Positions 1 through 64,000 of a DNA stretch of 64,000 bases are shown here, one piece after another (position 1 is the first letter of the stretch; every line of letters starts with the position of its first letter). The stretch comes from Acidobacteriota bacterium (GTDB lineage Bacteria; Acidobacteriota; UBA6911): contig DATJPG010000042.1 of NCBI GenBank assembly GCA_035506515.1, positions 11,235 to 75,234 on the forward strand. The letters run 5' to 3'. The position numbers were made by a program, and so were the translations under genes. A model generated the notes under the pieces. The model had not been told where the DNA came from, did no database searches, and worked only from the letters and a program-made list of their open reading frames with translations.

Positions 1-78
1 CAGGCACCTTAATTCACCAATTTTCGGCGAGAGCCGCGATCCGACAGCCGTCCGACAATAAGTGAATTAAGGTGCCTG
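1..78. terminator. 17-bp inverted repeat downstream of tssG (terminator-like; the left arm may be truncated by the window edge)
   Basis: caggcaccttaattcac (1-17) pairs with gtgaattaaggtgcctg (62-78). It is followed by gtcaccgaaatt, which is shared with the 35611 hairpin. Confidence 0.4.
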
Positions 79-102
79 TCACCGAAATTCCATTAAATTC
101 CC

Positions 103-1146
103 TTAAATTTGCAGAATTGTGTCGTCAGGATCACGCTCCATCGGAGCCGTCCTGGCCCAGGTCATCCATCCCAGCCTCGTTGCTGCCGGGCCATCCGCGC
201 CCAGCGCACACGGCGGCGTTTCCTCTTTTTTCAGCACGAGCTGCACTTCGAAATCCAGTTCGTTTCCCGCAAAAAAGCGCACCAGCGCGGCGAGGGGCTT
301 GTGTGCGGGACCATCGGGCAAAAACTCGCGATACTGTTCCAGCGTCAACGGGCCCAGGCGTATGCGCACCGCCGACTGCTGATCCCAAATCTCGTCTCCC
401 ACAACCGTGCCGAAGCCAAGACGCTCGGAATCGGCGCCGGAATCGCTGAAACAGCACTGCGTGTCCCGGTCGATCGGGTGCCATCTTCCGACAAACTGCT
501 CGATCTCCACCGGAACGTCAAAATAATCGATCAGCAGCGCGCGCAGCGCGGACGCGGACCGGACATGCTCGACGAGGAGGCCCGTGCGGAACAGCAAGGC
601 CTCATCCGAGACTCCCTGGCGCGACGAAAGACCGGGCGTTCCCAATCCGAGCAGATCCATCAAATGGGGAGACAGCGAGTCTTTGTCATTGCGCTCATAC
701 GCAACCGTGAAATGGTGCTTCTCCCACGCCCGATAAAAAAGCGAGATGGCCCGATGATTGAAGATATCGAGAAAGGCGCGCAGGGCGGTGTCGCGGGCGC
801 GCAATCGCTCGCGCAGGAGAGCCGAGTAATACAGGGGAAGGATGCCCTGCGGTCCGGTCAACCCCATGAAATGGACATTCATGCGGGGCTGGGTGTCCTT
901 CGGCCATTCGAGGCTTGCGATCTGACTTGAAGGGAAACCTATCTCGTCAGAGGCACCGAAACGGACGGTTTCCGCGCCGGGATCCGAAAAGCGTCCTACG
1001 GGTGTGCGGTCCCGCAAAAGTCCGTGCAGAAGCCGCACGGCCTGGAAGAAATTGAAGTCAAACGGTTCCTCCCGCAGCGCAACTTCCATTTCGGGTGAAT
1101 TTATTTTTTCTAAAGCAGGATCTTCCTGCCGGCTCTCGGGGGCCAC
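103..1146 (-). CDS. tssG: Type VI secretion baseplate protein TssG (ImpH/VasB family)
   Basis: 347-aa ORF with the family-typical N-terminal FDFNFFQAVRLL motif. It sits in syntenic position after tssF. The start could instead be the internal Met at 1089. The 5' end overlaps the tssF 3' end. Confidence 0.85.
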   Translation of the reverse strand: MAPESRQEDPALEKINSPEMEVALREEPFDFNFFQAVRLLHGLLRDRTPVGRFSDPGAETVRFGASDEIGFPSSQIASLEWPKDTQPRMNVHFMGLTGPQGILPLYYSALLRERLRARDTALRAFLDIFNHRAISLFYRAWEKHHFTVAYERNDKDSLSPHLMDLLGLGTPGLSSRQGVSDEALLFRTGLLVEHVRSASALRALLIDYFDVPVEIEQFVGRWHPIDRDTQCCFSDSGADSERLGFGTVVGDEIWDQQSAVRIRLGPLTLEQYREFLPDGPAHKPLAALVRFFAGNELDFEVQLVLKKEETPPCALGADGPAATRLGWMTWARTAPMERDPDDTILQI

Positions 1147-2945
1147 TGGCGCAAAACCTCCTTCCTCTGACGCGTCGAAACCCGCAACTGACTGAAGCTG
1201 TTGAGCGCTACATACAAGCCGAGAAAATGTTCCAGTACGCCTGCGAACAGGTACACGCCGCCGCCCACGAAATTATCTTCATCCAGCTCCATGTCGACGC
1301 GGGTACCCCTGGCGAATGTGATGCCGTTTTCCGAGAGGATGCGCGCGTAATGCGGGTGGCTCTCGATCTTCAGAATTCCCTCGATTTGTTTTGCGGTGTG
1401 AGGAGATCGCGTGAAATCGTAGAGCTTCAACATTTCCTGAAGCGCCTCTTTCCCTTCGGAAACCAGGGAGAGGTAATTCAGGGAAAGGTGCGAGATGAGG
1501 CGCCACAGCGAGGATCTCCCGGTTGGCGGGCGGTATGTCGGAGTCGGCTTCCGCATCGCAACGATGGCCTGCACCGGTGCGGTGCTCTCCAATTCAAAGT
1601 CGCCCGATTCCATGCCGAACGGCAGGCGCGCGGGTAGGTCCCGGTTCGTGCACGTCAGGCGGACCGTCAGGCTGTCCAGGTCGGGCGCGACAGGCCGCTG
1701 TTCGAGATCCACGAGAGATAGGACCATCTCCGTACCCTCGTCATCGCGGCGGGCGGATGCGCGTCGCGATGCCATCCAGAAAGTCTGTCCGCGCGCGGCG
1801 GCCCCGTGGCGATAGGAGTAAAAGGGCTCAAACCGCACCGGTTCCTGAGTATCGGGGCGAACGCTCACCACTTCATCTACCGAGAATATTTCGGTGGCAT
1901 TGGGACGGCGGACATCGGGGACGATAGGATATTCGAAGCGCCGCTGCGTGATGAGAATCGGCTCGGCAGTCTGTTCGAAGAGATTGACGGCAGGCGCGCA
2001 GGCCAGCTGGATCGTCTTGGCGGTAATGCCGACTTCGAGTGCCTGCCTCCGCTCGGTCTGCTCAAAAGGAGCGATCAGGAAGATCAGCTCGGTCCGGTCC
2101 TTGAATCCCTTGAGCGCTGCTTCCAGACCTGTCAAATCCAGGAAGAAGAATTTTTCCGGGAAAGTGAAAAATTCGTGCAGCAACCGGTACCCCTCGAACG
2201 AGCGCCGCGGGTCCGGCAGCATGCCTTCGTTCTCCCCGAAACCAACGGGGCGTAACGCATCCGGCGCGAGCGACACCGGGCGGATGGTGGAACCCGGAGT
2301 GGGGTCGCGGACGATGATCTGAGTGACGCGGCTGCAGAGGAGCTCGTACAAAGTGTGAATCAGACTGCCCTCGCCGTTAAGAAATATGCGCAGCGGGTCC
2401 GGCGGTGCTTTTTCAAATGTCAAATCGCGCCATGCCTTCAACTCGACGCGCAACGCAGCCACCGCTTCCGCCGATTTGATGGCGGGCTGCAACCGGTCCG
2501 GCGATTTCCACTCCGCCGCGACGACGCTTGTCGGCCAGAGGTGGACATCGTAGCACGTGCGGAATTTGCAGGGCACTCCGGCGACGGGCCTCGAAGAGAG
2601 CGTGGCGCCGCGGTCGATTTTGAGTCCCGTTCCGATTTGCGTCTGCATTGGATTCATGCGGAAGTCCACGATGGTCATCGAGGGCACCGGCCGTATGAAG
2701 TGCGGATAGATGATGCTGAGGAGCGCTTCGCTGATTTCGGGAAACTCATCGTCGAGTTTGAGATGGATGCGGGCGGCCAGAAATGCGAACGCTTCCAGGA
2801 GCCTCTCCACGTGGGGATCTTCGCATTTGTCGGGCTCGATGTTCAGGCGTGAGGCGATTTTCGGATACTGCTCCGCAAACTGCGCCCCCAGGTGCCGCAG
2901 AAAACTGAGTTCGCGTTCATAATACAAAAGCAAATCGTCGCGCAC
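1110..2945 (-). CDS. tssF: Type VI secretion baseplate protein TssF (ImpG/VasA family)
   Basis: 611-aa ORF whose N-terminus MRDDLLLYYERELSFLR...FAEQYP is typical of TssF. It has a GTG start that overlaps the tssE stop, and sits in tssE-tssF-tssG order. Confidence 0.88.
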   Translation of the reverse strand: MRDDLLLYYERELSFLRHLGAQFAEQYPKIASRLNIEPDKCEDPHVERLLEAFAFLAARIHLKLDDEFPEISEALLSIIYPHFIRPVPSMTIVDFRMNPMQTQIGTGLKIDRGATLSSRPVAGVPCKFRTCYDVHLWPTSVVAAEWKSPDRLQPAIKSAEAVAALRVELKAWRDLTFEKAPPDPLRIFLNGEGSLIHTLYELLCSRVTQIIVRDPTPGSTIRPVSLAPDALRPVGFGENEGMLPDPRRSFEGYRLLHEFFTFPEKFFFLDLTGLEAALKGFKDRTELIFLIAPFEQTERRQALEVGITAKTIQLACAPAVNLFEQTAEPILITQRRFEYPIVPDVRRPNATEIFSVDEVVSVRPDTQEPVRFEPFYSYRHGAAARGQTFWMASRRASARRDDEGTEMVLSLVDLEQRPVAPDLDSLTVRLTCTNRDLPARLPFGMESGDFELESTAPVQAIVAMRKPTPTYRPPTGRSSLWRLISHLSLNYLSLVSEGKEALQEMLKLYDFTRSPHTAKQIEGILKIESHPHYARILSENGITFARGTRVDMELDEDNFVGGGVYLFAGVLEHFLGLYVALNSFSQLRVSTRQRKEVLRQWPPRAGRKILL

Positions 2946-2946
2946 G

Positions 2947-3435
2947 TTAATCGCTCTTTATATGATATTCGCCGTTGCTGAGTTGAAGCGAGGTGTCAAA
3001 CAGTATCTGCTCGGGCGCCGGATCCATCCTCAGCATGGCCTCGATCTGAAACCGTAGGGTGCGCGGTCCAGAACTCCCGTTGTCCAGGGCTCGCACCCGC
3101 GTTCCGGTCAGCCGCGGCTCAAATATCTCGATGGTCTCCTCGATGAGTCGCAGTAGCCGCTGCTTGTCCCGTGGTGAGTTCAGCCCCATGGACGTTACGT
3201 CCGGCAGTCCGAAGTTGTACAAAGACCGGAAAAGCTCCTCGTAAGTTTCAGGAACTTCATCCGGGTTCCTGCGACTGTTCAGCAGCCACTCCAGGTCGCG
3301 GCGCAAAGAGGCCTTCAATTGGCGCACGGATTGTGAGCGGTTTGCCGGCGGGTCGGCTGCCGAATCGGGATTCAAGTCGATCAGGCGATCCAGTATCGAG
3401 GCAGTAACTGCGAGATCGGGATCCGGTCTCGGCAT
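2947..3435 (-). CDS. tssE: Type VI secretion baseplate protein TssE (gp25-like lysozyme-fold)
   Basis: 162 aa, the size of the GPW/gp25 family, with a conserved LLNSRR-like segment. A GGGAGA RBS precedes it. It lies between tssA and tssF. Confidence 0.8.
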   Translation of the reverse strand: MPRPDPDLAVTASILDRLIDLNPDSAADPPANRSQSVRQLKASLRRDLEWLLNSRRNPDEVPETYEELFRSLYNFGLPDVTSMGLNSPRDKQRLLRLIEETIEIFEPRLTGTRVRALDNGSSGPRTLRFQIEAMLRMDPAPEQILFDTSLQLSNGEYHIKSD

Positions 3436-3438
3436 GGC

Positions 3439-5253
3439 CTATCTCCCACAGGCCAATGCCTGCAATGGATCCAGCCGGCAAATGCGGTCATAGATCTTTT
3501 GTTTCAGCTCGGCACTTGCCTCGGCTTTCGTGAGACATTGATACAAAAGGCAGAAAGGTTGCGCCACCATCGTCGGCGATTCCCACCCTTCCAGTCCACG
3601 GCTGTCGATCTCGGCCGTGATCTGTTCGAGGATCGGGTGCGCGATGTGATCATACCCCATCGAGATGCACAACTGTGCCAGTTGCAGCCGTCTCTGGAAT
3701 CGTCCGCGGCCGCTCTTTTCGGCAGCAGCCTCGCGCATCAAAATTTCAATAGCCTCCTGCGACCGTCCGGCCCGGGCGGCTTCCATGGCGAGATCGTTGG
3801 CGTCCGGGGTTCCGGATGTATCCTGGTTCGCAGAACCGGGTTCTTCTACAGTCGGGGCGTAGGAATATGCGGGTTGTTCTGCCGCCGGTGCCGACGGCGC
3901 GATTTCATCCAGCCATGCCTGGGTTTCCGGATTAGCCGCAGGCGTGTCGTCTAGCAGCGAAGCCTGGCGCAAGCCTGGATAGTCCGCGAGCAGCGCGTTT
4001 ACTTCGGCGCGAATGACGGCCTGGATCTGGTAATAGCCGAGCTCGTAAGCTGCGCGATATACATAGCGCTGCAAATCGAGCCAGCCTCTCCCGCACGGCG
4101 TGCCCATGGCCGTTTCGGCAATTTCGATTACCTGCTGCCATTCCCCGTCATTCGCCGCTTTCTTGAGCGCCTGGCGGGTTTCTGTTGGCGGGGCCTCGAG
4201 CAGGTTCGCGTCCAGATCCGATCCGGCGCTGCGCAATTCGCCAAAACGCAATCCGCGCAGCAGAAGATACGGCGTTACGCAGTATGCATCCTCACGTCTC
4301 AGAAAGGCCGCGACACTGACGATCCGGCGGTATGCGTCGTCCTTATCCTGGGGTTCCGGAGCGAGAGCGCCTGTCGCCGGGCGCGGCTTTGGCCGCGCGG
4401 CTGCTGCGGGTTCTTCCTGGGAGGGGTATTCTTCCTGCGCGACTTCTTCTTCGGGAACTTCGGCCTGTGCTGCCGCCTCATCGGGCTCCTTCTCTCTCTT
4501 CTTCTGCAGGAGACCGTGCACCGTGTGGCGAATTTCTTCAAGCGTGGTTCGCATGGGACCGAAGGACGGTGCTTCATCCGCAAACTTTTCCGAGCATATG
4601 CCGGACAGCGTTTCCAGGGCTTCAAGAATGCCGTCGATCGTCGCTTCCAGGTTGACGTAATAGGCCTTGGGGGATGCGTTGAAAGCTTTGTCCCAGTCCT
4701 CGCCCGTCTTTTTCCCATCGGCGATGGCAACCGCGCGGGCTTCCTGCTTTGTGGAATCGTCCGCGGCATCCGCTTCGTACCCGACGGCGCGCGCTTCTTT
4801 GAACTGATACCAGCTGATGCCCGTCTTCGTGATCGGCAGGCTGCGCAGCGTGGCGTCCATGCGCATTCCCAGCCAGTCCAGGGGAGCGGCGCGGATTTCG
4901 AGATCGCCTTCGTCCAATTCCGGGTACAGACCGTCCCAGAAATTCCCGATCAAACCGATGATCAGGTCGAGGCCTGCGCGCAGGCCGGAGAAAGATTCGG
5001 TTTTGATCAGCGCTTCCGTCAGCCAGACGGCAATCTGCAGATCCTTGCTTTTCGCTGCAAGAACATCGCCCGCAAGCTTTATGACCGTAGCGTAGTCCGC
5101 GGCTTTTCGCTCGTACTGCCAATCGCCCTGCGGAGCGGCGTCGTCCTCGCGTCGGGCCTCCTTGATTTTATCGTACACTGCGGCATAGCGCAGGCTTTCA
5201 CCGCAGGGATTGTCTCCCGGGATTGGATTCAGCAGATCGTCTCTGATAGGCAT
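3439..5253 (-). CDS. tssA: Type VI secretion protein TssA (ImpA N-terminal domain)
   Basis: 604 aa. The N-terminus PIRDDLLNPIPGDNPCGESLRYAAVYDKIKEARREDD matches the ImpA_N signature. Acidic and Pro/Ala-rich linkers are as in long-form TssA. Confidence 0.8.
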   Translation of the reverse strand: MPIRDDLLNPIPGDNPCGESLRYAAVYDKIKEARREDDAAPQGDWQYERKAADYATVIKLAGDVLAAKSKDLQIAVWLTEALIKTESFSGLRAGLDLIIGLIGNFWDGLYPELDEGDLEIRAAPLDWLGMRMDATLRSLPITKTGISWYQFKEARAVGYEADAADDSTKQEARAVAIADGKKTGEDWDKAFNASPKAYYVNLEATIDGILEALETLSGICSEKFADEAPSFGPMRTTLEEIRHTVHGLLQKKREKEPDEAAAQAEVPEEEVAQEEYPSQEEPAAAARPKPRPATGALAPEPQDKDDAYRRIVSVAAFLRREDAYCVTPYLLLRGLRFGELRSAGSDLDANLLEAPPTETRQALKKAANDGEWQQVIEIAETAMGTPCGRGWLDLQRYVYRAAYELGYYQIQAVIRAEVNALLADYPGLRQASLLDDTPAANPETQAWLDEIAPSAPAAEQPAYSYAPTVEEPGSANQDTSGTPDANDLAMEAARAGRSQEAIEILMREAAAEKSGRGRFQRRLQLAQLCISMGYDHIAHPILEQITAEIDSRGLEGWESPTMVAQPFCLLYQCLTKAEASAELKQKIYDRICRLDPLQALACGR

Positions 5254-5271
5254 CAGTGTGGAAAAGAGCCT

Positions 5272-5988
5272 TTATTCGGCCGCCGCCTCGACGGCGACGG
5301 GGAACTCCAGCGTTCTTACCTCCAAAATTGGTAACTCCTCGCCATCGACCAGCAACATTTTTTGACCCGCAGGTACTTGGGTGCCATCCATTTCCTCCCA
5401 AACCGTCTGCCGGCCAAGCCGCACGGTGTTGTCTGAGTGCCGGAAAGCGAAGGGGGTCAACGCGGGAATCATGACTTCGCCCAGGTCGAGGCCGCCGCAT
5501 TTGGGACCCGTTTTTAGCACGGCAGGAACCCAAATCAGGTCGCGCACGCGCTTCGGGGCTTCCATACGGATCGATTCGATATGCGCCAAAGGCAGCCATA
5601 AATAGGATCCCGCCGCATATACTTCCAGACGAGGGCCGATGCGCGGGTCGGCATCCTCGACGGCATCGCAAGCGATACCGTTGACGATGGCTTTCGTGAC
5701 AGGCTCGGCGGTTGTTTGCGGAAAAGTCTTTTTGTCGAACATTTCACGGCGCAAGCGCTCCGCCTGAAACGCCGAACGATAGATGAGCGTCCCCATGCCC
5801 GCTTCCTTGCTGATGTCGGATAAAATATCGAGCTGTTTTTCAGCACGGTCCAAGTCACCTGCAAAACAGAGCAGTTCAAACAAGAATGTTCGACGGCGTA
5901 CATCCGTCGGATCGTTGCGCAAATCGGCGGCCAAGACTTGTAGGGCTTCCTCTATTTTCCCAGCCTGGAAGAGTTCTTTGGCGTTCAT
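5272..5988 (-). CDS. tagJ: T6SS accessory protein TagJ (ImpE/SciE family, TPR-like)
   Basis: Begins MNAKELFQAGKIEEALQVLAADLRNDP, typical of ImpE. The start is taken at the internal Met with an AAAGGCGGG RBS; the ORF track extends to 6045. It lies between hcp and tssA. Confidence 0.7.
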   Translation of the reverse strand: MNAKELFQAGKIEEALQVLAADLRNDPTDVRRRTFLFELLCFAGDLDRAEKQLDILSDISKEAGMGTLIYRSAFQAERLRREMFDKKTFPQTTAEPVTKAIVNGIACDAVEDADPRIGPRLEVYAAGSYLWLPLAHIESIRMEAPKRVRDLIWVPAVLKTGPKCGGLDLGEVMIPALTPFAFRHSDNTVRLGRQTVWEEMDGTQVPAGQKMLLVDGEELPILEVRTLEFPVAVEAAAE

Positions 5989-6111
5989 GACCAAACCCGC
6001 CTTTCGCCTGCTGCACTTATAAGGGATAGCCCGTGGCGCTTGCACACCAATGCACTTGCGCCACAGGCAAAAAGCACTGCCAGCATCGAAAATGACATGC
6101 AGAAACGGTTG

Positions 6112-6600
6112 TTACACGGCCTTATTCTGTTTTAAATCGTAGCCGGCTTTAACGGCGCCGTCGAGAGTGCCATCCGCTTTCTGCGCTTTGTACTCGTACT
6201 CGATTTTTGCAAAGTTTAACGAGATTTGATCGGTTGGAACGATGCCCGATCCTCCGGAACCGCCAGTTTGAAAAGAGGAGACAAGGCAATCGGTAAATTT
6301 CATTTTTAAAAATTCCTGCTGCTCCTTGCCCGCTTTTCGACAGACCAAAACAGCTTCCTTGATATGTTCCCCGTTCGCGCACGCCAGGAGGAGTTTTGGG
6401 CTCGCCTTGTTCACCTGCATGATAAAGCTGAAATCCTGCATTGACACTTTGCCGGACCCACCGCCGCCGCCCGACGCAAAGCTTCCATGCTGAGTTTCGC
6501 CCCAGGACCACGATTCAACATCTATCTCGCCTTTGTGTTTGCTGTCCGAGCTTTCACCCTCAATCCCGTCAAGCTTTAAAAAAAAGTCCACAGCAGCCAT
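6112..6600 (-). CDS. hcp: Hcp (TssD) T6SS inner tube protein
   Basis: 162 aa. MAAVDFFLKLDGIEGESSDSKHKGEIDVESWSWG is the canonical Hcp1 N-terminus. Strong AAAGGAGA RBS. It lies directly downstream of tssBC. Confidence 0.93.
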   Translation of the reverse strand: MAAVDFFLKLDGIEGESSDSKHKGEIDVESWSWGETQHGSFASGGGGGSGKVSMQDFSFIMQVNKASPKLLLACANGEHIKEAVLVCRKAGKEQQEFLKMKFTDCLVSSFQTGGSGGSGIVPTDQISLNFAKIEYEYKAQKADGTLDGAVKAGYDLKQNKAV

Positions 6601-6668
6601 TTCTTATTCTCCTTTTTGTAAGACCGCGCCCGGCCTGATCTTTCTGTGGGACGGGCGCGGAAATCATT

Positions 6669-8156
6669 CTACTTACGAGCCGAGGCGGGCAATTCCGCCA
6701 CCAGGCGAAGCGATACCGTCAGTTCATCGAGCTGGAAATGCGGCCGGAGGAATGCCACCGCGCGATAGGCACCTGCCTTGCCGGGAACTTCCATAACCTC
6801 AATTCTGGCGTCTCTCAACGGATACTGAGCTTTGGTCGCAGCCGTAGCCGTGTCGTCGGGAGTCACGTAATTGGTAATCCACTTATTCAGCCAACGTTCG
6901 CATTCCGTGCGGGACGTAAAGCTGCCGATTTTGTCGCGCATCATGGCCTTTAGATAATGAGCAAAGCGGCAAACGGCCATGATGTAGGGCAACTGCCCTG
7001 CAAGACGAGCGTTGGCGTTGGCAGCATCGCTATCGTACAGCTTCGGTTTGTTGCAGGACTGCACGCTGAAAAACGCCGCGTAATCCGTGCCCTTGCAGTG
7101 CACCAGTGGAGCAAAGCCGGCATCGGCGAGTTCCTTTTCGCGACGGTCCGTAATGGGCGATTCCGTGGGACACTTCATCGCGACGTCGCCCGAATCCGTA
7201 TAGAAATTGTGGACCGGGAGTCCTTCGACCAGACCGCCGCCTTCTACGCCCCGGATTGCGGCGCACCAGCCGTAGAGAGCAAACGCCTTGGTCATGCGGG
7301 AGGCCAGCGCATACGCTGCATTCCCCCACAGATACTTGCCGTGATCTTCACCGCCGACATGTTCTTCGAATCCGAAGCCTTCTACCTGTTTCGTCTCCTT
7401 GCCGTAAGGCAGGCGCATCAGGATGCGCGGGCAGGTGAGGGCAACGTACCGCGAGTCCTCGGATGCCCGGAAAGACTTCCATTTTGCGTATTCGGTCGTA
7501 TCAAATACTTTGCCCATGTCGCGCGGCGCATCCAATTGTGTGAAGCTGTCCAGGTTGAACATTTCCGGTGAGGCAGCCGACAGGAATGGAGCGTGCGCGG
7601 CCGCCGCTACGTTGGATATTTTTTCCAGCAGCTCGATGTCCTCCGGTCCCCGGCCGAATTCGTAGTCGCCCACGATGCCGGCAAAAGGCGCCCCGCCGAA
7701 TATTCCGAATTCTTCTTCGTAAACCTTTTTGAACAACGCGCTCTGATCGAATTCCGGCGCCCGCTGCAGGTCGCGCAACAATTCCCTCTTGGAAACGTTC
7801 AGGATCTTGATCTTAAGATTTGCACTGGTTTCGCTCTGATCCATCAGGTACTTCAATCCGCGCCAGGAGCCTTCCAGTTTTTGAAACTGCTCCTGGTGGA
7901 GAATTTCGTTGAGCTGGATGGAAATGAGGTGATCGATCTGAGCGATGCGGGCGTTAATCATAGCCTCCGCATCTTTGGACACCGTCATGGCCCCCTCAAG
8001 AACCTGGCTCACGAATTCGGAGACCAGGTTTTTGCCGCGCTCGCGGCCGGCGACGTCCTTGGCAAATCGGCCTTCCTCAACGATCTGATCGAGCACACTC
8101 CTCTCGACGACTTGTTCCGCAGGAGCGGCTTTGGATTTTTTCTGCTCAGCGCTCAT
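6669..8156 (-). CDS. tssC: T6SS contractile sheath large subunit TssC (VipB/ImpC)
   Basis: 495 aa with typical TssC length and motifs. Its ATGA start overlaps the tssB stop. GGAGGAG RBS. Confidence 0.92.
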   Translation of the reverse strand: MSAEQKKSKAAPAEQVVERSVLDQIVEEGRFAKDVAGRERGKNLVSEFVSQVLEGAMTVSKDAEAMINARIAQIDHLISIQLNEILHQEQFQKLEGSWRGLKYLMDQSETSANLKIKILNVSKRELLRDLQRAPEFDQSALFKKVYEEEFGIFGGAPFAGIVGDYEFGRGPEDIELLEKISNVAAAAHAPFLSAASPEMFNLDSFTQLDAPRDMGKVFDTTEYAKWKSFRASEDSRYVALTCPRILMRLPYGKETKQVEGFGFEEHVGGEDHGKYLWGNAAYALASRMTKAFALYGWCAAIRGVEGGGLVEGLPVHNFYTDSGDVAMKCPTESPITDRREKELADAGFAPLVHCKGTDYAAFFSVQSCNKPKLYDSDAANANARLAGQLPYIMAVCRFAHYLKAMMRDKIGSFTSRTECERWLNKWITNYVTPDDTATAATKAQYPLRDARIEVMEVPGKAGAYRAVAFLRPHFQLDELTVSLRLVAELPASARK

Positions 8157-8683
8157 TGGTCTCCTCCTTCACCTTCCCCTTTGTCTTTAGTCACTTCGGA
8201 TTTCAGCTTGTCCAGTTTTTCGCTGTTGCTGACTGCCTCGAGCAGGAGCTCTTCCAGTTTGTCGTTGCCCTGCAAAGAGCCGCGCAGATCGGAAAGCTTG
8301 GTGCGAAGATCGAGCATCTCCTTGAGCGGCTTGACCTGACGGGCCACCTGTTCCGGCTCAAAATCTTCCATGCTCTTAAATCGCAGGTCGACCTTCAACT
8401 GGCCGGCGTCGGGATCTTCACTCAGTTTGTTTTCGACTGAGAAGGCCAGGTGGGGTTTCATGCCCTCCAGGACGCTGTCAAAGTTATCGGGATTCACCTC
8501 TACAAATTTCCGATCCTTGAGCTTTGGAAGCGGCGTCTCCGGCTGGCCCGTAAAGTCGCCTAGAACGCCCATGACGAACGGTAATTCCTTTACTTCGATC
8601 GCATCGCCGGTTTCCACGTCATACGTGACGTGTACCCGGGGCGGACGCACGCGATCAAGTTTGTGCTGTGTGCTTTTTGCCAT
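8153..8683 (-). CDS. tssB: T6SS contractile sheath small subunit TssB (VipA/ImpB)
   Basis: MAKSTQHKLDRVRPPRVHVTYDVETGDAIEVKELPFVMGVLGDF matches the VipA N-terminus. The start is chosen at the Met 6 nt after a GGGG RBS; the ORF track extends to 8752. Confidence 0.9.
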   Translation of the reverse strand: MAKSTQHKLDRVRPPRVHVTYDVETGDAIEVKELPFVMGVLGDFTGQPETPLPKLKDRKFVEVNPDNFDSVLEGMKPHLAFSVENKLSEDPDAGQLKVDLRFKSMEDFEPEQVARQVKPLKEMLDLRTKLSDLRGSLQGNDKLEELLLEAVSNSEKLDKLKSEVTKDKGEGEGGDQ

Positions 8684-9124
8684 TGCCATCCCCTTTCCAT
8701 GCAGAACAAGTTGGAACATGGCGACTCCCGCGCAATTGGCGCAAGAGTCCAAACGAGCTAGTGATAACTGATACCGTTAAATATAAGTCCGGTAGATTTG
8801 TCGTAAGTACCGGGAATTAAGAATTTGCGAGGGGAAATGCCAAACCGATTCAGCCCAGTGCTTTTCTCCATCGCAGTCGTTTGGATGTCCATAGCCGACG
8901 GCGTCCGGAATTTCCAAACCTCCTCATTCAACTGTAAGCCTAAGCGAAAATCTCTCATTGAGTATAAGTGCGAATGACAAAATTCGTCAAGGTTTATCCA
9001 AGAAATCAAGGACTTGCGGGGACGCCCGTATTTCCGCGCCGGCTCTGAATTCAAAGCGGTCTTAATCGACTCGTGCTCTCAAAACCTTTGCGAATTTCAG
9101 GCACTTCTGTTAGTTTGAAAGGCG

Positions 9125-10480
9125 ATGAACCAACTCCAGCCGGTGATATGGACGAAGGGCACGCTTCTCGGTCCTCAACATCTCCAGACGCAAGACCGGT
9201 TTATCGAGAGCTCACTCCAATTTCGGGTACAGTCCCTGATATCGAATCCGTGGGGTTTTTTGAAGCTGCAGGTGAAGCAGGAAGCGCTTGCGGCAGGGGA
9301 ATTTGCCCTTTCGGAAGCATCGGGAATCTTTCCTGACGGGCTCCTGTTCGATTTTCCGGCATCGGAACAGGCTCCTCCCTCGATCCCGTTAGGTGATGCT
9401 TTCGGGCCCGACCAGAATTCTGTGGATCTTTACCTGGCGATTCCCAACTACCGCCAAGCCGGCCTGAACGTTTCCATCGCTCAGCAAAAAGCGGATACGC
9501 GGTATTTGGCCGATGTGGTTTCGGTACGCGATGAAAACTCCGGGAAGGCAGAAAAGCCCGTGCAGGTGGCGCGCAAAAACTTCCGGTTCCTGACCGCAAG
9601 CGACTCGCGCCAGGAATGTTCGGCTATGTGCGTGGCCCGCGTCTGCAAGAGCGATGCCGGCGTTCTGCAGTTGGATCCGCAATACGTTCCCCCGTTGCTG
9701 GATTTTGCTGCGAGCGACTATCTATGCGCCATCGCCCGGCGCCTGGTCGAAATTCTGGCCGCCAAGAGCAGTATTCTCGCCGGAGTGCGGCGGCAGAAAA
9801 ATCTCAGCCTGGCGGATTTCGGAACCGCGGACATCGCACAGTTCTGGTTGCTGTACACGGTCAACAGCCACTTCCCCGAATTCAATCATCTGTTCGAGAC
9901 ACGCCACGGTCACCCGGAACGCCTGTATGCAGCCATGCTCTCTCTGGCTGGCTGCCTGACGACCTTTTCGCCCAAAGTCAGTCCGCGCGATCTGCCTGCC
10001 TACGTGCACGATGATCTCTCCGGCTGTTTTGGATCCCTGGATGAAACCGTGCGGACCCTTCTGGAGACGGTGGTCCCGAGCAACTTCGTCTCGCTTCCTC
10101 TCAAGCTGGTTCAGCCGTCGATTTACGCGACCGCACTGGCCGAGGACAAATATCTTTCGGGAACCCGCCTGTATCTCGCCGTCTCCGCGGACATGAACCA
10201 GGCAGACCTGATCTCGAAGGTGCCCTACCTGGTGAAGGTATGCTCGGGGAACCACATCGAACACCTCGTGCGCCAGGCCTTGCCCGGTGCAGCGTTGACG
10301 CACGTGGCGAAGCCGCCCGGCGCCATCCCGGTAAAGCTGAATCATCAATATTTCAGCATCAATCAATCCGGGGTAGCCTGGGAAGCGGTTGTCAGAGCGC
10401 GGAATCTTGCGGTTTATGTTCCCGGGGATTTTCCCTCTCCCCAGCTGGAGCTCATCGTTTTATTGCCTGAGGCGGTTTGA
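9125..10480 (+). CDS. tssK: T6SS baseplate protein TssK (ImpJ/VasE), copy 1
   Basis: 451 aa. The N-terminus VIWTKGTLLGPQHLQTQDRF is a TssK hallmark. It is divergent from the tssB operon across an AT-rich 440-bp intergenic region. Confidence 0.88.
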   Translation: MNQLQPVIWTKGTLLGPQHLQTQDRFIESSLQFRVQSLISNPWGFLKLQVKQEALAAGEFALSEASGIFPDGLLFDFPASEQAPPSIPLGDAFGPDQNSVDLYLAIPNYRQAGLNVSIAQQKADTRYLADVVSVRDENSGKAEKPVQVARKNFRFLTASDSRQECSAMCVARVCKSDAGVLQLDPQYVPPLLDFAASDYLCAIARRLVEILAAKSSILAGVRRQKNLSLADFGTADIAQFWLLYTVNSHFPEFNHLFETRHGHPERLYAAMLSLAGCLTTFSPKVSPRDLPAYVHDDLSGCFGSLDETVRTLLETVVPSNFVSLPLKLVQPSIYATALAEDKYLSGTRLYLAVSADMNQADLISKVPYLVKVCSGNHIEHLVRQALPGAALTHVAKPPGAIPVKLNHQYFSINQSGVAWEAVVRARNLAVYVPGDFPSPQLELIVLLPEAV

Positions 10481-11981
10481 ACCGCTCAATTTCAATAAAG
10501 CCCCCGGACACCATCGACGCAGCGGCGCGTGCGAATTCGCCCGGCGGCGTGGCTCCCGGCAGGACATCATTCCGAATTAGCGTCGTCAACGCTTCACGCC
10601 CTGTGATTTTTCCATCGCATAAGGAAATCAGATGCGCCATCCAGGGCTGAATATTGCATTCCATATTAAAAGGGTATTGTGTCTGCAGCTTGTAGGATGA
10701 AGGATTCCAGCAGCCCTTTTCCAGACGATGCATCACAAGAAACTCCGTCTGCGGCGAGGCGTGCAAGGGAGAATCCAGGATAATCCGCTCCAGGTCGTCG
10801 CTGCACGATACGGATTCCCATTTCAATAGCCACTCCCATGGAGATCGCGAGGCGGAAGGAGAGGCTTGGCGCCGGACCGTGAAGATCCTGTGCGTTCCTG
10901 ATCTCTTCTGGATACAGATGAAACCATAGACAAGGGCGGTGATTCCCAGGTTATTAAACAACTGGCGCCACAGCTCGGATTCTTCTCGAGAGCGCATCGT
11001 TTCCCTGTTCTGGCGCTGTGCAAACTCCTGAGGTTCATACTCCCGGCGGGACAGGAACGCGATATCGAAATCCTTCTCTCTGGCGCCGAGCCAATCCCGG
11101 ACACGGTGTTCAAACGATCGTTCTCTACGATCGGTTCCCATCGTGAGCGCCAGGAATCTGCCTCCCTCCTTCAGATGATCGGGCAGCCCTGCCACGATCC
11201 GGCGGGTTATTTCTTCTCCGTCGCTTCCGCCGCTGTAGAAAATCCACTTAGGCTGGAGAGTCGGAACATAGGGCGGGTGGGCGGAGATGAAATCGAATCG
11301 GCAGTTTTCAAATCCTTGATACAGGTCGCTCGTCACAACCTTCACGTTGGAAATGCCATTCAGTTGCCGGTTAAATTCCGCAAATTGGGTGGAGCGGTCT
11401 GCGATGTCGCCAGACCACGCGTGCTGCGCGCTCCCTTTGGCGGCAAGCAAAGCCGCGATCCCCGTGCCCCCGCAAAGGTCGAGAAATTCTCCGCGCGGCT
11501 GTTCGGGCAAGTGGCGGAGGAACAGGCGGGTGTTGGGAAGAAAAGCCGGAAACACGATATCTTCCGCCACCGGCATCGAGGTGCCGTCGTATGTATTCCA
11601 CCGGTCGGAGGCGATGTACAGATCGCCCACAGGATACAGGGCGATGGTGGCATGGTATGCATCAGAGTCGGCGTCCCATCGAAGCAATCCCATACCCTCA
11701 AGAACCGCAATCATTCCGGCATCGAAGAATTCCCGCAGGGTATTCGAATGAACGATTTCGCCTGCCAGAAAAAGGGTTGTAAGAGCATCGGCTGCAGATT
11801 CACAGGCCGGCAGCGGAGGGCGCTGCTTCCGGTCTATCTCGAAGTCTTCGGCGTGTTCGAGGCGAAATCGTCTGCACAAAAACTCGTCGCTGTAATCCAT
11901 CGCTCGCAGAAAATCCCGCAATTCGCAGAACTGCCCCGTCTTCCCTAAAGCTCCTGCGTCGATGACAGAAGGGTACATCAC
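10452..11981 (-). CDS. SAM-dependent amino-methyltransferase, HemK/PrmC-like (LDLCGGTGIAAL motif I; DFISAHPPY motif IV) with an N-terminal extra domain of about 150 aa
   Basis: 509 aa. Motif I and an (N/D/H)PPY-type motif IV are spaced as in protein-glutamine and N6-adenine methyltransferases. It is 6 nt downstream of the repeat-protein gene (coupled). Its 3' end overlaps the tssK copy-1 3' end convergently. Confidence 0.7.
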   Translation of the reverse strand: MMYPSVIDAGALGKTGQFCELRDFLRAMDYSDEFLCRRFRLEHAEDFEIDRKQRPPLPACESAADALTTLFLAGEIVHSNTLREFFDAGMIAVLEGMGLLRWDADSDAYHATIALYPVGDLYIASDRWNTYDGTSMPVAEDIVFPAFLPNTRLFLRHLPEQPRGEFLDLCGGTGIAALLAAKGSAQHAWSGDIADRSTQFAEFNRQLNGISNVKVVTSDLYQGFENCRFDFISAHPPYVPTLQPKWIFYSGGSDGEEITRRIVAGLPDHLKEGGRFLALTMGTDRRERSFEHRVRDWLGAREKDFDIAFLSRREYEPQEFAQRQNRETMRSREESELWRQLFNNLGITALVYGFICIQKRSGTHRIFTVRRQASPSASRSPWEWLLKWESVSCSDDLERIILDSPLHASPQTEFLVMHRLEKGCWNPSSYKLQTQYPFNMECNIQPWMAHLISLCDGKITGREALTTLIRNDVLPGATPPGEFARAAASMVSGGFIEIERFKPPQAIKR

Positions 11982-11987
11982 TCTTCC

Positions 11988-13424
11988 TCACTTCCTCGCT
12001 GTAACCACGATAATGGCGATCACGGCCAGAAGAACCAGGATGACGATGATCAGCACTGGAATCATTTTCGAAGGTTGTTTCGCGGGTACGGGCGTTTCCT
12101 GCATTCGGGTCGGGGCCGGAACCGGCTCTGTTGCCAGTTCCTGCGGGAGCGACTGAGCGCTGAACATGCGCGTGTATTCGCCGGGAGCGCTTGCTGCCGG
12201 CGAAGCCGGGCTTGATTCTGCCAGCGGCGCTACGGGGCCCAGCGGAGGAATTTCAGCCGATGAATCGCCGAAGATCTTCGTAAATTCGCCGGCCGCCGGT
12301 GCAAAGGACTGAGGTGGCTTGGATGCGTGGATAGTTTCGCTCTGCTTGGGTGCAGATGCGGAAGATGGCTGGCCGAAGATTCCGGTAAAGGAAGTGGGCG
12401 GAACTGTCGCCCGGTCACCGCTGCCGAAGACGCGCGCGAATTCTCCCTGAGATTCAGGCTTTTGAGGCATAGGCGCCGGTGTAGGAGCCGGAGAGGATGC
12501 CGCGCTGAAAAATCGCGTGAACTCTCCCGGTCCTGATTGCGCCTGCTTAGGCGGCACAGGCGGCGTTGAAGCTTTCGACCCCTGGGGCACAGATTCCCCT
12601 ATGGGAGCGGCGGCCGCCTCAAACACTTGCGTGAATGATCCCGGCGCAGACGGGGCTGGGGTCGGGGCCGGTTGAGGCGTCGGAGGTTTTAATGCTCCGG
12701 GCGCAGGTTCGCCGATTGGAGCGGCGGCAGCCTGGAACATTTGGGTGAAGGATCCCGGCGCAGATGGAGCCGGGGCCGGGGCCGGCTGAGGCGTCGGAGG
12801 CTTTGATGCTTCGGGCGCAGGTTCGCCGATTGGAGCGGGGGCAGCCTGGAACATTTGAGTAAACGATCCCGGCCTAGATTCAACCGGGGGCGGTGCAGGA
12901 GCGATTGGCAATTCGGCCGCAGGCTCACCGATCGGGGCCGCAGGAGCTTGAAACATTTGCGTAAAAGAACCGGCCGCGCTGTGCGCGGGTGTTTGTTCCT
13001 CGGCATGCATGTCCACAGCACCGGATTCCCTCGATACCTTCGGGGATCCTGCCGGCGCGGATTTGAGTTCGGCGGGAACGTGCCACACGCCGGCTTTCGT
13101 AAACTCCCCCGGTTTGTGAGCCGGCGCTTCCGACGCCGCGGCATGGAATCGCGACAGGCGGGTTTTGAGTTCCGCAAGATTGCCGACCGGTTCTGTCACA
13201 ACATAGATTGTTCCGCGATTATCGCCGGTATCAATCAGTTCCGGAAACTGCGCTCGGTCGACTTCCCGCAGCTTGGCGAGAAAATCTTGCTGAGCGTGGG
13301 CTTGCTCACCCACGAAGAGAAACACGGTGACTTTTTTCCCGGTTGCAATTTCCTTGGCGACGAATGTCTTGGCGCCGTCCTCCCCGGCAAGCTCGAGAAG
13401 CTGATATCTTTCGTCGAAACTCAT
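11988..13424 (-). CDS. Tail-anchored membrane protein with a degenerate kinase N-lobe-like N-terminal domain, about 9 Pro/Ala-rich repeats (GSFTQMFQ / GEFTxxF) and a C-terminal TM helix
   Basis: The start is taken at the Met with a GGAG RBS; the ORF track extends to 13475. The N-terminus YQLLELAGEDGAKTFVAKEIATGKKVTV aligns by eye to the kinase glycine-loop/VAIK region of the nearby STK, but the catalytic Lys is missing. Residues about 120-450 are low-complexity repeats. The C-terminus MIPVLIIVILVLLAVIAIIVVTARK is a single TM span. Confidence 0.6.
   Translation of the reverse strand: MSFDERYQLLELAGEDGAKTFVAKEIATGKKVTVFLFVGEQAHAQQDFLAKLREVDRAQFPELIDTGDNRGTIYVVTEPVGNLAELKTRLSRFHAAASEAPAHKPGEFTKAGVWHVPAELKSAPAGSPKVSRESGAVDMHAEEQTPAHSAAGSFTQMFQAPAAPIGEPAAELPIAPAPPPVESRPGSFTQMFQAAPAPIGEPAPEASKPPTPQPAPAPAPSAPGSFTQMFQAAAAPIGEPAPGALKPPTPQPAPTPAPSAPGSFTQVFEAAAAPIGESVPQGSKASTPPVPPKQAQSGPGEFTRFFSAASSPAPTPAPMPQKPESQGEFARVFGSGDRATVPPTSFTGIFGQPSSASAPKQSETIHASKPPQSFAPAAGEFTKIFGDSSAEIPPLGPVAPLAESSPASPAASAPGEYTRMFSAQSLPQELATEPVPAPTRMQETPVPAKQPSKMIPVLIIVILVLLAVIAIIVVTARK
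12125..13115. repeat. Intragenic tandem repeat array of about 114-bp period (about 9 units; the central units are near-identical)
   Basis: Near-identical DNA units are visible, for example around 12640-12760 versus 12755-12875, each encoding GSFTQMFQAAAAPIGEPAP...PTPQPAP. Confidence 0.75.
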
Positions 13425-13622
13425 AGTTTTGGCTCCGTTTTGCCTCATCATGTCACATCGGCAATTGCCGATCAATAAGAGGAGGCTTTTAGAGAATAGA
13501 ACCGTGCCTAGTGCGTGTATAATAGACTGGCATCCCGCGGGCGCTCTGGAGTAATCTCAATAGCGCACCAGGGAAAATTTTTACGACCGCGGTTTCGTCA
13601 CCATACCGAGCGGAAAAAGATC

Positions 13623-14975
13623 ATGAAGCACCTGTCGAGAGTTGTATGGTCCGAAGGCATGTACCTGGCTCCGCATCATTTTCAGGTGCAGAGCCGGTAT
13701 TTCGAAGATTCCATTCAATTCGCCGCTTCGGCGCTTTGTTTTGCCCCGTACGGATTTGTCGGCTTCGGATTGGATGTCGAGGCTCTGCGCAACGGTACGC
13801 TGTCCCTTCTGCATGCTCGCGGAATTCTTCCCGACGGGCTGTCGTTTCAAATGCCCGACTGCGATGCCCTGCCGGCGGCGCGAAACATCGCCGATCTGTT
13901 TCCCCCGACGCGAGACAAAGTCACGGTGCTGCTTGCAATTCCCGAGCACAAATGGAATGGGGTCAATTGCGCGCAGTCCGCAGACGATAGCGGCTGGGTG
14001 CGTTACAGCGCCGAGTCTCAAACGATACCGGACGAAACCACGGGCCGCGACGAAAAGCCGGTTCCACTGGGCCGGAAAAATTTTTCTCTGCTGCTCGACA
14101 CCGAAGCGCAGGAAGGCATTCTGGCGTTGCCGGTGGCCGTTATCATGCGGGATGGGACGGGGCATTTCATTTTCGATCCCGATTTCATACCGCCTCTGAC
14201 GAGCATCGCTGCAAGCGATCGTCTGATGAGCGTCCTCAAGCGCCTCATTGAAATCCTGGATGACAAGAGCGCGAGCCTTTCCAAAGGCAGCGCGGCGGCG
14301 GCGCGCACCTGGGCCGAGTATTCCACGCGCGATGTCGCACAGTTCTGGCTGCTGCACACGGTCAATTCCGCCCTTGCGCCGTTGCGCGATATGTATGCGG
14401 GACGTCACGTGCACCCGGAGCAACTGTTCGTTCAGATGCTTCGCCTTGCCGGCGCGCTGTGCACCTTCTCGATCGATTCGCACCCGCGCGATCTGCCGCT
14501 CTACAATCACAGCAACCTGGCCGGATGCTTCGGCACGCTGGATCAGCACATCCGCACAAACCTGGAGACGGTTGTGCCGACCAACGTGATCTCGGTACCG
14601 CTGCAGAAATCCGCCGATTATTTCTATGAAGGTCCGATCACGGATCAACGGTGTCTCGATCGCGCGCGCTGGATTCTGGAAATCCGCAGCTCCACCGGCG
14701 AGGTGGAGATCATTGCCAAAGCGCCCCAGTTGGTGAAAATCTGCTCCAAGCTATTTGTCCCTAAACTGGTCGAAAGAGCCTTGCCCGGCATGGGCCTGAC
14801 CCATTTGCCCACTCCGCCTACCGCCATATCCGCACGGGTGGATGCCCAATACTTCAGCATCAATCGTGCCGGCCCATGCTGGGAGCACATTGTGCAAACA
14901 CGGCAGGTGGGAATCTACGTCCCCGGGGAGTTGCCGAATCCCGAACTTGAGCTGTTGATCATCCTCGAATCCTGA
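13623..14975 (+). CDS. tssK: T6SS baseplate protein TssK (ImpJ/VasE), copy 2
   Basis: From the internal Met, MKHLSRVVWSEGMYLAPHHFQVQSRYFED is the TssK N-terminal signature; the ORF track starts at 13515. It is about 40% identical by eye to copy 1. It is followed at 16 nt by tssL. Confidence 0.85.
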   Translation: MKHLSRVVWSEGMYLAPHHFQVQSRYFEDSIQFAASALCFAPYGFVGFGLDVEALRNGTLSLLHARGILPDGLSFQMPDCDALPAARNIADLFPPTRDKVTVLLAIPEHKWNGVNCAQSADDSGWVRYSAESQTIPDETTGRDEKPVPLGRKNFSLLLDTEAQEGILALPVAVIMRDGTGHFIFDPDFIPPLTSIAASDRLMSVLKRLIEILDDKSASLSKGSAAAARTWAEYSTRDVAQFWLLHTVNSALAPLRDMYAGRHVHPEQLFVQMLRLAGALCTFSIDSHPRDLPLYNHSNLAGCFGTLDQHIRTNLETVVPTNVISVPLQKSADYFYEGPITDQRCLDRARWILEIRSSTGEVEIIAKAPQLVKICSKLFVPKLVERALPGMGLTHLPTPPTAISARVDAQYFSINRAGPCWEHIVQTRQVGIYVPGELPNPELELLIILES

Positions 14976-14990
14976 TAAGGAGACTCAGAC

Positions 14991-15704
14991 ATGATATCCA
15001 ATCCCGGTTCTCCGGCTTTGCTCCGGCGACACGAGAACCTCGCGCTTGTCTTTCAAGAAATCCTGGTCGGGAGTGAGCGTCTGCGCACCGGCCGCCAGAC
15101 AGTATCCGATCCTGCCGTTTTCAGGCAGCAGGTGATTGACGCACTCAAGACAGCGGACCAGCAGGCTCGCAACCAGGGGTATGCCGCCGAGGACATCAAG
15201 CAGGCCATTTTTGCGGTCGTGGCATTTGTGGATGAATCCGTTCTGAATCTGCGCCTGCCTGTTTTTGCCGATTGGCCTCGAAGGCCTCTGCAGGAGGAAT
15301 TGTTCGGGCATCACATAGCCGGCGAGATATTTTTCAAAAATCTGCAGGAGCTTTTGGGGAAAAACGATTCGCAGGATCTTGCCGACCTCCTGGAAGTATA
15401 TCTGACGTGCCTGTTGCTCGGTTTTGCGGGCCGCTACAGCCTGGGAGAGCGCGGCGAATTGAGGGCGATCACAAACGCCACGAATGAAAAGATTCAACGG
15501 ATTCGCGGGGGTGCATCGCCGCTGTCTCCGGCGTGGGAGCTTCCGCCGGAAGCTCCGCAAAAAACGGGAACGGATCCGCTGGTCCGTAAGATCGGGATTG
15601 CTGCCGCAGCCTGTTTCGGATTGGCGTTGATTCTTTTTATCGTGTACAAGCTGGTTCTCGATTCGGGCTTATCCAGCCTGGGCGAGCTGGCGGGAAAGCT
15701 ATAG
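14991..15704 (+). CDS. tssL: T6SS membrane complex protein TssL (DotU/ImpK family)
   Basis: 237 aa with a DotU-like cytoplasmic domain and a C-terminal TM helix (IGIAAAACFGLALILFIVY). It lies directly upstream of tssM. Confidence 0.85.
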   Translation: MISNPGSPALLRRHENLALVFQEILVGSERLRTGRQTVSDPAVFRQQVIDALKTADQQARNQGYAAEDIKQAIFAVVAFVDESVLNLRLPVFADWPRRPLQEELFGHHIAGEIFFKNLQELLGKNDSQDLADLLEVYLTCLLLGFAGRYSLGERGELRAITNATNEKIQRIRGGASPLSPAWELPPEAPQKTGTDPLVRKIGIAAAACFGLALILFIVYKLVLDSGLSSLGELAGKL

Positions 15705-15716
15705 GGAGATGCCGCT

Positions 15717-18700
15717 ATGATGATCTATCTGGGAGCAGGCGCTGCGCTGGTCGGGTATCTGATTATAGCCTGGATTGTGGGGAGCTTGTTGCACCTGGAC
15801 AGTTCGCGATTCAACACGCTATTTGCCATCCTCACCGTGCTTGGCATTTCTGCCACCGCCGCCTTCCTCTGGTTCTGGAAAAAATCGCACGCGAACGCTT
15901 CCGCCGAGGGGAGCCAGGGCACAGGCCCCATGGGGAAGGATGACGAAATCGATGCGCTTGTGCGCGAAGCGGAAAACCGTTTGGCAGCGTCGAACCTGGC
16001 AAAAGGCGCGAAGCTGAATAATCTGCCTCTGGTTTTTGTGATCGGGGATGCGGGATCGACGAAGACCAGCACGATCCTTCATTCCGGGCTCGACCCGGAA
16101 CTGCTGGCCGGAAGCGTATACCAGGATACGACCGTCGTGCCGACGCGCCTCGCCAATATCTGGTTCGCGCGCGGCATGATTTTCGTGGAGGCCGGGGGGA
16201 AACTGCTGGCCGAGCCTCAACGCTGGAAGCATCTGCTGCAGCGGCTGCGCCCGGCAAGGCTCCTTTCCGCCATGCGGGGAGAACAGGCGCCGCGCGCCGC
16301 GATCGTGTGCCTAGATGCCGAGACTTTCGTCCGCGCCGGGGCGGCGGACGCTCTGACAATGGCGTCCAGAAACCTGCAGAAACGGCTCTCCGAGCTTTCG
16401 GAAGAATTCGGCATCAGCTTCCCCGTCTATGTGCTGTTTACCAAAATGAACCGGCTGGCGTTTTTCGAGGACTTTGTGCGCGACCTGACGGCGGATGAAG
16501 CCGGACACGTGCTCGGGGCAACGGTCCCGCTGCCCGCGCGCGAGGGCGGCGTCTACGCGGAAGAAGAAGGAAAACGGCTGAGCGCCGCGTTCGACGCAAT
16601 ATTCTATTCGCTGGCGGACCACCGCGTCCTGTTCCTGCCGCGGGAAAACGATTTACAGAAAGTTCCAAACGCATACGAGTTCCCGCGCGAGTTCCGCAAG
16701 TTGCGCAACGGCCTTGTACAGTTCCTCGTGGACGTATGCCGGCCAAGCCAGCTGCGCGCCAGCCCTTTTTTGAGAGGATTTTATTTTTCCGGCGTTCGCC
16801 CCATTCTCGTGCAGGATGCTCCCGTGGCGACGCCGCGTCCGTCCGCCGCGCAACGGTCCCCATTTGAAGCGGCGGGAAGCGCGACGGGATTTTTCCAGAC
16901 CGGGGCGGCTCCTGCGGCCCCTGCTCCAATCGCGGCGGCCGCGGGAGGCACGCGCAAGGTGCCGCAGTGGCTGTTTTTAAGCCACCTTTTCGCGGACGTG
17001 ATTCTGCGCGACAAGGCGGCTCTGAGCGCCAGCGGCAGCAGCACCAAAGCGAGCACGCTGCAGCGAATCCTGCTGGCATCGGCGGCGGCGCTATTCCTGA
17101 TCTTCGCCGTAGGCTTCACCGTCTCGTTCTTCGGCAACCGCACGCTCGAAAACGAAGTGATGGAGGCGGCACGCGGAATTCCGCCGGGTGAGGCCGGAGG
17201 CATGAATCTGCCCACGCAGGATGCGCTGCAGAAGCTCGAAACGCTTCGGGCGTCGCTGGTCAAGCTGACCGCCTATGAGGAAGACGGCGCTCCCTTCAGG
17301 CTGCGATGGTTTCTATACGCCGGAACGGACCTGTATCCGGCGGTGCGCCAACTGTACTACACGCGGTTCAACCAGCTTCTGTTCCTTCAGACGCAGGGGA
17401 AAATGCTCGCGTCGCTGCGCATGCTTGCGATCCCGCCCGCGTCCACTGACGATTATGCAACAACCTATGACACGTTGAAGGCCTATCTGATCACGACGTC
17501 GGAATACAAGCGCAGCACAAAATGGCTTTCGCCGGTCCTGATAAACCGGTGGGCGGCCGGCCGCCAGGTCGACAGCATCCTGCCGTTGGCCACCAGACAA
17601 TTCGATTTCTTTGCGGAAGACCTCGTGCGCGGCAATCCGTTCGGGGATAAGAACGATTTCGCTGCCATCGACCGTGCGCGGCTTCATTTGTCCAAGTTTT
17701 CCGGAATCGAGCAGATCTACCAGTTCATGATCTCCGACGCTTCGCGTCGCGCAAAGAGCATCAACTTCAACGAACAGTATCCGGGTTCTGCGGATGTGGT
17801 GGTCAACAACGTCGAGATTCCGGGGGCATTTACCAGAGCGGGCTGGGCGGTCATGCAGGATAACATGGCCCGCGCGGATAAATTTTTCGGTGGCGAACGC
17901 TGGGTCCTGGGAGATTACGCCTCGGCAAAACCCGAAGCAGCCAAGGTGGAAGAAGAACTGCGCAACCGGTATGTTCTGGATTACATCGGCAAATGGCGCG
18001 ATTTCATGAACAACACGAAAGTCGTGCGCTTCGCCGGATTGAAGGACGCTGTCAAAAAGCTCAATACGCTTTCCGGCGCACAAACCCCCCTGATGGCGCT
18101 TTTCTGGGTAGCCACTCAGAACACGGCCGTGAGCTCACAAAAACTGACGGATATTTTCGACTCCGTCCAAAAGGTGGTACCGCCTCCGGCGACTACGGTG
18201 CAATACGTGTGGCCGACGAACCAGGAATACATGGGATCGCTGGCTTCTCTGCAAACGGCCGTCAGCCAGGTGGCCGAGACGGCTGCGACTCCGGGACCAC
18301 CGGATCCCAACCGCGGCCTGCCTGTGCGGCAAAGCGCGGATAACGCCCGAAATGTCCTCAAGAAGCTCGAGTACACATTTAAGATCGATCCGGAATCGCA
18401 CATGGAAACGGTGACATCCAAGCTCCTGGAGGCTCCGATCGATTACGCCGACGCGCTTACCAAAGGCATGGGTGCCGGCGAAATCAACAACAAAGCCGCT
18501 GTCTTTTGCAGGTCTTTCGCGACAATTACGAACAAGTTTCCCTTCAATCCGTCAGCCACGGCCGAAGTTACGCTTCAGGAGCTGAATGGCATGTTCCGCC
18601 CGCACGAAGGGAAATTGTGGACCTTTTACAACGAAACGCTCCAGCCCCTGATGACAAAACAGGGGCCGAGGTATGAAGCGAATTCCACTAGCGGCATCAA

Positions 18701-19196
18701 GCTGACAAAGACCTTCCTCGACTTCTTTAACGCGGCGGCCCGCTTCTCCGAAGCAGTGTATCCCAACGGTGCTAAGGACCCGAGTTTTCATTATTCACTG
18801 GCGGCACAACGCGCCGATCAGATCCGGGAAATGACTGTGACGATAGACGGACAGACGACTCGGGGAACCGGTTCCAAGGAACACACATGGACTGCATCGC
18901 CCTCGCAGGACGTGCAGATCAGCGCGAAACTTTCCGGGGGATCGGATTTCGAATTTCAGAACCGGCAGGGAATGTGGGCCCTGTTCCGTTTCTTCGCCGA
19001 CGCCGACCGCTCAACCCAGATCGGCAATGCGAATTCTCTCGAGTGGATCGTGCGGCAAGGCAGAGAAGGCCGTCCCGTGTCGGTCGGCGGCAAGGAATTG
19101 ACCTACCGCTTTATCGTAGACACGGGCGGCGCCGAAGCCATCTACCAGAAAAACTTTCTCATCAGCATGCGCTGCGTTTCCTCGGCCGCGCAGTGA
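15717..19196 (+). CDS. tssM: T6SS membrane complex protein TssM (IcmF/ImpL/VasK)
   Basis: 1159 aa with N-terminal TM helices, a Walker-A-like VIGDAGSTKTS and IcmF-family length. It is 13 nt after tssL. Confidence 0.9.
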   Translation: MMIYLGAGAALVGYLIIAWIVGSLLHLDSSRFNTLFAILTVLGISATAAFLWFWKKSHANASAEGSQGTGPMGKDDEIDALVREAENRLAASNLAKGAKLNNLPLVFVIGDAGSTKTSTILHSGLDPELLAGSVYQDTTVVPTRLANIWFARGMIFVEAGGKLLAEPQRWKHLLQRLRPARLLSAMRGEQAPRAAIVCLDAETFVRAGAADALTMASRNLQKRLSELSEEFGISFPVYVLFTKMNRLAFFEDFVRDLTADEAGHVLGATVPLPAREGGVYAEEEGKRLSAAFDAIFYSLADHRVLFLPRENDLQKVPNAYEFPREFRKLRNGLVQFLVDVCRPSQLRASPFLRGFYFSGVRPILVQDAPVATPRPSAAQRSPFEAAGSATGFFQTGAAPAAPAPIAAAAGGTRKVPQWLFLSHLFADVILRDKAALSASGSSTKASTLQRILLASAAALFLIFAVGFTVSFFGNRTLENEVMEAARGIPPGEAGGMNLPTQDALQKLETLRASLVKLTAYEEDGAPFRLRWFLYAGTDLYPAVRQLYYTRFNQLLFLQTQGKMLASLRMLAIPPASTDDYATTYDTLKAYLITTSEYKRSTKWLSPVLINRWAAGRQVDSILPLATRQFDFFAEDLVRGNPFGDKNDFAAIDRARLHLSKFSGIEQIYQFMISDASRRAKSINFNEQYPGSADVVVNNVEIPGAFTRAGWAVMQDNMARADKFFGGERWVLGDYASAKPEAAKVEEELRNRYVLDYIGKWRDFMNNTKVVRFAGLKDAVKKLNTLSGAQTPLMALFWVATQNTAVSSQKLTDIFDSVQKVVPPPATTVQYVWPTNQEYMGSLASLQTAVSQVAETAATPGPPDPNRGLPVRQSADNARNVLKKLEYTFKIDPESHMETVTSKLLEAPIDYADALTKGMGAGEINNKAAVFCRSFATITNKFPFNPSATAEVTLQELNGMFRPHEGKLWTFYNETLQPLMTKQGPRYEANSTSGIKLTKTFLDFFNAAARFSEAVYPNGAKDPSFHYSLAAQRADQIREMTVTIDGQTTRGTGSKEHTWTASPSQDVQISAKLSGGSDFEFQNRQGMWALFRFFADADRSTQIGNANSLEWIVRQGREGRPVSVGGKELTYRFIVDTGGAEAIYQKNFLISMRCVSSAAQ

Positions 19197-19243
19197 GGGA
19201 AAAAAGCAGAATACAGTAGACAGGAGACAGAATTCAGGAGGCG

Positions 19244-20710
19244 ATGAATTCTGTTTCCCTGAATGCTATGGATATTCGAATGCCTGATTCCTATGACGAA
19301 GTTCGGTATCCAAGCCTTCCTTTAAAACAGAGCCATCCTGCGTTCATCGCGGCGCTGTCCACAATTGCCGGCCTGGAGCTCCCTCCGGTAGAACGGTGGA
19401 GAGTGCTGGAGATCGCCTGCGGCAACGGATCCAATATTATTCCACTGGCATTCGACTATCCCGAAGGACATTTTGTCGGCGTCGATCGAGCTTTAAATCC
19501 GATCCGGGCAGGTCGGGCTCTGGCCGACAAATTGAAGCTCTCCAATATAGAATTGCTGAACGCAGATTTGCTTCAATGGCAGCCGGAGGGCGAATTCGAT
19601 TACGTCATCGCCCACGGCATCTTCTCCTGGGTTCCTGCGGAAGGCCGGGAAAAAATACTCGAGATCTGCGGCCGCGCCCTGAAGCCATCGGGGGTCGCAT
19701 TTATCAGCTATAACGCACTTCCCGGCTGCCATTTCCGCAGGTTTGCCTGGGATTTCCTCCGCTTCCACGTGCGGCGCATCCCGGACCCTGCGGCACGCAT
19801 GAAAGGAGCTCGAGATCTTGCCGGAATGATCGTGAACGCGCCGGCCGGCGAAGACCCCCTTCCGCTTGCCATTCGCAAGGAAATGACTACTATCCTCAAT
19901 AAGGATGAAACGGTTCTGTATCACGACGATCTTTCCGAAATAAACGAGCCATTCTACCTGATGGATTTCGTATCGCAGGCCGGGAGCCATGGACTTCAAT
20001 ACCTGGGTGATGCGGATCCGCAGCGCGACAATGTTCAAGACCTTCCGCTGCGGGCTGAGGACTGGATAGAGTCGCGGCAATACGGTGATTTTCTGGCCAG
20101 AAGGCGATTTCGCGAAACTCTGCTCTGCAGGAGTGAAATCGTTTTGGACCGAAAGCTCTCGCTGGATCGCTTTAGAAATTTGTTTGCTGAGTCGCGGGTA
20201 TCGCCGGGTGAGGTGCAAAAGGACGGGCAGCAGCAGTTTAACATCCCCAAGTCGGGTAATCTGACGACCAATCACCCCTTGGCCAAGAATCTGTTGTGCC
20301 GATTGGCATCGTTGTGGCCGGGATCAATGCGACTCTCCGAATTCCCTCTGGACGACTATCCGGAGGATGCAGTTGCAGGATTGTTTATGCAGCTTGTTCA
20401 GGCTGGGGCCCTCGATGTAAGAAGCCATCCGCCAAAAATCCCTGCAGAAATCGGAGATCGCCCGAAGGCGAGCGCCTTGGCCCAGGCGCAGATCGGTGAA
20501 GGGTACAGCACCGTGACCAATCAGCGGCACAGCAATATCGCGATCACCGACGACACGAGCCGCAGGATTCTTACACTCCTCGACGGAACCCGGAACAGGC
20601 AGGAGCTCGCGGGCGAACTGACGGCCGGCGGAATGGATCCGCAAACGATCCATAGCGCGATCGAGGGCGCTCTTGCAAGCCTGCATCACGTGAGCCTGCT
20701 GATTGGATGA
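19244..20710 (+). CDS. Class I SAM-dependent methyltransferase with a long C-terminal extension (resembles the 'methyltransferase regulatory domain' type)
   Basis: 488 aa. VLEIACGNGSN is a GxGxG SAM-binding motif, and an acidic DYVIAHGIFSW motif II-like segment follows. It is 48 nt after tssM, same strand. Confidence 0.65.
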   Translation: MNSVSLNAMDIRMPDSYDEVRYPSLPLKQSHPAFIAALSTIAGLELPPVERWRVLEIACGNGSNIIPLAFDYPEGHFVGVDRALNPIRAGRALADKLKLSNIELLNADLLQWQPEGEFDYVIAHGIFSWVPAEGREKILEICGRALKPSGVAFISYNALPGCHFRRFAWDFLRFHVRRIPDPAARMKGARDLAGMIVNAPAGEDPLPLAIRKEMTTILNKDETVLYHDDLSEINEPFYLMDFVSQAGSHGLQYLGDADPQRDNVQDLPLRAEDWIESRQYGDFLARRRFRETLLCRSEIVLDRKLSLDRFRNLFAESRVSPGEVQKDGQQQFNIPKSGNLTTNHPLAKNLLCRLASLWPGSMRLSEFPLDDYPEDAVAGLFMQLVQAGALDVRSHPPKIPAEIGDRPKASALAQAQIGEGYSTVTNQRHSNIAITDDTSRRILTLLDGTRNRQELAGELTAGGMDPQTIHSAIEGALASLHHVSLLIG

Positions 20711-20847
20711 GATGAGCGATGGTCACCATAAGCCGAATTTATAAGAAGGAAGGTGATTTCTGCCGGCCCGGCTCTTATGATTTCTTTCAGGGTGATGACA
20801 CATGTCACGGAATAAGCCTATAATTGCAGCAAGATAGGAGGCCTCTT

Positions 20848-21816
20848 ATGCGCCGCTCCATTTTGACGATTTTCCTGTTATGCATATTGGTTCCATTGGC
20901 GAATGCCCAGACAAAACCGCGCGTGGCCGTCATGAATTTCGACTATGCGACCGTGCGCGACATGAGCTCTTCGATATTCGGCACGGACGTGGATATTGGA
21001 AAAGGCATCACGGATATGCTGGTTGACAAGCTGGTCAATGGCGGCGCCTTCTCCGTAATCGAGCGCAAGGCTCTGGACAGCATTATCGCGGAGCAGAATC
21101 TCTCGAACAGTGACCGTTTCGATAACAACTCCGCGGCAAAAATCGGGCGGCTGCTTGGAGTGGACGCGATCATTACCGGCAGCATCACGCAATTCGGCCG
21201 TGACGATAAAAACACGAATATAGGCGGCGGAGCGGTCGGTGGTATTTCGCGCCGCTTCGGCATCGGCGGGGTCGGCAAAAAAGAATCCAAGGCAGTCGTG
21301 GCAATCACGGCGCGCATTATCAATACGGACACAGCTGAAATTCTGGTGTCCACAACAGGAAATGGCGAATCCAAGCGGTCCGGTACGATGTTGCTTGGCG
21401 CTGGAGGCAGCGCCGAAACCGCTGCGGGCGGTGTCGTGGACATGAGAAGCAGCAACTTCGCCAACACAATTCTCGGAGAGGCGGTTGGGCAAGCCGTCAC
21501 CTCCGTCGCCACGCAGCTGCAAGATAAAGCCGGCCAGCTGCCCACGCGCGTCGTGAAAGTCGACGGCCTCGTGGCGGATGCGACGGGCGGCGAACTGGTG
21601 CTCAATGTCGGCAGCAAAGCGGGAATCAAAGTCGGCGATCACCTGAAAGTCGTACGCACCGGGCGCGAGATCCGCGACCCTTCTACCGGTAAGGTGATCC
21701 GGCGCACGGAGGAAGCGCTCGGTGAAGTGGTCATCACGGAGGTCGACGAACAGTCAGCAGTTGGCAAGTACAACGGGACCAATCCGGCAAAAGTAGGCGA
21801 CCGGGTACACAACTAG
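20848..21816 (+). CDS. CsgG/HfaB-family (curli-type secretion channel-like) exported protein
   Basis: GGAGG RBS. Signal peptide MRRSILTIFLLCILVPLANA. The segments VAVMNFDYAT...ERKALDSIIAEQNLS...GVDAIITGSIT resemble CsgG-family conserved blocks. The STK gene follows at 12 nt. Confidence 0.6.
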   Translation: MRRSILTIFLLCILVPLANAQTKPRVAVMNFDYATVRDMSSSIFGTDVDIGKGITDMLVDKLVNGGAFSVIERKALDSIIAEQNLSNSDRFDNNSAAKIGRLLGVDAIITGSITQFGRDDKNTNIGGGAVGGISRRFGIGGVGKKESKAVVAITARIINTDTAEILVSTTGNGESKRSGTMLLGAGGSAETAAGGVVDMRSSNFANTILGEAVGQAVTSVATQLQDKAGQLPTRVVKVDGLVADATGGELVLNVGSKAGIKVGDHLKVVRTGREIRDPSTGKVIRRTEEALGEVVITEVDEQSAVGKYNGTNPAKVGDRVHN

Positions 21817-21827
21817 GCGGGGGGCGG

Positions 21828-23456
21828 ATGAGCTACGAAATCGGTTCTCGCGTTGGCGATTACGAAATTCTTCAGATCCTTGGCGCGGGCGGCATGGGGC
21901 GAGTCTACAAAGTCCGCAACGTCCTGTCCGATCGTGTAGAAGCCATGAAAGTATTGCTTCCGGATCTCGAGGGCAATCCCGGGTTGGCCGACCGGTTCAT
22001 GCGCGAAATCAAAGTGCAGGCAAGTCTGGATCATCCGAACATCGCCGCGCTGCACACGGCGCTGCGCATCGAAAATCAACTGATGATGCTCATGGAATAT
22101 GTGGACGGAGTCACGCTGGACAAGATGATGGAAGCGGGTCCGGTCCCTATCGACAAGGCGGTGGACTACATCGCGCAAGTACTCTCGGCGCTGGCGTACG
22201 CGCACGCGCGCGGCGTCGTACACCGCGACCTGAAGCCGGCGAACATGATGATCATGCCCAACGGGGTGGTCAAACTGATGGACTTCGGAATCGCGAAGAT
22301 GACGGCAGACCGCAAGCTCACGCAAACGGGCAGCACCGTCGGATCGCTGTACTACATGTCTCCGGAGCAGATCAAAGGCGCCGTGGATCTCGACCCGCGA
22401 TCCGACTTGTATTCCCTCGGGGTTTCGCTCTATGAAGTTGTCACGGGCGCACGTCCCTTTCAGGGGGACAGCGAATATTCGATCATGGCGGCGCACTTGC
22501 AGAAGAACCCTCCTCCGCCGATCGAAATATCGCCCAACCTGCCGAACGGATTGAACGAAATAATTCTGCAGGCGCTCCAGAAAGAGCCGGCGAAGCGTTT
22601 CCAGACGGCCGATGCATTCCGGAACGCGCTGCTCTACGTGTGCAAGCAGCCGCTGTCCGCGGCTCCGGTGGCGGCCGCGGCCGTGCCTCCGCCAAAAGCC
22701 GTACAGCCGCAGCCGAATATTCCACCCCCGCCCCCACCGGCAGTGCAACCTGCATCCTCGCACAGGGGCCTATGGATTACCATAGGCGCCGTCATTGTTC
22801 TTGCCGTGATCGCGGTTGTGGCCATGCAAATGCCGATGTTCCACAAGACCGCGGCGGAGACCGCTTCCGCCCAGCCTTCGACGGCAGTTTCGGGCACTGC
22901 AACCCCGTTGCAGGAATCCAGCGCGACTGTTCAACCCCCCCCGACACAAGCTTCTGTCCCGTCCACGACTTCACAGGAGGACGTGGCCGCGCCTGCGCAA
23001 GTTGCATCCGCCCCCGAAGCTCAGTCTCCGCAGACAAAGCCGACCACAAAACCGGCATCCGCCCCGTCCAAAACGGCAAAGCAGATGCAGTCTCCTCTGG
23101 CATCTCAGGCGGTTTCAGGAACCCAGCCGCCGGCTCCGGCGAAATCTGGGGCTGCTCCGGCAACGCCTGTCGAGGATCCGGCAACGGCAGAGCAGCTGAA
23201 GGAAGTTAAAGAGCAGCTGAACCTTCTGAGCATACGCATGGATACGGTTAAAAGCAGCCTGGATTCGCTGCGCAAGCAGCAGGCTACTTCCGGTTTCGGA
23301 CTGCGCGCCGACATGGCGAGTTCCGCCCAGCGGATGGAGTATTATTACAGTCAGACGGACGCGGCTCTGAAAAACCGCGATGCGGCAGCGGCGAAGAAAA
23401 ACCTGGATCTCACGGAACGCGAAGTCACAAAACTGGAGAATTTCCTGGGGAAATAG
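21828..23456 (+). CDS. Transmembrane eukaryotic-like Ser/Thr protein kinase (PpkA-like architecture without a vWA domain)
   Basis: GAGGMGRVYKV, AMKVL, HRDLKPANMM, DFGIAK and SPE motifs are present. Then come a Pro-rich linker, the TM helix LWITIGAVIVLAVIAVVAM, and a Ser/Thr/Pro/Ala-rich exported region with a C-terminal coiled coil. Confidence 0.9.
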   Translation: MSYEIGSRVGDYEILQILGAGGMGRVYKVRNVLSDRVEAMKVLLPDLEGNPGLADRFMREIKVQASLDHPNIAALHTALRIENQLMMLMEYVDGVTLDKMMEAGPVPIDKAVDYIAQVLSALAYAHARGVVHRDLKPANMMIMPNGVVKLMDFGIAKMTADRKLTQTGSTVGSLYYMSPEQIKGAVDLDPRSDLYSLGVSLYEVVTGARPFQGDSEYSIMAAHLQKNPPPPIEISPNLPNGLNEIILQALQKEPAKRFQTADAFRNALLYVCKQPLSAAPVAAAAVPPPKAVQPQPNIPPPPPPAVQPASSHRGLWITIGAVIVLAVIAVVAMQMPMFHKTAAETASAQPSTAVSGTATPLQESSATVQPPPTQASVPSTTSQEDVAAPAQVASAPEAQSPQTKPTTKPASAPSKTAKQMQSPLASQAVSGTQPPAPAKSGAAPATPVEDPATAEQLKEVKEQLNLLSIRMDTVKSSLDSLRKQQATSGFGLRADMASSAQRMEYYYSQTDAALKNRDAAAAKKNLDLTEREVTKLENFLGK

Positions 23457-23656
23457 TTTTCCGAATACAGGAGTCAGCGTTCAGATTGGAAGTCTTGTGA
23501 ACTCTATATGCGTCCTGTCTCCTGCCTGATTGGTTGAGAGATCTCTCGGCTCTGCCGGGGAGGCAGTAATAGTTTGACAGGTGCAGGAGTTATTAGCGGC
23601 GGATTTCCGACATGTTTGTCTCGAGCCCCCAATAGCCAGTCCGGCATCACCAAGAC

Positions 23657-23753
23657 GATCGGGGTCGGTATCGGAATCGGGGTCGCAATCGGATTCGGTA
23701 TCGCTGAGGCTTATCGCCTCCCGATTTCGACCCCGATTCCGATACCGACCGCG
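23657..23753. repeat. REP-like palindromic element, family 1 (GGGGTCGGWATCGG arms), copy A
   Basis: Inverted arms of about 33 bp: gatcggggtcggtatcggaatcggggtcg...cgaccccgattccgataccgacc. It lies downstream of the STK stop. Related copies are at 37811 and 47307. Confidence 0.7.
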
Positions 23754-23863
23754 AACATATTGCCAAAGCCTCCGGCTTTGCCGAGGATACTTACTTCGGG
23801 GATCTGCTTGACTATCCCCTTCCCCAAGTCTATAGTGGCGATTTTTTCTCATGGAGGTTATCG

Positions 23864-25072
23864 ATGTCTGGGCCCTTAGCAGGCGTGCGAGTAGTAGAAA
23901 TCACAATGTTTCAACAGGGACCGGTTGCCGGAACCAAACTGGGTGACATGGGGGCAGACGTCATCAAGGTTGAACCCAAAGAAGGCGATCCGGCGCGCGG
24001 TTTTATGCGTCTCATCGGCGCGACCGTGGGACTCAAGGGAAATAACTACTATTTTGAAAGCAACAACCGCAACAAGCGCAGCATTGCGATGGACCTCAAG
24101 TCAGCCGGCGGGAAGGAGATCTTCCTGAAACTGATTGATACCGCCGATATCTTTCTCACCAACATGAGCATCGATGCGCCCATCAAAATCGGAATCGGGC
24201 CTGACGATCTGATGAAGCGAAATCCGCGGCTCGTCTACGGGCACTCGTCCGGATGGGGAAGAAAGGGGCCTGGTGCCGGCGATCTTTCGTTTGATTACAC
24301 GGGCATTGCCCGCTCGGGTTTGATGATGTGTGCGGGCGAAAAAGGCAGCCCCCCGGCCCAAATGCTTCCCGGAATGGGCGACCAGATCGGTGGCCTTATG
24401 CTCGCTTGGGCTGTAACTGCAGCGCTGTATGCCCGCGAGAAGACGGGCCAGGGCCAACTGGTGGACACGTCGCTCATGGGCAGCATCATCGCCCTCACCG
24501 GCCTCATTCTCGATGCCCCCGCGATGTTGAACCAGGAATACCCAAGAGAACTCAGAGCAGAAGCCGGCAACCCCATGTACAACCACTACAGGTGCCGCGA
24601 CGACAAATGGATCGCCGTGGCTCACCTCCAGCCGGACCGCTATTGGCCAGCCTTCAGCAAGGCCATGGAACTCGGAGACTTGGAACATGATCCCAGGTTC
24701 AACAGCATGGAAGCCCGCGGAAAGAACAAGACGGAACTCATCCGTATGCTGGACGAAAAATTCGCATCCAAAACGAGAGACGAATGGCTGGATCAGCTGA
24801 ACAAAGCAGGCTGCATCTGCACACCCGTTCAGTCTCTCGCCGAAGTGACTCGGGATCCCCAGGCTCTTGCCAATAACTATATGATCGATGCGGATCACCC
24901 GGAATGGGGACGCGTTCGCCAGGTCGGCTTTCCCTGGGATTTCAACGGAACGCCGGCCGAATGGCGCAGACCGGCGCCCAAGCTGGGCGAACACACAGAA
25001 GAGATTTTACGGGAAATTGGTTACGCCAGCGAAGCCATTGCTCAACTGAAGGCGTCCGGAGCTATTCTCTAA
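23864..25072 (+). CDS. CoA-transferase family III (CaiB/BaiF/FldA-like), paralog 1
   Basis: VRVVEITMFQQGPVAGTKLGDMGADVIKVEPKEGDPAR is the family-III N-terminal signature. It has about 65% identity to the ORF at 34400. Confidence 0.85.
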   Translation: MSGPLAGVRVVEITMFQQGPVAGTKLGDMGADVIKVEPKEGDPARGFMRLIGATVGLKGNNYYFESNNRNKRSIAMDLKSAGGKEIFLKLIDTADIFLTNMSIDAPIKIGIGPDDLMKRNPRLVYGHSSGWGRKGPGAGDLSFDYTGIARSGLMMCAGEKGSPPAQMLPGMGDQIGGLMLAWAVTAALYAREKTGQGQLVDTSLMGSIIALTGLILDAPAMLNQEYPRELRAEAGNPMYNHYRCRDDKWIAVAHLQPDRYWPAFSKAMELGDLEHDPRFNSMEARGKNKTELIRMLDEKFASKTRDEWLDQLNKAGCICTPVQSLAEVTRDPQALANNYMIDADHPEWGRVRQVGFPWDFNGTPAEWRRPAPKLGEHTEEILREIGYASEAIAQLKASGAIL

Positions 25073-26351
25073 TCACAACCGGAATGATGGTTCCTCCGGA
25101 CGGCAGAATCGTCACATCGGCCTTGGGCGTGCTCTTATAAGCCATCTGAATGGCCTCGTCGAGAGTCGCAGCATACTCAAAATTCATAAGCTGCACCTGC
25201 TCTCTCGTCAACCCCTCCGTCATGTGAATGACTTTGTACTGCTCGGACACTTCCTTGAAGGGAACTCCGAGCATAAAGAAGGATATGCCGAAGGGTTTGA
25301 TGCTGTCCGGAATATTTCCTTCAAGCAGTCTGCGGTGATATTCATTCGCGCTTTTCGCAGCGGCCATCTGCTCGATCAGCGACATTAGCGGTCCGGCCTG
25401 CTTTTCGGCGGCGGCCCAGATGATCGTTCCTCCCGTTTTGACAGCAAGCCTTGCGTTCAACAAAGATTTGGTCGCCTGGACGCCGATTTCCAGCGGGGCG
25501 GCGGATGTGATAACGATGTCCGCCTGTTTGGGCAGCGCCACCTTATATATAGAGGATGCGAATTCTGCCGCCTGCCGGTGCTCTTCGACGGGATCCCCGG
25601 CGAATGCCCGAATGACTCTATCTGTCTCGTTCAGCAGGAAATCAACCTTAAATGCCAAGCCTGCCAATCGCGCAACCTCGACTGTTTCGTCATACCAGGC
25701 ATTTCCCGCAAGGGCGCTGAGCTGGCAGGTCCTGTTCCGGAGCCAGCTGTAGTGATGGTCACCGATGCTTCGGTAGGACGACACTCCGGGCATGATAATT
25801 TTGCATCCGCCGCTGTATCCCGCATAAGGGTGCGGCATGCACGTGCCGATGCCGATGACCAGGTCCGCCTCGGCGACGTATTTATTGATTTCGACAGCCG
25901 TTCCCCGGCTGGTCTTGCCGACGAAAACGTTGTCGGGCGATTGAGATTCGTGGATGTAGACGCGACCCGCGAGGCGCCGCAGTGCTTCCGGCCCTATCTT
26001 CTTGGCAATCTGCTCCTGGGAGGGCATCGGGTGTGATCCCCGGGCACAGATCGCGGTGACGCGGGCATCGGGTACTCCGGCTTTGTTGAGACGGTTCAGG
26101 ATCGGGGGGATTGCGAACTGCGCCGGAGTGGCCCGCTGCATGTCGTCAAACAGCACGGCGACCTTCATCCCCGGGCGGGCCAGCCGCTCCAGGGTTGGAG
26201 TTCCGATGGGATTATCGAGCGCCCTCTCCACTTCTTTTGCCGCGTCTTCGACCAGAGGCGCCTTCGCACAATCCTGCGAGCTGAGCACATTCCATCCAGA
26301 TGGCAGGGAAAAATCGATCCTGCCGCCGCTGTAATTCAGGTAATAGTCCAT
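25062..26351 (-). CDS. LarA-like (nickel-pincer cofactor-dependent) 2-hydroxyacid racemase family protein, paralog 1
   Basis: 429 aa with DUF2088/LarA-type N-terminal domain features, and is paralogous to the ORF at 32832-34118. Confidence 0.7.
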   Translation of the reverse strand: MDYYLNYSGGRIDFSLPSGWNVLSSQDCAKAPLVEDAAKEVERALDNPIGTPTLERLARPGMKVAVLFDDMQRATPAQFAIPPILNRLNKAGVPDARVTAICARGSHPMPSQEQIAKKIGPEALRRLAGRVYIHESQSPDNVFVGKTSRGTAVEINKYVAEADLVIGIGTCMPHPYAGYSGGCKIIMPGVSSYRSIGDHHYSWLRNRTCQLSALAGNAWYDETVEVARLAGLAFKVDFLLNETDRVIRAFAGDPVEEHRQAAEFASSIYKVALPKQADIVITSAAPLEIGVQATKSLLNARLAVKTGGTIIWAAAEKQAGPLMSLIEQMAAAKSANEYHRRLLEGNIPDSIKPFGISFFMLGVPFKEVSEQYKVIHMTEGLTREQVQLMNFEYAATLDEAIQMAYKSTPKADVTILPSGGTIIPVVIRE

Positions 26352-26796
26352 AAAACCCCGCCTTCCTTCATTCCGCTCAATTATATCCGGCGCGTGGCTT
26401 CCTTGCCAGCAGGATGCTTCTGTCCCCGAATATTTAAAAATCTATTGGTAGGATGGTAGAATCAGAAATATACTTGTCATATATATGCGGATTCGTTTCC
26501 TGAACTAAGGTAAGAAGCAGGCAAAATATTTGTGCCGGGAGTGTTCTAGCGGCTAAAACCATTTGCGAGTGATCCAATCTCCATGTTGGATGCAAAGCAG
26601 GTTCGTGCTGTTTATTTGGAGCAAAATCATAAATATCCAGGGCATAATCCCGCGACACAAAATTGTTTAAGGAAGTTAGTATTATTTCCGCAATTGTGCC
26701 CGCCCACCCAATTCATGCAGTATGAGCGTCCGACATGCAAACAGGTGCATGCGGAGGGTTGCGGTGCATCCATAGTACTGAGGCAAGGAGGGCTTT

Positions 26797-28302
26797 GTGC
26801 AAAACATACTGGTCACTAAAAGCAATTCCTGGATGATCACGCAAATCATCAACAATAAACACGAATGCGAAAAAGAGATGGCTGAAGCAATACTGCAAGC
26901 CTTCGACAACAGCAAAGACAAAGATGTCCTCGGCGTTCTGAGGGGAATCGTTGCCAATTCGATCGATGACATAAAAGATATTATCGCCGCAAAGGGCGAG
27001 GCAGCGTTCACCGCCGCCTACGGCAAGGATGCAAGCAATTACGGCTTTGTTTCAGGCAAAGGTTTGGCCAATTCCGAGAAGTTTCTGAGTTTTGTCGGCA
27101 ATACGTCTAATGTTTTCGAAAGCATGAATACCGATGAATGCGGTTGTATGATCCGGTTCTATGGAGAGGTGATAGAAGCCGGGAATAAAATAGGGGGCGC
27201 CGACGAGTCCAAGGCGATCAAAGCGAAGCTCAAAGCGCTCGAGGATCACAAAGCGAGCTACCAGCTATCCTCTGAGGCGAATAAACCCGAATGGAAAAAG
27301 TCATCACAGGAAACCGGTAAGGAAGTCCCCAAAAGCGATGCGGCACTGAGAAATCGCGTTTCGGCATCCCCGAAGCCGCTTAAATGGGAAAAGGCACCAA
27401 CGGAACATCCCTCCCAGGCGGATCAGGCGGCGATTGAGAAATTTGAAGCACGCCAGAAAGAGGTTCAGGCTTATCGTCTGAAACGATCGAAAGTCGAGAG
27501 GCAATTGGCCGCTGCCGGAGGCGGCATCGGCGTATGGGTGCAAGAGGATGAAGATCTGCTTGCCCGGATGAACAAGGTGTTTGGTCTCATTCACGGCGCC
27601 ACGATCTCAGGCACGACCACCGATACTATCTTTTTCCTCAACAGGATGACTCTCGTTGATAAATATATGGGCGTCCGATTGCCCGACGAGTTGGGACAGC
27701 CTACCCCTGATTGGCTCGAATCTTATTATGGAGGGTGGGATTGGAGCACCTACAAAAAAACACATATAAAAAAGGTGGTCGCTCCGCAGGGTCTCGACCC
27801 TTTATATTACTTGATACCAATCGGCACCATTGTCGGCAAAGGACATCACTCCGTCCTGGAAGTCGCCATCCCCCTCACGCAGAACAAGAAGATGAACTAC
27901 ATCATAGGCAAATATACCCGGCTGCTTCTGGATCGCGAGGGGCGGGAAAACAGCGACGCGGCGGATATCGTGAGCGTCCTGAAGAGGTATGAGAATGACG
28001 ACAGAAACAAGCGTGTGCTGATTTATTATACCGCTCAAAAAGAGATTGAGGGATATGTGCTCTTTGACAAGGCAGAGGCGATCTGGGATGACATTGCTTT
28101 GGCAAACCAGAACCTCATGAATAAATTTAAGAGTTTCGCCACTCATCCCACAAAAGCACAAGTTGCATCGCTTCATCCGGAGCTGAATAGACTGCTTCTC
28201 CAAAGTCCTGCGCCACAGAAGGTCACGACCGGGGCGGAGCAAGTGTTTGCGTCCAGGAGAGCAATGTTCGAACGCCCGGTTCCCAGGCCTCAGAGGCAGT
28301 AA
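26797..28302 (+). CDS. Hypothetical protein in a low-GC island (orphan)
   Basis: 501-aa ORF with a GTG start 5 nt after AGGAGG. The gene and its 450-bp upstream region are visibly AT-richer than the surrounding sequence. No recognisable motifs. Confidence 0.5.
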   Translation: MQNILVTKSNSWMITQIINNKHECEKEMAEAILQAFDNSKDKDVLGVLRGIVANSIDDIKDIIAAKGEAAFTAAYGKDASNYGFVSGKGLANSEKFLSFVGNTSNVFESMNTDECGCMIRFYGEVIEAGNKIGGADESKAIKAKLKALEDHKASYQLSSEANKPEWKKSSQETGKEVPKSDAALRNRVSASPKPLKWEKAPTEHPSQADQAAIEKFEARQKEVQAYRLKRSKVERQLAAAGGGIGVWVQEDEDLLARMNKVFGLIHGATISGTTTDTIFFLNRMTLVDKYMGVRLPDELGQPTPDWLESYYGGWDWSTYKKTHIKKVVAPQGLDPLYYLIPIGTIVGKGHHSVLEVAIPLTQNKKMNYIIGKYTRLLLDREGRENSDAADIVSVLKRYENDDRNKRVLIYYTAQKEIEGYVLFDKAEAIWDDIALANQNLMNKFKSFATHPTKAQVASLHPELNRLLLQSPAPQKVTTGAEQVFASRRAMFERPVPRPQRQ

Positions 28303-28476
28303 AGCCAGACGATTGCGCCCGGACAAGTTACTGTAAGGGGCCTTTTCTGCTGAATTGTAGATATGCGATCATATCGGGCAGCGCAGGGAATCATTTTTGC
28401 CCAATCCCTTTAGATGCAACCTATCCGCAGTAATGCCGCGGACAAACAGATCTCTCTGCCACTTTGACATTTTTGC

Positions 28477-28505
28477 TTGACAGTCCCACGCCGGCTCATT
28501 TAAGA
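28477..28505 (+). promoter_or_regulatory. Candidate sigma70-type promoter (TTGACA-N17-TTAAGA) upstream of the oxidoreductase/dehydratase operon
   Basis: A perfect -35 hexamer, a 17-bp spacer and a weak -10, located about 40 bp upstream of the 28544 start. Confidence 0.25.
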
Positions 28506-28543
28506 GTGCACGGCTGTCATCGAATTGATTGGGAGATGAGGGG

Positions 28544-29485
28544 ATGTCCAGGACGATTGGAATTATAGGCGCCGGACCCGTTGGAGGGATTTTGGCGGCA
28601 CACTTATCCTCCGCTGGAAACACCGTTATCCTGGTGGATGCCTGGAAGGAACACATCGAAAAGATCCGTGCCGACGGCCTGCACATTACGGGCCAGGCCG
28701 GGATTTCATCAAAGCTGACGCACCTTTTGACCTCGGTTGAAGCTCTGGGCGCGTTCGCCCCTGAATTTGTTTTCATCTGTACTAAGGCCTGTGATCTTGA
28801 TAATGTCCTAGAGGGAATGGGCGAATCGCTTCGGCGTTCGAAAGCTGTATTTATCTCATTCCAGAACGGCATAGATACCGAGCAGGCCGTGGCAGAACGG
28901 ATCGGTCGGCATCGTGTCCTGCGCGGCGTGGTCAGCTATGCTGGCGTTCTTGTCGGTCCCGGAGAGATTCGCCGGAGTTTCTTCACTCCGCCCAATTACC
29001 TGGGCTGGCTGGATGAACGCGGCGCGGAGCCCTGCAAGGAAGCAGCCGCTGTGCTGTCTGCCTCCGGACTCGCAACGGAAGCGACGAAGGATATCGGCAG
29101 ATACGTCTGGAGAAAGGCGATCCTGAACAGCTGCACCATGTCGATCGCCGCCATCACCGGCATGACCATTCAGGAGATGATCGAGTTCTCCCCGACGGCG
29201 CAGCTCGTTGAACTGCTGCTGCAGGAGTCGGTCGCAGTGGCCGCTGCCTTTGGCTATGACTATGGTCCGGGGTTTGTGGAGTCGGTGCGGGATTTTAACA
29301 ACCATGCCGGGCCGCATAAACCATCGATGCGTGTGGACATCGAGAACGGACGCAGGACGGAAAATCCGTTTCTTATCCGTCGCATTGCCGAATGCGCCGA
29401 GCAAAAGGGAGTGCCGGCACCGCTGCACAGAACGGTGGCAAATCTCATAGATGCGCTCGAAAAGAAAGCCCTCGAGCGCCGCTGA
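28544..29485 (+). CDS. Ketopantoate reductase (ApbA/PanE) family 2-dehydropantoate/2-oxoacid reductase
   Basis: N-terminal Rossmann IGIIGAGPVGG; family length of about 310 aa. The start is taken at the Met after a GAGG RBS; the ORF track starts at 28529. Confidence 0.75.
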   Translation: MSRTIGIIGAGPVGGILAAHLSSAGNTVILVDAWKEHIEKIRADGLHITGQAGISSKLTHLLTSVEALGAFAPEFVFICTKACDLDNVLEGMGESLRRSKAVFISFQNGIDTEQAVAERIGRHRVLRGVVSYAGVLVGPGEIRRSFFTPPNYLGWLDERGAEPCKEAAAVLSASGLATEATKDIGRYVWRKAILNSCTMSIAAITGMTIQEMIEFSPTAQLVELLLQESVAVAAAFGYDYGPGFVESVRDFNNHAGPHKPSMRVDIENGRRTENPFLIRRIAECAEQKGVPAPLHRTVANLIDALEKKALERR

Positions 29486-29568
29486 TTTCCGGGCGGACTG
29501 AAACCCGCCCCCACCAGTGAATTCGTAACAGGGCTGAACAAACTAACTTTGAATACAGGAGCCAGGAA

Positions 29569-30825
29569 TTGAGTACCGAAAAAGCCAAAGCGACGTTCAA
29601 GAAAATCAATGCAACAGACAAAATGAAGGTCATCATGGAGCAGCATTTCCGCGAGCTCGATGAGGCCGCCAAAACCAAAAGCCACAAGATCGCCTGGTGC
29701 ACCAGCGTCGGTCCTGCGGAATTGCTGCGCGCGGCCGGATTCCTGGTCTTCTTTCCGGAAAATCATGGCGCCATGCTCGGATCCACCCGAATGGCAACCG
29801 ATCTGATCCCGCTTGCCAACGCCATCGGCTATTCGCCCGACATCTGTTCCTATCTGACCGCCGACATAGGTTCTTATCTCAAAGGCAACAGCCCGATCAG
29901 CAAGGCGTACCCCGGCGTGAGCGGTCCCCCGAGACCCGACCTGCTGGTTTACAACACCAATCAGTGCCGCGACGTCCACGACTGGTTCAACTTTTACGGG
30001 CGCGAATTCAACGTTCCTGTAATCGGCGTTCAGACGCACCGCGGCGTCGGCGATATCACGAAGGCGCATATCGATTCCATATCGGCGCAGATCAAAGCGC
30101 TTATTCCCACGCTGGAAGAGATTTCCGGCAAGAAACTGGATTACGACGAGTTCAAACGTGTCGTAGGCCTGTCACGCCAGTGCACGGATTTGTGGAAAGA
30201 GGTCCTGGAGATCGCTTCGAACAAACCATCCCCGCTGACGTTCTTTGACGGTACGATCCAGATGGGACCGGCCGTTGTGCTGCGCGGCGAACAGCGGGCA
30301 GTGGATTATTACAAAGATTTGCTTGTGGAGCTGAAACAGCGTGTTAAGGATGGCGTTGCCGCGATTGACGGCGAAAAGTTCCGCCTCTATTGGGAAGGAA
30401 TGCCGGTTTGGGGCAAACTGCGCGAGCTGTCTACCCAGTTCGCAGAACTGAGCACCTGCGTTCTTGCTTCGACCTACTGTAGCAGCTGGGTATTCCCTGC
30501 ACTGGATCCGGACGATCCATTTGACAGCATGGCACGCGCCTACATCGAGCTGTTCATCGTCCGCGACGAAAACTACAAGGAGAAGTATTTCGAGAACCAG
30601 ATCAACAAGTACAAGATCGACGGCATGATTTTCCACGATGCCAAAACCTGCCCGAACAATTCCAATAACCGCTACGGCATGCCAGAACGGCTGGCGAAGA
30701 AATACGAGATGCCTACGCTCGTGATCCACGGCGACCTGAACGATCTGCGCTGCTATTCGGAAGAACAGGCGCGGACGAACATCGAGGCGTTTATTGAGCA
30801 GCTGGCGGAGAAGAAGGGCAAGTGA
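29569..30825 (+). CDS. 2-hydroxyacyl-CoA dehydratase family protein (HgdB/FldC-like; single subunit, possibly double-cubane-cluster type)
   Basis: 418 aa, Cys-containing (8 Cys). It belongs to the HgdAB/BcrBC-like family, and the next gene, overlapping by 4 nt, is the cognate ATPase activator. No partner subunit is present. Confidence 0.65.
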   Translation: MSTEKAKATFKKINATDKMKVIMEQHFRELDEAAKTKSHKIAWCTSVGPAELLRAAGFLVFFPENHGAMLGSTRMATDLIPLANAIGYSPDICSYLTADIGSYLKGNSPISKAYPGVSGPPRPDLLVYNTNQCRDVHDWFNFYGREFNVPVIGVQTHRGVGDITKAHIDSISAQIKALIPTLEEISGKKLDYDEFKRVVGLSRQCTDLWKEVLEIASNKPSPLTFFDGTIQMGPAVVLRGEQRAVDYYKDLLVELKQRVKDGVAAIDGEKFRLYWEGMPVWGKLRELSTQFAELSTCVLASTYCSSWVFPALDPDDPFDSMARAYIELFIVRDENYKEKYFENQINKYKIDGMIFHDAKTCPNNSNNRYGMPERLAKKYEMPTLVIHGDLNDLRCYSEEQARTNIEAFIEQLAEKKGK

Positions 30826-31616
30826 GTCAGAATACTTATTTCGGCGGAGTGGATATCGGGGCCTCGGCCACCAAAGTCGCCATCATCGACGACGCGCGAG
30901 AACTTGTGGCTTCCGATGTCCGCAAAACCGGCGTCAGCTTTGAAACCTGTGCGCAGGAGGCAATGGATTCGGCCCTGGCCTCCTGCGGCCTGAAAATTTC
31001 GGACCTCTCACGCGTATTTTCGACCGGGTACGGCCGTCAAAATGTGGTCTTCTCTCACGGAACCCGCACCGAGATCGCCTGCCACGCGCGGGCTGCGCAC
31101 CATTTCTTCCCTTGCCGTATCACCATCGTCGATGTGGGCGGGCAGGACAACAAAATCATCCACATCGATGCGGCCGGCCGGCGCGAAAGCTTCAAGATGA
31201 ACCGGAAATGCGCCGCGGGTACGGGCGCTTTCCTCGAGGAAGTGGCCCAGCGCATGGACGTTCCGATGGACCAGCTCGATTCCCTGGCGCGGCAGGCGTC
31301 GAGCGTCGTGCACATGGGGAGCTATTGCACGGTGTTCACAAAAACTGAAATACTGGCTCACCTGAGAGCCGGGAAAAAGGTTCCGGAAATCGTAGCGGGG
31401 CTTATCGAATCGGTCGTCAAACGCATCATCGAAATGAACCCGCTCGCGGGCGAGGTAGTAATCACGGGCGGAGTGGTGGATCATAATCCGATCCTGGCGG
31501 AGATGCTGGCCAAGCACCTGGGACATCCGGTTCATACGCTGCCGCACGCGCAACTTGCCGGCGCACTGGGTGCCGCCCTTTTAGCCGCAGAAGAAAAAAA
31601 AGAGGCCACAAACTAA
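30822..31616 (+). CDS. Acyl-CoA dehydratase activase (HgdC/BadF/BcrAD ATPase family)
   Basis: The N-terminus YFGGVDIGASATKVAIID is the ASKHA ATPase phosphate-1 motif. It is about 260 aa with the conserved Cys region typical of HgdC-like activators. Confidence 0.8.
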   Translation: MSQNTYFGGVDIGASATKVAIIDDARELVASDVRKTGVSFETCAQEAMDSALASCGLKISDLSRVFSTGYGRQNVVFSHGTRTEIACHARAAHHFFPCRITIVDVGGQDNKIIHIDAAGRRESFKMNRKCAAGTGAFLEEVAQRMDVPMDQLDSLARQASSVVHMGSYCTVFTKTEILAHLRAGKKVPEIVAGLIESVVKRIIEMNPLAGEVVITGGVVDHNPILAEMLAKHLGHPVHTLPHAQLAGALGAALLAAEEKKEATN

Positions 31617-31710
31617 ATCGGGGACGTCCCACTCGTTCATCTATTTTGCATAGCAATCCTCTGATTGGTGTGCCTTCCAAAATAGGTGAACGAGTGGGAC
31701 GTCCCCGATT
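31614..31710. terminator. 33-bp perfect inverted repeat between convergent genes (bidirectional terminator-like hairpin)
   Basis: aaatcggggacgtcccactcgttcatctatttt...aaaataggtgaacgagtgggacgtccccgattt, with T-runs on the flanks. It lies between the 3' ends of the activase (+) and ldh2 (-). Confidence 0.6.
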
Positions 31711-31727
31711 TCACCCGATTTCAAAAA

Positions 31728-32813
31728 CTACAGATACGGTGCCGGCTCAAGATTGAACTTCTTAGCGTAATCGTCGAGCATCTTTATTTCGCCCTCGTCA
31801 ATCGTGACTCCCTCAGCCATCGACTTCGCTTTCCGCTCCACTTCCTTTTCGCCGTGGACGTAGATCCTGTCGTGGCCCTCCGCTTTCGCGCTGTTGCGCA
31901 CTCCCTCGAGAATTTCCTCGACATGCGCCTCGATCTCGGCGGGTTTGCCGAAAAGATCTGTGCGCATGACGCCGAAAAACTGCGCTACCCTCGCGCCGCT
32001 GTTTTTGATAAACGTGTCGCGGCTCCATGCACCCATCGACATTCCGGCACACAGAAGGTCTACAAACAAACCAAGTCCGTATCCCTTATGCCCGCCGAGC
32101 TCTTCGCCGGCGCCGCCAAGGAACAGATGCCCGCCTGTCTTCTTTTCGCGATAAATCTTCTGGAAAGCATGGACATCGGTGGTGTCCATGCCGTTCTCGT
32201 CGACCACCCATCCAACCGGCATGGATTTGTTGAGGCGCTCATACACTTCAATCTTCCCATGTGCGACCGTTGTCGTTGCCATATCCAGAATGAAAGGTAC
32301 CTTCCCGGATGAGGGAATGGCAAAGCACATAGGATTGGTTCCAAGAATGCGATCCTTTCCAAAGGTAACAATCGAGCAGATCCGGGTGTTGCAGAAGGAC
32401 ATGCCAATGAAGCCTTCTGCCGTGGCCATTTCTCCCCAAAGCGCTGCCATCCCGAAATGATTGGAGTTGCGGACTGCGGCGAAACCGGCTCCGGCTTTCC
32501 TTGCCTTATCGAGGGCACGGTTCATGGCGAACTGAGCGATATACGCTCCAACGCCATTATGTCCATCGACCACCACCGATAAAGGAGTTTCATGGACGAT
32601 CTCAGGCTCCGCAGCAGGGAAATTGAATCCATTCTTGATGTTGGATTCATAGAAATCCAGCCGGCCTACTCCGTGGGAATTGACGCCGCGCGCATCGGCT
32701 TCCACGAGAGCCCACGCAGTAACGTCCGCCTGTGCCTTTGGGTATCCCAATTTTTCCAGGATCTTGATGGTGTATGCAGTTAGCGCTTCGTACTTGACTT
32801 TAGCTTCGTTCAT
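31728..32813 (-). CDS. Ldh2-family (malate/L-lactate/sulfolactate dehydrogenase type 2) oxidoreductase
   Basis: 361 aa with Ldh_2 family length and conserved blocks (GVNSHGVGRL, HFGMAA). Confidence 0.75.
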   Translation of the reverse strand: MNEAKVKYEALTAYTIKILEKLGYPKAQADVTAWALVEADARGVNSHGVGRLDFYESNIKNGFNFPAAEPEIVHETPLSVVVDGHNGVGAYIAQFAMNRALDKARKAGAGFAAVRNSNHFGMAALWGEMATAEGFIGMSFCNTRICSIVTFGKDRILGTNPMCFAIPSSGKVPFILDMATTTVAHGKIEVYERLNKSMPVGWVVDENGMDTTDVHAFQKIYREKKTGGHLFLGGAGEELGGHKGYGLGLFVDLLCAGMSMGAWSRDTFIKNSGARVAQFFGVMRTDLFGKPAEIEAHVEEILEGVRNSAKAEGHDRIYVHGEKEVERKAKSMAEGVTIDEGEIKMLDDYAKKFNLEPAPYL

Positions 32814-32831
32814 AGTTCTCCTTGATTAGTT

Positions 32832-34118
32832 TCAGATTTTCTTCAGCTTGGGAAGTGCGCTCGATCCCTGGGGCATCAAATAGATCTTCTGGTTTCGCCC
32901 GCCCTCCTTGAGTGCAATCTCGAGGGCTTCGTCGACTGTTCTGGCGGTCCGGAATTTGGTTTTCGCCAGAAGCGCAGGGTCTCCGTTCCCCACGATGATG
33001 ATGTTCCATTGTTCTGCAGCCGTGCACATGTAATAGCTCACATACTTTGGAACTGTGAAAAGTTTGCGAACCTCACGCTCACGCTCCGCGTTCGTCTCGC
33101 ATTCCAGAAAAATCGTGTTCGCATCCGGCGGACCAATCCCCTCGGTGCAGTCGCTCAGGATGATGATCCAGCCGCCGGGCTTTGTCGCTGCCTGCGTGTG
33201 GTAGACGCCTTTGCCGGTCTGGCACACGTCGATGTCCTTCGGGTAGCCGCCTTGAGAGGAAATGGTGATGTCGGCAAGCTCTTTGATGGGCACTTCGTAG
33301 AGTTCGTCCACGATGTTTCGGCCCACGTCGTGCGCGGCGAGGCAGTCCCCGCACACGGCGCGGGCGATCTTCCCGTCATGCCCCATGATCACGTTGAACA
33401 TAAAAGTCGGCTTCACAATGGCGGCGACTTCAAGCATGTCCAGGTGGATGGGATTGTCCTTGATGTTTCCACTCGCAACCTCAGGACGTTGTCTGCCCAG
33501 CTCGTCCATGGTCATCAGGTGGTTCTTCTGTATGGATTCGATCGAGGAAATGCCGGGCAGAATCGACTTTTTGCCTCCGCCGTAGCCCACCCAGGGGTGG
33601 TACGTGCAGCAACCGGTCAGCACGAGACAATCAGCCTCCGCGGCAATCCTGTTAATAATGACGGGTGTGCCGCGGCTGGTTTTGCCCACCTGAACCAGGT
33701 TGTTCTTGTCCAGGCAGTCGTGGTCGATGATCTGAAATCTCTTCAAGAGCTCGGGCCCGAGCAATTTCGCGTGCTCCTCCGGCGTGTGCTTGCGGTGGTA
33801 TCCCAGGGCGCTGAGGAAACAGATGTCCTTGTCCTTGACGCCAGCTTCGTTCAGCTCTTTCACGATATGCGGCAAATACACGCTCATCCGCTGCCAGGCG
33901 CGCGTCACATCGGATACGACGATACAGACCGTATTGCCCGGTTTTACGAGTTCTCGCAGGCGCGGCGTGCCGATCGGATGGGCAAGGGCGTCCAGGACTA
34001 CGTCGTCTTCGGTCATGGGAGAGGATGGGATTTCTTTAACGATCATCCCCAAAAGATTTTCTTCCGGGACGGATACATCCACATAACCAGTTCCGAGTTT
34101 CATCTTTACGGTTTTCAT
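32832..34118 (-). CDS. LarA-like 2-hydroxyacid racemase family protein, paralog 2
   Basis: 428 aa, paralogous to the ORF at 25062-26351. GGAG RBS. Confidence 0.7.
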   Translation of the reverse strand: MKTVKMKLGTGYVDVSVPEENLLGMIVKEIPSSPMTEDDVVLDALAHPIGTPRLRELVKPGNTVCIVVSDVTRAWQRMSVYLPHIVKELNEAGVKDKDICFLSALGYHRKHTPEEHAKLLGPELLKRFQIIDHDCLDKNNLVQVGKTSRGTPVIINRIAAEADCLVLTGCCTYHPWVGYGGGKKSILPGISSIESIQKNHLMTMDELGRQRPEVASGNIKDNPIHLDMLEVAAIVKPTFMFNVIMGHDGKIARAVCGDCLAAHDVGRNIVDELYEVPIKELADITISSQGGYPKDIDVCQTGKGVYHTQAATKPGGWIIILSDCTEGIGPPDANTIFLECETNAEREREVRKLFTVPKYVSYYMCTAAEQWNIIIVGNGDPALLAKTKFRTARTVDEALEIALKEGGRNQKIYLMPQGSSALPKLKKI

Positions 34119-34399
34119 AGACGCGCTCCGCTAACTACTGCTATGCCACCGGCTCGAAAAGCACCGAAGCCCGCACGAATCCGGCTGTCCTGCGGCTCGA
34201 TCTTCAAAATTCGTGGAGGTTTTGGCGGCCGTGGCTCAATGAAGGCAGATCCAAGAAACCTGTCACGAATCAAATATTATACTGGATTGAAGCCTTCTAA
34301 ATAGAGGAAAAAGGCGACAGTGATGACTGTCCGGTTTTACCATGGTATATTGACCCGTTCACAATGAGCTGCGATCAGCAAATCGTCGGGAGGAATGCC

Positions 34400-35611
34400 A
34401 TGTCAAAGGGGCCTTTATCAGGGATAAGAGTGATAGAAATCTCAACATTTCAGCAGGGGCCGGTTGCCGGGATGAGACTGGGGGATCTCGGGGCCGATGT
34501 CATTAAAATCGAGCCGAAAGAAGGGGATCCCGCAAGGCGCCACATGAGAACCATTGAGGCGGAATTCAACGTCAAGGGAGACAATTACTATTTTGAGCAC
34601 GCCAACCGCAACAAGCGTGGCATTGTCCTGGACATGAAAAAAGCAAAGGGCATGGAAGTTTTTCTGAGGCTCATCGATTCTGCGGATGTCTTCCTTAATA
34701 ATATGAGCATCGGAGCGCCCCTGCGGCTCGGCATCGGGCCGGATGAGCTGCTCGCCCGCAATCCCCGACTCATTTACGCACAGGCTTCCGGCTGGGGCAG
34801 AAAAGGTCCCATAGCCAACAACCTTTCTTTCGATTACACCGGCATTGCGCGATCCGGCCTCATGATGGCGGCAGGAGAAGACAAGACTCCGCCCTCCATG
34901 ATTCTCCCGGGCCTGGGAGATGAATTGGGCGGGCTCATGTGCGCCTGGGGAGTAAGCCTGGCACTCTTTGCACGCGAAAAGACGGGAAAAGGACAAGTCG
35001 TCGATACATCCCTGATGGGCAGCGTGGTCGCTATGCTGGGACACCTCATATCGGGCACTGCGATGCTGAAGCAGGAGTTCCCAAGGTTCGTCCGGACTAA
35101 CATGGGCAATGTCATGTACAACCATTACTGCTGCAAGGACGGCAAATGGCTTGCCATTGCGCATCTCGATCCAGACCGGTGGTGGGCGAAGGTCTGCGGC
35201 GCGCTCGGCCTTGAAAAACTGATCGACGATCCAAGGTATAGCACCTTCGCAGCTCGGTCCAGCAACCGCGCGGATCTGGTTAGGATTTTCGATGAAGTAT
35301 TCGCCAGCAAGACAAGAGATGAATGGATGCAGATTCTCCAAGAGCACGGCTGCATCTATACCCCGGTGCAAAACATTCCTGACGTCGTCGAAGACCCGCA
35401 GCTATTGGCCAATAACTATGTAATCGAGATTGACCATCCGACCTATGGCCATACCAAGACCATGGGATTTCCGTGGGACCTCAGCGAAACACCGGCATCC
35501 TGGAGAAGAAGATCTCCGAAACTCGGCGAACACACCGATGAAGTGATCCTGGAAATCGGGTACAGCAAGGAAGACCTGGCAAAATTAAAAGAAGAGGGTG
35601 CTATCCAATGA
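34400..35611 (+). CDS. CoA-transferase family III, paralog 2
   Basis: IRVIEISTFQQGPVAGMRLGDLGADVIKIEPKEGDPAR. The start is at the Met after a GGAGG RBS; the ORF track starts at 34364. Confidence 0.85.
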   Translation: MSKGPLSGIRVIEISTFQQGPVAGMRLGDLGADVIKIEPKEGDPARRHMRTIEAEFNVKGDNYYFEHANRNKRGIVLDMKKAKGMEVFLRLIDSADVFLNNMSIGAPLRLGIGPDELLARNPRLIYAQASGWGRKGPIANNLSFDYTGIARSGLMMAAGEDKTPPSMILPGLGDELGGLMCAWGVSLALFAREKTGKGQVVDTSLMGSVVAMLGHLISGTAMLKQEFPRFVRTNMGNVMYNHYCCKDGKWLAIAHLDPDRWWAKVCGALGLEKLIDDPRYSTFAARSSNRADLVRIFDEVFASKTRDEWMQILQEHGCIYTPVQNIPDVVEDPQLLANNYVIEIDHPTYGHTKTMGFPWDLSETPASWRRRSPKLGEHTDEVILEIGYSKEDLAKLKEEGAIQ

Positions 35612-35711
35612 ATTTCGGTGACAGTCACCATAACTCCCGAATTGCAGATAGCGCGTCAGGGCGGCCTCCGTCTTGAGTAATTCGGGAGTTATGGTGGCTG
35701 TCACCGAAATT
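35611..35711. repeat. 33-bp near-perfect inverted repeat (stem-loop) between CoA-transferase 2 and the acyl-CoA synthetase
   Basis: aatttcggtgacagtcaccataactcccgaatt...aattcgggagttatggtggctgtcaccgaaatt, with one mismatch. It shares the 12-mer gtcaccgaaatt with the window-start hairpin. Confidence 0.7.
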
Positions 35712-35737
35712 ATAAAAATTATAAAAGGAGAAATGAA

Positions 35738-37795
35738 ATGCTTGATTCCCTGTTTCGACCCCGTGGCGTTGCCGTGATCGGCGCTTCCAACAACACATTT
35801 TCCATCGGAAACCGTGTTGTGAAAAATCTGATCGCCCATAATTTTAAGGGAGGAATCTATCCCGTTCATCCCAAAGAATCCGAAATACTGGGTCTGAAGG
35901 CATATCCAAGCATTCTCGATGTCCCGGGACCGGTGGATATTGCGAGCATTGTGGTTAAAAACACGATGGTGCCGCAGGTTGTCGAGGACTGCGGGAAGAT
36001 GGGCGTCAAGTTCGTCATCATCCATACCGCGGGATTCAGCGAAATGGGGCCCGATGGAGCAAAACTCCAGGATGCGTTGATGGACGCGGCGCGCCGGTAT
36101 GGCGTGCGCGTCTATGGGCCGAACAGCCAGGGAGTCATGAACTCGGATCCAGACGTTTCGGTGTACGCCAATTTCACGTTCACGCCGATGCGCCCCGGCA
36201 ATGCATCCATTCTTGCGCAGAGCGGCGGCGTGGCGGAATTGCTGAACCTGAATCTGCGCAAAATGGGCTCCGGTTTCCGCATGTACGCTTCCCACGGCAA
36301 TGCCACCGACGTGAACACGAACGAACTGCTGGATTATCTCGGCAGCGATCCGGAAACGCGCACCATCATCATGCACATCGAAAGCATGAAAGACACGCCC
36401 GGATTCATCGAACGCTGCCGGCGCATCGCCCGCGACAAATCCATCCTGGCGATCCGCACGGGGCGCACCGCGGCCGCGGCCAAAGCGGTCAGTTCGCACA
36501 CGGGCTCGCTGATGCAGCAGGATTCGCTCACGGATACTATTTTTGAGCATGCAGGTGTCATGCGCTTCAGCACGACCGAAGAGATGATCTCCGCGGCATA
36601 CGCATTTGCGACCCAACCGGTCCCGGCCGGGGCGAATGTGGGTATCATCGCAAACGCCGGCGGACCGGGCATCATGTGCGTGGACGAGTGCGTGAGCCAC
36701 GGACTCTCACTCGCCAAATTCACCGAGGAAACCAAAGCGAAGCTGCGCGCCGGATTGATCCCCGAATCTTACGTTGAGAATCCCGTCGACGTCGCGGCAA
36801 CAGCCAACGCGGATCATTTTGGTCTCGCCATCTCCTGTCTGAATGAGGATCCCGGCGTCGATGCCATCCTCATTCCTATGGTGACTCCATTTTTTGTGGA
36901 TTGCGAAGCGATTGCACGCAAGATTGCGGAGACGGCGAAAACGGTCACCAAGCCGATCATCGCCGTGGTGATGACCAATGAAAATTGGACAAGCACAGTA
37001 GAAACCATCAAAAACGCGGGAATCCCGGTTTTCGACTTCCCGGAAACGGGAGCAAGAGTGCTGGCCGCAATGGCCCGCTACAGCGAAATCCGGAAACGCT
37101 TGACCGAGGTGCCGGCCGTTGCCGCCGGGAACAAGACGAAAGCCCAGGGAATACTCGCCGGCGCCGGCACGGGATTTATTTCTCAGGCTGCCGCGTTTCA
37201 GGTGCTGGAGGCATACGAAATTCCGGTTGCCCTCACAGCCGCCATCGGATCGGCGGATTTGCCGCGCAAGATGAATTACCCCGTGGCGCTGAAAGTGGAC
37301 AGCGCCGACGTCGTCCACAAAAGCGATGCCGGTGGCGTTGTGCTGGATATTGCGAAAAGAGACGCGCTCCAGAAGGCGATCGATGAGATGGCGAAACGCT
37401 TCCCAGGTGCGAAGTTTATCGTGCAGGAACAATGTGCGCCGGGTACCGAAGTGATCGTCGGTTTCAAGCGCGAAAAAGGGGTGGGCCCGGTTGTCATGTT
37501 CGGCATGGGCGGCGTTCAGGTCGAGGCACTCAAAGATGTTTCCTTTCGGATGGCTCCTATGTCGGAAGCCGGTGCCGCGCGCATGGTGCGGGAGATCCGT
37601 TCATTTCCACTCCTTGCCGGCTCACGCAGCAATCCCGCCGTGGATCTGGCCGCCATCGAGAAACTGATGATCGCCGTTGCACAAATGGCTGTTGACCTTC
37701 CGGAAATCGCCGAGATGGATTTGAATCCGGCTATCGTGTATCCGCAGGGCCAGGGGATTAAGGTCGTCGACGTCCGCATAAAAAACAGTAAGTAG
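35738..37795 (+). CDS. Acyl-CoA synthetase (NDP/ADP-forming), fused alpha-beta type (acetate--CoA ligase [ADP-forming]-like)
   Basis: 685 aa. It has an N-terminal CoA-binding domain (VAVIGASNNTFSIG), a succinyl-CoA-synthetase-like flavodoxin domain and a C-terminal ATP-grasp. AAGGAG RBS. Confidence 0.85.
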   Translation: MLDSLFRPRGVAVIGASNNTFSIGNRVVKNLIAHNFKGGIYPVHPKESEILGLKAYPSILDVPGPVDIASIVVKNTMVPQVVEDCGKMGVKFVIIHTAGFSEMGPDGAKLQDALMDAARRYGVRVYGPNSQGVMNSDPDVSVYANFTFTPMRPGNASILAQSGGVAELLNLNLRKMGSGFRMYASHGNATDVNTNELLDYLGSDPETRTIIMHIESMKDTPGFIERCRRIARDKSILAIRTGRTAAAAKAVSSHTGSLMQQDSLTDTIFEHAGVMRFSTTEEMISAAYAFATQPVPAGANVGIIANAGGPGIMCVDECVSHGLSLAKFTEETKAKLRAGLIPESYVENPVDVAATANADHFGLAISCLNEDPGVDAILIPMVTPFFVDCEAIARKIAETAKTVTKPIIAVVMTNENWTSTVETIKNAGIPVFDFPETGARVLAAMARYSEIRKRLTEVPAVAAGNKTKAQGILAGAGTGFISQAAAFQVLEAYEIPVALTAAIGSADLPRKMNYPVALKVDSADVVHKSDAGGVVLDIAKRDALQKAIDEMAKRFPGAKFIVQEQCAPGTEVIVGFKREKGVGPVVMFGMGGVQVEALKDVSFRMAPMSEAGAARMVREIRSFPLLAGSRSNPAVDLAAIEKLMIAVAQMAVDLPEIAEMDLNPAIVYPQGQGIKVVDVRIKNSK

Positions 37796-37810
37796 CCCAT
37801 ACCTGCATTT

Positions 37811-37876
37811 TCGGGGTCGGAATCGGATTTTAAAAAGCAGTTCGACCCCGATTCCGACCCCGACCCCGACCCCGAT
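37811..37876. repeat. REP-like palindromic element, family 1, copy B (with CCCCGA hexamer reiteration)
   Basis: cggggtcggaatcggatttt...tcgaccccgattccgaccccgaccccgaccccgatt, immediately downstream of the acyl-CoA synthetase stop. Confidence 0.65.
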
Positions 37877-37986
37877 TTTTATTTTTGGTTTTACTGTTAA
37901 CCTTCCCCTTCCTCCAATCGTTATAAAGGCAAAACAATTTTCTGGCGAACCTGGAGTTCACCGGGATTAACAGGAAAGGAAATACC

Positions 37987-38415
37987 ATGGGTAGCTTGCT
38001 GAGCGAAGACGTTCTGGTTCCAATTGCCGCATTCGCGATGGTGATAATTTTGGTCTGGTTCGGGCACAAAATTAAGAGGACTCGCATACAGGAACAGGGA
38101 GAACTGCGCAAAAGATTGCTGGATAAATTCAGCTCGGGCCAGGAGCTCTCGGAATTCCTTTCGACACCTCAAGGTCAGAATTTTCTCAAAGACCAGGAAG
38201 CGAATGCGGGATTGCGATCGCCGAAATCGCGCGTCATTCATGGAATCTGCTGGGGCATTGTGCTCCTGGTGCTGGGTGGAGCATTCTTCGGACTGATGCG
38301 GCTGGAGCGAGATCTTGTTTACCCGGCCACGATCCTGACTGCTCTTGGCATTGGCATACTGGTTGCGGCGGCAATTTCTTATTCCCTCTATAAAAAGTGG
38401 AACATGATAGAGTAA
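37987..38415 (+). CDS. Small membrane protein (3 predicted TM helices), hypothetical
   Basis: 142 aa with hydrophobic segments and basic KIKRTR/KKWN flanks. It lies upstream of the ECF sigma pair. Confidence 0.45.
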   Translation: MGSLLSEDVLVPIAAFAMVIILVWFGHKIKRTRIQEQGELRKRLLDKFSSGQELSEFLSTPQGQNFLKDQEANAGLRSPKSRVIHGICWGIVLLVLGGAFFGLMRLERDLVYPATILTALGIGILVAAAISYSLYKKWNMIE

Positions 38416-38473
38416 GAGTATATCGCGACCAGAAAGCTTCCCGGAAAAAGCAACCGGGCGGGAGATTCATCCG

Positions 38474-39043
38474 TTGACGTTCCTTGATGCCGTATCTCTA
38501 CCGGGTTTGATGGAGAAGAAGGCAATCGCCTGCACGGACGACGCGTTTTCTGTGGATGAGGAGGCATTTTCTGCTCTCTACCGAGCAACCGCCTCCGCGC
38601 TTCACGGATACATCCGCAAGACCTGCGGCAATATGGCCCTGGCAGAGGACATTCTCCAGGATACGTTCTATCGCTTCCTGCGTGCCAATGTGCCGGAAAT
38701 GAATGCGCACCAGACGAAGTCGTACCTGTTCAAAATTGCGACTTCTCTATTGGTAGATCACTGGCGCCGCGAAAAGCGTGAGAAGCTCTGGCAAAATCTG
38801 TGGCATCCGGCGACCACAACACAAGGCGGACAGACGGGTGATGTTTCGCATATGCTGTCCGCTCTGAAGCCGGCCGAACGCGCTCTTTTGTGGCTGGCCT
38901 ACGTGGAAGGTTTCGATCACGGCGAAATTGCCGCCACGCTGGGACTCAAGGAAAAAAGCATTCGCGTCCTGCTGTTCCGGGCGCGCAAAAACCTGTCACG
39001 CGTCCTGGGACGGAAGAACAGGAGCTATGGAGCGACATCATGA
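38474..39043 (+). CDS. ECF-type RNA polymerase sigma-70 family sigma factor
   Basis: Region 2 (DILQDTFYRFLRA...LFKIATSLLVDHWRR) and region 4 (ALLWLAYVEGFDHGEIAATLGLKEKSIRVLLFRARKNL) are present. The start is uncertain: TTG at 38474 or ATG at 38510. Confidence 0.75.
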   Translation: MTFLDAVSLPGLMEKKAIACTDDAFSVDEEAFSALYRATASALHGYIRKTCGNMALAEDILQDTFYRFLRANVPEMNAHQTKSYLFKIATSLLVDHWRREKREKLWQNLWHPATTTQGGQTGDVSHMLSALKPAERALLWLAYVEGFDHGEIAATLGLKEKSIRVLLFRARKNLSRVLGRKNRSYGATS

Positions 39044-39507
39044 CGCGGATTTCATGTTCTCAAGAAAAAAGTATCAGTAATGCCGCCAGGACGGGCCGCT
39101 GGGATGATTCCGCAAAGGCGCATGTCCAACAATGCGCTTATTGTCGCGAGATAGCCGGGATAGCCGAATGGATGGGACACATTGCAGGGATGGATGCCGA
39201 GGAAGCCGTTCTGCCCGAGCCACAGCAAGTTTTGTTAAACGCGCGCTTTGCTGCAATCCAGGCCGCGCACGAGAAGGCACTTCGCCCGCTGGCAATTGCC
39301 GAGAATATCGTTAGAATCACGGTTATTTTTGCGCTGGCCGGCAGCGTCTTCGGGCTATGGTTTGGCCTTCGTTCGCTGGCCGCCAACTTGCCGGCTGCCA
39401 ATTTGCACGTGCCGCAAACCGTCTTGAATTCCGCAGCTGCACTGGTGACCTGCCTGATTACACTGGTGTGCACAAAAATTGTGCAACCAATACTGATGGA
39501 AGAATGA
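39040..39507 (+). CDS. Zinc-binding anti-sigma factor (HxxxCxxC) with a C-terminal TM segment
   Basis: Its ATGA start overlaps the sigma factor stop. The HVQQCAYC motif is present, and the membrane helix is ITVIFALAGSVFGLWFGL. The ORF track shows a longer frame from 38890. Confidence 0.6.
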   Translation: MTRISCSQEKSISNAARTGRWDDSAKAHVQQCAYCREIAGIAEWMGHIAGMDAEEAVLPEPQQVLLNARFAAIQAAHEKALRPLAIAENIVRITVIFALAGSVFGLWFGLRSLAANLPAANLHVPQTVLNSAAALVTCLITLVCTKIVQPILMEE

Positions 39508-39590
39508 CACCGGCGCTCCCGGGTCTTTAAACTTTATCCAAACTTATTTTCCTCGATTCTCGTATTGAAAGTCATCGGGAGGAACAATGC

Positions 39591-40832
39591 ATGGCCAAGA
39601 AACGGCTTTTCACACTTGTCTTCATATCCGTCGTGGCGCTTCTGGTTGTCCTGGGCGGCTATTGGGTTTTCGGAGCGCTGTTCTCCGTGGATAAAAGCAT
39701 TCCTCCCGAAAAAATAGCGAGGGTGGAATTGGGCTCCATCGCCAGGTCCGTTGTTGCCACCGGCAAAGTCGAACCGCTTTCGAAGGTTGAGATCAAATCC
39801 AAAGCCACCGGACTAATCAAATACTTATATGTCAATGCCGGAGACCCCGTGCGCGAGGGACAGTTGCTTGTCGAATTGGACAAGGAGACTCTGGAAGCGC
39901 AGATGAAAGAGGCAAAGGCAGTGCTCGATTCCGCAAGAAGCAATCTCGAGGAGATGGAATTGCAGGGAAAAACATTCCAGGCCAATCTCCGAAAGGCGCA
40001 ACTGGAAGCTGAAAACAAAGACTACGAGTTTCTCAAAGCGGAACACAAGCGGCAACAGGAACTATTTCAAGAGGGTCTGATTTCCAAATCCGACCTCGAC
40101 AGCATGGATCAGAAGATGCAGGCCGCCGGAATTACGGAGAAATCTTTAAAGGCTTCCGTCAGCGTCCGGGAAGCGGAGATTGCGCAGAACGGCCGCACGA
40201 TCGAGAAGACGCGGGCTGCCGTGATCCAGGCACAGGCCCAATATGAAAGGGCCGAGGAGAACCTCAGATATGCATCCATTCGATCGCCCATCAACGGGGT
40301 CGTTTTGAGCCGCGAAGTGGAAGTTGGCGACGCCGTGTCTTCTATTCTGCAGCTGGGCTCCAATGCAACGCTGATCATGACCCTGGGTGACGTGCGGGAA
40401 CTCTATATCAAGGGTAAGGTGGATGAAACAGACATAGGACTGGTAAAAATGGACCAGCCGGTGCGCATCACGGTCGACGCCTTTAAAAACCGGACATTTC
40501 AGGGAAAAGTGATCCGAATCGCTCCCATGGGAGTCGAACAGGACAACGTTACGAGGTTCGAGGTGCGCGTCTCGATTTTGAACGATCTGGATCTGCTCAA
40601 AGCAAATATGAGCGCCAACGCCGAAATCATTCTGGAAGAGCACCATAATGTGCCTCTGATCCCCGAGAGCGCACTCATCTATAACGAAAAGCGCGAAACC
40701 TTTGTCGAACTGCCCGATGTATCAACCAAAACCGGGCGGCGGCAGGTACCCATCAAAGCCGGTTTGGGCAATGGTGCGCGGACCGAGGTCCTCAGCGGCC
40801 TGAAGCTGGGCCAACCGATCATACTTCAATGA
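39591..40832 (+). CDS. Efflux periplasmic adaptor (HlyD/MacA membrane-fusion family)
   Basis: N-terminal TM anchor, a long coiled-coil region and a beta-barrel/lipoyl-like C-terminus. It is followed by two FtsX-type permeases. Confidence 0.8.
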   Translation: MAKKRLFTLVFISVVALLVVLGGYWVFGALFSVDKSIPPEKIARVELGSIARSVVATGKVEPLSKVEIKSKATGLIKYLYVNAGDPVREGQLLVELDKETLEAQMKEAKAVLDSARSNLEEMELQGKTFQANLRKAQLEAENKDYEFLKAEHKRQQELFQEGLISKSDLDSMDQKMQAAGITEKSLKASVSVREAEIAQNGRTIEKTRAAVIQAQAQYERAEENLRYASIRSPINGVVLSREVEVGDAVSSILQLGSNATLIMTLGDVRELYIKGKVDETDIGLVKMDQPVRITVDAFKNRTFQGKVIRIAPMGVEQDNVTRFEVRVSILNDLDLLKANMSANAEIILEEHHNVPLIPESALIYNEKRETFVELPDVSTKTGRRQVPIKAGLGNGARTEVLSGLKLGQPIILQ

Positions 40833-40953
40833 CGAATTACGAAAGACGAATTACGAAGTGAAACATACTATGCAGTTTTGCAGAAATCTGAAGGAGTGGA
40901 CAATGACGCCTGCGTTTTTTCAATTCGTAATTCGTCTTTCGTAATTCGTAATT
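40831..40953. repeat. Palindromic element, family 2 (GACGAATTACGAA arms), copy 1, intercistronic
   Basis: gacgaattacgaaagacgaattacgaa...ttcgtaattcgtctttcgtaattcgtaatt: 27-bp arms with a 55-nt loop, lying between the HlyD stop and the permease start. Confidence 0.75.
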
Positions 40954-40959
40954 TTAAAT

Positions 40960-42204
40960 ATGGAATTACTCAAACAAACCTGGATGAATTTGGCCGCGAA
41001 TAAGACGCGTTCGTTTCTGACGATGTTCGGGATCGCGTGGGGGCTGATCTGTCTCATTCTGATGACGTCGATCGGCGAGGGATTGTGGGTTGCGCAGAAG
41101 AGGAAGACGCACGCGCTGGGCCAGAATATCATGATTGTCTGGGGAGGAATGACGAGCAAAGGCAAGGAAGGGGTTCGTCCAGGAAAAGTGATCCGCTTAA
41201 CGCTCGACGACTACTTTCTGCTCAAAAACAAGGCGTCCGATCTGCAGCGCTTGAGCCCTGAAATCCAACGAAGCCTAATGGCGCGCTCCCGCATCAACAA
41301 CGGCACTTTCAATACACACGGCGTCTTCCCCGATTACATGCAGATGAGAACCATCGACGTAGCTGCCGGCGGCAGGCAAATCAGCGATGGAGACAACGCA
41401 AATGCCCGGCGTGTCTGCATTATCGGGAATGAAGTCCGAGATCAGCTTTTCCGAAAAGAAAAGGCTGTCGGGCAGACCGTCAGTATTGGCGGCTACCCCT
41501 ATCTGATCATCGGAGAATTGATCCCCAAGGACCAAAACTCGAATTATAGCGGGCCGGATAAGAGCAAGATATTTATCCCATTCGGCGCCATGACCCGGGA
41601 TTTCCCTTTGCCGATAGCGGCGGAAGGCAAAAATGAACTTTCTAATATGATCCTTCAGCCCCGGAGCGAGAATCTTGGGGAGGCCGCCGAGCTTCAAGTG
41701 CGGCAGATTCTTGCCGCGGAAAAAGGATTCGATTATTTGGACAAGGACGCGCTGGGAATCTGGAACACCGTCAAACAGGCAAAATTCGTAAAAAAGATTT
41801 TTGACTCGCTCAGCATATTTCTCGGCGTGGTTGCCATCATCACCCTGATCCTCGGAGGTGTTGGGGTGATGAATATCATGCTGCTTTCGGTTGGCGAACG
41901 GATTCATGAGATCGGGATCTGCAAGGCCGTGGGCGCCACCACACGCCGCGTCCTGATGCAGTTCTTTGCGGAATCGATGATGCTGACGTTGTTCGCCGGC
42001 TTGACTGGCATTGGGATGGGGTGGGCGCTGTGCGCACTGATCAATCAGCTCCCCAAGATCGATTTCTTCGCAGGCATGATCGTGACTCCGGCGGTGGGAC
42101 TGGTGGCATTCGGATTTCTGTTGCTGGTCGGCGTTCTCTCGAGCATATATCCGGCGTTTATGGCGGCAGTCGTCGACCCGATTGAAGCACTCAGGCATGA
42201 ATAA
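40960..42204 (+). CDS. ABC-transporter-type permease, FtsX/MacB-like (no ATPase domain)
   Basis: 414 aa with an N-terminal TM helix, a large periplasmic domain and three C-terminal TM helices of the FtsX fold. Confidence 0.8.
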   Translation: MELLKQTWMNLAANKTRSFLTMFGIAWGLICLILMTSIGEGLWVAQKRKTHALGQNIMIVWGGMTSKGKEGVRPGKVIRLTLDDYFLLKNKASDLQRLSPEIQRSLMARSRINNGTFNTHGVFPDYMQMRTIDVAAGGRQISDGDNANARRVCIIGNEVRDQLFRKEKAVGQTVSIGGYPYLIIGELIPKDQNSNYSGPDKSKIFIPFGAMTRDFPLPIAAEGKNELSNMILQPRSENLGEAAELQVRQILAAEKGFDYLDKDALGIWNTVKQAKFVKKIFDSLSIFLGVVAIITLILGGVGVMNIMLLSVGERIHEIGICKAVGATTRRVLMQFFAESMMLTLFAGLTGIGMGWALCALINQLPKIDFFAGMIVTPAVGLVAFGFLLLVGVLSSIYPAFMAAVVDPIEALRHE

Positions 42205-42205
42205 G

Positions 42206-42330
42206 GAATTACGAATGACGAATTACGAATTGAAACAAACGTTGGAATTATCCCTCAGCCGCTGCGGTGTTTCGCATATTGCGATGTGTGTTTTCTTTCA
42301 TCATTCGTAATTCGTCACTCGTAATTTTAC
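42206..42330. repeat. Palindromic element, family 2, copy 2, intercistronic
   Basis: aattacgaatgacgaattacgaattg...caatcattcgtaattcgtcactcgtaatt, with one mismatch. It lies between the two permease genes. Confidence 0.75.
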
Positions 42331-42341
42331 ACAAGGACCCG

Positions 42342-43595
42342 ATGGTTATCGAAATAGTGAAGCGCGTCGCTGATAATTTAAGGTCGTACGGGAAGCGATC
42401 GATCATGACGATCGTTGGAATCACCTGGGGGATTGCCTCCTACATCCTGCTCATCGCGTACGGCGACGACTTTCACAGGGCCTTGCTCCTGGGAATGAAA
42501 TATTTTGGCGACAATGTTGTCGTTGTCTGGAATGGGCAGACCTCGCTGCAGGCCGGCGGCGGCCGCGCGGGCCGGGTTGTGCGTACTCAGCCGGAGGACG
42601 TGGAAGCCATTCGACAACGCTGCACGCTCATAAAACGCGCCAGCCCGGAAGTATATGAAGAGATGCAATTGCGCTGGGGCGACCGCTTGACGGTGGGAGG
42701 CATCCGCGCCGTCAATGACGAATATGGGGCCATGCGCGGCATGTTCATAGGCGAAGGCCGGTTTCTCAGCGCGGAGGATGTCGCGTCCATGCGCCGTGTG
42801 GTAGTGCTCGGATACGATCTTAAAAAGAAGCTCTTCAGCCAGGCTCCGGCATTGAACCAGGATCTCTTTATCAATGGCATGCGGTTTTCCGTAATCGGGG
42901 TGCTGCGGAAAAAGATTTCGCTGTCGAGCTATTTCTCCGACGATGACAGCTGCGCCATTATCCCGATCAAGGTCATGGGAATGATGCGCGACATCCGTTA
43001 TAACAGCGTTCTTGTGTTTCAGCCCGTCAGCGGCGCCATGGAGAATGCGGCCGTGCGGCAGGTTCGGCAGGTCCTCGGAGATATTCACAAATTCGATCCG
43101 GCGGATGAAAAGGCGCTGAACATGCACACCTCCAGCGAAGGATTCAGCATCGTCAACGGGCTGGGAGTGGCAATTAAGGCACTGCTCAAGGTGATCGGAT
43201 TGCTCACACTGGCCGTTGCAGGTGTGGGCATCATGAACATCATGCTGTTTTGCGTGCAGGAGAGGACGAACGAGATCGGCGTTTTAAAGGCTCTCGGGGC
43301 GCGAAAGCGGCACATTCGTCTTCAGTTCTTGGGTGAAGCGCTTGCACTTTCCATCGCCGGAGGGATCCTGGGGTATATTCTTGCGATTCTTCTTGCGCAC
43401 TGGATCGGCGTAATCCCATTCCTGGGTCCTCTGTTTGAGGATATCAGCGGACAAGGGGATATCCACCTGATCGTAAACACCCACGTATTTCTGACCTCCT
43501 TTATTACGTTTATAGCAATCGGGTTAATTTCCGGCACATGGCCCGCAATCAAAGCGTCACGTCTGGATCCGGTGGAAGCTCTTCGATCGGAATAG
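42342..43595 (+). CDS. ABC-transporter-type permease, FtsX/MacB-like, second copy
   Basis: The start is taken at the Met after AAGGA; the ORF track start at 42267 lies inside the palindromic element. Same architecture as the preceding gene. Confidence 0.78.
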   Translation: MVIEIVKRVADNLRSYGKRSIMTIVGITWGIASYILLIAYGDDFHRALLLGMKYFGDNVVVVWNGQTSLQAGGGRAGRVVRTQPEDVEAIRQRCTLIKRASPEVYEEMQLRWGDRLTVGGIRAVNDEYGAMRGMFIGEGRFLSAEDVASMRRVVVLGYDLKKKLFSQAPALNQDLFINGMRFSVIGVLRKKISLSSYFSDDDSCAIIPIKVMGMMRDIRYNSVLVFQPVSGAMENAAVRQVRQVLGDIHKFDPADEKALNMHTSSEGFSIVNGLGVAIKALLKVIGLLTLAVAGVGIMNIMLFCVQERTNEIGVLKALGARKRHIRLQFLGEALALSIAGGILGYILAILLAHWIGVIPFLGPLFEDISGQGDIHLIVNTHVFLTSFITFIAIGLISGTWPAIKASRLDPVEALRSE

Positions 43596-43624
43596 AAAGC
43601 TCGAAGAGATAGGCTTCGACGGGT

Positions 43625-44623
43625 CTATTTTCCTTTAAAAACAAACTGCAGCAAAAGCGTTCGCTGCATAGGAGAGAAATTGTCGTCGGACATCAGGGTA
43701 ATCACAGCCTCGCCGGCGCGGTTCTGGTGCACGCTCATGGCTTCCATGTTGTCGATCTGACAGCGCATGTCGGCCTCGATCACCGCAGGGCCATCCACCA
43801 AAGCGCCCGGATTGATCTCGTCGAGGTGAATGCGCCGTATACGCATCTGGACTCCCCGCTGCAGGGAATATTGGCGCTCGAGAATGAGGATATCGCCGTC
43901 CGGCAAAAGCGCCGCATCGCTGATGTCATAGCCGTCCGAACGCTTGACGGAAAACAAGCCGGGTGTGCGTCCCCCGATCAGAAACGATTTCAGATTTCCT
44001 TCTGCTGTGAGCCCTTCTTCCGAGAAAGCGATCAGGGTGCCGGCCAGCCTGTGATTTTTCGGGATAAAGACCATTGCCTCAAGGCCTTTATTGAATGGCA
44101 GTTCTTTCAGTTCGGGCGGAGCAGAGACCGGTCGTGCGTGCCGCGGGAAGCTTCTCCAGTCGAAGTCAAAACTGAAGATTCGATTGATGCGTTCAATGCC
44201 GACGTATAGCGTGTTGCCGTCTTCGGCGATCGATTCGGTATCCCATTGGGGAGCTGGTTTCCCGTACTCGTCGAGGACGGGCGCCGCAGACGCATCCGCG
44301 ATGCCGGAAGGGCGATTGTTATCATAAACTATGCGGCCGCGAATCCACGATGCGCAATCCGAGAGCGCGAGGAAATGCGCGCCGTCAGAGTGGACAACCA
44401 GCGCCGATATGCCGCCGAATGATTTGTGCGCAGAGCTGAGAACGAGGCCGCCGCAGAATTCAAGCGAACCGAAGTGGGACCTTGAAGGAGTATCCGGCTG
44501 AAAAGCGGGAATCGGCGTGGAATGGATTATTATGCGCGTCGCCGGATCTGAGACAGTCGTCTGCGGATAGGCCCATGAAAACAAGCCCAAAAGCACAAGG
44601 ATCAGGACGAGCACGTTGGCCAT
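43625..44623 (-). CDS. Secreted esterase-like/phytase-like family protein
   Basis: 332 aa with the signal peptide MANVLVLILVLLGLFSWA. The reading resembles the 'esterase-like activity of phytase' family. Low certainty. Confidence 0.45.
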   Translation of the reverse strand: MANVLVLILVLLGLFSWAYPQTTVSDPATRIIIHSTPIPAFQPDTPSRSHFGSLEFCGGLVLSSAHKSFGGISALVVHSDGAHFLALSDCASWIRGRIVYDNNRPSGIADASAAPVLDEYGKPAPQWDTESIAEDGNTLYVGIERINRIFSFDFDWRSFPRHARPVSAPPELKELPFNKGLEAMVFIPKNHRLAGTLIAFSEEGLTAEGNLKSFLIGGRTPGLFSVKRSDGYDISDAALLPDGDILILERQYSLQRGVQMRIRRIHLDEINPGALVDGPAVIEADMRCQIDNMEAMSVHQNRAGEAVITLMSDDNFSPMQRTLLLQFVFKGK

Positions 44624-44707
44624 AAATTAAAGCTACACCCGGGATGCAATTGTTCCAATGTGCATCCGGAATGTCGAGTATATATCAAATCCGCGGTCTT
44701 ATTTCTT

Positions 44708-46162
44708 TCAATAGCGGTAATGGTCCGGCTTATACGGACCATCGATGGGAACGCCGATATAGTCGGCCTGCTTCTGAGTCAGCGTGGTCAGCTTGACACC
44801 GATCTTTTCCAGGTGCAGCCGCGCAACTTCCTCGTCGAGCCTCTTTGGCAGGCGGTATACGGCCGGCTTGTATTCGGCGCGATGCGTCCACAGGTCGAGT
44901 TGGGCGAGGCATTGGTTTGTAAATGAATTCGACATGACGAAGCTCGGGTGCCCTTCGGCGCAGCCGAGATTGACGAGACGGCCTTCGGCCAGAAGATAAA
45001 TGCTCTGATTCCCGGGCAAGTCGTAGCGATCTACCTGCGGCTTGATGTTGACCTTCCGCACGCCGGGAGCCTGATTCAGCCGGTCCACCTGAATTTCATT
45101 GTCGAAGTGCCCGATGTTGCAGACAATCGCCTGGTCCTTCATTTTGAGAATGTGCTCCAGCGTGATGACGTCGCGGTTTCCAGTACAGGTGACATAGATG
45201 TCGCCTTCGCCAAGAGTTTCTTCAAGGCGTGTCACCTCGAATCCTTCCATCGCGGCCTGCAGCGCATTGATCGGATCGATTTCCGTAACGATCACGCGCG
45301 CGCCAAAGCCCCGCAGCGAATGCGCGCTTCCTTTGCCAACGTCGCCGTATCCGCAGACGACGGCCGTTTTACCGGCAATCATCACACCCAGTGCGCGCTT
45401 GAGCCCGTCGGCCAGCGATTCGCGGCATCCATACAAATTATCGAATTTTGATTTCGTGACGGAGTCGTTGACATTAATGGCGGGCACGAGCAGCTGGCCG
45501 GCTTCGAGCATTTGGTACAGGCGATGCACGCCGGTTGTCGTTTCTTCGCTCACCCCCTTCCATCCTTTGACGGCTTCCGTGAACCATCCGGGACGGTCCT
45601 GTGCGCACTTTTTGAGGAGGTTCTTGATTACTTGCTCCTCGTGACTGGCGGCCGGCGCTTTCACCCAATCGCTTCCCTGTTCCATGTCATAGCCCTTATG
45701 CAGCAGAAGCGTGGCGTCGCCTCCATCGTCGACAACAAGCTCCGGACCCTGATTGCCCGGATGCGTGAGAGCTGCCAGCGTGAAGTCCCAGTATTCCTCG
45801 AGGCTTTCCCCCTTGAATGCGAAAACCGGAATTCCGGCGGCGGCCATCGCGGCTGCGGCGTGATCTTGCGTGCTGAAGATGTTACAGCTCGCCCAGCGCA
45901 CCGAAGCCCCCAGTCGCACCAGTGTTTCGATGAGAACCGCAGTTTCAATCGTCATGTGGAGCGATCCGGAAACGCGCACGCCCGCCAGCGGCTTTTGCAG
46001 GCCGTATTTCTCGCGAACGGCCATCAGCCCGGGCATCTCCTGCTCGGCAACCGAAATTTCCTTCCGGCCCCATTCCGCAAGACTGAGGTCGCGAACGCAG
46101 TAATCGAAATCTTTCTTCGGGAGAGTCTGGCTACTGGCATCAATCCCCGCTAATTGAGACAT
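44708..46162 (-). CDS. ahcY: Adenosylhomocysteinase (S-adenosyl-L-homocysteine hydrolase)
   Basis: 484 aa with a Rossmann NAD motif ([10 protein letters not shown]) and conserved AhcY blocks throughout. Confidence 0.93.
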
Positions 46163-46228
46163 ATGCTGGCTTCCTTTTCAGAGGAGAAAAATTTATAGGC
46201 CGCCCACCGTGGGCTTCCAAAAAACATA

Positions 46229-46256
46229 TCGACAAATCCGGATAAGAGGATATAAT
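46229..46256 (+). promoter_or_regulatory. Candidate sigma70 promoter (TCGACA-N16-TATAAT) for the ArsR-methyltransferase regulator, overlapping an ATATC...GATAT inverted repeat
   Basis: A perfect -10 hexamer sits 65 bp upstream of the 46323 start in the divergent ahcY intergenic region. The ATATCgacaaatccggataagagGATAT palindrome is a candidate operator. Confidence 0.35.
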
Positions 46257-46322
46257 AAATCTGTCGGGTTCGTCAACTTAAATTTTTTGTGGTGGTGGAA
46301 GTTTTTCTGAGGAGCGCGGCCT

Positions 46323-47252
46323 ATGGCACCAGTTCTGAAGTCGTTGCGCGCGTTGTCGGATGCGACGCGCTTGAGAATCGTCGCACTGCTGGAAAAAAAT
46401 GAGCTGTCGGTTCAGGAACTTCAGGAGATCACCAGGCTGACGCAGTCGAGGATTTCGACGCACCTCGGACTGCTGCAGGAATCCGGGCTCGTGCAGTCGC
46501 GGCGCGAAGGAAAGCGCACGTTCTATAAGCTGAATGAAGGTTCCGGCGGGTGCGGATCGGAGGTTCTAAAACTGGCTTTTCAAGGTGCAGCCGAGATGCC
46601 GGAGCACTCCGGAGACCGGATCAATCTGAAACGGATTTTGAAGCGCAGGCAGGAACAAGACCAGGTTTATTTCAACCAGGTGGCAGGAAGATTCGATCGC
46701 GTTTACGGGCCCGGCCGTTCCTGGCAGGGATTCGGTCACTTGCTGCTTCGCATCGTGCCTCCTTTGGTCGTCGCAGATCTCGGTTCTGGAGAGGGTTTGC
46801 TGAGTGAGTTGCTGGCGCTGCGCTGCAAAAAAGTGATTGCCGTGGACAATTCCGAAAAGATCGTTGCGTTTGGCGCAGCCAAGGCAAGAAAAAACGGATT
46901 GCAAAACCTCGAGTTCCGGTTGGGCGATTTGCAGAATCCTCCGATCGATCCCGGAAGCGTAGACCTTGTCATATTAAGTCAGGCGTTGCATCATGCAGAG
47001 GATCCTGCGGCGGCCATAGTCGCGGCGTATCGGCTGTTGCGCGTTCGTGGTCAAATACTGATTCTGGATTTATTGAAGCACAGGTTTGAGAAGGCGCGCG
47101 ATTCCTATGGAGACCGCTGGCTCGGTTTCGCGGAGAGCGATCTCCACCGCTGGTTGGAGGATGCCGGCCTCAGAAACATCGAAATCAGCGTTGTAGCCAG
47201 AGAGGAAGCCCCCCCGCACTTTCAAACAATCCTCGCCTGCGGCGAAAAATAG
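46323..47252 (+). CDS. sahR: ArsR/SmtB-family HTH regulator fused to a SAM-methyltransferase-like domain (SahR-like SAH-responsive regulator)
   Basis: N-terminal ArsR wHTH (LSDATRLRIVALLEKNELSVQELQEITRLTQSRISTHLGLLQESGLV) plus a C-terminal class-I methyltransferase fold (VADLGSGEG). It is divergent from ahcY, as described for SahR. Confidence 0.7.
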   Translation: MAPVLKSLRALSDATRLRIVALLEKNELSVQELQEITRLTQSRISTHLGLLQESGLVQSRREGKRTFYKLNEGSGGCGSEVLKLAFQGAAEMPEHSGDRINLKRILKRRQEQDQVYFNQVAGRFDRVYGPGRSWQGFGHLLLRIVPPLVVADLGSGEGLLSELLALRCKKVIAVDNSEKIVAFGAAKARKNGLQNLEFRLGDLQNPPIDPGSVDLVILSQALHHAEDPAAAIVAAYRLLRVRGQILILDLLKHRFEKARDSYGDRWLGFAESDLHRWLEDAGLRNIEISVVAREEAPPHFQTILACGEK

Positions 47253-47306
47253 CCCAAACTCCGGGGCATACTCTGGACACCCATCTAACTTCACAATCCA
47301 TAAGTC

Positions 47307-47370
47307 GATCGGGGTCGGAATCGGATTCGGTATCGCTTAAGCTTTTCGCTTCCCGATTTCGACTCCGATA
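47307..47370. repeat. REP-like palindromic element, family 1, copy C
   Basis: gatcggggtcggaatcggattcggtatcgc...cccgatttcgactccgata, downstream of the sahR-like stop. Confidence 0.6.
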
Positions 47371-47602
47371 ATACTGTTTAAGCCGCTTTGAGCGGCTCAT
47401 AGGCTAAAGCCTCCGGCTCTGTCGGATGATAGTTACCCATTTCTTAATCATTGGGGAGACAAGACTTTGACGCCCAGCTTTCATTGAGTGAGTTTTAGCA
47501 GCATTGCAAGCTAAAGCTCTCAATTCTTTTCGACGATGAGTAGGTGTACATGCGTTTCTGGCCTGATACCGGGTACAGATATTTGGGGAACGAGCGATCC
47601 TT

Positions 47603-48334
47603 ATGCAGAAAAAGCAACTTCCGAGCCTGTATCTTCAGTCTCCTAAACTTAACCAGCTGAACATATTGAAACAAGTGGCCGCCGACGCGCATATCACGCA
47701 GGCCGAACTTGCTGCCTGCTGCTCGCTTTCCGTGGCAATGGTGAACAATTACATGAAGGAGTTATGCAGAACTGGCCTGATGGAATATCATCGCAGAACA
47801 ATCAAAAGCGTGACCTACCATCTGACACCTGCCGGCTCGGCGCAGCTGGAAGTCCTGCACCGCGAGTTGATGCGCGAAATGCTTGACATGTTTGTGGCGT
47901 CTAAAGAGCAGGTCCTTGCCTGTATCAAGAGCCAGGCGCCGGCTGGCCTCCGACGCGTGATCCTGTTTGGTAGCGGACATATGGCGCAATTGGTATTTCA
48001 CGCGCTCGAGCTGGCGAATGTGAATATCCTTGGGGTTTGCGACGACGATTTGGATCTGATCGGAAGCGATTTCTGCGGGCGCGAGGTGATGAGTTTTTCG
48101 CAGGTGCGTTTTCTTTCTCCGGATGCGGCGATTGTAGCAAGAGTGCCCCGTACGGAAGAGGCATATCGAGGTCTGGCATCTCTTGCGGATCGAGATATTA
48201 GGGTCATTCGCCTCGATGGCCCGGCTCTTCCTACGATTGCAGAACACACCGAAGTGACAACTCCCGCAATTTCCCCAAATGAAATATCCGCAAAAAAATC
48301 AAGCTTGCCCTTATTCCGCTCAGAAAACAGGTAA
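47603..48334 (+). CDS. Putative regulator: N-terminal winged-HTH plus a C-terminal NeuD/PglD-like Rossmann-type domain
   Basis: HTH-like HITQAELAACCSLSVAMVNNYMKEL. RVILFGSGHMAQLVFHALELANVNILGVCDDD resembles the N-terminal nucleotide-binding-like domain of NeuD-type acyltransferases, but no hexapeptide-repeat region follows. Confidence 0.4.
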   Translation: MQKKQLPSLYLQSPKLNQLNILKQVAADAHITQAELAACCSLSVAMVNNYMKELCRTGLMEYHRRTIKSVTYHLTPAGSAQLEVLHRELMREMLDMFVASKEQVLACIKSQAPAGLRRVILFGSGHMAQLVFHALELANVNILGVCDDDLDLIGSDFCGREVMSFSQVRFLSPDAAIVARVPRTEEAYRGLASLADRDIRVIRLDGPALPTIAEHTEVTTPAISPNEISAKKSSLPLFRSENR

Positions 48335-48340
48335 GGCGCC

Positions 48341-49375
48341 TTACAGCTTCCTGGATGCTTTCCTTCTGACTGAACCAAAAAGACCATTCCATATTTTAGG
48401 CGCGGGATAGAAGACTATCGTGCGCAGCAGCAGTCGCCATGTGTCGGACTGGGCGATTCTTATATGAAACCTGTCGTCCAGCACATTGCCGCGCCGGAGA
48501 TCCTCGATGGTCCGTACACCGATAAGGATCGGCCACGAGCAAGCGAGGCGGACGCGCATGTAGCGGGCCGGCAGCATAGTGGTGTAAAGCCAGCCGGCCG
48601 CTAAATGATCCTCTGTTTGACGCAGGTACTCTTCATATAGCGGACGGAACCGGTCCATTTGAGAGGCATCAAGCAAATCCCGCGGCTGCAGACCGTGCTT
48701 CGATAATTGATCTTGCGGGATATAGCATCGGCCCTGGCGCAAATCCCTGGGCAAATCGCGCAATATGTTTACCAACTGCAGGCCTTTGCCAAATCGGGTG
48801 CCGTTGGCCAGGAGGATGGAGTCATCCAACGCTTCATCGGGAAACACGTGGGCGCGGCACATTTTTGTCCAGAATTCTCCGACACAGCCCGCGACGCTGT
48901 AGATATACCTGTCAAGATCCCATTGGGTGTCTAAAGCCACGATCCGGTCTGCGGATGCATTGTGAAACCGCTGCAGATCCATTTCCTGACCGCTTGTGAT
49001 TATTTCTAATACGTGACCAACATGACGGCGGTCTTCGGCGGAAAACTGGCGCAAATCATCCAGGATGTCTCCGAGATTCTCCAATAAAATGCGCTCTGCA
49101 GGATTCCCTTTTCCGGCGACCGTTGTCTGCGCTGCACTGAGATCCCCGAGATCGGGAAGCGCCGGCTTTTCCCCTTGGCAGGCTTCCTGGATGCTCTTTC
49201 GCATTTGCTGCAATGCCTCCATCCTTCTACGGGCTTCGATCAGCTCCGTGTCGGCAACCGTATCGGTTGCTCTGGCCAGCAAGTAAGCCAGGCTCAGCTG
49301 CGGATTCACGGATCGCGGCAGGATACGCAACGTCAGATAAAATGATCTTGAGACCTGTCTTAATAAATCCCGCAT
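48341..49375 (-). CDS. Squalene/phytoene synthase family protein (HpnC/HpnD-like)
   Basis: 344 aa with a trans-isoprenyl diphosphate synthase head-to-head fold (YLLARATDTVAD aspartate-rich motif 1; second DxxxD-like region). Confidence 0.75.
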   Translation of the reverse strand: MRDLLRQVSRSFYLTLRILPRSVNPQLSLAYLLARATDTVADTELIEARRRMEALQQMRKSIQEACQGEKPALPDLGDLSAAQTTVAGKGNPAERILLENLGDILDDLRQFSAEDRRHVGHVLEIITSGQEMDLQRFHNASADRIVALDTQWDLDRYIYSVAGCVGEFWTKMCRAHVFPDEALDDSILLANGTRFGKGLQLVNILRDLPRDLRQGRCYIPQDQLSKHGLQPRDLLDASQMDRFRPLYEEYLRQTEDHLAAGWLYTTMLPARYMRVRLACSWPILIGVRTIEDLRRGNVLDDRFHIRIAQSDTWRLLLRTIVFYPAPKIWNGLFGSVRRKASRKL

Positions 49376-49490
49376 AATGGGTGAATTGAAGCACAGAATG
49401 ATTGCTCAAAGGAAATGATTATTTTCCGGGATCTGAGTTCTTTGCGTCTTCGGAACTTCGGGTTAAACTCCAGAATTCGAAGAGAGGCCT

Positions 49491-51752
49491 ATGAATATTT
49501 TGGAACTGTTAGCGCAGGAACTTTCACTCGGACCGAGTCAGATACAGAGTGCATTGTCTTTGTTTGCGGAGGGAGGGACAGTCCCTTTTATCGCCCGCTA
49601 CCGCAAAGAGAGAACCGGGGAAATGAATGAAGTGCAGCTTCGCGCACTTCTCGAAAGGCATACGTACCTCACCGAGCTCGAGGAACGGAAGGGGACAATT
49701 CTCAAATCGATCGAAGAACAGGGAAAACTCACCGAAGAACTCAAATCCAAAATTGAAGATTGCCTCCGGAAGACGGAACTCGAGGATTTATATCTCCCCT
49801 ATAAGCCGAAAAAACGTACCCGAGCGACGATTGCCAGGGAGAAGGGGCTCGAGCCATTGTCGCTGTTCGTGAAAAGCGTGAACACGAGCGATGCGCCGCC
49901 CGCCGATCTGAATGCTGAGGCCGCCCAATATATTTCCGAGGAGCGAGGCGTGCAAAGCGCCAACGATGCGCTTCAAGGCGCATCGGACATTCTTGCGGAA
50001 GAGGTTTCGGAAAAAGCCGGACTGCGCCAGCACCTGCGCGAATATCTAATGAACGAAGGTTATTTCGTTTCCGGCATCAAGGAAGAGTTTGCCGAAGGAA
50101 CAACCAAGTTTGAGATGTATCGCAACTATAAAGTCAGGGTGAAAGATATCGCACCCCACAATATGCTGGCTTTGCGGCGCGGGGAAACGGAAGGAGTCCT
50201 CACGTTCACGATCGAATTCGATGCCGCGGCTGTATCTGCGTATCTCGAATCTCAGGAAATTCACACAACGGCTGCAAGTGTGCGCGGTTTTTACCAGGCG
50301 ATGTTGGCGGACGCTTTCGAACGTCTGATGAAAACCACGCTGATCGGGGAAGTTCGCCTGGAGAAAAAGACGGCAGCAGACCGGGAATCGATCGGCACTT
50401 TTGAAGCGAACCTCAGGGAACTGCTGCTTTCCAGCCCTGCCGGCATGAAACCGACGCTGGGTGTGGATCCCGGATTTCGTACCGGCTGTAAAGTTGCTGC
50501 CGTGGATAAAACGGGCAAGCTGCTTGAATATGTAACCATTCATCCTCACAAGTCGGATACAGAACGCACGCAGGCAGCGGAAACTCTGAAAAAGCTGATT
50601 GAAAAACACAACATTGAGCTGATCGCGATCGGCAATGGAACCGCGGGGCGTGAAACGGAGGCGTTTGTTACAGAAGTTTTCGCGCAGATCGATGCAAAAC
50701 CAATCAAGGTGATGGTGAGTGAAGCGGGAGCGTCGGTTTATTCGGCGAGCGAGGTGGCGATTGAAGAGTTCCCGGATTTGGATTTGACCGCGCGCGGCGC
50801 AATCAGCATCGCCCGCAGGCTTCAGGATCCGCTTGCGGAGCTGGTGAAAATCGATCCCAAATCCATTGGCGTCGGGCAATACCAGCATGACGTCGATCAA
50901 AAGCTGCTCAAGGAGAAACTCAACCACACAGTCGAGAGCTGCGTGAATTATGTCGGCGTCGACTTGAACCTCGCATCGAAAGAGCTCATGAGTTTTGTCG
51001 CGGGCATGTCTTCTTCTGTGGCCAGGAATGTCGTAGCGTACCGCAATGCGCATGGCGCTTTCCGGAATCGGGGAGAGCTGCTCGAGGTCCCGAAGTTTGG
51101 ACCCAAAACGTTTGAACAGGCGGCAGGATTTTTGCGAATCCGCAACGGAGAGAATCCTCTCGACAACACGGCGGTTCATCCGGAAAGTTACGCCATTGTG
51201 GAGAAAATGGCGCGCGATCTTGACGTATCCCTGGATCGCGTTACCAGGAATCCGGGCAGATTCAGCGCACTGGACCTGCAACGTTACGTCACAGATGCAG
51301 TTGGCGAACCGACTCTGCGCGACATTGTTGCGGAGTTGGAAAAACCGGGCCGCGATCCGCGCGCTGAATTTCGCTATGCAACGTTCAGGGAAGAAGTAAA
51401 GGAGATCAAAGATCTTGTTATAGGAATGAAGTTGGAAGGAATAGTAACCAACGTAGCCAATTTTGGAGCCTTCGTTGATATCGGGGTGCACCAGGACGGC
51501 CTCGTGCATGTTTCGCAGATGGCGGACCGGTTTGTCGACGACCCTAAAAAGGTCGTCAAGGTCGGGCAGATCGTGATGGTTCGGGTGCTTGAGGTAAATG
51601 AATCGCTGAAGCGGATTTCACTGTCGATGAAATCCTCCGGTCGACCCCCCAGCCCTCCTGTTCGCGAGAAGAAGGCCTCGGCTTCACCCGAAAGAAAGAT
51701 CCCCTCCGTTCGGGATTTGATGGCAAAGTTCAACAAATCCAGTTCAGGCTGA
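49491..51752 (+). CDS. tex: Transcription accessory protein Tex (YqgF/HhH/S1 domains)
   Basis: 753 aa. The N-terminus ILELLAQELSLGPSQIQSALSLFAEGGTVPFIARYRKE is the Tex signature, and a C-terminal S1 domain is present. Confidence 0.92.
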   Translation: MNILELLAQELSLGPSQIQSALSLFAEGGTVPFIARYRKERTGEMNEVQLRALLERHTYLTELEERKGTILKSIEEQGKLTEELKSKIEDCLRKTELEDLYLPYKPKKRTRATIAREKGLEPLSLFVKSVNTSDAPPADLNAEAAQYISEERGVQSANDALQGASDILAEEVSEKAGLRQHLREYLMNEGYFVSGIKEEFAEGTTKFEMYRNYKVRVKDIAPHNMLALRRGETEGVLTFTIEFDAAAVSAYLESQEIHTTAASVRGFYQAMLADAFERLMKTTLIGEVRLEKKTAADRESIGTFEANLRELLLSSPAGMKPTLGVDPGFRTGCKVAAVDKTGKLLEYVTIHPHKSDTERTQAAETLKKLIEKHNIELIAIGNGTAGRETEAFVTEVFAQIDAKPIKVMVSEAGASVYSASEVAIEEFPDLDLTARGAISIARRLQDPLAELVKIDPKSIGVGQYQHDVDQKLLKEKLNHTVESCVNYVGVDLNLASKELMSFVAGMSSSVARNVVAYRNAHGAFRNRGELLEVPKFGPKTFEQAAGFLRIRNGENPLDNTAVHPESYAIVEKMARDLDVSLDRVTRNPGRFSALDLQRYVTDAVGEPTLRDIVAELEKPGRDPRAEFRYATFREEVKEIKDLVIGMKLEGIVTNVANFGAFVDIGVHQDGLVHVSQMADRFVDDPKKVVKVGQIVMVRVLEVNESLKRISLSMKSSGRPPSPPVREKKASASPERKIPSVRDLMAKFNKSSSG

Positions 51753-51760
51753 TTTAGGGC

Positions 51761-52525
51761 ATGAGAACAATCATTGATACACATGCGCATTTGTGCGATC
51801 CGCTTTTTGACAGGGATATTGTGGGTGTCCTTGAAAGAGCACTGAACATTGGGGTATCCGGCATTGTTTCGGTGGGGGAAAATTTGGCGGATGCCCAAAA
51901 GAACCTTATGCTTGCGGCAGAGCATTCGATGATACGGGCTGCGGCAGGACTCTATCCCACCTATCTGGATTTGGCTGCAAGCGACCAGATGTGCGCCTTC
52001 ATCCGAAGACACCGGGAAAAACTCGCCGCTATCGGTGAGGTTGGCCTGGACTACTGGATCATCAAGGAAGAATCGCAACGAGAGATCCAGCGCGAAATTT
52101 TCCGGGGCTTTATCAAGCTGGGCAAGGAATTAGGCCTGCCGCTTAATGTGCACTCCCGTTCCGCCGGGCGGCACGCAGTGGGTGTCCTTCTGGAATCGTC
52201 GGCCGAACGTGTTCAACTGCACGCCTTTGACGGTAAGGTATCCGCGGCCATGCCCGCAGCGGATGCCGGCTTTTTCTTCTCCATTCCGCCGTCGATTGTC
52301 CGGTCTGAACAAAAGCAAAAGCTCGCAAAAGTCCTTCCGCTATCCTGCCTTCTTGTCGAGACCGACAGCCCTGTTCTCGGCCCGGCGCCGCAGGAGCGGA
52401 ATGAGCCTGCGAACGCCTCCATTGCGCTTAAGATGATCGCGGAGCTAAGAGGCATGCCCGTAGACGAAACAGCGGAAGCGATCGCGGAAAACACCTATCG
52501 TCTTTATGGGAATGCTATTTCATAG
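51761..52525 (+). CDS. tatD: TatD-family metal-dependent hydrolase/DNase
   Basis: [11 protein letters not shown] followed by His and Asp metal ligands. 254 aa. Confidence 0.85.
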
Positions 52526-52974
52526 CCTTCATCGACATCCAAACGCAACCCACGGGCTGCAGTCGTCGCCAACTCATCACAGCGCTCGTTTTCGCTGTGC
52601 CCGGCATGGCCGCGAAGCCACTCAAATTGCACATTGTGCGTCTTACACAGGTTCAGGAGCTTTTCCCAGAGATCCGGATTGATGGCCTTTTCTTTTCTGT
52701 TCCGCATCCATCCGTTTGCCTGCCAGCGCCGTGCCCATCCCAGATGAATCGCGTTGACGAGGTACTGCGAATCGCTATAAAGAGTCACGCTGCAAGGCTC
52801 TTTAAGCGCGTCGAGTCCCGCAATCGCGGCAAACAGCTCCATGCGGTTATTGGTGGTTTTGCGGAATCCCCCAGAGAGTTCTTTGCGATGCGAGTTGTAC
52901 AACATCACGACGCCATAGCCGCCGGGCCCCGGATTGTTGATGCACGCGCCATCGGTATAGAGAATCACCGTTTT
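52504..52974 (-). CDS. rnhA: Ribonuclease HI
   Basis: [24 protein letters not shown]...TNNRMEL...DSQY are the RNase H catalytic motifs. The start is at the internal Met; the ORF track extends to 53016. Confidence 0.88.
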
Positions 52975-53024
52975 CATATACCCGTCATCGGCAAACCATA
53001 ATAGGTCTCGGTTCACGCGAAAAA

Positions 53025-53879
53025 TTATTCTTGTGTCACTGTGGGCGCAGGTGCCTTGGGGATATCCTTATTCGCGACCCAATCTTTAACGGGCGGAGCT
53101 ACGGAAGTAGCTTGCTTCTGTTTTCGCAATCCAAAAGCCCTCAGAAAAGCGTCCTTTTTGGCCAGCTGGATCGCCAAGGCGGGATCCACGCCCTTCGGGC
53201 ATACCTGCGAACACGCACCGGCGAAATGACAGCGATAGACTCCATGACTGGAATACATCTCCTTCGCTCTTTCTTTCGCTCCTTCATCGCGCGTATCCGT
53301 CATATAGCGCCACCCCTGGGTCAAAGCCTGAGGCCCGGTATATTCCTCTGAAGTTGCGACCGTCGGGCAAGCCGACATGCACAGGCCGCATTTGATGCAG
53401 TAAGCGAACTGAATATAATTCAGCAGCTCCTCCTCTGACTGGAAGTATTCCCCCGTTGGAAGGTTCTGCTCCGCCAGGTCTTTCCGGACCAGGTTAGGCT
53501 TCACCGAGCGGTGCTTGGAGAACAGGCTCTCCAGATCAGGGACCAAGTCCCGTATGATGTCGAAATTGGGCAGAGGTTTAACCACCACCACATCCGAATG
53601 CAGATGCACGATCTGGTTGTTGCAGGCGAGACGGGGCAATCCATTGATAAACATGCCGCAGGATCCGCAGATGCCCATGCGGCACGAAGATCTCCACGAG
53701 AGCGTGCGATCCTCGTGCTCTTTGATCCAGGTCAATCCATCCAGAACTGTCATTCCTTTTGTAACCGGAACAACATATTGCCGCAGCTTTGGCTCTGCAT
53801 CCTTTTCGGGATTGTATCGCAACACTTCAAAACGAACTGTTTTGATTATTACTAAATCCTTCGCCGACGATCCGCTCAT
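53025..53879 (-). CDS. sdhB: Succinate dehydrogenase/fumarate reductase iron-sulfur subunit
   Basis: 2Fe-2S CxxxxCxxC motif (CRMGICGSC) and ferredoxin-type Cys clusters ([24 protein letters not shown]). The start is at the Met after GGGAG. Confidence 0.9.
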
Positions 53880-53881
53880 GG

Positions 53882-54253
53882 CTATGCTCCCTTCAATCGA
53901 AACACCGCGATCGCAGCATAGCTTCCGTAAATAAACAGAGCAAAGCCGCCGACGGCACACAGGCCACCGATGAGTTTTTCGACGGTTTTCGAAAGCGATA
54001 ATTCAAAAATCATGCTGCGGAGGCCATAGAGTCCATGAAACAAAGCCGTTCCCAGCAACAAAATATACGTGATCATAAAGAATAACTGCTGACTGCGATG
54101 GAAAACCTCGGCAGACTTGGTTGGCTCGGCCGACCCGATCCCAAACGCATTTAAAATTGCACCCAGATGCATGATTCCCATATGAAAGCCCAACAATACG
54201 AGAATGATCACCGCAGTAAGAATATGCCAGGACCAGAGTTTTGATTCGCGCAT
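53882..54253 (-). CDS. sdhD: Succinate dehydrogenase hydrophobic membrane anchor subunit
   Basis: 123 aa with 3 TM helices, lying between sdhC and sdhB. Confidence 0.65.
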   Translation of the reverse strand: MRESKLWSWHILTAVIILVLLGFHMGIMHLGAILNAFGIGSAEPTKSAEVFHRSQQLFFMITYILLLGTALFHGLYGLRSMIFELSLSKTVEKLIGGLCAVGGFALFIYGSYAAIAVFRLKGA

Positions 54254-54262
54254 GACTCCCTC

Positions 54263-54709
54263 CTATTTCATCATGTGATAAAAATCTGCGCCGCCGATGA
54301 TCATGAGAACCGCCGCGAGAACCATCACGACCACAAAAAGCGGTCTCTGCCGCAGGGTTGAATAATGATATGGAAACGACGGGAGCCCGGGCCTGCCGAC
54401 TAAATATCCGAGTTCCACCATGATGAGCCGGATCCCATTGAGCGCGTGATAGGCAAACGCCAGGAAAACCAGGAACTCGCCTATTTTGAATAATGGGTTG
54501 CTTAGGGTTGCCATGGTTTGATCCCATTTCGCATGGCCGCTGATGCGAGACCCGGTGACAAAGATATGCATGAGGAAATAAGCCAGGATGCCGAGGCCGC
54601 TCAAGCGGTGCAGTGCATATGCATAGCGTTCCGCCCCGTAGCGCCCTCCGCTGAGCCAGCCCAAAAGGCCTAGATTATTTTTGAATCTGTTCTGCATAGG
54701 TGCTCCCAT
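54263..54709 (-). CDS. sdhC: Succinate dehydrogenase cytochrome b subunit
   Basis: 148 aa, polytopic, with His heme ligands. The alternative start at 54697 has a GGGAG RBS. Confidence 0.65.
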   Translation of the reverse strand: MGAPMQNRFKNNLGLLGWLSGGRYGAERYAYALHRLSGLGILAYFLMHIFVTGSRISGHAKWDQTMATLSNPLFKIGEFLVFLAFAYHALNGIRLIMVELGYLVGRPGLPSFPYHYSTLRQRPLFVVVMVLAAVLMIIGGADFYHMMK

Positions 54710-54713
54710 CTTT

Positions 54714-56432
54714 TCAGTATTTCCTCTCCTCGGGTTTCCAACTCGTAATGGTAACCGGTTTATAATCGAGCTTTGGACCTTGCTCCGTGAGGAAAGCCAG
54801 CGTGTGCTTTAACCAGTTCGCATCATCGCGATGGGGATAATCGCGCCGCGCATGTCCACCCCGCGATTCGGTCCGCGCGAGAGCTCCCGTAACCGTGATT
54901 TCCGCGAGATCCAGCAGGTTCGCAATTTCCAGAGCATGGTACAGGTTGGTATTGTAGACGGTGCTCTTGTCCTCGATGCTGATATTTGTGTACCGTTGCC
55001 TCAGTGATTTTATCTTTTCAAGCCCACGGCTCAATTCGGGACCTGTGCGGAAGACGCCCGCATTCACATCCATGCAGGTGCGCAATTCCCTGCGGATGTC
55101 GTACAGGTTTTCTTTTCCGTTCCGGGCCATGAGGTCATCGAATATCCGCTTGTGCTCCGCATCGACCCGAGCTTCAGGCACCGGGGCGGCTTGTTTCACT
55201 TCATTGCAGTACCGGCCGGCTTCCCCGCCGGAGATCTTTCCCCAGACAAGGCATTCCGCGGTCGAATTGGAGCCCAGGCGGTTGGCTCCATGCAGGCTCA
55301 CGCAAGCCGCTTCCCCGGCGGCCCAGATGCCTTTGACCCGGGTTGCTCCATGGATATTCGTCTCTATGCCCCCCATGGAGTAATGTGCTACCGGCCTGCA
55401 GGGAATGGGTTCCTTAATGGGATCTATGTCGTTAAACTCAATGCAAACTTCCCGGATCAGTGGCAGGCGCTCATTAATGGTTTTGGCTCCCAAATGCACC
55501 AGGTCGAGGTAGATGTAATCAAGTCCGCTCGGCTCCTTAACCCCGTGTCCTTCCTCGATTTCCGTCATCTCCGACCGGGAGATCAGATCTCGCGGCGCCA
55601 GTTCCAGCTTGGAAGGCGCATATTTGTGCATGAACCGGTCGCCCTTGCTGTTGATCAGGTATGCGCCCTCCCCGCGGCAGGCCTCGGTTATAAGAATGCC
55701 CGATGGCACAAGGCCGGTAGGGTGAAACTGCAAAAACTCCATATCCTCCAAAGGAATTCCTGCGCGATACGCCAAGGCCATACCGTCGCCTGTAACTGTC
55801 TGGGAATAGGTGGTAAATCCGAACAACGTCCCTGCTCCGCCACTGGCAATAATCAGGGCCTTGCCTCGCATGACCTTGAACTTGCCTGTGGTCATATCAA
55901 TGACAGTCAAGCCGGCGAAGGTATTGTTTTCGACCAGGATCGATGTGACGAAGTGTTCGTTGTAATGCTTGACAGCATTGTATTTAAGCAATGTGTCGTA
56001 TAGCGTTTGCATCTCAAAAAATCCGGTTTTATCCTGGGCCAGCACGGCGCGCGGATAACTATGGCCCCCAAAAGGCCTTTGAGCAATGCGCCCGTCTGCT
56101 CTCCGCGTCCAGGGGATTCCCCAGTGATCCAGCTGCAGAATCTCGGAAGGCATCGTGTTAACAAACAGATCGACGACATCCTGATCTGCCAGGAAGTCGC
56201 TTCCTTTCACCGTATCCCACGCGTGGAGCTCGATGCTGTCTCCGTCCTCCGGACGCAACACAGCCGCCGTGCCGCCTTCCGCCGCAACGGAATGTGCACG
56301 CATCAGCTGGTTCTTGGAAATGATTGCAATATCCAACTTTCCTTGGGCTGCACGCGAAGCTTCTATTGCTGCGCGCAAGCCGGCCAGTCCTGCGCCGAAA
56401 ATAATCAGATCATGAGTAAAAACGTCCGCCAT
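54714..56432 (-). CDS. sdhA: Succinate dehydrogenase/fumarate reductase flavoprotein subunit
   Basis: HDLIIFGAGLAGLRAA FAD-binding motif, covalent-FAD His region (RAHSVAAEGG), 572 aa. AGGAGG RBS. Confidence 0.93.
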   Translation of the reverse strand: MADVFTHDLIIFGAGLAGLRAAIEASRAAQGKLDIAIISKNQLMRAHSVAAEGGTAAVLRPEDGDSIELHAWDTVKGSDFLADQDVVDLFVNTMPSEILQLDHWGIPWTRRADGRIAQRPFGGHSYPRAVLAQDKTGFFEMQTLYDTLLKYNAVKHYNEHFVTSILVENNTFAGLTVIDMTTGKFKVMRGKALIIASGGAGTLFGFTTYSQTVTGDGMALAYRAGIPLEDMEFLQFHPTGLVPSGILITEACRGEGAYLINSKGDRFMHKYAPSKLELAPRDLISRSEMTEIEEGHGVKEPSGLDYIYLDLVHLGAKTINERLPLIREVCIEFNDIDPIKEPIPCRPVAHYSMGGIETNIHGATRVKGIWAAGEAACVSLHGANRLGSNSTAECLVWGKISGGEAGRYCNEVKQAAPVPEARVDAEHKRIFDDLMARNGKENLYDIRRELRTCMDVNAGVFRTGPELSRGLEKIKSLRQRYTNISIEDKSTVYNTNLYHALEIANLLDLAEITVTGALARTESRGGHARRDYPHRDDANWLKHTLAFLTEQGPKLDYKPVTITSWKPEERKY

Positions 56433-56521
56433 GTGGCGCCTCCTATTTCAGACTCGGAGACATATTGTTTCAGAATTGACGGGAACCTTCAATGGCTGGA
56501 GCTTCTGAATTCGGGCTTTGA

Positions 56522-57727
56522 CTATATTTTTTGATATCTCTCAAGACCTGCGGCAAGCGCCTCGATGGCTTCCTCGATGGAGCTCCTGTTGAGCACATAC
56601 GCAAATCGCGCCTGCTGAGTTCCGTACCCTGGCTGCATATAAAAACCTGCAGCCGGCGCTATAAAGGTTGTTCTCATTTTGTACGAAAACTCCGATAGCA
56701 GAAACGCTGCAAAGCGTTCGGCATCATCAACCGGAAGCTGAACCACAGAATAAAAAGCACCCTGAGGCTTGTGAATTGCCACTCCGGGTATTTCCCTCAG
56801 AGCATTATAGAGAGCGTCACGACGAGACTTGAATTCACTTCGCACGCCTTCAAGATATTCATCCTGGATATGATCCAGCATATAAGCGGATGCAAATTGC
56901 TCAATCGTTGGAGCCGCAAGACGCGCTTGGGCTATCTTGAGCGTCGCGGCAAGGATTTCTTCATTGCAGGTGACCAGGCAGCCTATCCGTGCACCGCACA
57001 AACTGAAACGTTTGGACAGGCTATCCACGACGATCACGCGTTCGCTGTTCGGGACCAGGTGCAGGATCGAAAGCGGCTTGAGGTCATCGTACACAAATTC
57101 CCGATAGGTCTCATCCACGATCAAGAAAAGATTATTTGCCTCGCAGATGTCATACAGGAACCGAAGCTCCTCTTCAGTACAGACCGTCCCCGTGGGATTG
57201 TTTGGGCTGCAAGCCAAGATGGCCCGCGTGCGGGGCGTAATCCGTTTCTCAATTTCGCTTGGCGCCGGAAGTGCGAAATTATTTTCCATATTACTCAACA
57301 CCGGCACCAGGCGGACGCCGGCGATTGAGGCGAAACCCAGGTAGTTGGCATACGTCGGATCGAAGACGATGATTTCATCGCCGGGATCGCAGCAGGTCAT
57401 GAACAGAAACACGAGAGCCTCACTGGCCCCCATCGTTATTAATAGCTGTTCCGGCGTGGTCTGGATCCGCAGCGTTCTGTTGATATATTTCGACCAGGCG
57501 AGACATAAACTCTCGTTTCCCTGGGATTGCTCGTAGGCGACAACTTTCTGCTTGAACAAAGACAGCCCATCGAAAAATTCTTTGGGAGATTCGATGTCCG
57601 GCTGCCCGATATTCAGGTGATATACGTAGATCCCGGACTTCTTGGCTTTGGTTGCCAGGTGGGCAAGTTTACGGATAGGAGATGGAGGTGTAACACGGGC
57701 ACGGTCCGATAGGTTGGTCTTGCTCAT
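56522..57727 (-). CDS. Pyridoxal-phosphate-dependent aminotransferase, class I/II (AspC-like)
   Basis: About 400 aa with the PLP-lysine region SLSKRFSLCGARIG. The start is at the Met after GGAGA; the ORF track extends to 57739. Confidence 0.8.
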   Translation of the reverse strand: MSKTNLSDRARVTPPSPIRKLAHLATKAKKSGIYVYHLNIGQPDIESPKEFFDGLSLFKQKVVAYEQSQGNESLCLAWSKYINRTLRIQTTPEQLLITMGASEALVFLFMTCCDPGDEIIVFDPTYANYLGFASIAGVRLVPVLSNMENNFALPAPSEIEKRITPRTRAILACSPNNPTGTVCTEEELRFLYDICEANNLFLIVDETYREFVYDDLKPLSILHLVPNSERVIVVDSLSKRFSLCGARIGCLVTCNEEILAATLKIAQARLAAPTIEQFASAYMLDHIQDEYLEGVRSEFKSRRDALYNALREIPGVAIHKPQGAFYSVVQLPVDDAERFAAFLLSEFSYKMRTTFIAPAAGFYMQPGYGTQQARFAYVLNRSSIEEAIEALAAGLERYQKI

Positions 57728-58004
57728 TGCGGTCTCCATTTAGCCAGAGGTACGGATAAGCAAGACTATCCTTTTCTCAAAAGATGATCAAGTTGTAAGA
57801 CTGCTTGCGCCGCGAGCAGAGAAGTTGCGGCCGATGGCCATAAATACTGGAATATTTTCTTTGGGCTCTGGTCGAAACCGGTCTTTTGCCTTAAACTTCC
57901 CTCAAGCACGACCGGGTATATGGTCAATCCCGCGGGGATTGACGAGTGTATAGGGTGCAATCTCATTTTCTAGGCTCGATGATTGTTGTGAAACGGAGGA
58001 ATCG

Positions 58005-58598
58005 ATGGCGTATCAGGCGATAAATTACGAGAAGCTTTTGGGAACAGAGGGATTGAGCAACCAACTGTTGAACAATCATTTCACGTTGTATAACGGCTAT
58101 GTCACCAATACTAACAAATTAATGGATGAGCTGGCAGAGCTCGAAAAACAGGGGAAAGCGGGCACTCCTCAGTATGCAGAAATGAAGCGGCGATTCGGCT
58201 GGGAATTTGACGGAATGAGGCTGCACGAGCTCTATTTCGGGAACATGGTGAAGGGCGGAGCTGCGCTGGATACGAAATCCAAATTTTGCGCGAAGATAGC
58301 CGAAGATTTCGGATCTCTCGAAAATTGCGCGAAGCAATTCAAAGCAATCGGAGCAATGCGCGGAATCGGCTGGACCGTGCTTTACTATGATCCGGCGGGA
58401 AACAAACTCATCAATACATGGATTGGCGAGCATGATACCGGACACCTCGCCGGAGCAGCCCCGATCCTGATCATGGATGTTTTCGAGCATGCCTTCATGA
58501 TCGATTACGGTTTGAAGCGTGCGGATTACATTGAAGCTTTCTTCAAAGCGATCGATTGGACGGCTGCAGCGCAGCGTTATGACGCGGCGGCACGCTAG
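58005..58598 (+). CDS. sod: Fe/Mn-family superoxide dismutase
   Basis: Conserved metal-ligand His (HHFTLYNGYV) and the D..EH..Y signature (DVFEHAFMIDY). GGAGGA RBS. Confidence 0.9.
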   Translation: MAYQAINYEKLLGTEGLSNQLLNNHFTLYNGYVTNTNKLMDELAELEKQGKAGTPQYAEMKRRFGWEFDGMRLHELYFGNMVKGGAALDTKSKFCAKIAEDFGSLENCAKQFKAIGAMRGIGWTVLYYDPAGNKLINTWIGEHDTGHLAGAAPILIMDVFEHAFMIDYGLKRADYIEAFFKAIDWTAAAQRYDAAAR

Positions 58599-58652
58599 GT
58601 TATCCAGTGTTATGCAGGGTTTAACGTCCTGGCGGCGGTAAGAAGAAAATGT

Positions 58653-58706
58653 AGGAGCCTGTCCGAGTAATAGGAGGAGCCGCTTCCATTACTCGGACAG
58701 GCTCCT
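58653..58706. terminator. 19-bp stem hairpin between convergent sod and a hypothetical gene (bidirectional terminator candidate)
   Basis: aggagcctgtccgagtaat aggaggagccgcttcc attactcggacaggctcct. Confidence 0.55.
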
Positions 58707-58790
58707 AGCCACGGATTTGCGCGGATTATGGAAATAACTCGTGGAATTCGTGGCCTTCGTTTTCTTTTGAGTCCACGCTCAGGAGGCGCT

Positions 58791-59546
58791 TCAGAGCATT
58801 GCGTCGAACTGGATGGTCAGAAGATGGCCCAGTTCGAACAGACGGCAGAAGCCGTTGCGCAATTTATACCGGAGTTCTTTCGAATGATCCTCTTCCTGGA
58901 AGCGCGCGGCAACCTGGTGGATCTGGTCTTTGAGCTCGGAATCCGTCAACAAAGCGAAAATCTGCATCATTTCCACGATCCGATACAAGGCATTCAGCAG
59001 ATGCTCCCAACCTGAGGAGGCCGCCTTGGCGGCAGCCGCAAACCGCTGCTCCACCTGCCGGATCACCGGGCTCATTGTCTGATCCTGGTCGAGGGCAATT
59101 ACGACGAGGCCAAGCAGGGGAAAGCTGGCGCGCAAGGCCGCAGCCGATCGCTCGACGGGATCTTCGGATTCGGCGCTTTTGTGCACCAACTCATCCACAT
59201 TTTGTATCAGCGCCGCAGATTCGGCGTTCCCTTCCGTCAGCTGGTGGCCGATCGTGTTGAAGCTGTTGTAAATCGAAAAAGTGGCGTTGATCAGGCAATC
59301 TAAAAAATTTTCGGCATTCCTGCTCCCCTCGCGAAAGAGAGCGATTCGCTGGTCGATCAAATCTTCGTAGCGGCTATTTTTATCGATGGTCCTCGAAAGC
59401 CAGGTCAATACCTCGACCACATGATAAGCCGCCACAATCGCCTGGCCCTCAGCGTCGCCTTCTCTGTCGGCGTATTGTTCGAGATAATCCCGCCAGAGCT
59501 GCATCAATTGTTGTCCGGATTGTCCTTGTCCCGGTGGATAGATCAT
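58791..59546 (-). CDS. Hypothetical protein
   Basis: 251-aa ORF with consistent codon usage and no recognisable motifs. The start is uncertain. Confidence 0.45.
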   Translation of the reverse strand: MIYPPGQGQSGQQLMQLWRDYLEQYADREGDAEGQAIVAAYHVVEVLTWLSRTIDKNSRYEDLIDQRIALFREGSRNAENFLDCLINATFSIYNSFNTIGHQLTEGNAESAALIQNVDELVHKSAESEDPVERSAAALRASFPLLGLVVIALDQDQTMSPVIRQVEQRFAAAAKAASSGWEHLLNALYRIVEMMQIFALLTDSELKDQIHQVAARFQEEDHSKELRYKLRNGFCRLFELGHLLTIQFDAML

Positions 59547-59651
59547 AATTTCCCGTTTTCAGCGTCCCGCGCCGCGTTTGAAATTCTTTCGAAAAACTGG
59601 AACGGGTAACGGAGGCGATTTTGATTCTAACACTGATATAATGATTCGCAC

Positions 59652-60614
59652 ATGTTTAAGATCCGGGATGTGATCATCGATCCACCGCTCGTCCTGGCCC
59701 CAGTTGCGGGTCATACGGACTCTCTTTTCCGCCAGGCCATCAAGGGCCTGGGCGGATGCGGACTGGTTGTCTCCGAGCTTGTGAGCACAGAGGGGATGAC
59801 ACGCCACCAGGATAAAACCTCCTATCTGACGCGCTTTGAGCAATCCGAACGACCGATCGCCATTCAGATTTTCGGTTCCAGGGCCGAACGCATGGCGGAT
59901 TCCGCTGCGATGGTCGAAGCGATGGGGGCCGATCTGGTAGACGTCAATTTGGGGTGTCCGGTCAAAAAGGTCGTGAGGCAAGGGGGCGGCAGCAATCTCC
60001 TGCGAGACTTACCGCTGATGGAAAAGATTCTAAAGGCCGTGCGGAGAGCCGTCCGAATCCCGCTCACAATAAAAATCCGTTCGGGGTGGGACCAAAATTC
60101 CATCAATGCTCCCGAAGTGCTGCGGCTCGCCGAAGACTGCGGGGTGGAAGCGCTCACAATCCACGGCAGAACACGCTGTGATCTGTTTGCGGGCCATGCG
60201 GACTGGGGAATCATTGCGAAGGTCAAACAGACCGCACGTATCCCAATCATCGGCAATGGAGATATCTTCACGCCGGCGGATGCCGAGCGCATGTTCCGCG
60301 AAACCGGAGTCGACGGCATCATGATCGGCCGGGGAACCATGAGCAATCCATGGCTGATACGCCAGTGCTGGGATCACTTGAACGGGAAGGAAGCGGTCTC
60401 AGTGAGCCTGGAAGAACGCATGGATTTTGTGATGACGTTTCTTCAGCGAGTCAATCTGGAGTTGCCGCCCCCCGTTGCCCTTGGAAAGATCAAGAAGATC
60501 GGCGGATATTTTTCGAGGGGATTTCCCGGCAGCGCCCAGCTGAGGGCTCGAATCCATGGCTCCCACACAACCGCAGAGCTATTCGAGGCGATTCGCGAGC
60601 ATTTTGGTATCTAA
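59652..60614 (+). CDS. dus: tRNA-dihydrouridine synthase (DusB-like)
   Basis: LAPVAGHTDSLFR, a TIM-barrel FMN site (DVNLGCPVKKV) and the catalytic Cys are present. Confidence 0.88.
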   Translation: MFKIRDVIIDPPLVLAPVAGHTDSLFRQAIKGLGGCGLVVSELVSTEGMTRHQDKTSYLTRFEQSERPIAIQIFGSRAERMADSAAMVEAMGADLVDVNLGCPVKKVVRQGGGSNLLRDLPLMEKILKAVRRAVRIPLTIKIRSGWDQNSINAPEVLRLAEDCGVEALTIHGRTRCDLFAGHADWGIIAKVKQTARIPIIGNGDIFTPADAERMFRETGVDGIMIGRGTMSNPWLIRQCWDHLNGKEAVSVSLEERMDFVMTFLQRVNLELPPPVALGKIKKIGGYFSRGFPGSAQLRARIHGSHTTAELFEAIREHFGI

Positions 60615-60638
60615 AATAGGGTTCGCCGGAGTGGAAGC

Positions 60639-61421
60639 CTATTCCAACCGTTTATTTTTCCGACGCCAGCCAAATAGGGCGGCTGCCCCAATGCTTATAA
60701 AATAAAGCAAAAGCATTGGAGCCGACCATACCATCAAATTGAAGGCATCTCCAGTCGGGGATATAACGGCGGCGAGAATAACAATAATGACAATCGCGTA
60801 TTGGAATTTTCGCCAGAGGAAGCCTGCCGTAACCAAGCCGAACATGGAGAGGAAGGCTGCGATAACAGGCATTTCAAAAATGCCTCCGAAGCCCAGCAGC
60901 ATCATGTCCGTCAGATCGAGATAATCATTAATCAGGATCATCGGAGTGAATGATGATCCCATCTCAATAAGAATTTTAAAGGTCGACGGAAGAACCAGGT
61001 AATAGCAAAATGAGGCGCCCAGAAGGAAAAGGACGATCGAGGAAACCAGGAACGGAATAACGTATTTCTTTTCCTTTCTATAGAGCCCGGGTGCAATAAA
61101 CTTCCACACTTCGTAGAGAGTCAGCGGAATCGTCAGAAAGATGCCCGCCAAAAAGGCAACTTTCATGTAAAGAATGAAAGGATCCGTCGGCTTTGTAAAA
61201 ACGAGTTTCGTGCCTGCAGGAAGCGCTTTGATGATGGGGACAGCCAGAAAGTCGTAAATCTTTTTAGAGAAAACCCAACTGGCAAGGAAGCCAACTGCAA
61301 TATAAACAGCGATATGAACCAGACGTTTGCGGAGTTCATCAAGGTGTTCGAGGAACGACATTTTGCCGGATTCGGTCTCCGGCTCTTTTGCTTTGTTGGG
61401 CTCGGGCGTCGCGTCACTCAT
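60639..61421 (-). CDS. tatC: Twin-arginine translocase subunit TatC
   Basis: MSFLEHLDELRKRL motif and 6 TM helices. Its ATGA start overlaps the tatA stop. Confidence 0.9.
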   Translation of the reverse strand: MSDATPEPNKAKEPETESGKMSFLEHLDELRKRLVHIAVYIAVGFLASWVFSKKIYDFLAVPIIKALPAGTKLVFTKPTDPFILYMKVAFLAGIFLTIPLTLYEVWKFIAPGLYRKEKKYVIPFLVSSIVLFLLGASFCYYLVLPSTFKILIEMGSSFTPMILINDYLDLTDMMLLGFGGIFEMPVIAAFLSMFGLVTAGFLWRKFQYAIVIIVILAAVISPTGDAFNLMVWSAPMLLLYFISIGAAALFGWRRKNKRLE

Positions 61422-61693
61422 TGATTCTCTTTTGGCTCTGCGGAGGGTTTGTTCTCGCTGGGTGTTTCGGTTAGCTGCGTGGTGGTATCCTTGACGATTT
61501 CGGAGATAGCCTCCTTTTCCTTATCCAGCCGAACTTCGTCCTCCCACGTTTGCTTCAACTCGTTGGAAGCCTTCTTAAACTCGGCGAGGCCCTTTCCTAT
61601 GGTCTTTCCCAATTCCGGCAGTTTCCTGGGGCCAAAGACGATGAGGGCAATGATAAAAATAACAATGATCTCCTGCATGCCCAAAGAGCCCAT
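61418..61693 (-). CDS. tatA: Twin-arginine translocase TatA/E-family subunit
   Basis: MGSLGMQEIIVIFIIALIVFGPRKLPELG: an N-terminal TM helix plus an amphipathic helix. 91 aa. Confidence 0.88.
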   Translation of the reverse strand: MGSLGMQEIIVIFIIALIVFGPRKLPELGKTIGKGLAEFKKASNELKQTWEDEVRLDKEKEAISEIVKDTTTQLTETPSENKPSAEPKENQ

Positions 61694-61821
61694 AACCCCA
61701 CCTGCTTTCTCAGCCTAAAGCTAGCTTCAATGTCGTGGCTAAAGTCTAGATTAGCAAAATCCGGAAGTCAAGCTGACCCGCACTTATCGCGGGAATTCGA
61801 ATCGAGCCCGCGAATACGATA

Positions 61822-61912
61822 GATTTCAAATTCCAGATTCTCGATTCCAGACTTCATGGCGCAGGTCGAAGAATGCAAGACATCTGGAATCTGGAATTTG
61901 AAATCTGGAATC
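61822..61912. repeat. Imperfect palindrome built from reiterated CTGGAAT/ATTCCAG units in the divergent tatA-ctpA intergenic region
   Basis: tttcaaattccagattctcgattccagac...catctggaatctggaatttgaaatctggaat. It is a candidate operator or REP-like element. Confidence 0.5.
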
Positions 61913-62046
61913 CGAATGGCTCGGGCGAGTTCCGGACAGTTCATTGTCTTGCTAGCGCCATGAATCGCATGCTATACTCAACGGGCTATAAGTACTACGG
62001 TCGGAGCCAATCCTATATGAAGCAAAGATTTGCCGTGTTATTAATT

Positions 62047-63693
62047 TCAGTCGTCATTCTTTCCTCTTTGATGGGCGGTCTTCTGGGCGGCAATGTCGCC
62101 GCGAAGTCGCCATCTTCCAGCGCGACCTCGCCAAATGAGTTTCTGACAAACTTGACGGAAGCCCTGGATGTTATTCAGAAAACCTATGTGGACAAAGTCG
62201 GCCCCGACAAACTCGTGTACAGTGCTATAAAGGGCATGCTTCGGGCATTGGATCCGCATTCGAGCTTTTTCGATCCCAAAGAGTTTTCACGCCTTCGAGA
62301 AGATCAGCACAGCAAATACTTCGGACTCGGAATTCGGGTTCGACCGCTTTTGCGGGATCATGGTCGACATGTTATCGTGGATCCGCCGGCTATCGGGACT
62401 CCTGCCGAACGCAAAGGATTGCGTGCAGGAGATGTGATCACGCGAATTGAAGGCGAACCGATTGACGACTGGACTTCAGATGATGTTGTCAGCCATCTCA
62501 AGGGACCACGAGGCACTACCGTAAACATTACGATCGAGCGTCCCGGAGTCCGCGACCCCCTCGAGTTTACAATTGAGCGAGACGAAATCCCCTTAATTAC
62601 CGTTCCATACGCTTTCGAAATAAAGCCTGGTGTCGGCTATGTGAAAATTGACCGATTTTCGGAATCCACTTCCGATGAACTAGGCACAAAGCTAAAGGAT
62701 CTGAACGCAGATAATTTGTCGGCCCTAGTGATAGACCTGCGCGACAATCCGGGTGGCTTGCTGAATCAGGCAATCGAGGTATGCGATTTCTTCCTTCCGC
62801 GCGGAGATCTGGTAGTTTCCACCAAAGGACGGGCAGAAGGATCCGCCAAGGCCTATAGAGCCCAAAATAAAGAAAAGGTCGAAATCATCAAGGTTCCTCT
62901 AATTGTTCTTATAAATAGACATAGCGCAAGTGCATCTGAAATTGTGTCCGGCGCTTTACAGGATCACGACCGGGCTCTGATCGTTGGAGAAACAAGCTTC
63001 GGTAAAGGCCTGGTGCAGTCCATTTTTAACCTGGACGACGATACCGGAATGGCGCTTACTACAGCTAAGTACTACACGCCCAGCGGACGTCTGATTCAGC
63101 GGGATTACTCCGGCTCCAATTTTGAGTATTTGATGAATATGGATAATCCTGAGGCTCCCGCCGATACAAAAAACCGGGAAACTCGGGAAACCGATAATGG
63201 GCGCAAGGTTTATGGCGGTGGCGGCATTACACCGGACGTAATCGAGACCGCTCGCGAATTGAATCGTTTCGAAGCACTTCTTTCTTCAAGAGATGTGTTT
63301 TTTCAATACGCGCGACGGCTTACCTCAGGTGAAGTTCCGTCAGCCAGCAATTTTCAAATCCCTGCAAATAATGAGATTCCGGCAACGGCCAGTAAGGCTC
63401 CTAAGTCGTTGCCAAATTTAGAAATAACAAACGCCATCCTTGAAGACTTTAAAAAATATCTTACTGAACGGAAAGTGGAATTCACAGAAGAAGATATTTC
63501 AAACAACAGCGATTTCATTAAGCGGAGAATCAGGCAGGAAGTCTATACTTCGTCGTTCGGGCTCCAGGAAGGCTTTAAGATTGCCGTTCAGGGAGATTCT
63601 CAGGTATTGAAAGCGCTTGAGGTGATCCCGGAAGCGAAGCAGTTAATGGTTTCCGGCAAAGTGGCGCCAGCTGCCCAGAGCCAGACAAGATAG
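62047..63693 (+). CDS. ctpA: Carboxyl-terminal processing protease (S41 family, PDZ-containing)
   Basis: Signal/TM segment MKQRFAVLLISVVILSSL, a PDZ domain (GLRAGDVITRIEG) and the S41 catalytic Ser/Lys region (GASASEIVSGALQD). The start is at the Met after GGAG; the ORF track start at 61873 lies in the palindrome. Confidence 0.85.
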   Translation, partial: SVVILSSLMGGLLGGNVAAKSPSSSATSPNEFLTNLTEALDVIQKTYVDKVGPDKLVYSAIKGMLRALDPHSSFFDPKEFSRLREDQHSKYFGLGIRVRPLLRDHGRHVIVDPPAIGTPAERKGLRAGDVITRIEGEPIDDWTSDDVVSHLKGPRGTTVNITIERPGVRDPLEFTIERDEIPLITVPYAFEIKPGVGYVKIDRFSESTSDELGTKLKDLNADNLSALVIDLRDNPGGLLNQAIEVCDFFLPRGDLVVSTKGRAEGSAKAYRAQNKEKVEIIKVPLIVLINRHSASASEIVSGALQDHDRALIVGETSFGKGLVQSIFNLDDDTGMALTTAKYYTPSGRLIQRDYSGSNFEYLMNMDNPEAPADTKNRETRETDNGRKVYGGGGITPDVIETARELNRFEALLSSRDVFFQYARRLTSGEVPSASNFQIPANNEIPATASKAPKSLPNLEITNAILEDFKKYLTERKVEFTEEDISNNSDFIKRRIRQEVYTSSFGLQEGFKIAVQGDSQVLKALEVIPEAKQLMVSGKVAPAAQSQTR

Positions 63694-63797
63694 GGACTGC
63701 CGCCTATTTTGCAGTCTGAGTTCATAGGCAATACCGGTTTTAGGGGAATCAGCGCGCGCTTCATTCCCCAAAATAGAGACCAGAATTCGGCGATCAA

Positions 63798-64000
63798 ATG
63801 AACAGGTATAGGCCAATTCACCTGATCTTGGCATTTTGTTGCCTCTATTTGCCCTCTCAGTCTGTGATCGGGCAAATTACCGTCGCGTTTTCTGCCGTGA
63901 CCCATGAATTTTCAACAGAACCGGCTGCAACAAATGATGCCGCCGGTGTCGCAGAAAATACGAACTATCCTGCCCCAATGTCAGAACTCATGAGCGCTTC
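63798..64000 (+). CDS. 5' fragment of an ORF encoding a signal-peptide-bearing protein (runs off the window end)
   Basis: MNRYRPIHLILAFCCLYLPSQSVIG... is an open frame to the window edge. No function is assignable. Confidence 0.25.
   Translation, partial: MNRYRPIHLILAFCCLYLPSQSVIGQITVAFSAVTHEFSTEPAATNDAAGVAENTNYPAPMSELMSA

Follow-up and report, generated by a model that had tools for sequence, protein, structure and literature searches.

Two conserved accessory genes, for a tail-anchored N-lobe protein and an HPPY methyltransferase, in an Acidobacteriota/Gemmatimonadota T6SS lineage with two TssK paralogues

The biology of the T6SS is known almost entirely from Proteobacteria and Bacteroidota. 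Control of the T6SS by Thr phosphorylation has been described for PpkA, Fha and TssL (PMC3953482). Both the PpkA-PppA-Fha1 pathway of P. aeruginosa and the PpkA-TssL-pThr-Fha pathway of A. tumefaciens have receptor-type Hanks kinases encoded in the T6SS locus, and Agrobacterium TssL is membrane-anchored and cytoplasm-facing, with conserved Thr sites (PMC3953482). Pseudokinases are known from elsewhere: EssB/YukC is a component of the T7SSb, and that of MviN (Rv3910) dimerises via its N-lobe (PMC12599244). Neither a methyltransferase nor a pseudokinase appears in a recent review of the accessory factors of the T6SS (PMC13584744). Among the N-methyltransferases that concern us here, GenN (gentamicin 3''-N-methyltransferase) acts on an aminoglycoside, AerE and PoyE act on D-Asn side chains of proteusin RiPPs, and PrmC/HemK, PrmB and HemK2/MTQ2 are glutamine N5-methyltransferases with protein substrates. 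AerE methylates many side-chain amides on an extended peptide (PMC9060474).

We analysed a T6SS locus in a window of 64,000 nucleotides (the whole stretch of DNA under study) from an Acidobacteriota bacterium. The original prediction placed a gene pair with a 6-nt gap between two tssK paralogues of a canonical T6SS locus, and the coordinates confirmed this. The pair is flanked by tssK1 (9125..10480, plus strand; PF05936, E = 1.7e-136) and by tssK2 (13620..14975, plus strand; PF05936, E = 1.2e-127), the first gene of tssK2-tssL-tssM. Both are full-length baseplate TssK proteins, and they are 41% identical in an end-to-end alignment from the tssK2 ATG at 13620. The remaining locus comprises tssBC, hcp, tagJ, tssA, tssEFG, tssL and tssM, with clpV and vgrG located just past the window edge. 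TssJ was absent from the locus and a CsgG-like lipoprotein gene was present, which suggested an atypical membrane complex. The repeat-protein gene (11988-13424, minus strand) encodes 478 amino acids from an ATG, with the N-terminus MSFDERYQLLEL. Its TGA lies at 11988-11990 and is followed by the methyltransferase gene (10452-11981, minus strand; 509 amino acids), which starts at 11981 with a GTG and has an ATG one codon later. A Shine-Dalgarno-like sequence, GAGGAAG, lies upstream of the methyltransferase across the stop of the repeat-protein gene. In a relative (locus L001) the two genes overlap by 1 nt. The gap, the Shine-Dalgarno-like site and this overlap suggested that the two genes are translationally coupled. 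The methyltransferase gene and tssK1 are convergent, with an overlap of 29 nt at their 3' ends (10452-10480) that the original prediction had not mentioned. An intergenic region (13425..13619), presumably a shared control region, separates the divergent repeat-protein gene and tssK2; no match to a sigma-70-like consensus was found within it.

The methyltransferase was originally described as PrmC/HemK-like. The lineage is right, but the label is too coarse: structurally the enzyme is nearest to GenN and AerE, and PrmC is far behind. Its SAM site is intact, and it shares its fold with the amine/amide N-methyltransferases GenN, AerE and PrmC. Motif I, the SAM-binding glycine loop of the class I Rossmann core, was located as claimed (LDLCGGTGIAAL, residues 167-178; 11448..11483, minus strand), and L167, G172 and G174 were invariant in 61 sequences. 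The Rossmann core is preceded by a helical/β subdomain (residues 1-145; 11547..11981, minus strand), which together make up the two-subdomain fold of GenN/AerE-type enzymes. This subdomain is DUF7059-like: it aligned structurally with those of GenN and AerE (293-333 residues aligned), and PF23186, whose cut-off is 27 bits, gave 14.5 bits (E = 0.041) for the window protein and 27.6 bits for a homologue (P0104). The equivalent domain of PrmC binds the protein substrate (PMC9060474). The C-terminal α/β domain (residues 330-509; 10455..10994, minus strand) has a helix-rich end and was modelled with pLDDT 87-98. It contains the invariant residues W384, H418, W447, G494 and F495, and matched no Pfam family and no PDB sequence.

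Motif IV, DFISAHPPY, was also found where expected (residues 230-238; 11268..11294, minus strand), with His235 in place of the Asn of NPPY/NPPF. The original prediction had pointed out this replacement, and it proved to be invariant in the family (H 109/109, P 108/109, P 109/109, Y 109/109). HPPY aligns to the NPPF of AerE and the NPPY of PrmC, and in both of these enzymes it is the Asn that orients the amide of the substrate. Of the 86 locus copies, 80 or more have HPPY. Two paralogues outside T6SS loci (L026 and L044) carry NPPY, and HPPH was seen in a second tandem copy (L014); any other deviating scores came from regex artefacts. We found no characterised precedent for His replacing Asn at this position.

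GenN was the best structural match. However, the window enzyme is only 18-19% identical to AerE/PoyE and GenN, it has HPPY where AerE has NPPF, and its conserved 180-aa C-terminal domain is missing from GenN and AerE (target lengths 306 and 373). GenN, AerE and PoyE are encoded in natural-product biosynthetic clusters, whereas the window enzyme is found among T6SS core genes. With PrmC/HemK, PrmB and HemK2/MTQ2 it shares the class I MTS-type core and the PPY position. It scored below the curated equivalog cut-off of PrmC (TIGR03534; 54.6 bits, cut-off 199.1) and below the cut-offs of PrmB (44.5 bits, cut-off 229.7) and of the HemK family (41.5 bits, cut-off 115.5). In its sub-cut-off TIGR03534 score and in HPPY instead of NPPY it departs from the PrmC/HemK release-factor N5-glutamine methyltransferases, which modify the Gln of a GGQ-type target.

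The repeat protein (11988..13424, minus strand) consists of an N-lobe-only pseudokinase head, a disordered Pro/Ala-rich motif array and a tail anchor, and belongs to no Pfam or NCBIfam family. The head (residues 1-96; 13137..13424, minus strand) was assigned by profile and fold as β1-β3, αC, β4-β5 and αD. The earlier reading of a pseudokinase-like N-terminus was correct as to an N-lobe fold of the Hanks type without the β3 Lys; the term pseudokinase needs narrowing, since the protein has an N-lobe fragment only and no full pseudokinase domain. Neither the GxGxxG loop nor the VAIK Lys of PF00069 kinases is kept: a degenerate GEDGAKT stands at the Gly loop, and β3 reads VTVFLF (V-H-L-F in most homologues), with another residue in place of the Lys. 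The fold stops after αD at about residue 96, with disorder beyond it and no C-lobe, HRD or DFG, and Pfam Pkinase did not match. The repeat protein cannot be a kinase, because only a degenerate N-lobe is present, without β3 Lys, Gly loop or C-lobe. The same architecture was found in 119 homologues, and the head-domain family comprised 773 representative clusters at E<=1e-10 among 1.84e9 proteins. EssB/YukC and MviN keep a complete bilobal kinase fold, whereas the repeat protein retains the N-lobe and αD only (about 96 residues). It also differs from them in its long disordered motif array and in having its transmembrane segment as a C-terminal tail anchor, and it belongs to a T6SS where EssB/YukC belongs to the T7SSb.

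Behind the head there is a linker motif, GEFTKAGVWHVP (13074..13109, minus strand), which is predicted to be disordered and is conserved family-wide as F-T/S-K/R-A/V-G-x-W-x-V/I-P, with P117 in at least 90%. It is followed by an array of the short linear motif P-G-(E/S)-(F/Y)-T-(R/Q/K)-(M/L/I/F)-F (12162..12971, minus strand), in a region of 21% Pro and 18% Ala on a predicted disordered tether of about 340 residues. Seven copies fit G-x-[FY]-T-x-x-F strictly (starting at residues 152, 186, 224, 262, 300, 379 and 415) and three are looser (including FARVF at 329 and FTGIF at 346), so the earlier count of about nine was fair. Among the T6SS proteins of the window, the motif is confined to the repeat protein. 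It recurs 743 times in the 119 homologues, which cannot be attributed to chance. The successive frequencies in these instances were G 1.00, E.67/S.18, F.89/Y.11, T.99, R.54/Q.33/K.07, M.53 and F.94, giving the family consensus GEFTRMF; the residue after the final Phe is Q in 46%. Four GSFTQ[MV]F motifs (residues 152-268) are spaced by 34-38 residues. The last three of them are underlain by a 114-nt DNA tandem repeat (12585..12873; 2.5 copies, 86% matches, Tandem Repeats Finder score 417), which indicates that the Gln variant was expanded recently and in a lineage-specific manner. Gln is absent from GEFTRFF, GEFTKIF and GEYTRMF, the three motifs towards the C-terminus that are conserved in position. 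The protein ends with the single transmembrane segment that had been predicted, IPVLIIVILVLLAVIAIIVVTA (residues 455-476; 11997..12062, minus strand), then RK and the stop codon. Most homologues, those of Gemmatimonadota included, likewise end in a hydrophobic tail of this kind. No N-terminal signal peptide was found, so the bulk of the protein is probably cytoplasmic.

A receptor-type Hanks Ser/Thr kinase is encoded at 21828..23456 (plus strand; Pkinase E = 3.8e-54), with AMK, HRDLKPAN and DFG, a transmembrane segment at about residues 315-335 and a periplasmic part of about 200 residues; it is a possible upstream regulator. A second one, also with catalytic motifs and a transmembrane segment, follows vgrG just outside the window (16850-18484 in locus L085). 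The locus thus resembles those of P. aeruginosa and A. tumefaciens in its kinases, but no genes for FHA (Fha/TagH), PP2C (PppA) or TagF were found between the two, and the candidate substrate is a new multi-Thr-motif protein with a pseudo-N-lobe. A PP2C gene was seen near one distant repeat-protein homologue only (L087). The N-lobe profile gave 25-34 bits with tssM-adjacent kinases of related loci and did not recognise the two kinases of this locus (-0.7 and 7.6 bits). In the loci that extend 2.5 kb or more past tssM, the N-lobe protein and a locus kinase tended to occur jointly: five had both, nine had neither, three had the N-lobe protein only and one had the kinase only. This co-occurrence comes from few independent lineages. 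Large-scale data on bacterial Hanks kinases show no more than weak motifs in sequence (bioRxiv 10.1101/2022.02.17.480717), and the fit of the Thr motif to a kinase consensus therefore has little weight.

Linkage was surveyed in 80 species-level loci of Acidobacteriota and Gemmatimonadota, seeded with the methyltransferase. T6SS genes were present in 63 of them, scattered over the whole methyltransferase tree, and about 17 homologues were outside any T6SS locus. Both tssK paralogues occurred in 36/80 loci and the N-lobe protein in 30/80. The commonest immediate neighbour of the methyltransferase was tssK1 (adjacent in 29/80, within 2.5 kb in 41/80). The repeat-protein gene was divergent from tssK2-tssL-tssM in all loci examined, even in the most distant members, and the gene arrangement of the window recurred in relatives whose methyltransferase is 47-56% identical. 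The two genes belong, as conserved accessory genes, to a distinct T6SS lineage of these phyla, one with two TssK paralogues; tssK2, the repeat protein, the methyltransferase and tssK1 make up one neighbourhood of variable internal order. The claim of a two-gene module needs correction: the two genes are directly adjacent in only 14/80 species, and adjacency is a derived arrangement. Each gene also occurs without the other: the methyltransferase, beside tssK1 or tssB, in T6SS loci of the L015 type, which have no repeat protein, and the repeat protein in L087 with no methyltransferase nearby.

In our reading, both genes encode T6SS factors of an accessory or regulatory kind that have so far not been described and that may be connected with the Ser/Thr kinases of the locus. 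The reading that we tentatively prefer, at somewhat short of an even chance, is that the repeat protein is a tethered adaptor and that the methyltransferase N-methylates a T6SS protein. As the repeat protein is always co-located with tssK2-tssL-tssM, it would be a membrane-tethered multivalent adaptor at the interface of membrane complex and baseplate. Its head may dock onto the receptor kinases of the locus, and the motif Thr may be a phospho-acceptor or a binding determinant. It would then represent an Fha-less variant of T6SS Thr-phosphorylation control and an analogue of the EssB/YukC pseudokinase scaffold. Where translational coupling exists, as suggested for this locus, the motif array may be one substrate of the methyltransferase: it resembles the extended repetitive peptide of AerE, and an N-bearing R, Q or K follows the Thr in 94% of motifs. 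Since T6SS loci without the repeat protein retain the enzyme, a core component such as TssK1 or the sheath is the likelier obligatory substrate.

The repeat protein might instead be a purely structural scaffold without phospho-signalling, an extra membrane-complex subunit for which EssB/YukC is a precedent (PMC12599244). Its motifs would then dock TssK1, TssK2, TagJ or the methyltransferase C-terminal domain, with Thr kept for binding only. The fixed place beside tssK2-tssL-tssM, the missing FHA and PP2C genes, a head dissimilar to the window's own kinases, and a locus with a CsgG-like lipoprotein but no TssJ all agree with such a role. However, receptor kinases recur in such loci, and a Thr:Ser ratio of 99:1 with an acidic residue two positions before Thr is expected of a pThr-dependent motif; we consider the scaffold possible but rather doubtful. 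Less credence still, and very little, is due to the original proposal that a PrmC-like enzyme N5-methylates Gln in the GSFTQMFQ repeats. The enzyme does belong to the PrmC/AerE amide-N-methyltransferase lineage, the genes appear coupled here, and AerE demonstrates that an enzyme of this fold can modify side-chain amides at many positions of an unstructured peptide. All four Q-type repeats have Gln right after Thr, and three have a second Gln. Nevertheless, Gln is a lineage-specific variant, outnumbered by Arg next to the almost invariant Thr and found in under half of the instances after the final Phe; the Q-type units are a recent tandem expansion, and the positionally conserved units have none. 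In addition, the amide-orienting Asn is replaced by an invariant His, and enzyme and repeat protein occur apart (L015-type loci, L087).

It is equally improbable that the methyltransferase modifies something other than a protein (a small molecule, a lipid or RNA) and has only a loose link to the T6SS, or that the pair is a mobile insertion or cargo of the effector/immunity kind, even though GenN methylates an aminoglycoside and some homologues are outside T6SS loci. In 63 of 80 species, from two phyla, there is linkage to the T6SS, with a fixed place amid its core genes, which argues against a loose link, mobile insertion and effector cargo alike; distant relatives, too, have the pair in their orthologous T6SS loci. 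The GC content of the pair resembles that of its flanks, and no mobility genes were found around it. No toxin, PAAR, VgrG or adaptor context was found at the pair; vgrG is far off and the neighbours are baseplate genes. With nothing pointing to a secreted effector, the earlier term cargo was a misnomer. There were no biosynthetic genes near the pair.

A more specific version of the preferred reading, the adaptor with a protein-methylating enzyme, is a dual-modification switch. The HPPY enzyme would methylate the R/Q/K after the motif Thr, iteratively and at one residue per PGEFT(R/Q/K)MF motif, and would thereby modulate phosphorylation by the kinases and recruitment of TssK1/TssK2 to TssL-TssM, gating the T6SS of Acidobacteriota/Gemmatimonadota. 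We regard this switch as unlikely. If true, it would provide the first dedicated T6SS protein methyltransferase and the first N-lobe-only pseudokinase adaptor.

No description of this gene pair was found in the literature, in agreement with the original statement that no such T6SS accessory module had been described, and no counterpart of the two conserved accessory proteins has been described. The locus defines a T6SS lineage that is widespread in soil bacteria and in which TssK is duplicated and TssJ and Fha are absent. The replacement of Asn by an invariant His in (N/D)PPY poses a testable question of methyltransferase chemistry, and the N-lobe-only domain widens the known range of bacterial pseudokinases. 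If the methyltransferase modifies a T6SS protein, protein methylation would join the post-translational controls of contractile injection systems.

Both open reading frames of the pair were found where the original prediction had placed them, on the minus strand between the two tssK genes of the T6SS locus. The repeat protein gene (11988-13424, 478 aa) ends with a TGA stop at 11988-11990. After a gap of 6 nt it is followed by the methyltransferase gene (10452-11981, 509 aa), which has a GTG start and an ATG one codon on. As the gap is so short and has a GAGGAAG Shine-Dalgarno-like site (junction tgaGGAAGAgtgatg), co-transcription and translational coupling of the two genes are plausible. A consensus scan of the region between tssK2 and the repeat protein gene revealed no sigma-70-type promoter, performing no better than on shuffled sequences. 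The GC content of the pair resembles that of its flanks, except in the Pro/Ala-rich repeat region. The flanking TssK proteins are both full-length and, at a mutual identity of 41% over 451 residues, are old paralogues. The genes tssG, tssF, tssE, tssA, tagJ, hcp, tssC and tssB lie on the minus strand, followed by tssK1, the pair, tssK2-tssL-tssM, a PKMT-like methyltransferase, a CsgG-like lipoprotein and a Ser/Thr kinase. In contigs with the same tssG, the cluster continues beyond this gene with clpV, vgrG, a HEAT-repeat protein after vgrG and a second Ser/Thr kinase. The 3′ ends of the convergent tssK1 and methyltransferase genes overlap by 29 nt (10452-10480). Distant loci show the overlap too, at a length of 26 nt for L002 and L004 and of 14 nt for L015, L024 and L030 (L001-L089 being the fetched loci of other genomes that hold homologues).

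The methyltransferase contains both of the motifs by which it had been recognized, motif I LDLCGGTGIAAL at residues 167-178 and DFISAHPPY at residues 230-238. Its only Pfam domain is MTS (residues 151-278), and the top NCBIfam models (PRK14968, PrmC, PrmB and HemK2) all scored far under their cut-offs. Among 61 aligned full-length homologues, 45 positions are invariant, including the SAM-binding G172 and G174, D192, D219, H235, P237 and Y238. HPPY was found in 109 of 109 close homologues and in at least 80 of the 86 copies of the fetched loci, while two paralogues outside T6SS loci have NPPY. In L077 the motif is likewise HPPY, an apparent GPPH there being an artefact of the regex. An apparent TssC-methyltransferase fusion in the same locus resulted from a long stop-free stretch in GC-rich DNA, with the two matches in different frames. 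Tandem duplicates of the gene occur in L014 (10001-12892), L039 (10001-12506), L054 (10001-13043) and the contig of the homologue P0118; the second copy of L014 has HPPH. The enzyme is predicted to be competent for catalysis and belongs to an N-methylating lineage, and, as the original prediction had expected, it did not cluster with DNA or rRNA methyltransferases. The label PrmC-like, however, makes too little of how far the enzyme is from PrmC. It constitutes a family of its own, with His at the key position, a weakly matching DUF7059-type N-terminal subdomain and a conserved C-terminal domain of 180 residues without matches in Pfam or among PDB sequences.

The repeat protein matches no Pfam or NCBIfam family. 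In a large protein database we found 119 homologues of the same plan, in which a domain of about 100 residues occupies the N-terminus from residue 1, several G-x-F-T-x-x-F motifs are present and the C-terminal tail is hydrophobic. A profile built from 52 diverse N-terminal domains matched almost exclusively protein kinases in the PDB, and the best 38 matches were all kinases. The best of them was MARK2 (E 1e-4), with family positions 6-98 aligned to MARK2 residues 15-113, a stretch that runs from the N-lobe through the hinge and αD. AlphaFold2 with the family alignment gave β1 (7-14), β2 (19-25), β3 (31-37), αC (40-54), β4 (63-69), β5 (72-77) and αD (83-96), with pLDDT of 85-92 to about residue 90 and disorder beyond. 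These profile matches and the modeled fold bear out the kinase N-lobe reading of the original prediction, but what is present is an N-lobe-only remnant, which cannot catalyse phosphotransfer. In the alignment to MARK2, the β3 Lys position is His in the family consensus and Phe in the window protein. At E ≤ 1e-10, a search of 1.84 billion 50%-identity clusters gave 773 representatives of the head-domain family, nearly all with the domain at the protein N-terminus.

We also considered where the head domain came from. A recent copy from the kinases of its own locus was rejected, as the head profile scores them at only -0.7 and 7.6 bits. A profile comparison of the N-lobe alignment with the single sequence of the window kinase gave no information (probability 0.5%). 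The tssM-adjacent kinases of Bryobacterales-type loci (L002 802-2484, L004, L010, L011, L014, L019, L027, L056 and L057; N-terminus KYELLEFLGGGMSHVYRARDTVIGRTVAVKVL) scored 25-34 bits with the N-lobe profile, which equals or exceeds every PDB kinase (best 25.6 bits). This hints that the head domain may derive from that kinase family. The tssM-adjacent kinases of L002-L004 have an FGE-sulfatase domain on record.

Between the head and the motif array lies a conserved element, GEFTKAGVWHVP. From 743 motif instances we obtained the logo P (.73), G (1.0), E (.67) or S (.18), F (.89) or Y (.11), T (.99), R (.54), Q (.33) or K (.07), M/L/I/F, F (.94), and Q (.46), G or S. Thr is preferred over Ser at 99:1, and a nitrogen-bearing R, Q or K follows it in 94% of the motifs. 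In the window protein, a 114-nt tandem repeat in the DNA (86% matches) underlies the last three of the GSFTQ[MV]F units, so the Gln-type units appear to be a recent expansion. The C-terminal motifs GEFTRFF, GEFTKIF and GEYTRMF are free of Gln and conserved in position across the family. The transmembrane tail comprises residues 455-476 and is followed only by RK. As there is no signal peptide, the bulk of the protein probably faces the cytoplasm. The repeat proteins of Gemmatimonadota have the same plan, usually with fewer motifs, and their last motif before the tail is (E/D)(F/Y)TR(I/V/Q)x. The repeat protein combines a non-catalytic kinase-like head with a long disordered tether, on which the Thr motif is present in multiple copies, and with a tail anchor.

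Starting from the methyltransferase, we surveyed one genome per species and mapped the window proteins onto the 80 loci obtained, which belong to Gemmatimonadota and Acidobacteriota (Bryobacterales, Terriglobia and Acidoferrum). Counted as lower bounds, because many contigs were cut, T6SS core genes lie within 10 kb of the methyltransferase in 63 of the 80 loci, both tssK paralogues are present in 36, tssK1 is within 2.5 kb in 41 and directly adjoins the enzyme in 29, and tssB adjoins it in 22. On the same basis, the repeat protein is somewhere in the locus in 30 and immediately upstream of the methyltransferase on the same strand in 14. The co-occurrence beside tssK that had been anticipated does hold in relatives with 47-56% methyltransferase identity, which keep the order tssM-tssL-tssK2 / repeat protein, methyltransferase / tssK1 / tssB. 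Contrary to what had been supposed, the pair is not a fixed two-gene module; the tight operon of the window (tssK2 / repeat protein, methyltransferase / tssK1) is one layout among several, so the two proteins are not obligate partners. Some 10 L015-type loci have tssK2 / methyltransferase / tssK1 and no repeat protein in the 20-kb locus. A layout with tssK2 / repeat protein / tssK1 / (truncated tssC-like) methyltransferase, tssB is typical in Gemmatimonadota and recurs in L088 and L089. Others have tssB'-tssC'-PKMT-methyltransferase-tssB-tssC, or the methyltransferase alone. Linkage to T6SS spans the whole methyltransferase tree, with lone paralogues interspersed, and distant repeat protein homologues are always divergent from tssK2-tssL-tssM. 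On this distribution, both genes belong to the ancestral accessory set of the T6SS lineage, and we rejected the readings of the pair as effector/immunity cargo or a mobile insertion.

Several other features of these loci were observed. In the distant locus L087 (15545-17359) the repeat protein is accompanied only by tssK-tssL-tssM, with neither a second tssK nor a methyltransferase within 10 kb, and a PP2C phosphatase and Ser/Thr kinase pair lies 4 kb away. The PKMT-like methyltransferase (19244-20710, plus strand, directly after tssM; Methyltransf_25, MethyTransf_Reg and PKMT winged-helix domains) is of the protein-lysine-methyltransferase type and unrelated to the HPPY enzyme. Its gene adjoins that of the HPPY enzyme in L021, L022, L025, L035, L042, L070 and L079, so two methyltransferases are often present in this lineage. 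No TssJ was found in the T6SS locus, and the CsgG-like lipoprotein (20824-21816, plus strand; CsgG and FlgT_C/LpoB-like), kept in L001, L005, L008, L009, L013 and L078, may replace it in an atypical membrane complex. Immediately upstream of the HPPY methyltransferase, an additional, divergent sheath-like pair, TssB'/TssC', 27-33% identical to TssB/TssC, is present in many loci of Gemmatimonadota and some of Acidobacteriota (L021 6488-8059, L068 8847-10157, L070, L080, L082 and L084). The TssC' match usually ends near residue 371 of TssC (453 in L068), so that the C-terminal gp25-like domain is left out entirely or for the most part. Beside the T6SS, a metabolic cluster (23864-37795) encodes two LarA-like lactate-racemase homologues, two family III CoA-transferases, a 2-hydroxyglutaryl-CoA dehydratase D-component with a BcrAD/BadFG-type activator, an Ldh_2 dehydrogenase, a ketopantoate-reductase-like protein and an ADP-forming acyl-CoA synthetase. 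Their combination suggests 2-hydroxyacid metabolism. A 501-aa ORF inside this cluster (26797-28302, plus strand) has no Pfam match.

As its position beside tssK2-tssL-tssM is fixed, the repeat protein might work at the junction of membrane complex and baseplate. The most economical reading is that it would be a kinase-linked adaptor, because the locus has two receptor-type Hanks kinases and lacks Fha, PppA and TagF, the motif is 99:1 Thr over Ser, and the protein tends to co-occur with a locus kinase. The kinases bracket the cluster (window 21828-23456, plus strand, and L085 16850-18484), each with a kinase domain, one transmembrane segment and a periplasmic part of 170-200 aa, and no FHA, PP2C or TagF genes were found in the T6SS locus. 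The case for an adaptor is circumstantial, and the failure of the head profile to recognise the window's own kinases counts against it. A preference of mycobacterial Hanks kinases for acidic residues ahead of Thr and for a large hydrophobic one at +3 would fit GEFTRMF, but we dropped this as evidence, since bacterial Hanks kinase motifs were reported to be weak, with hydrophobic residues disfavoured (bioRxiv 10.1101/2022.02.17.480717). A kinase-linked adaptor would be a variant of the known control of T6SS by threonine phosphorylation (PMC3953482), and it would resemble the membrane pseudokinases EssB/YukC of T7SSb and MviN (PMC12599244).

For the methyltransferase, the substrate initially proposed was Gln in the repeats. 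This is disfavoured, as Q follows Thr in only 33% of the motifs and the conserved C-terminal motifs have no Gln. Among known N-methyltransferases whose substrates are described in the AerE paper, GenN acts on the amine of an aminoglycoside, AerE methylates, in repeated rounds, the side-chain amides of D-Asn in a peptide bound in extended form, and PrmC binds its protein substrate through an N-terminal domain (PMC9060474). By analogy, methylation of the motif array is plausible in genomes with coupled genes, because the array is extended and repetitive like the AerE peptide and has R, Q or K after Thr in 94% of the motifs. But the loci with the methyltransferase between the tssK genes and no repeat protein make a core T6SS protein a substrate of at least equal likelihood, as does the more constant adjacency of the enzyme to tssK1 or tssB.

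The motif strings gave no result in the searchable literature, and the literature on T6SS, methyltransferases and Acidobacteria yielded only papers on DNA methylation. A 2026 review of T6SS accessory factors mentions no methyltransferase, pseudokinase, Acidobacteria or Gemmatimonadota (PMC13584744), and a review from 2025 that covers the families of bacterial pseudokinases makes no mention of T6SS or of N-lobe-only forms (PMC12599244). An early T6SS census lists the Solibacter usitatus cluster without mention of a methyltransferase. For Candidatus Solibacter usitatus Ellin6076 the T6SS is given as Acid_0231-0239 (PMC4239648). Accessory and regulatory factors of T6SS are a known kind of component, and the two described here appear to have no described counterpart. 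Their function is inferred from sequence and context; the family is widespread, and the questions it raises are directly testable.

What the first reader, a model, noticed from the sequence alone, without database searches (positions are those of the whole stretch)
9125..14975. Duplicated, divergent tssK paralogs within one T6SS cluster
Two full-length TssK genes (9125-10480 and 13623-14975) are about 40% identical by eye. Both keep the N-terminal shoulder signature W..G..L.PQHFQ. They are arranged divergently around the inserted methyltransferase/repeat module. Copy 2 heads the tssK-tssL-tssM operon. Copy 1 stands alone, opposite the tssB operon promoter region. TssK connects the baseplate to the TssLM membrane complex. 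Two paralogs could mean a heteromeric baseplate, alternative docking modes, or a fossil of cluster fusion.
Basis: seen in the sequence. Interest (0 to 1): 0.55.

Follow-up and report, generated by a model that had tools for sequence, protein, structure and literature searches.

The report
Paired TssK paralogs in one T6SS
One type VI secretion gene cluster of a soil Acidobacterium carries two intact, anciently diverged copies of the baseplate protein TssK, a pairing kept across two bacterial phyla, and it may show how the two non-equivalent TssK positions in each baseplate wedge differ in function.

Summary
Two full-length TssK genes (9125-10480 and 13623-14975) are 41% identical, and both score far above the curated TssK cut-offs. 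One detail is wrong: both genes lie on the + strand, so they are not divergent. The layout is K1→ ←methyltransferase ←repeat protein K2→tssL→tssM.

The pair is not a pseudogene, a recent duplicate or a fusion relic. Orthologues of each copy form separate clades in Acidobacteriota (Bryobacterales and Granulicella) and in Gemmatimonadota. Both evolve under strong purifying selection (dN/dS 0.02-0.12 where dS is unsaturated). Each is the other's closest relative among TssK families.

Gene linkage is strict. K2 is followed directly by tssL in 99 of 99 loci. K1 never is (0 of 75); it stays with the sheath and baseplate genes when the cluster is split.

Four of the eight fixed differences between the clades lie in the first 20 residues, the segment that grips TssG. 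One is an invariant Lys11 (K1) versus Glu11 (K2).

Best reading, which is inferred and not shown: the paralogues have specialised for the two non-equivalent TssK trimer sites of each wedge. This would be a new variant of a known system. I found no description of it in the searched literature.

The parts
9125..10480 (+). tssK1, the K1 paralogue (451 aa). It is monocistronic and divergent from tssB. Its N-terminus is derived (VIW-x-K-G, with invariant Lys11).
   Evidence: Pfam and NCBIfam match over the full length. PDB TssK 5y0e 194 bits, 5m30 185 bits, and the head domain 5m2y E 2e-10. Orthologues are 63-94% identical in more than 560 genome contigs. Lys11 is present in 82/82.
13623..14975 (+). 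tssK2, the K2 paralogue (450 aa) and first gene of tssK2-tssL-tssM. Its N-terminus is canonical (VVWSEG, Glu11).
   Evidence: An exact public match exists, P0271, annotated as TssK. K2 is directly followed by tssL in 63/63 and 36/36 loci. The AF2 head domain matches 5m2y at TM 0.81.
10452..11981 (-). HemK/MTS-like SAM methyltransferase (509 aa), inserted between the paralogues and convergent with K1.
   Evidence: Pfam PF05175 E 4e-13. NCBIfam HemK/PrmC-like hits fall below the cut-offs. It is syntenic in many relatives but is not obligatory.
11988..13475 (-). Repeat-rich membrane-anchored protein with G(S/E)FTxxF repeats and a C-terminal TM helix. It matches no known family. The likely true start is the ATG near 13452.
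   Evidence: Translation. No Pfam or NCBIfam hit. A 114-bp tandem repeat lies at 12585-12873.
14991..15704 (+). tssL (DotU)
   Evidence: PF09850 E 2e-47
15717..19196 (+). tssM (IcmF)
   Evidence: PF06761, PF14331, PF21070 and PF06744
8153..8752 (-). tssB, divergent from K1 across the 372-bp intergenic region 8753-9124.
   Evidence: PF05591 E 2e-60
6669..8156 (-). tssC
   Evidence: PF05943 and PF18945
103..1146 (-). tssG, the wedge adaptor whose two loops each hold one TssK trimer. Loop 1 is at about aa 223-257 (acidic, ...VVGDEIWDQ). Loop 2 is at about aa 313-341 (...RLGWMTW...).
   Evidence: PF06996. Alignment to EAEC TssG 6giy_C, with L243 and V249 aligned to the anchor residues L236 and M242. 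Loop comparison.
1110..6600 (-). tssF (1110-2945), tssE (2947-3435), tssA (3439-5253), tagJ/impE (5272-6045) and hcp (6112-6600). All are single-copy.
   Evidence: Pfam. No paralogues in the window.
19244..23456 (+). Accessory genes downstream of tssM: a PKMT-like methyltransferase (19244-20710), a CsgG-like lipoprotein (20824-21816) and a Ser/Thr kinase (21828-23456).
   Evidence: Pfam

Best explanation
Shown: tssK1 and tssK2 are an old, co-inherited pair of functional TssK paralogues belonging to one T6SS. The pair defines a T6SS lineage found in Acidobacteriota and Gemmatimonadota.

Inferred origin: the tssK gene of an ancestral tssB<-|->(tssJ)-tssK-tssL-tssM layout, as still seen in Ralstonia and Paraburkholderia, was duplicated. 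K2 kept the ancestral place and the canonical N-terminus. K1 became a separate transcription unit that stays with the sheath and baseplate genes.

Inferred mechanism: in the solved E. coli wedge, one TssG carries two non-equivalent TssK homotrimers, on loop 1 (apex) and loop 2 (periphery). I propose that here K1 trimers and K2 trimers each fill one of these two sites. My specific guess is K1 on the lineage-specific acidic loop 1 and K2 on the canonical loop 2. K2 would be the copy tuned to the TssL/TssM cytoplasmic domains with which it is always co-encoded.
For: Both copies are bona fide full-length TssK:
- Pfam, NCBIfam, PDB sequence matches and Foldseek hit TssK only.

The pair is conserved:
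- 35 of 65 K1-anchored genome loci with at least 6 kb downstream carry K2-tssL-tssM on the same strand.
- The same architecture occurs on the Granulicella tundricola plasmid, the Gemmatirosa plasmid with the copies 30 kb apart, and a Gemmatimonadaceae MAG.

The clades are distinct and related to each other:
- K1 200/200, K2 189/200, K1+K2 against outgroups 168/200.
- With 108 representatives of a 1.84-billion-protein library, the K1+K2 superclade is recovered 58/100 exactly and 85/100 loosely.

Both copies are constrained and evolve together:
- dN/dS is 0.02-0.12 for both copies in unsaturated pairs.
- The distance matrices of K1 and K2 correlate at r 0.97-0.98, the highest of any pair involving K1.

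Linkage is strict:
- K2 is followed directly by tssL in 99/99 loci, and K1 in 0/75.
- In split clusters K1 ends the sheath/baseplate block and housekeeping genes follow.

Fixed differences concentrate at the TssG-binding end:
- 8 sites are at least 90% conserved within each clade but differ between clades.
- 4 of them lie in residues 1-20 (Fisher p 0.009 among doubly conserved columns).
- These include Lys11 (82/82 in K1) versus Glu11 (37/37 in K2, and E or D in 8/9 outgroups).
- The N-terminal 15 residues of the TssK trimer form the cavity that receives TssG loop 1 or loop 2, and each wedge holds two non-equivalent trimers (PMC6300606).

TssG differs in this lineage:
- Loop 1 carries G-D-E-[IV]-W in 26/31 sequences. 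Single-tssK Ralstonia, Paraburkholderia, Rhizobium and Pseudoalteromonas have GAR, GTR, GAR and GKQ at that place.
- The loop 2 motif xLGWx[TS]W is shared with the single-tssK systems.
Against: - No interaction data exist, and no multimer model could be run.
- The loop assignment rests on a charge-complementarity argument that does not hold universally. E. coli TssG loop 1 also has G-D after the anchor Met242 while its TssK is acidic at the matching place.
- Monomer AF2 models were mediocre (pLDDT 56 for K1 and 72 for K2), and the N-termini were unmodelled.
- About half of the K1 loci show no K2 within 10 kb (30 of 65). About two thirds of the K2 loci show no K1 within 7-10 kb upstream (19 of 30). 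Genome-level co-occurrence is therefore proven only for the complete replicons and long contigs examined.
- Partial correlations linking K2 to TssL (0.47) and K1 to TssM or TssG are unstable at n = 14-23.
- Trees are neighbour-joining only.
Confidence: 0.42

Rival explanations
1. Alternative baseplates. K1 and K2 are interchangeable homotrimers, and each can fill both TssG sites. They would be used under different conditions or for different cargo or docking modes. K1 has its own promoter, while K2 is made with TssLM.
For: The two are separate transcription units: K1 is monocistronic and K2 is operonic. Both keep all three TssK domains. The cluster carries kinase and methyltransferase genes that could switch states.
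Against: Invariant, clade-specific N-terminal differences have persisted across two phyla. Evolution is tightly correlated and both copies are under equal purifying selection. No lineage was seen that had lost one copy while keeping the cluster contiguous. TssG loop 1 has itself changed in this lineage.
Confidence: 0.2
2. K1 has left the canonical baseplate role. It would be a TssK-fold adaptor that docks lineage-specific accessory proteins or cargo (methyltransferases, the repeat membrane protein, the TssB-TssC-like fusion) onto the machine. K2 alone would be the structural TssK.
For: K1 has the derived N-terminus, with Lys11 instead of the near-universal Glu/Asp. It is flanked by variable accessory genes. 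K2 holds the ancestral tssK position before tssL.
Against: K1 is more conserved than K2 (mean identity 0.67 vs 0.60; head domain 0.68 vs 0.59). It scores slightly higher than K2 against solved and proteobacterial TssKs (194 vs 176 bits; 248 vs 219 bits). The accessory genes are absent from the Granulicella cluster, which still keeps K1.
Confidence: 0.15
3. K1 and K2 co-assemble into mixed heterotrimers (2:1 or 1:2). These would give asymmetric trimers suited to the asymmetric TssG loops.
For: The neck (trimerisation helices) is the most similar region between the copies, at 46% against 37-38% elsewhere. The two copies co-evolve strongly.
Against: The genes are transcribed separately and are sometimes 30 kb apart. 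No test of interface compatibility was possible. All solved TssKs are homotrimers.
Confidence: 0.1
4. Relic of a fusion of two T6SS clusters, a horizontally acquired second tssK, or a decaying duplicate.
For: Some relatives carry an extra TssB-TssC-like ORF near the K2-L-M block. That could hint at remnants of a second system.
Against: K1 and K2 are each other's closest relatives. Every other core gene is single-copy in the window. Both frames are intact with dN/dS of 0.12 or less where dS is unsaturated. The pair predates the split of Bryobacterales, Terriglobales and Gemmatimonadota, or else moved as a unit.
Confidence: 0.05

Closest known systems
EAEC Sci-1 T6SS baseplate wedge, TssK6-TssF2-TssG1(-TssE) (PDB 6N38, 6GIY; TssK 5M30, 5MWN, 5M2Y)
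   Same: Both window proteins align over the shoulder, neck and head of E. coli TssK (E 1e-50 to 1e-53). The window TssG aligns to EAEC TssG, including two of the three loop 1 anchor residues. The wedge needs two TssK trimers in non-equivalent sites.
   Different: In E. coli one gene supplies both trimers. Here two paralogues, 41% identical and with fixed differences in the TssG-binding N-terminus, are available for the two sites.
Single-tssK clusters of Ralstonia solanacearum and Paraburkholderia megaplasmids (tssB<-|->tssJ-tssK-tssL-tssM)
   Same: The overall layout is the same: vgrG-clpV-tssG-F-E-hcp-tssC-B on one strand, with a divergent tssK-tssL-tssM operon. They are the closest non-paired TssKs in the plasmid collection, at 32-34% identity.
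   Different: They have one tssK preceded by tssJ, and TssG loop 1 carries G(A/T)RVWQR. The window cluster has two tssK genes, no recognisable tssJ, an acidic loop 1 (GDEIWDQ), and accessory genes inserted between the copies.
Granulicella tundricola MP5ACTX9 plasmid pACIX901 T6SS (WP_013572714.1 and WP_013572717.1) and the Gemmatirosa kalamazoonensis KBS708 plasmid 1 T6SS
   Same: They have the same K1/K2 architecture in cultured, fully sequenced strains. PGAP already annotates both Granulicella genes as tssK.
   Different: The filling between the copies differs: an amidohydrolase plus a hypothetical protein in Granulicella, and about 30 kb in Gemmatirosa. Identity to the window copies is only 44-54%.
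Intra-cluster duplication of other T6SS core genes (two adjacent tssC genes in a Pseudoalteromonas H1-like cluster)
   Same: This is a precedent for paralogous structural subunits inside one T6SS cluster.
   Different: It concerns the sheath rather than the baseplate. I did not examine its conservation or divergence.
Siphophage receptor-binding-protein attachment (TP901-1, p2), the evolutionary relatives of the TssK shoulder
   Same: A trimeric shoulder domain plugs onto a baseplate adaptor loop. Park et al. draw this analogy.
   Different: This is an analogy only. No sequence or structure comparison with phage proteins was made here.

Membership tests
TssK (T6SS baseplate subunit; Pfam PF05936, NCBIfam TIGR03353) | Full-length match above the curated family thresholds | tested here: met
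   K1: 455.8 bits (Pfam) and 418.8 bits (NCBIfam). K2: 427.1 and 386.2 bits. The cut-offs are 23.4 and 100, and profile coverage is 1-428/429.
TssK (T6SS baseplate subunit; Pfam PF05936, NCBIfam TIGR03353) | Three-domain architecture: N-terminal shoulder, helical neck and C-terminal head | tested here: met
   Both align to residues 1-445 of solved TssKs and separately to the head-only entry 5m2y (K1 E 2e-10, K2 E 6.5e-9). By Foldseek the only significant PDB hits are TssK, and the K2 head matches at TM 0.81. The K1 head is poorly modelled, with pLDDT below 50.
TssK (T6SS baseplate subunit; Pfam PF05936, NCBIfam TIGR03353) | Conserved N-terminal roughly 15-residue TssG-binding segment (W-x-E/D-G...PxHFQ) | tested here: inconclusive
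   K2 keeps the canonical form (VVWSEGMYLAPHHFQ). K1 keeps the W, G, P and Q/H framework but has invariant Lys in place of Glu/Asp, and L in place of F at position 20. Whether K1 still binds TssG could not be tested.
TssK (T6SS baseplate subunit; Pfam PF05936, NCBIfam TIGR03353) | Encoded within a T6SS core gene cluster | tested here: met
   The window carries tssG, F, E, A, tagJ, hcp, tssC, B, K1, K2, L and M.
TssK (T6SS baseplate subunit; Pfam PF05936, NCBIfam TIGR03353) | Homotrimer that binds TssG loops and the TssL/TssM cytoplasmic domains | not testable with these tools
   This needs a multimer prediction or biochemistry. Only weak co-evolution signals were obtained.
Canonical proteobacterial-type T6SS (T6SSi) with 13 core components | Presence of TssA, B, C, E, F, G, K, L, M, Hcp, VgrG, ClpV and TssJ | tested here: inconclusive
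   Ten components are found in the window. clpV and vgrG lie beyond the window's left edge but are present next to tssG in relatives. No tssJ was recognised. A CsgG-like lipoprotein follows tssM.

The most novel reading that the evidence does not exclude
This T6SS lineage builds an obligately hetero-paralogous baseplate. K1 trimers and K2 trimers would occupy the inner (TssG loop 1) and outer (loop 2) positions of every wedge. One would be dedicated to wedge and sheath-side contacts and the other to docking on TssL/TssM. That would be a natural separation of two functions that a single TssK performs in all studied systems, and a handle on how the six-fold baseplate couples to the membrane complex.
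Probability: 0.35. Interest if true: 0.7.

Novelty: new variant of a known kind. Interest (0 to 1): 0.55.

Why it matters
Every structural and genetic study of the T6SS baseplate uses systems with one TssK. The two non-equivalent trimers per wedge therefore cannot be manipulated separately. A widespread natural lineage with a distinct paralogue available for each site would allow that. It occurs in soil Acidobacteriota and Gemmatimonadota and includes cultured strains with complete genomes. Each position could be tagged, deleted or mutated on its own, to ask which trimer contacts TssL/TssM, which mediates wedge-wedge contacts, and how TssG discriminates between them. The finding also marks out a distinct, poorly studied T6SS subtype in abundant soil phyla. 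That subtype has paired TssK, no obvious TssJ, and conserved methyltransferase and repeat-protein accessories. It also warns annotators that 'two tssK' here is not an assembly or annotation artefact.

Tried and rejected
- Pseudogene or recent duplicate: rejected. Both frames are intact, both match the family over the full length, and dN/dS is low.
- Xenologue or cluster fusion: rejected by the trees and by single-copy status of all other core genes.
- The methyltransferase/repeat module as an obligatory partner of the pair: rejected. The K1-K2 gap ranges from 147 bp (L068, directly tandem) to 30 kb, and its contents vary.
- Promoter and terminator scan of 8600-15100: no more hits than in shuffles, so uninformative.
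- Monomer AlphaFold models: the N-termini, and the K1 head, had too low confidence to compare surfaces.
- Mirror-tree partial correlations to assign K1 or K2 to TssL, TssM or TssG: unstable at n = 14-23, so treated as inconclusive.
- Contig-length matching to find K2 in the genomes whose K1 locus lacks it: the 120-hit list reached down only to 63% identity, and no match was found.
- Literature searches for duplicated or paired tssK, and for Acidobacteria T6SS: nothing describes the pair. Most hits were testis kinases named TSSK.

Full report
WHAT IS THERE

The left third of the window is one T6SS cluster.
- On the - strand lie tssG (103-1146), tssF, tssE, tssA, tagJ/impE, hcp, tssC and tssB (8153-8752).
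- On the + strand lies a TssK gene at 9125-10480 (K1).
- On the - strand lie a HemK/MTS-like methyltransferase (10452-11981) and a repeat-rich, membrane-anchored protein that matches no family (11988-13475).
- On the + strand lie a second TssK gene at 13623-14975 (K2), tssL, tssM, a PKMT-like methyltransferase, a CsgG-like lipoprotein and a Ser/Thr kinase.

K1 and K2 are 41% identical over their whole length. Both cover the Pfam TssK model end to end, and both pass the NCBIfam TssK equivalog cut-off four-fold. Both align over shoulder, neck and head of the solved TssKs 5Y0E and 5M30, and both hit the head-only entry 5M2Y. No other T6SS core gene is duplicated in the window.

The statement that the copies are divergent is not: they are co-directional, and the inserted genes are on the opposite strand.

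IS IT A ONE-OFF?

It is not. K1 has orthologues of 63-94% identity in more than 560 genome contigs. The 80 best hits were fetched with 10-kb flanks, and all are Acidobacteriota, mostly Bryobacterales.
- Of the 65 loci with at least 6 kb downstream of K1, 35 carry a K2 orthologue followed by tssL-tssM on the same strand.
- The K1-K2 gap ranges from 147 bp (L068, directly tandem) to 6.5 kb. Its filling varies and often includes the methyltransferase and repeat-protein genes.
- In the remaining loci K1 is the last T6SS gene. One example reads tssF-tssG-clpV-vgrG-FHA/DUF4123-K1 followed by a histidine kinase. Another reads tssB|K1 followed by a sugar kinase and pheST. In these the cluster is split exactly between the two paralogues.

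A reciprocal search anchored on K2 in metagenome contigs gave the same picture.
- K2 is directly followed by tssL in 63/63 loci there, and in 36/36 in the genome set.
- K1 is never directly followed by tssL (0/75).
- Among K2 loci with at least 7 kb upstream, 11 of 30 show K1.

The architecture is also present in cultured, completely sequenced strains.
- Granulicella tundricola MP5ACTX9 plasmid pACIX901 has it, and PGAP already calls both genes tssK.
- Gemmatirosa kalamazoonensis plasmid 1, from a different phylum (Gemmatimonadota), has it with the copies 30 kb apart.
- A profile of divergent K1-like sequences retrieves many Gemmatimonadaceae proteins. One such MAG shows tssB ... | K1 | a 502-aa unknown ORF | K2-tssL-tssM.

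EVOLUTION

In a neighbour-joining tree of 82 K1, 37 K2 and nine proteobacterial TssKs, support was as follows:
- K1 clade 200/200
- K2 clade 189/200
- K1+K2 against the outgroup 168/200

I searched K2 against a library of 1.84 billion representative proteins and added the 108 full-length sequences among the best 150 hits. K1 and K2 again formed a superclade that excluded 54 other TssK clusters. Recovery was 58/100 exact and 85/100 when allowing up to 5 wandering tips.

Mean identities are 0.67 within K1, 0.60 within K2, 0.40 between the clades, and 0.28-0.29 to the outgroups. dN/dS is 0.02-0.12 for both copies in pairs where dS is not saturated. The K1 and K2 pairwise-distance matrices correlate at r 0.97-0.98.

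The nearest single-tssK clusters, in Ralstonia and Paraburkholderia, have the same global layout with tssJ-tssK-tssL-tssM divergent from tssB. The simplest history is a duplication of that tssK in the ancestor of this lineage. K2 kept the ancestral slot. A recombination and insertion hot spot then developed between the copies. A xenologous origin, a fusion relic and a decaying copy are all disfavoured.

WHERE THE COPIES DIFFER

Identity between K1 and K2 from the same locus is 0.38 in the shoulder, 0.46 in the neck and 0.37 in the head. Only eight columns are at least 90% conserved within each clade yet differ between them.
- Four lie in the first 20 residues: I8/V8, K11/E11, T13/M13 and L20/F20. 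Fisher p is 0.009 among doubly conserved columns.
- Lys11 is invariant in K1: 82/82 in the locus set, 114/114 recognisable motifs among the close database hits, and 114/115 among the Gemmatimonadota-type hits.
- Glu11 is invariant in K2 (37/37). It is Glu or Asp in 8 of 9 outgroup TssKs.

K2 thus has the canonical N-terminus and K1 a derived one. Overall, however, K1 is the slower-evolving copy and scores slightly higher against solved and proteobacterial TssKs.

WHY THE N-TERMINUS MATTERS

The cryo-EM structure of the E. coli TssK-TssF-TssG subcomplex shows two TssK trimers per wedge. One is anchored on TssG loop 1 at the apex and one on loop 2 at the periphery. Each loop pushes three hydrophobic residues into the cavity formed by the N-terminal 15 residues of a trimer, with polar contacts at the rim. 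The two trimers are tilted about 60 degrees to each other and touch each other (PMC6300606).

The window TssG aligns to the E. coli protein, with L243 and V249 at the positions of anchors L236 and M242.
- In TssGs of the paired-TssK lineage, the residues after the last loop 1 anchor are G-D-E-[IV]-W in 26/31 sequences, including Granulicella (GEE) and Gemmatirosa (GDE).
- Four single-tssK relatives have GAR, GTR, GAR and GKQ there.
- The loop 2 motif xLGWx[TS]W is shared with the single-tssK systems.

MOST LIKELY MECHANISM (inference)

The two paralogues have subfunctionalised for the two non-equivalent TssK sites of each wedge. I guess that K1, with its Lys11 N-terminus, sits on the lineage-specific acidic loop 1. 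K2, with its canonical N-terminus, would sit on the canonical loop 2. K2 would also be the copy co-adapted to the TssL/TssM proteins with which it is invariably co-encoded.

The following steps are shown:
- both genes are real, intact and constrained
- they are co-inherited
- gene linkage is strict
- the fixed differences are enriched in the TssG-binding segment
- TssG loop 1 is altered in this lineage

The following steps are not shown:
- any physical interaction
- stoichiometry
- which trimer sits where

The charge-swap argument is weak on its own. E. coli TssG also has Gly-Asp after Met242, although its TssK is acidic at the corresponding place. Monomer AlphaFold models did not resolve the N-termini, and multimers could not be run. 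I put this model at about 0.4. The rivals are alternative baseplates at 0.2, a non-canonical adaptor role for K1 at 0.15, heterotrimers at 0.1, and a relic or xenologue at 0.05.

COMPARISON WITH WHAT IS KNOWN

Both proteins are members of the TssK family by every sequence test available. Trimerisation and partner binding were not testable. The system works like a canonical T6SSi baseplate, but it differs from every characterised one in having two specialised TssK genes.

Full-text searches for duplicated, paired or paralogous tssK, and for Acidobacteria or Solibacter T6SS, returned no description of the pair. The only relevant mention is that Solibacter's T6SS is an outlier in TagJ/TssC/ClpV co-evolution (PMC4239648). 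The genes are already annotated as tssK in public genomes, so the sequences themselves are not new. What appears to be new is the recognition of a conserved, co-evolving K1/K2 pair with a differentiated TssG-binding end.

VERDICT

The feature is not an artefact or a relic. It is a conserved new variant of a known machine. It offers a concrete, testable structural hypothesis, and cultured organisms are available in which to test it. Interest is 0.55.

Noticed in passing
window 8753-9124 and 19244-21816: No tssJ is recognisable anywhere in the cluster. In the nearest single-tssK relatives tssJ sits just before tssK. A CsgG-like lipoprotein (20824-21816) lies downstream of tssM and could be the outer-membrane partner.
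   Followed up: no
window 10452-11981 (-) and 19244-20710 (+); L176/L177 5175-6782 and 8304-9857: Two different SAM methyltransferases travel with this T6SS lineage in both Acidobacteriota and Gemmatimonadota. One is HemK/MTS-like and one is PKMT-like with a regulatory and a winged-helix domain. In L176 a SAM synthetase gene is adjacent. Their substrate is unknown. They are absent from the Granulicella cluster.
   Followed up: partly
window 11988-13475 (-); tandem repeat 12585-12873: This is a 495-aa protein with no family match. It has about nine G(S/E)FTxxF motifs in Pro/Ala-rich spacers, a 114-bp DNA tandem repeat, a C-terminal TM helix and an N-terminal region that resembles a kinase N-lobe by eye. 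An ORF of similar size and with no Pfam hit occupies the same slot between K1 and K2 in Gemmatimonadaceae (L176 11551-13059).
   Followed up: partly
L139 14694-16085; L176 6766-8220; also L054, L059, L064, L071, L074, L140, L142, L147, L149: Many relatives encode an extra protein of about 460-480 aa that joins a TssB (VipA)-like N-terminus to the TssC (VipB) N-terminal domain and lacks the gp25-like C-domain. It lies after tssM or upstream of K1. It is a second lineage-specific paralogue of a core part. It is absent from this window.
   Followed up: partly
L174 (Pseudoalteromonas sp. Bsw20308 plasmid) 29467-32520: Two adjacent genes are annotated tssC in one H1-like T6SS cluster. This is another case of a duplicated core structural gene within a cluster.
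   Followed up: no
L027 and L028 (both from MAG MFD09603.bin.2.34): One MAG carries two separate K1 loci, each 68% identical to the window K1. Neither has K2 within 10 kb. This could mean two T6SS clusters or strain heterogeneity in the bin.
   Followed up: no
L001 13034-14400; L011 14520-16000: K2 appears in two frames or as fragments, and in the same loci tssC or tssM does too. These loci come from MAG assemblies. Assembly frameshifts look more likely than pseudogenes, but this was not checked.
   Followed up: no
window 12001-13000: This stretch shows a strong local GC-skew excursion (+0.17) and 62% GC. It coincides with the Pro/Ala-rich repeat gene on the - strand, so the cause is compositional and not a replication signal.
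   Followed up: partly

What the first reader, a model, noticed from the sequence alone, without database searches (positions are those of the whole stretch)
13623..23456. Non-canonical T6SS accessory set: tssKLM operon continues into a SAM-methyltransferase, a CsgG-family exported protein and a TM Ser/Thr kinase, while Fha/PppA/TssJ/ClpV/VgrG are absent from the window
Intergenic gaps of 16, 13, 48, 137 and 12 nt suggest a single transcription unit tssK2-tssL-tssM-methyltransferase-csgG-like-STK. Threonine-phosphorylation T6SS regulation normally pairs PpkA with an FHA protein and the PppA phosphatase. Here only a kinase is present, with an exported Ser/Thr/Pro-rich ectodomain. No lipoprotein TssJ is present. 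A CsgG-family protein might instead provide the outer-membrane component, which is speculation. A second methyltransferase is embedded, so the locus has two methyltransferases in total. clpV/tssH, vgrG and PAAR are not within 64 kb on this side. A terminator-like hairpin follows tssG at 1-78, so the cluster probably ends there.
Basis: partly seen in the sequence, partly recalled or inferred. Interest (0 to 1): 0.6.

Follow-up and report, generated by a model that had tools for sequence, protein, structure and literature searches.

The report
T6SS operon plus CsgG-like/kinase sensor pair
The genes are as described, but this acidobacterial type VI secretion cluster is complete (ClpV and VgrG start just outside the window), and the CsgG-like protein and kinase form a separate two-gene module, widespread in Acidobacteriota, that lies next to secretion clusters in only about a third of species.

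Summary
The gene calls hold: tssK2, tssL, tssM, a methyltransferase, a CsgG-family exported protein and a membrane Ser/Thr kinase, with gaps of 15, 12, 47, 137 and 11 nt.

The "missing" ClpV and VgrG are a window-edge artefact. In 99.8%-identical contigs clpV starts 31 nt beyond position 1, followed by vgrG, a HEAT-repeat gene and a second kinase. The hairpin after tssG is real but lies inside the cluster.

No TssJ-like lipoprotein, FHA protein or PP2C phosphatase is encoded in the cluster or the window.

The CsgG-like gene and its kinase form a conserved pair across Acidobacteriota (at least 579 species). The kinase follows directly, with the same ectodomain, in about 57 of 80 loci. T6SS genes lie within 10 kb in 13 of 42 well-flanked loci, in several arrangements.

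Of 80 related tssM loci, none has the full CsgG-like gene. Of the 59 with enough downstream sequence, 27 have some other membrane kinase directly after tssM.

The methyltransferase is a rickettsial PKMT homologue and is absent in the closest relative.

The most likely reading is an envelope-sensing kinase module docked onto a TssJ-less, FHA-less T6SS. A role for the CsgG-like protein as the outer-membrane part is not supported. Interest is moderate.

The parts
13623..14975 (+). tssK2, the second TssK baseplate paralogue. It is 41% identical to tssK1 at 9125-10480.
   Evidence: Pfam T6SS_VasE 1.2e-127 and TIGR03353. The ATG at 13623 was read. Paralogue comparison.
14991..15704 (+). tssL (DotU family, short form with one C-terminal TM). 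It has no Thr in its first 30 residues.
   Evidence: Pfam DotU 1.8e-47; sequence read.
15717..19196 (+). tssM (IcmF family, 1159 aa).
   Evidence: Pfam IcmF-related_N, IcmF-related, IcmF_helical and IcmF_C. TIGR03348 scores 378.6 bits, just under its 388 cut-off.
19244..20710 (+). MT2, a PKMT-family SAM-dependent protein-lysine methyltransferase homologue. No signal peptide is visible in the sequence.
   Evidence: Pfam Methyltransf_25, MethyTransf_Reg and PKMT_2nd. Full-length match to rickettsial PKMT2 and PKMT1 structures 5doo and 5dnk, E 8e-57 and 9e-55. Present upstream of the CsgG-like gene in 7 of 80 loci and inverted nearby in an eighth (L069); absent in the closest relative L011.
20795..20824 (+). 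Sigma-70-like promoter candidate in the 137-nt gap before the CsgG-like gene.
   Evidence: ATGACA-18-TATAAT, 11 of 12 matches, the best site in 13300-24000. This is a consensus match only.
20848..21816 (+). Exported, non-lipidated CsgG/FlgT-like protein (322 aa): signal peptide ending ...PLANA|QT, a CsgG domain and a FlgT_C-like C-terminal domain.
   Evidence: Pfam CsgG 1.4e-38 and FlgT_C 1e-7. No conserved Cys in the signal peptide across 12 orthologues. PDB profile match to CsgG covers the TM1 hairpin region. The AF2 model (pLDDT 69) matches FlgT 3w1e over its full length at E 2.7e-15, then CsgG 4uv2.
21828..23456 (+). STK-B, a bitopic Hanks-type Ser/Thr kinase: kinase domain 12-265, Pro-rich linker, TM near 318-338, a Ser/Thr/Pro/Ala-rich periplasmic linker of about 110 aa, and a conserved C-terminal helical domain of about 90 aa.
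   Evidence: Pfam Pkinase 3.8e-54. HRDLKPAN, DFG and SPE motifs are visible in the sequence. The C-terminal domain is conserved in the gene directly after the CsgG-like gene in 57 of 80 species loci.
11988..13424 (-). Tail-anchored repeat protein (478 aa), transcribed divergently from tssK2. It has a kinase-N-lobe-like N-domain, seven strict G-[SE]-[FY]-T-x-x-F heptads in a Pro/Ala-rich region, and a C-terminal TM.
   Evidence: No Pfam, NCBIfam or PDB sequence match. Homologues sit next to tssK2 in 6 genome loci and 31 metagenome loci, with 1-12 strict copies (mostly 3-12) of GEFTRMF-type heptads in the full-length ones. AF2 N-domain model pLDDT 82; all top-50 Foldseek PDB hits are protein-kinase N-lobes at E about 3e-3.
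10452..11981 (-). MT1, an MTS/HemK-like methyltransferase (509 aa, HPPY motif). It recurs in related T6SS clusters.
   Evidence: Pfam MTS 3.9e-13 and weak HemK/PrmC-type NCBIfam matches. MT1-like genes lie beside tssB or tssK1 in nine of the 80 metagenome tssM loci (for example L099, L104, L113, L123, L147) and in L173.
9125..10480 (+). tssK1.
   Evidence: Pfam T6SS_VasE 1.7e-136.
103..8752 (-). Minus-strand T6SS operon: tssB 8153-8752, tssC 6669-8156, hcp 6112-6600, impE/tagJ 5272-6045, tssA 3439-5253, tssE 2947-3435, tssF 1110-2945, tssG 103-1146.
   Evidence: Pfam VipA, VipB, Hcp, ImpE, ImpA_N plus VasJ, gp25, TssF and TssG.
1..102 (-). tssG-clpV intergenic region holding most of a roughly 100-nt perfect hairpin. 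clpV starts 31 nt beyond window position 1.
   Evidence: Intergenic sequence and fold in L007. One arm lies at window 62-83. clpV, vgrG, HEAT-repeat gene and STK-A in L007 and L008.

Best explanation
The region joins two separate things.

(1) tssK2-tssL-tssM is the baseplate and membrane-complex operon of a complete T6SS of Acidobacteriota (class Terriglobia). This type has two TssK paralogues, an MTS-type methyltransferase and a tail-anchored GEFTRMF-repeat protein. It has no TssJ lipoprotein, FHA protein or PP2C phosphatase. ClpV and VgrG are present just outside the window.

(2) Downstream sits a separately conserved envelope module. It consists of an exported, non-lipidated CsgG/FlgT-like protein and a bitopic Ser/Thr kinase whose long periplasmic linker ends in a conserved helical domain. 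In some lineages a PKMT-type protein-lysine methyltransferase precedes the pair.

Shown:
- The pair is inherited as a unit across Terriglobia.
- It sits at either end of, or inside, T6SS clusters in about a third of well-flanked species loci.
- In this lineage it occupies the slot after tssM that related clusters often fill with other membrane kinases (FGE-sulfatase or PEGA ectodomains).

Inferred:
- The CsgG/FlgT-like protein forms a ring at or under the outer membrane.
- That ring is the partner or ligand of the kinase ectodomain.
- The kinase relays envelope state to the cytoplasm and, where linked to a T6SS, modulates its assembly or firing without an FHA adaptor. This would be functionally analogous to TagQRST-PpkA in P. 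aeruginosa.
For: -
- Cluster completeness: near-identical contigs carry clpV, vgrG, a HEAT-repeat gene and STK-A directly past window position 1.
- The pair is a unit. At least 579 species genomes encode the CsgG-like protein. In the best 80 loci a kinase with the same C-terminal ectodomain lies directly downstream in 57. No other neighbour family occurs in more than 9 loci.
- T6SS linkage recurs. In 13 of 42 loci of at least 18 kb, T6SS genes lie within 10 kb. There are at least four layouts: after tssM, after clpV-vgrG, between vgrG and an inverted tssM-L-K2, and before tssK2.
- The slot after tssM is a kinase slot. Of 59 related tssM loci with enough downstream sequence, 27 have a TM kinase there, with FGE-sulfatase, PEGA or no ectodomain.
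- A promoter-like site lies in the 137-nt gap before the CsgG-like gene.
- The fold matches ring-forming periplasmic or outer-membrane proteins, FlgT and CsgG.
- The signal peptide has no lipobox.
Against: - No experiment or co-evolution test links the CsgG-like protein to the kinase ectodomain. Adjacency is the only evidence.
- In 29 of the 42 well-flanked loci no T6SS gene lies within 10 kb, and I could not check whether those genomes have a T6SS elsewhere.
- None of 80 tssM-centred loci carries the full pair, so it is dispensable for this T6SS type.
- The kinase substrate is unknown. Co-occurrence of the repeat protein with a kinase directly after tssM shows no positive association once a detection artefact is corrected.
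- The promoter call is a consensus match in a phylum whose promoters are poorly characterised.
- In relative L011 the CsgG-like gene follows tssM after only 43 nt, so co-transcription occurs at least there.
Confidence: 0.5

Rival explanations
1. The adjacency is incidental. The CsgG/FlgT-like protein and its kinase form a general cell-envelope signalling or assembly module of Terriglobia with no functional tie to T6SS, and they sit next to T6SS clusters only because both lie in variable genomic regions.
For: In 29 of 42 well-flanked loci no T6SS gene lies within 10 kb. None of 80 tssM loci carries the full pair. The pair has its own promoter-like site. The pair's protein sequences are strongly conserved (64-100% identity over the 120 best clusters), which fits a housekeeping role.
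Against: T6SS is by far the commonest neighbour, in 31% of well-flanked loci. My own estimate is that under 1% would be expected if one 30-kb cluster were placed at random in a 6-Mb genome. The pair appears in at least four different positions relative to T6SS genes in different families, which is hard to get from a single inherited accident.
Confidence: 0.3
2. One reading: the CsgG-family protein is the outer-membrane component of this T6SS and replaces the missing TssJ lipoprotein.
For: No TssJ-like lipoprotein is encoded in the cluster. The CsgG-like protein is exported. It keeps segments equivalent in length to the CsgG TM1 and TM2 hairpins and resembles ring formers. It lies directly after tssM here.
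Against: Related tssM loci, which carry no TssJ-type gene beside tssK2-tssL-tssM, lack the CsgG-like gene in 80 of 80 cases. The gene is always partnered with a kinase, not with tssM. Most copies are far from any T6SS. It has no lipid anchor and no similarity to TssJ. From my own knowledge, TssJ-less T6SSs are already known in Agrobacterium and Acinetobacter, so no substitute is required.
Confidence: 0.07
3. The CsgG-like protein is a true outer-membrane secretion channel for an unidentified substrate (curli-like or holdfast-like). The kinase regulates that export, and the PKMT homologue methylates the exported or surface protein as rickettsial PKMTs do with OmpB.
For: The CsgG Pfam score is far above its cut-off (132.7 against 20.8 bits). 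The homology covers the TM1 hairpin. A PKMT homologue lies directly upstream in 7 species loci and inverted nearby in an eighth, four of them without T6SS genes.
Against: No csgA, csgB, csgE or csgF-like gene and no conserved cargo gene lies next to the pair. There is no lipidation signal. The best structural match over the full length is the periplasmic ring protein FlgT rather than CsgG. The PKMT homologue is absent from most loci.
Confidence: 0.1

Closest known systems
Threonine phosphorylation pathway of the P. aeruginosa H1-T6SS (PpkA, PppA, Fha1, with TagQRST upstream)
   Same: A bitopic Hanks-type kinase with a periplasmic domain is encoded inside a T6SS cluster. An exported envelope protein encoded beside it could act upstream, as TagQ and TagR do. 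The comparison with TagQRST rests on my own knowledge of that system.
   Different: No FHA protein and no PP2C phosphatase is encoded in the cluster or window. The kinase ectodomain is a low-complexity linker plus a helical domain, not vWA. The partner is CsgG/FlgT-like, not TagQ or TagR. There are two kinases, one at each end of the cluster.
Agrobacterium tumefaciens PpkA-TssL-Fha regulation and its TssJ-less T6SS (own knowledge)
   Same: A T6SS cluster with a kinase and without a recognisable TssJ.
   Different: Agrobacterium still uses Fha binding to phospho-Thr14 of TssL. Here TssL has no Thr in its first 30 residues and no FHA gene is present.
CsgG curli secretion channel (E. coli; PDB 4uv2, 4uv3)
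   Same: Pfam CsgG domain. Sequence homology runs through the TM1 hairpin segment. A second insert has the length of TM2 and is disordered in the monomer model.
   Different: There is no lipobox cysteine and no curli genes nearby. It has an extra FlgT_C-like C-terminal domain and is always paired with a Ser/Thr kinase.
FlgT, the H-ring protein of the Vibrio flagellar basal body (PDB 3w1e, 8z5n)
   Same: It is the best full-length structural match (Foldseek E 2.7e-15 over 310 columns). Both are exported, and the C-terminal domain is shared (Pfam FlgT_C). That FlgT is non-lipidated and ring-forming rests on my own knowledge.
   Different: Only 14-15% identity. No flagellar genes lie nearby. TM-score is only 0.41-0.44 from a model with pLDDT 69.
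Rickettsial protein-lysine methyltransferases PKMT1 and PKMT2 (PDB 5dnk, 5doo)
   Same: MT2 aligns over nearly its whole length (E 1e-55 to 1e-57) and has the same three-domain Pfam architecture.
   Different: The substrate is unknown and no OmpB-like autotransporter is nearby. The gene is facultative, being absent in the closest relative.

Membership tests
Canonical T6SS-i (13 core components) | TssA, B, C, E, F, G, K, L, M and Hcp are encoded together | tested here: met
   Pfam and NCBIfam hits for all of them in window 103-19196.
Canonical T6SS-i (13 core components) | ClpV/TssH and VgrG/TssI are present | tested here: met
   They are not in the window. In 99.8%-identical contigs L007 and L008, clpV starts 31 nt past window position 1 and vgrG follows.
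Canonical T6SS-i (13 core components) | TssJ outer-membrane lipoprotein | tested here: not met
   No T6SS_TssJ-type hit in any cluster gene. No ORF of at least 60 aa with a lipobox in window 1-23600 or L007 12800-20400. The rest of the genome was not searchable.
T6SS threonine phosphorylation pathway (PpkA-PppA-Fha) | A Hanks-type membrane Ser/Thr kinase inside the cluster | tested here: met
   STK-B at 21828-23456 (Pkinase 3.8e-54) and STK-A in L007.
T6SS threonine phosphorylation pathway (PpkA-PppA-Fha) | An FHA-domain phospho-threonine reader (Fha/TagH) | tested here: not met
   No FHA domain in any of 45 scanned window ORFs, in the extension L007, or in relative L173.
T6SS threonine phosphorylation pathway (PpkA-PppA-Fha) | A PP2C phosphatase (PppA) | tested here: not met
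   No PP2C hit in the same scans. The rest of the genome was not searchable.
CsgG curli channel family | CsgG domain above the Pfam gathering score | tested here: met
   132.7 bits against a cut-off of 20.8. The NCBIfam CsgG equivalog scores only 25.8 against 505, so it is not an orthologue of curli CsgG.
CsgG curli channel family | N-terminal lipidation (lipobox Cys) | tested here: not met
   The signal peptides of 12 orthologues end A-x-A|Q with no conserved Cys.
CsgG curli channel family | Two transmembrane beta-hairpins that form the barrel | tested here: inconclusive
   The TM1-equivalent segment aligns with E. coli CsgG. Residues 121-144 and 180-200 have low pLDDT in the monomer model. 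The segments are Gly-rich and carry RR and KK. No oligomer model was possible.
CsgG curli channel family | Curli partners (csgA, B, E, F) in the neighbourhood | tested here: not met
   No such genes in the window. No conserved neighbour other than the kinase in 80 loci.
FlgT (flagellar H-ring) | Full-length fold similarity, including the C-terminal domain | tested here: met
   Foldseek against 3w1e and 8z5n, E about 3e-15 over 310 columns, TM 0.41-0.44. Pfam FlgT_C 1e-7.
FlgT (flagellar H-ring) | Flagellar gene context (flgO/P, motX/Y, LP-ring genes) | tested here: not met
   No flagellar genes in the window or among recurrent neighbours.
PKMT protein-lysine methyltransferases | SAM-MTase, regulatory and winged-helix domains, with full-length homology to PKMT1/2 | tested here: met
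PKMT protein-lysine methyltransferases | Lysine methylation of an outer-membrane protein substrate | not testable with these tools
   This needs biochemistry or mass spectrometry.

The most novel reading that the evidence does not exclude
Terriglobia T6SSs use an FHA-independent phospho-signalling route. A CsgG/FlgT-like ring at the outer membrane reports envelope state to its dedicated bitopic kinase. The kinases at the cluster ends act on the tail-anchored protein encoded divergently from tssK2. That protein's kinase-N-lobe-like domain would dock on a kinase, and its array of usually 3-12 near-invariant G-E-F-T-R-M-F heptads would serve as a multi-threonine acceptor or scaffold that recruits or licenses the TssK-L-M assembly. 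It would take the place of Fha.
Probability: 0.15. Interest if true: 0.75.

Novelty: new variant of a known kind. Interest (0 to 1): 0.45.

Why it matters
T6SS regulation and architecture are known almost entirely from Proteobacteria. This locus shows that soil Acidobacteriota carry a complete T6SS built differently. It has two TssK paralogues and no TssJ, FHA or PP2C. It has embedded methyltransferases, kinases with interchangeable ectodomains, and an uncharacterised threonine-repeat protein.

The work also uncovers a widespread, unnamed pair: a CsgG/FlgT-like exported protein with a dedicated Ser/Thr kinase. The pair is currently annotated as a curli channel, which is misleading. If the pair senses envelope state, it would be a new input route for bacterial Hanks-type kinases and a handle on how abundant soil bacteria control contact-dependent antagonism.

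The practical lesson for the scan is that absence of core genes near a window edge needs checking against longer contigs.

Tried and rejected
- **Homologue search with the repeat protein's N-domain alone**: it returned one fragment because of the word-index limit. The full-length query worked.
- **Greedy longest-ORF caller on the 80 loci**: it sometimes picked antisense ORFs in this GC-rich DNA. Gene counts therefore rely on tblastn with the window proteins instead.
- **Apparent mutual exclusion of the repeat protein and a kinase after tssM** (Fisher p = 0.003): rejected as a detection artefact. Five "negative" loci carry GEFTRMF motifs just upstream of tssK2. The corrected table shows no association.
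- **Literature searches**: queries for CsgG with T6SS, for acidobacterial T6SS with TssJ or kinases, and for the heptad sequences found nothing on this module.
- **Hairpin after tssG as a repeated element**: there are no other copies in the window, and in the 170 loci held then it occurs only in the four same-strain contigs (L007-L010).
- **MT1 and MT2 as paralogues**: rejected. They share only Rossmann-fold similarity.
- **STK-A and STK-B as recent duplicates**: rejected. They are 30% identical in the kinase domain only and have unrelated ectodomains.
- **Taxonomy of distant CsgG/FlgT-like representatives**: the lookup gave little beyond Candidatus Acidoferrum.

Full report
**Observation**

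| Gene | Coordinates | Main evidence |
|---|---|---|
| tssK2 | 13623-14975 | T6SS_VasE 1e-127 |
| tssL | 14991-15704 | DotU |
| tssM | 15717-19196 | four IcmF domains |
| methyltransferase MT2 | 19244-20710 | Methyltransf_25, MethyTransf_Reg, PKMT_2nd |
| CsgG-family protein | 20848-21816 | CsgG 1e-38 plus FlgT_C |
| Ser/Thr kinase STK-B | 21828-23456 | Pkinase 4e-54 |

The gaps are 15, 12, 47, 137 and 11 nt. The rest of the cluster in the window is:
- minus strand: tssB, tssC, hcp, impE/tagJ, tssA, tssE, tssF and tssG (8752 down to 103);
- plus strand: tssK1 (9125-10480);
- minus strand: an MTS/HemK-like methyltransferase MT1 (10452-11981) and a gene with no family match (11988-13475).

From 23.8 kb onward the window encodes metabolism and housekeeping only. 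I found no FHA, PP2C, TssJ or PAAR there.

**The window edge**

Exact look-up of the window's TssF found metagenome contigs that are 99.8% identical to the window over 12-13 kb and run past position 1. In these contigs tssG is followed after 132 nt by:
- clpV (872 aa), whose ATG lies 31 nt beyond window position 1;
- vgrG (655 aa);
- a HEAT-repeat protein (326 aa);
- a second bitopic Ser/Thr kinase, STK-A (544 aa);
- then thyA and an ECF sigma factor.

It has no U tract, sits just ahead of the clpV ribosome-binding site, and is not repeated elsewhere in the window.

What remains true is that the full cluster of about 31 kb, from kinase to kinase, has no FHA protein, no PP2C and no lipobox-bearing ORF.

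**The CsgG-like protein and its kinase are a module of their own**

The CsgG-like protein belongs to a large family confined, as far as names show, to Acidobacteriota. At least 579 species genomes carry it. There are 288 clusters at 50% identity with E of 1e-30 or better.

In the 80 best species loci:
- A kinase lies directly downstream in about 64.
- Its C-terminal ectodomain (...GLGLRGD..A.QRM.Y...E.AL..GD...AKK.LD.AERE..KLE.FLGR) is recognisably the same as in STK-B in 57.
- No other neighbour family occurs in more than 9 loci.

T6SS genes are the commonest neighbours. They appear in 17 of 80 loci, and in 13 of the 42 loci that have nearly full 10-kb flanks. The layouts differ:
- after tssM (the window, L011-L016, L014, L034, L067);
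- after clpV-vgrG (L040, L043, L050, L052, L059, L062, L063);
- between vgrG and an inverted tssM-L-K2 (L085);
- before tssK2 (L033).

**The reverse survey**

I fetched 80 metagenome loci with a TssM 42-79% identical to the window's. None has the full CsgG-like gene. Only one, L123, has an STK-B orthologue, preceded by a fragment that matches only the C-terminal domain of the CsgG-like protein.

Of the 59 loci with at least 1.5 kb after tssM, 27 have some other membrane Ser/Thr kinase directly downstream. Most have an FGE-sulfatase ectodomain, some have PEGA domains, and some are short tail-anchored kinases.

The recurrent feature of this T6SS type is therefore [quoted passage not shown]. In the window's lineage that slot holds the CsgG-partnered kinase.

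MT2 is not a fixed part of either unit:
- It precedes the CsgG-like gene in 7 of 80 loci and lies inverted nearby in an eighth (L069); four of the seven have no T6SS genes nearby.
- It is missing in the closest relative, L011, where the CsgG-like gene follows tssM after 43 nt.

**What the proteins look like**

*CsgG-like protein.* It has a cleavable signal peptide ending A-x-A|Q with no lipobox cysteine in any of 12 orthologues. A profile of 42 members matches E. coli CsgG through the TM1 hairpin segment.

The AlphaFold model has pLDDT 69. Confidence is low exactly at the two hairpin-equivalent inserts, 121-144 and 180-200. Its best structural matches are the Vibrio H-ring protein FlgT over the full length (E 3e-15) and then CsgG, PelC and LpoB-type folds.

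It is best described as an exported, non-lipidated CsgG/FlgT-like protein. Most of the top matches (FlgT, CsgG, PelC) are ring formers, so it probably forms a ring too. Whether it inserts into the outer membrane is open.

*STK-B.* It has intact catalytic motifs (HRDLKPAN, DFG, SPE) and one TM. A low-complexity periplasmic linker of about 110 residues leads to the conserved helical domain.

*MT2.* It is a full-length homologue of rickettsial PKMT1 and PKMT2 (E 1e-55).

**How it most likely works**

- Shown: the pair is inherited together, and it is recurrently but facultatively linked to T6SS clusters.
- Inferred: the ring-like exported protein is the partner of the kinase ectodomain. The pair then reports envelope state across the inner membrane.
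- Inferred: where it is embedded in a T6SS cluster, it tunes assembly or firing. This is analogous in logic to TagQRST-PpkA of P. aeruginosa (own knowledge), but without Fha or PppA.

A sigma-70-like site (11 of 12 matches) in the 137-nt gap suggests the pair can be transcribed on its own. This is a consensus match only.

I give this reading about 0.5. The incidental-neighbour rival gets about 0.3, and a secretion-channel role about 0.1.

**A neighbouring gene worth attention**

The unassigned gene divergent from tssK2 (478 aa from the ATG at 13424; NCBI calls it hypothetical) belongs to a family found beside tssK2 in 6 genome loci and 31 metagenome loci. Its features are:
- an N-domain of about 100 residues whose AlphaFold model (pLDDT 82) matches only protein-kinase N-lobes among the top 50 PDB hits, at weak E of about 3e-3;
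- a Pro/Ala-rich region with 1-12 (mostly 3-12) near-invariant G-E-F-T-R-[ML]-F heptads, seven strict copies here;
- a C-terminal membrane anchor.

No paper in the library contains the heptad. It could be the missing phospho-acceptor or scaffold of an FHA-less pathway. However, its co-occurrence with a kinase after tssM is neutral once a detection artefact is removed. A distant homologue also lies outside any T6SS. I treat the idea as a hypothesis only.

**Comparison and novelty**

This is a T6SS-i by core gene content, with ClpV and VgrG present. It fails the TssJ test and two of the three tests for the classical threonine phosphorylation pathway. The CsgG-like protein passes the Pfam domain test but fails the lipidation and curli-context tests. 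It resembles FlgT in fold but not in context.

I found no description of the pair or of this cluster type in the searchable literature. I rate it a new variant of a known kind, with moderate interest (0.45). The headline claim about missing core genes is an edge artefact. The conserved CsgG/FlgT-like/kinase pair and the kinase-rich, FHA-less, TssJ-less acidobacterial T6SS are real and uncharacterised.

Noticed in passing
window 11988-13424 (-): A tail-anchored protein with a kinase-N-lobe-like N-domain and an array of near-invariant GEFTRMF-type heptads. It is conserved divergently from tssK2 in about 37 acidobacterial T6SS loci, has no Pfam family and does not appear in the literature library.
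   Followed up: yes
window 12585-12873: The repeat region of that gene varies between near-identical contigs. The gene is 516 aa in contig L002 against 495 aa for the longest ORF in the window, and BLAST shows overlapping repeat alignments there.
   Followed up: partly
window 1-102, continuing outside (L007 12844-12975): A roughly 100-nt perfect hairpin (31-bp stem, dG -75 kcal/mol, z -10.8) lies between tssG and clpV. It has no U tract and sits directly before the clpV ribosome-binding site. In the window and the 170 loci held at that point it occurs only here and in the four same-strain contigs. It may be an RNA processing or stability element inside the operon.
   Followed up: partly
window 9125-10480 and 13623-14975: There are two TssK paralogues (41% identical) in one cluster. 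Both are kept in many related loci, so this is an old duplication and not a local accident.
   Followed up: partly
window 10452-11981 (-): An MTS/HemK-like methyltransferase of about 500 aa with an HPPY motif recurs inside related T6SS clusters, beside tssB or tssK1. A more distant paralogue lies just downstream of the CsgG-like/kinase pair in L012, L013, L016, L025 and L069.
   Followed up: partly
L123 12528-13904; also L104, L119, L127, L145, L166: Several related clusters encode, directly after tssM, a protein of about 458 aa that combines a VipA-like N-terminus with a partial VipB domain (Pfam VipA 7e-13, VipB 3e-47). It looks like a short fused TssB-TssC-like protein.
   Followed up: partly
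L123 15643-15861 (-): In this locus the STK-B orthologue is preceded only by a short region matching residues 250-322 (the FlgT_C-like domain) of the CsgG-like protein.
   Followed up: no
window 23864-37795: Paralogous metabolic genes occur in two sets: CoA-transferase III at 23864-25072 and 34364-35611, and LarA-like lactate racemase at 25062-26351 and 32832-34118. With them are a 2-hydroxyacyl-CoA dehydratase and its activator, a Ldh_2 dehydrogenase and an acyl-CoA synthetase. This looks like a 2-hydroxyacid/CoA-ester pathway island.
   Followed up: no
window 26797-28302 (+): A 501-aa ORF with no Pfam match, conserved in the near-identical contig L001.
   Followed up: no
L007 18649-20283: The second kinase, STK-A, at the vgrG end of the cluster has an unrelated beta-rich C-terminal ectodomain of about 90 aa with no Pfam match. 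That ectodomain is shared with L013 and L016.
   Followed up: partly
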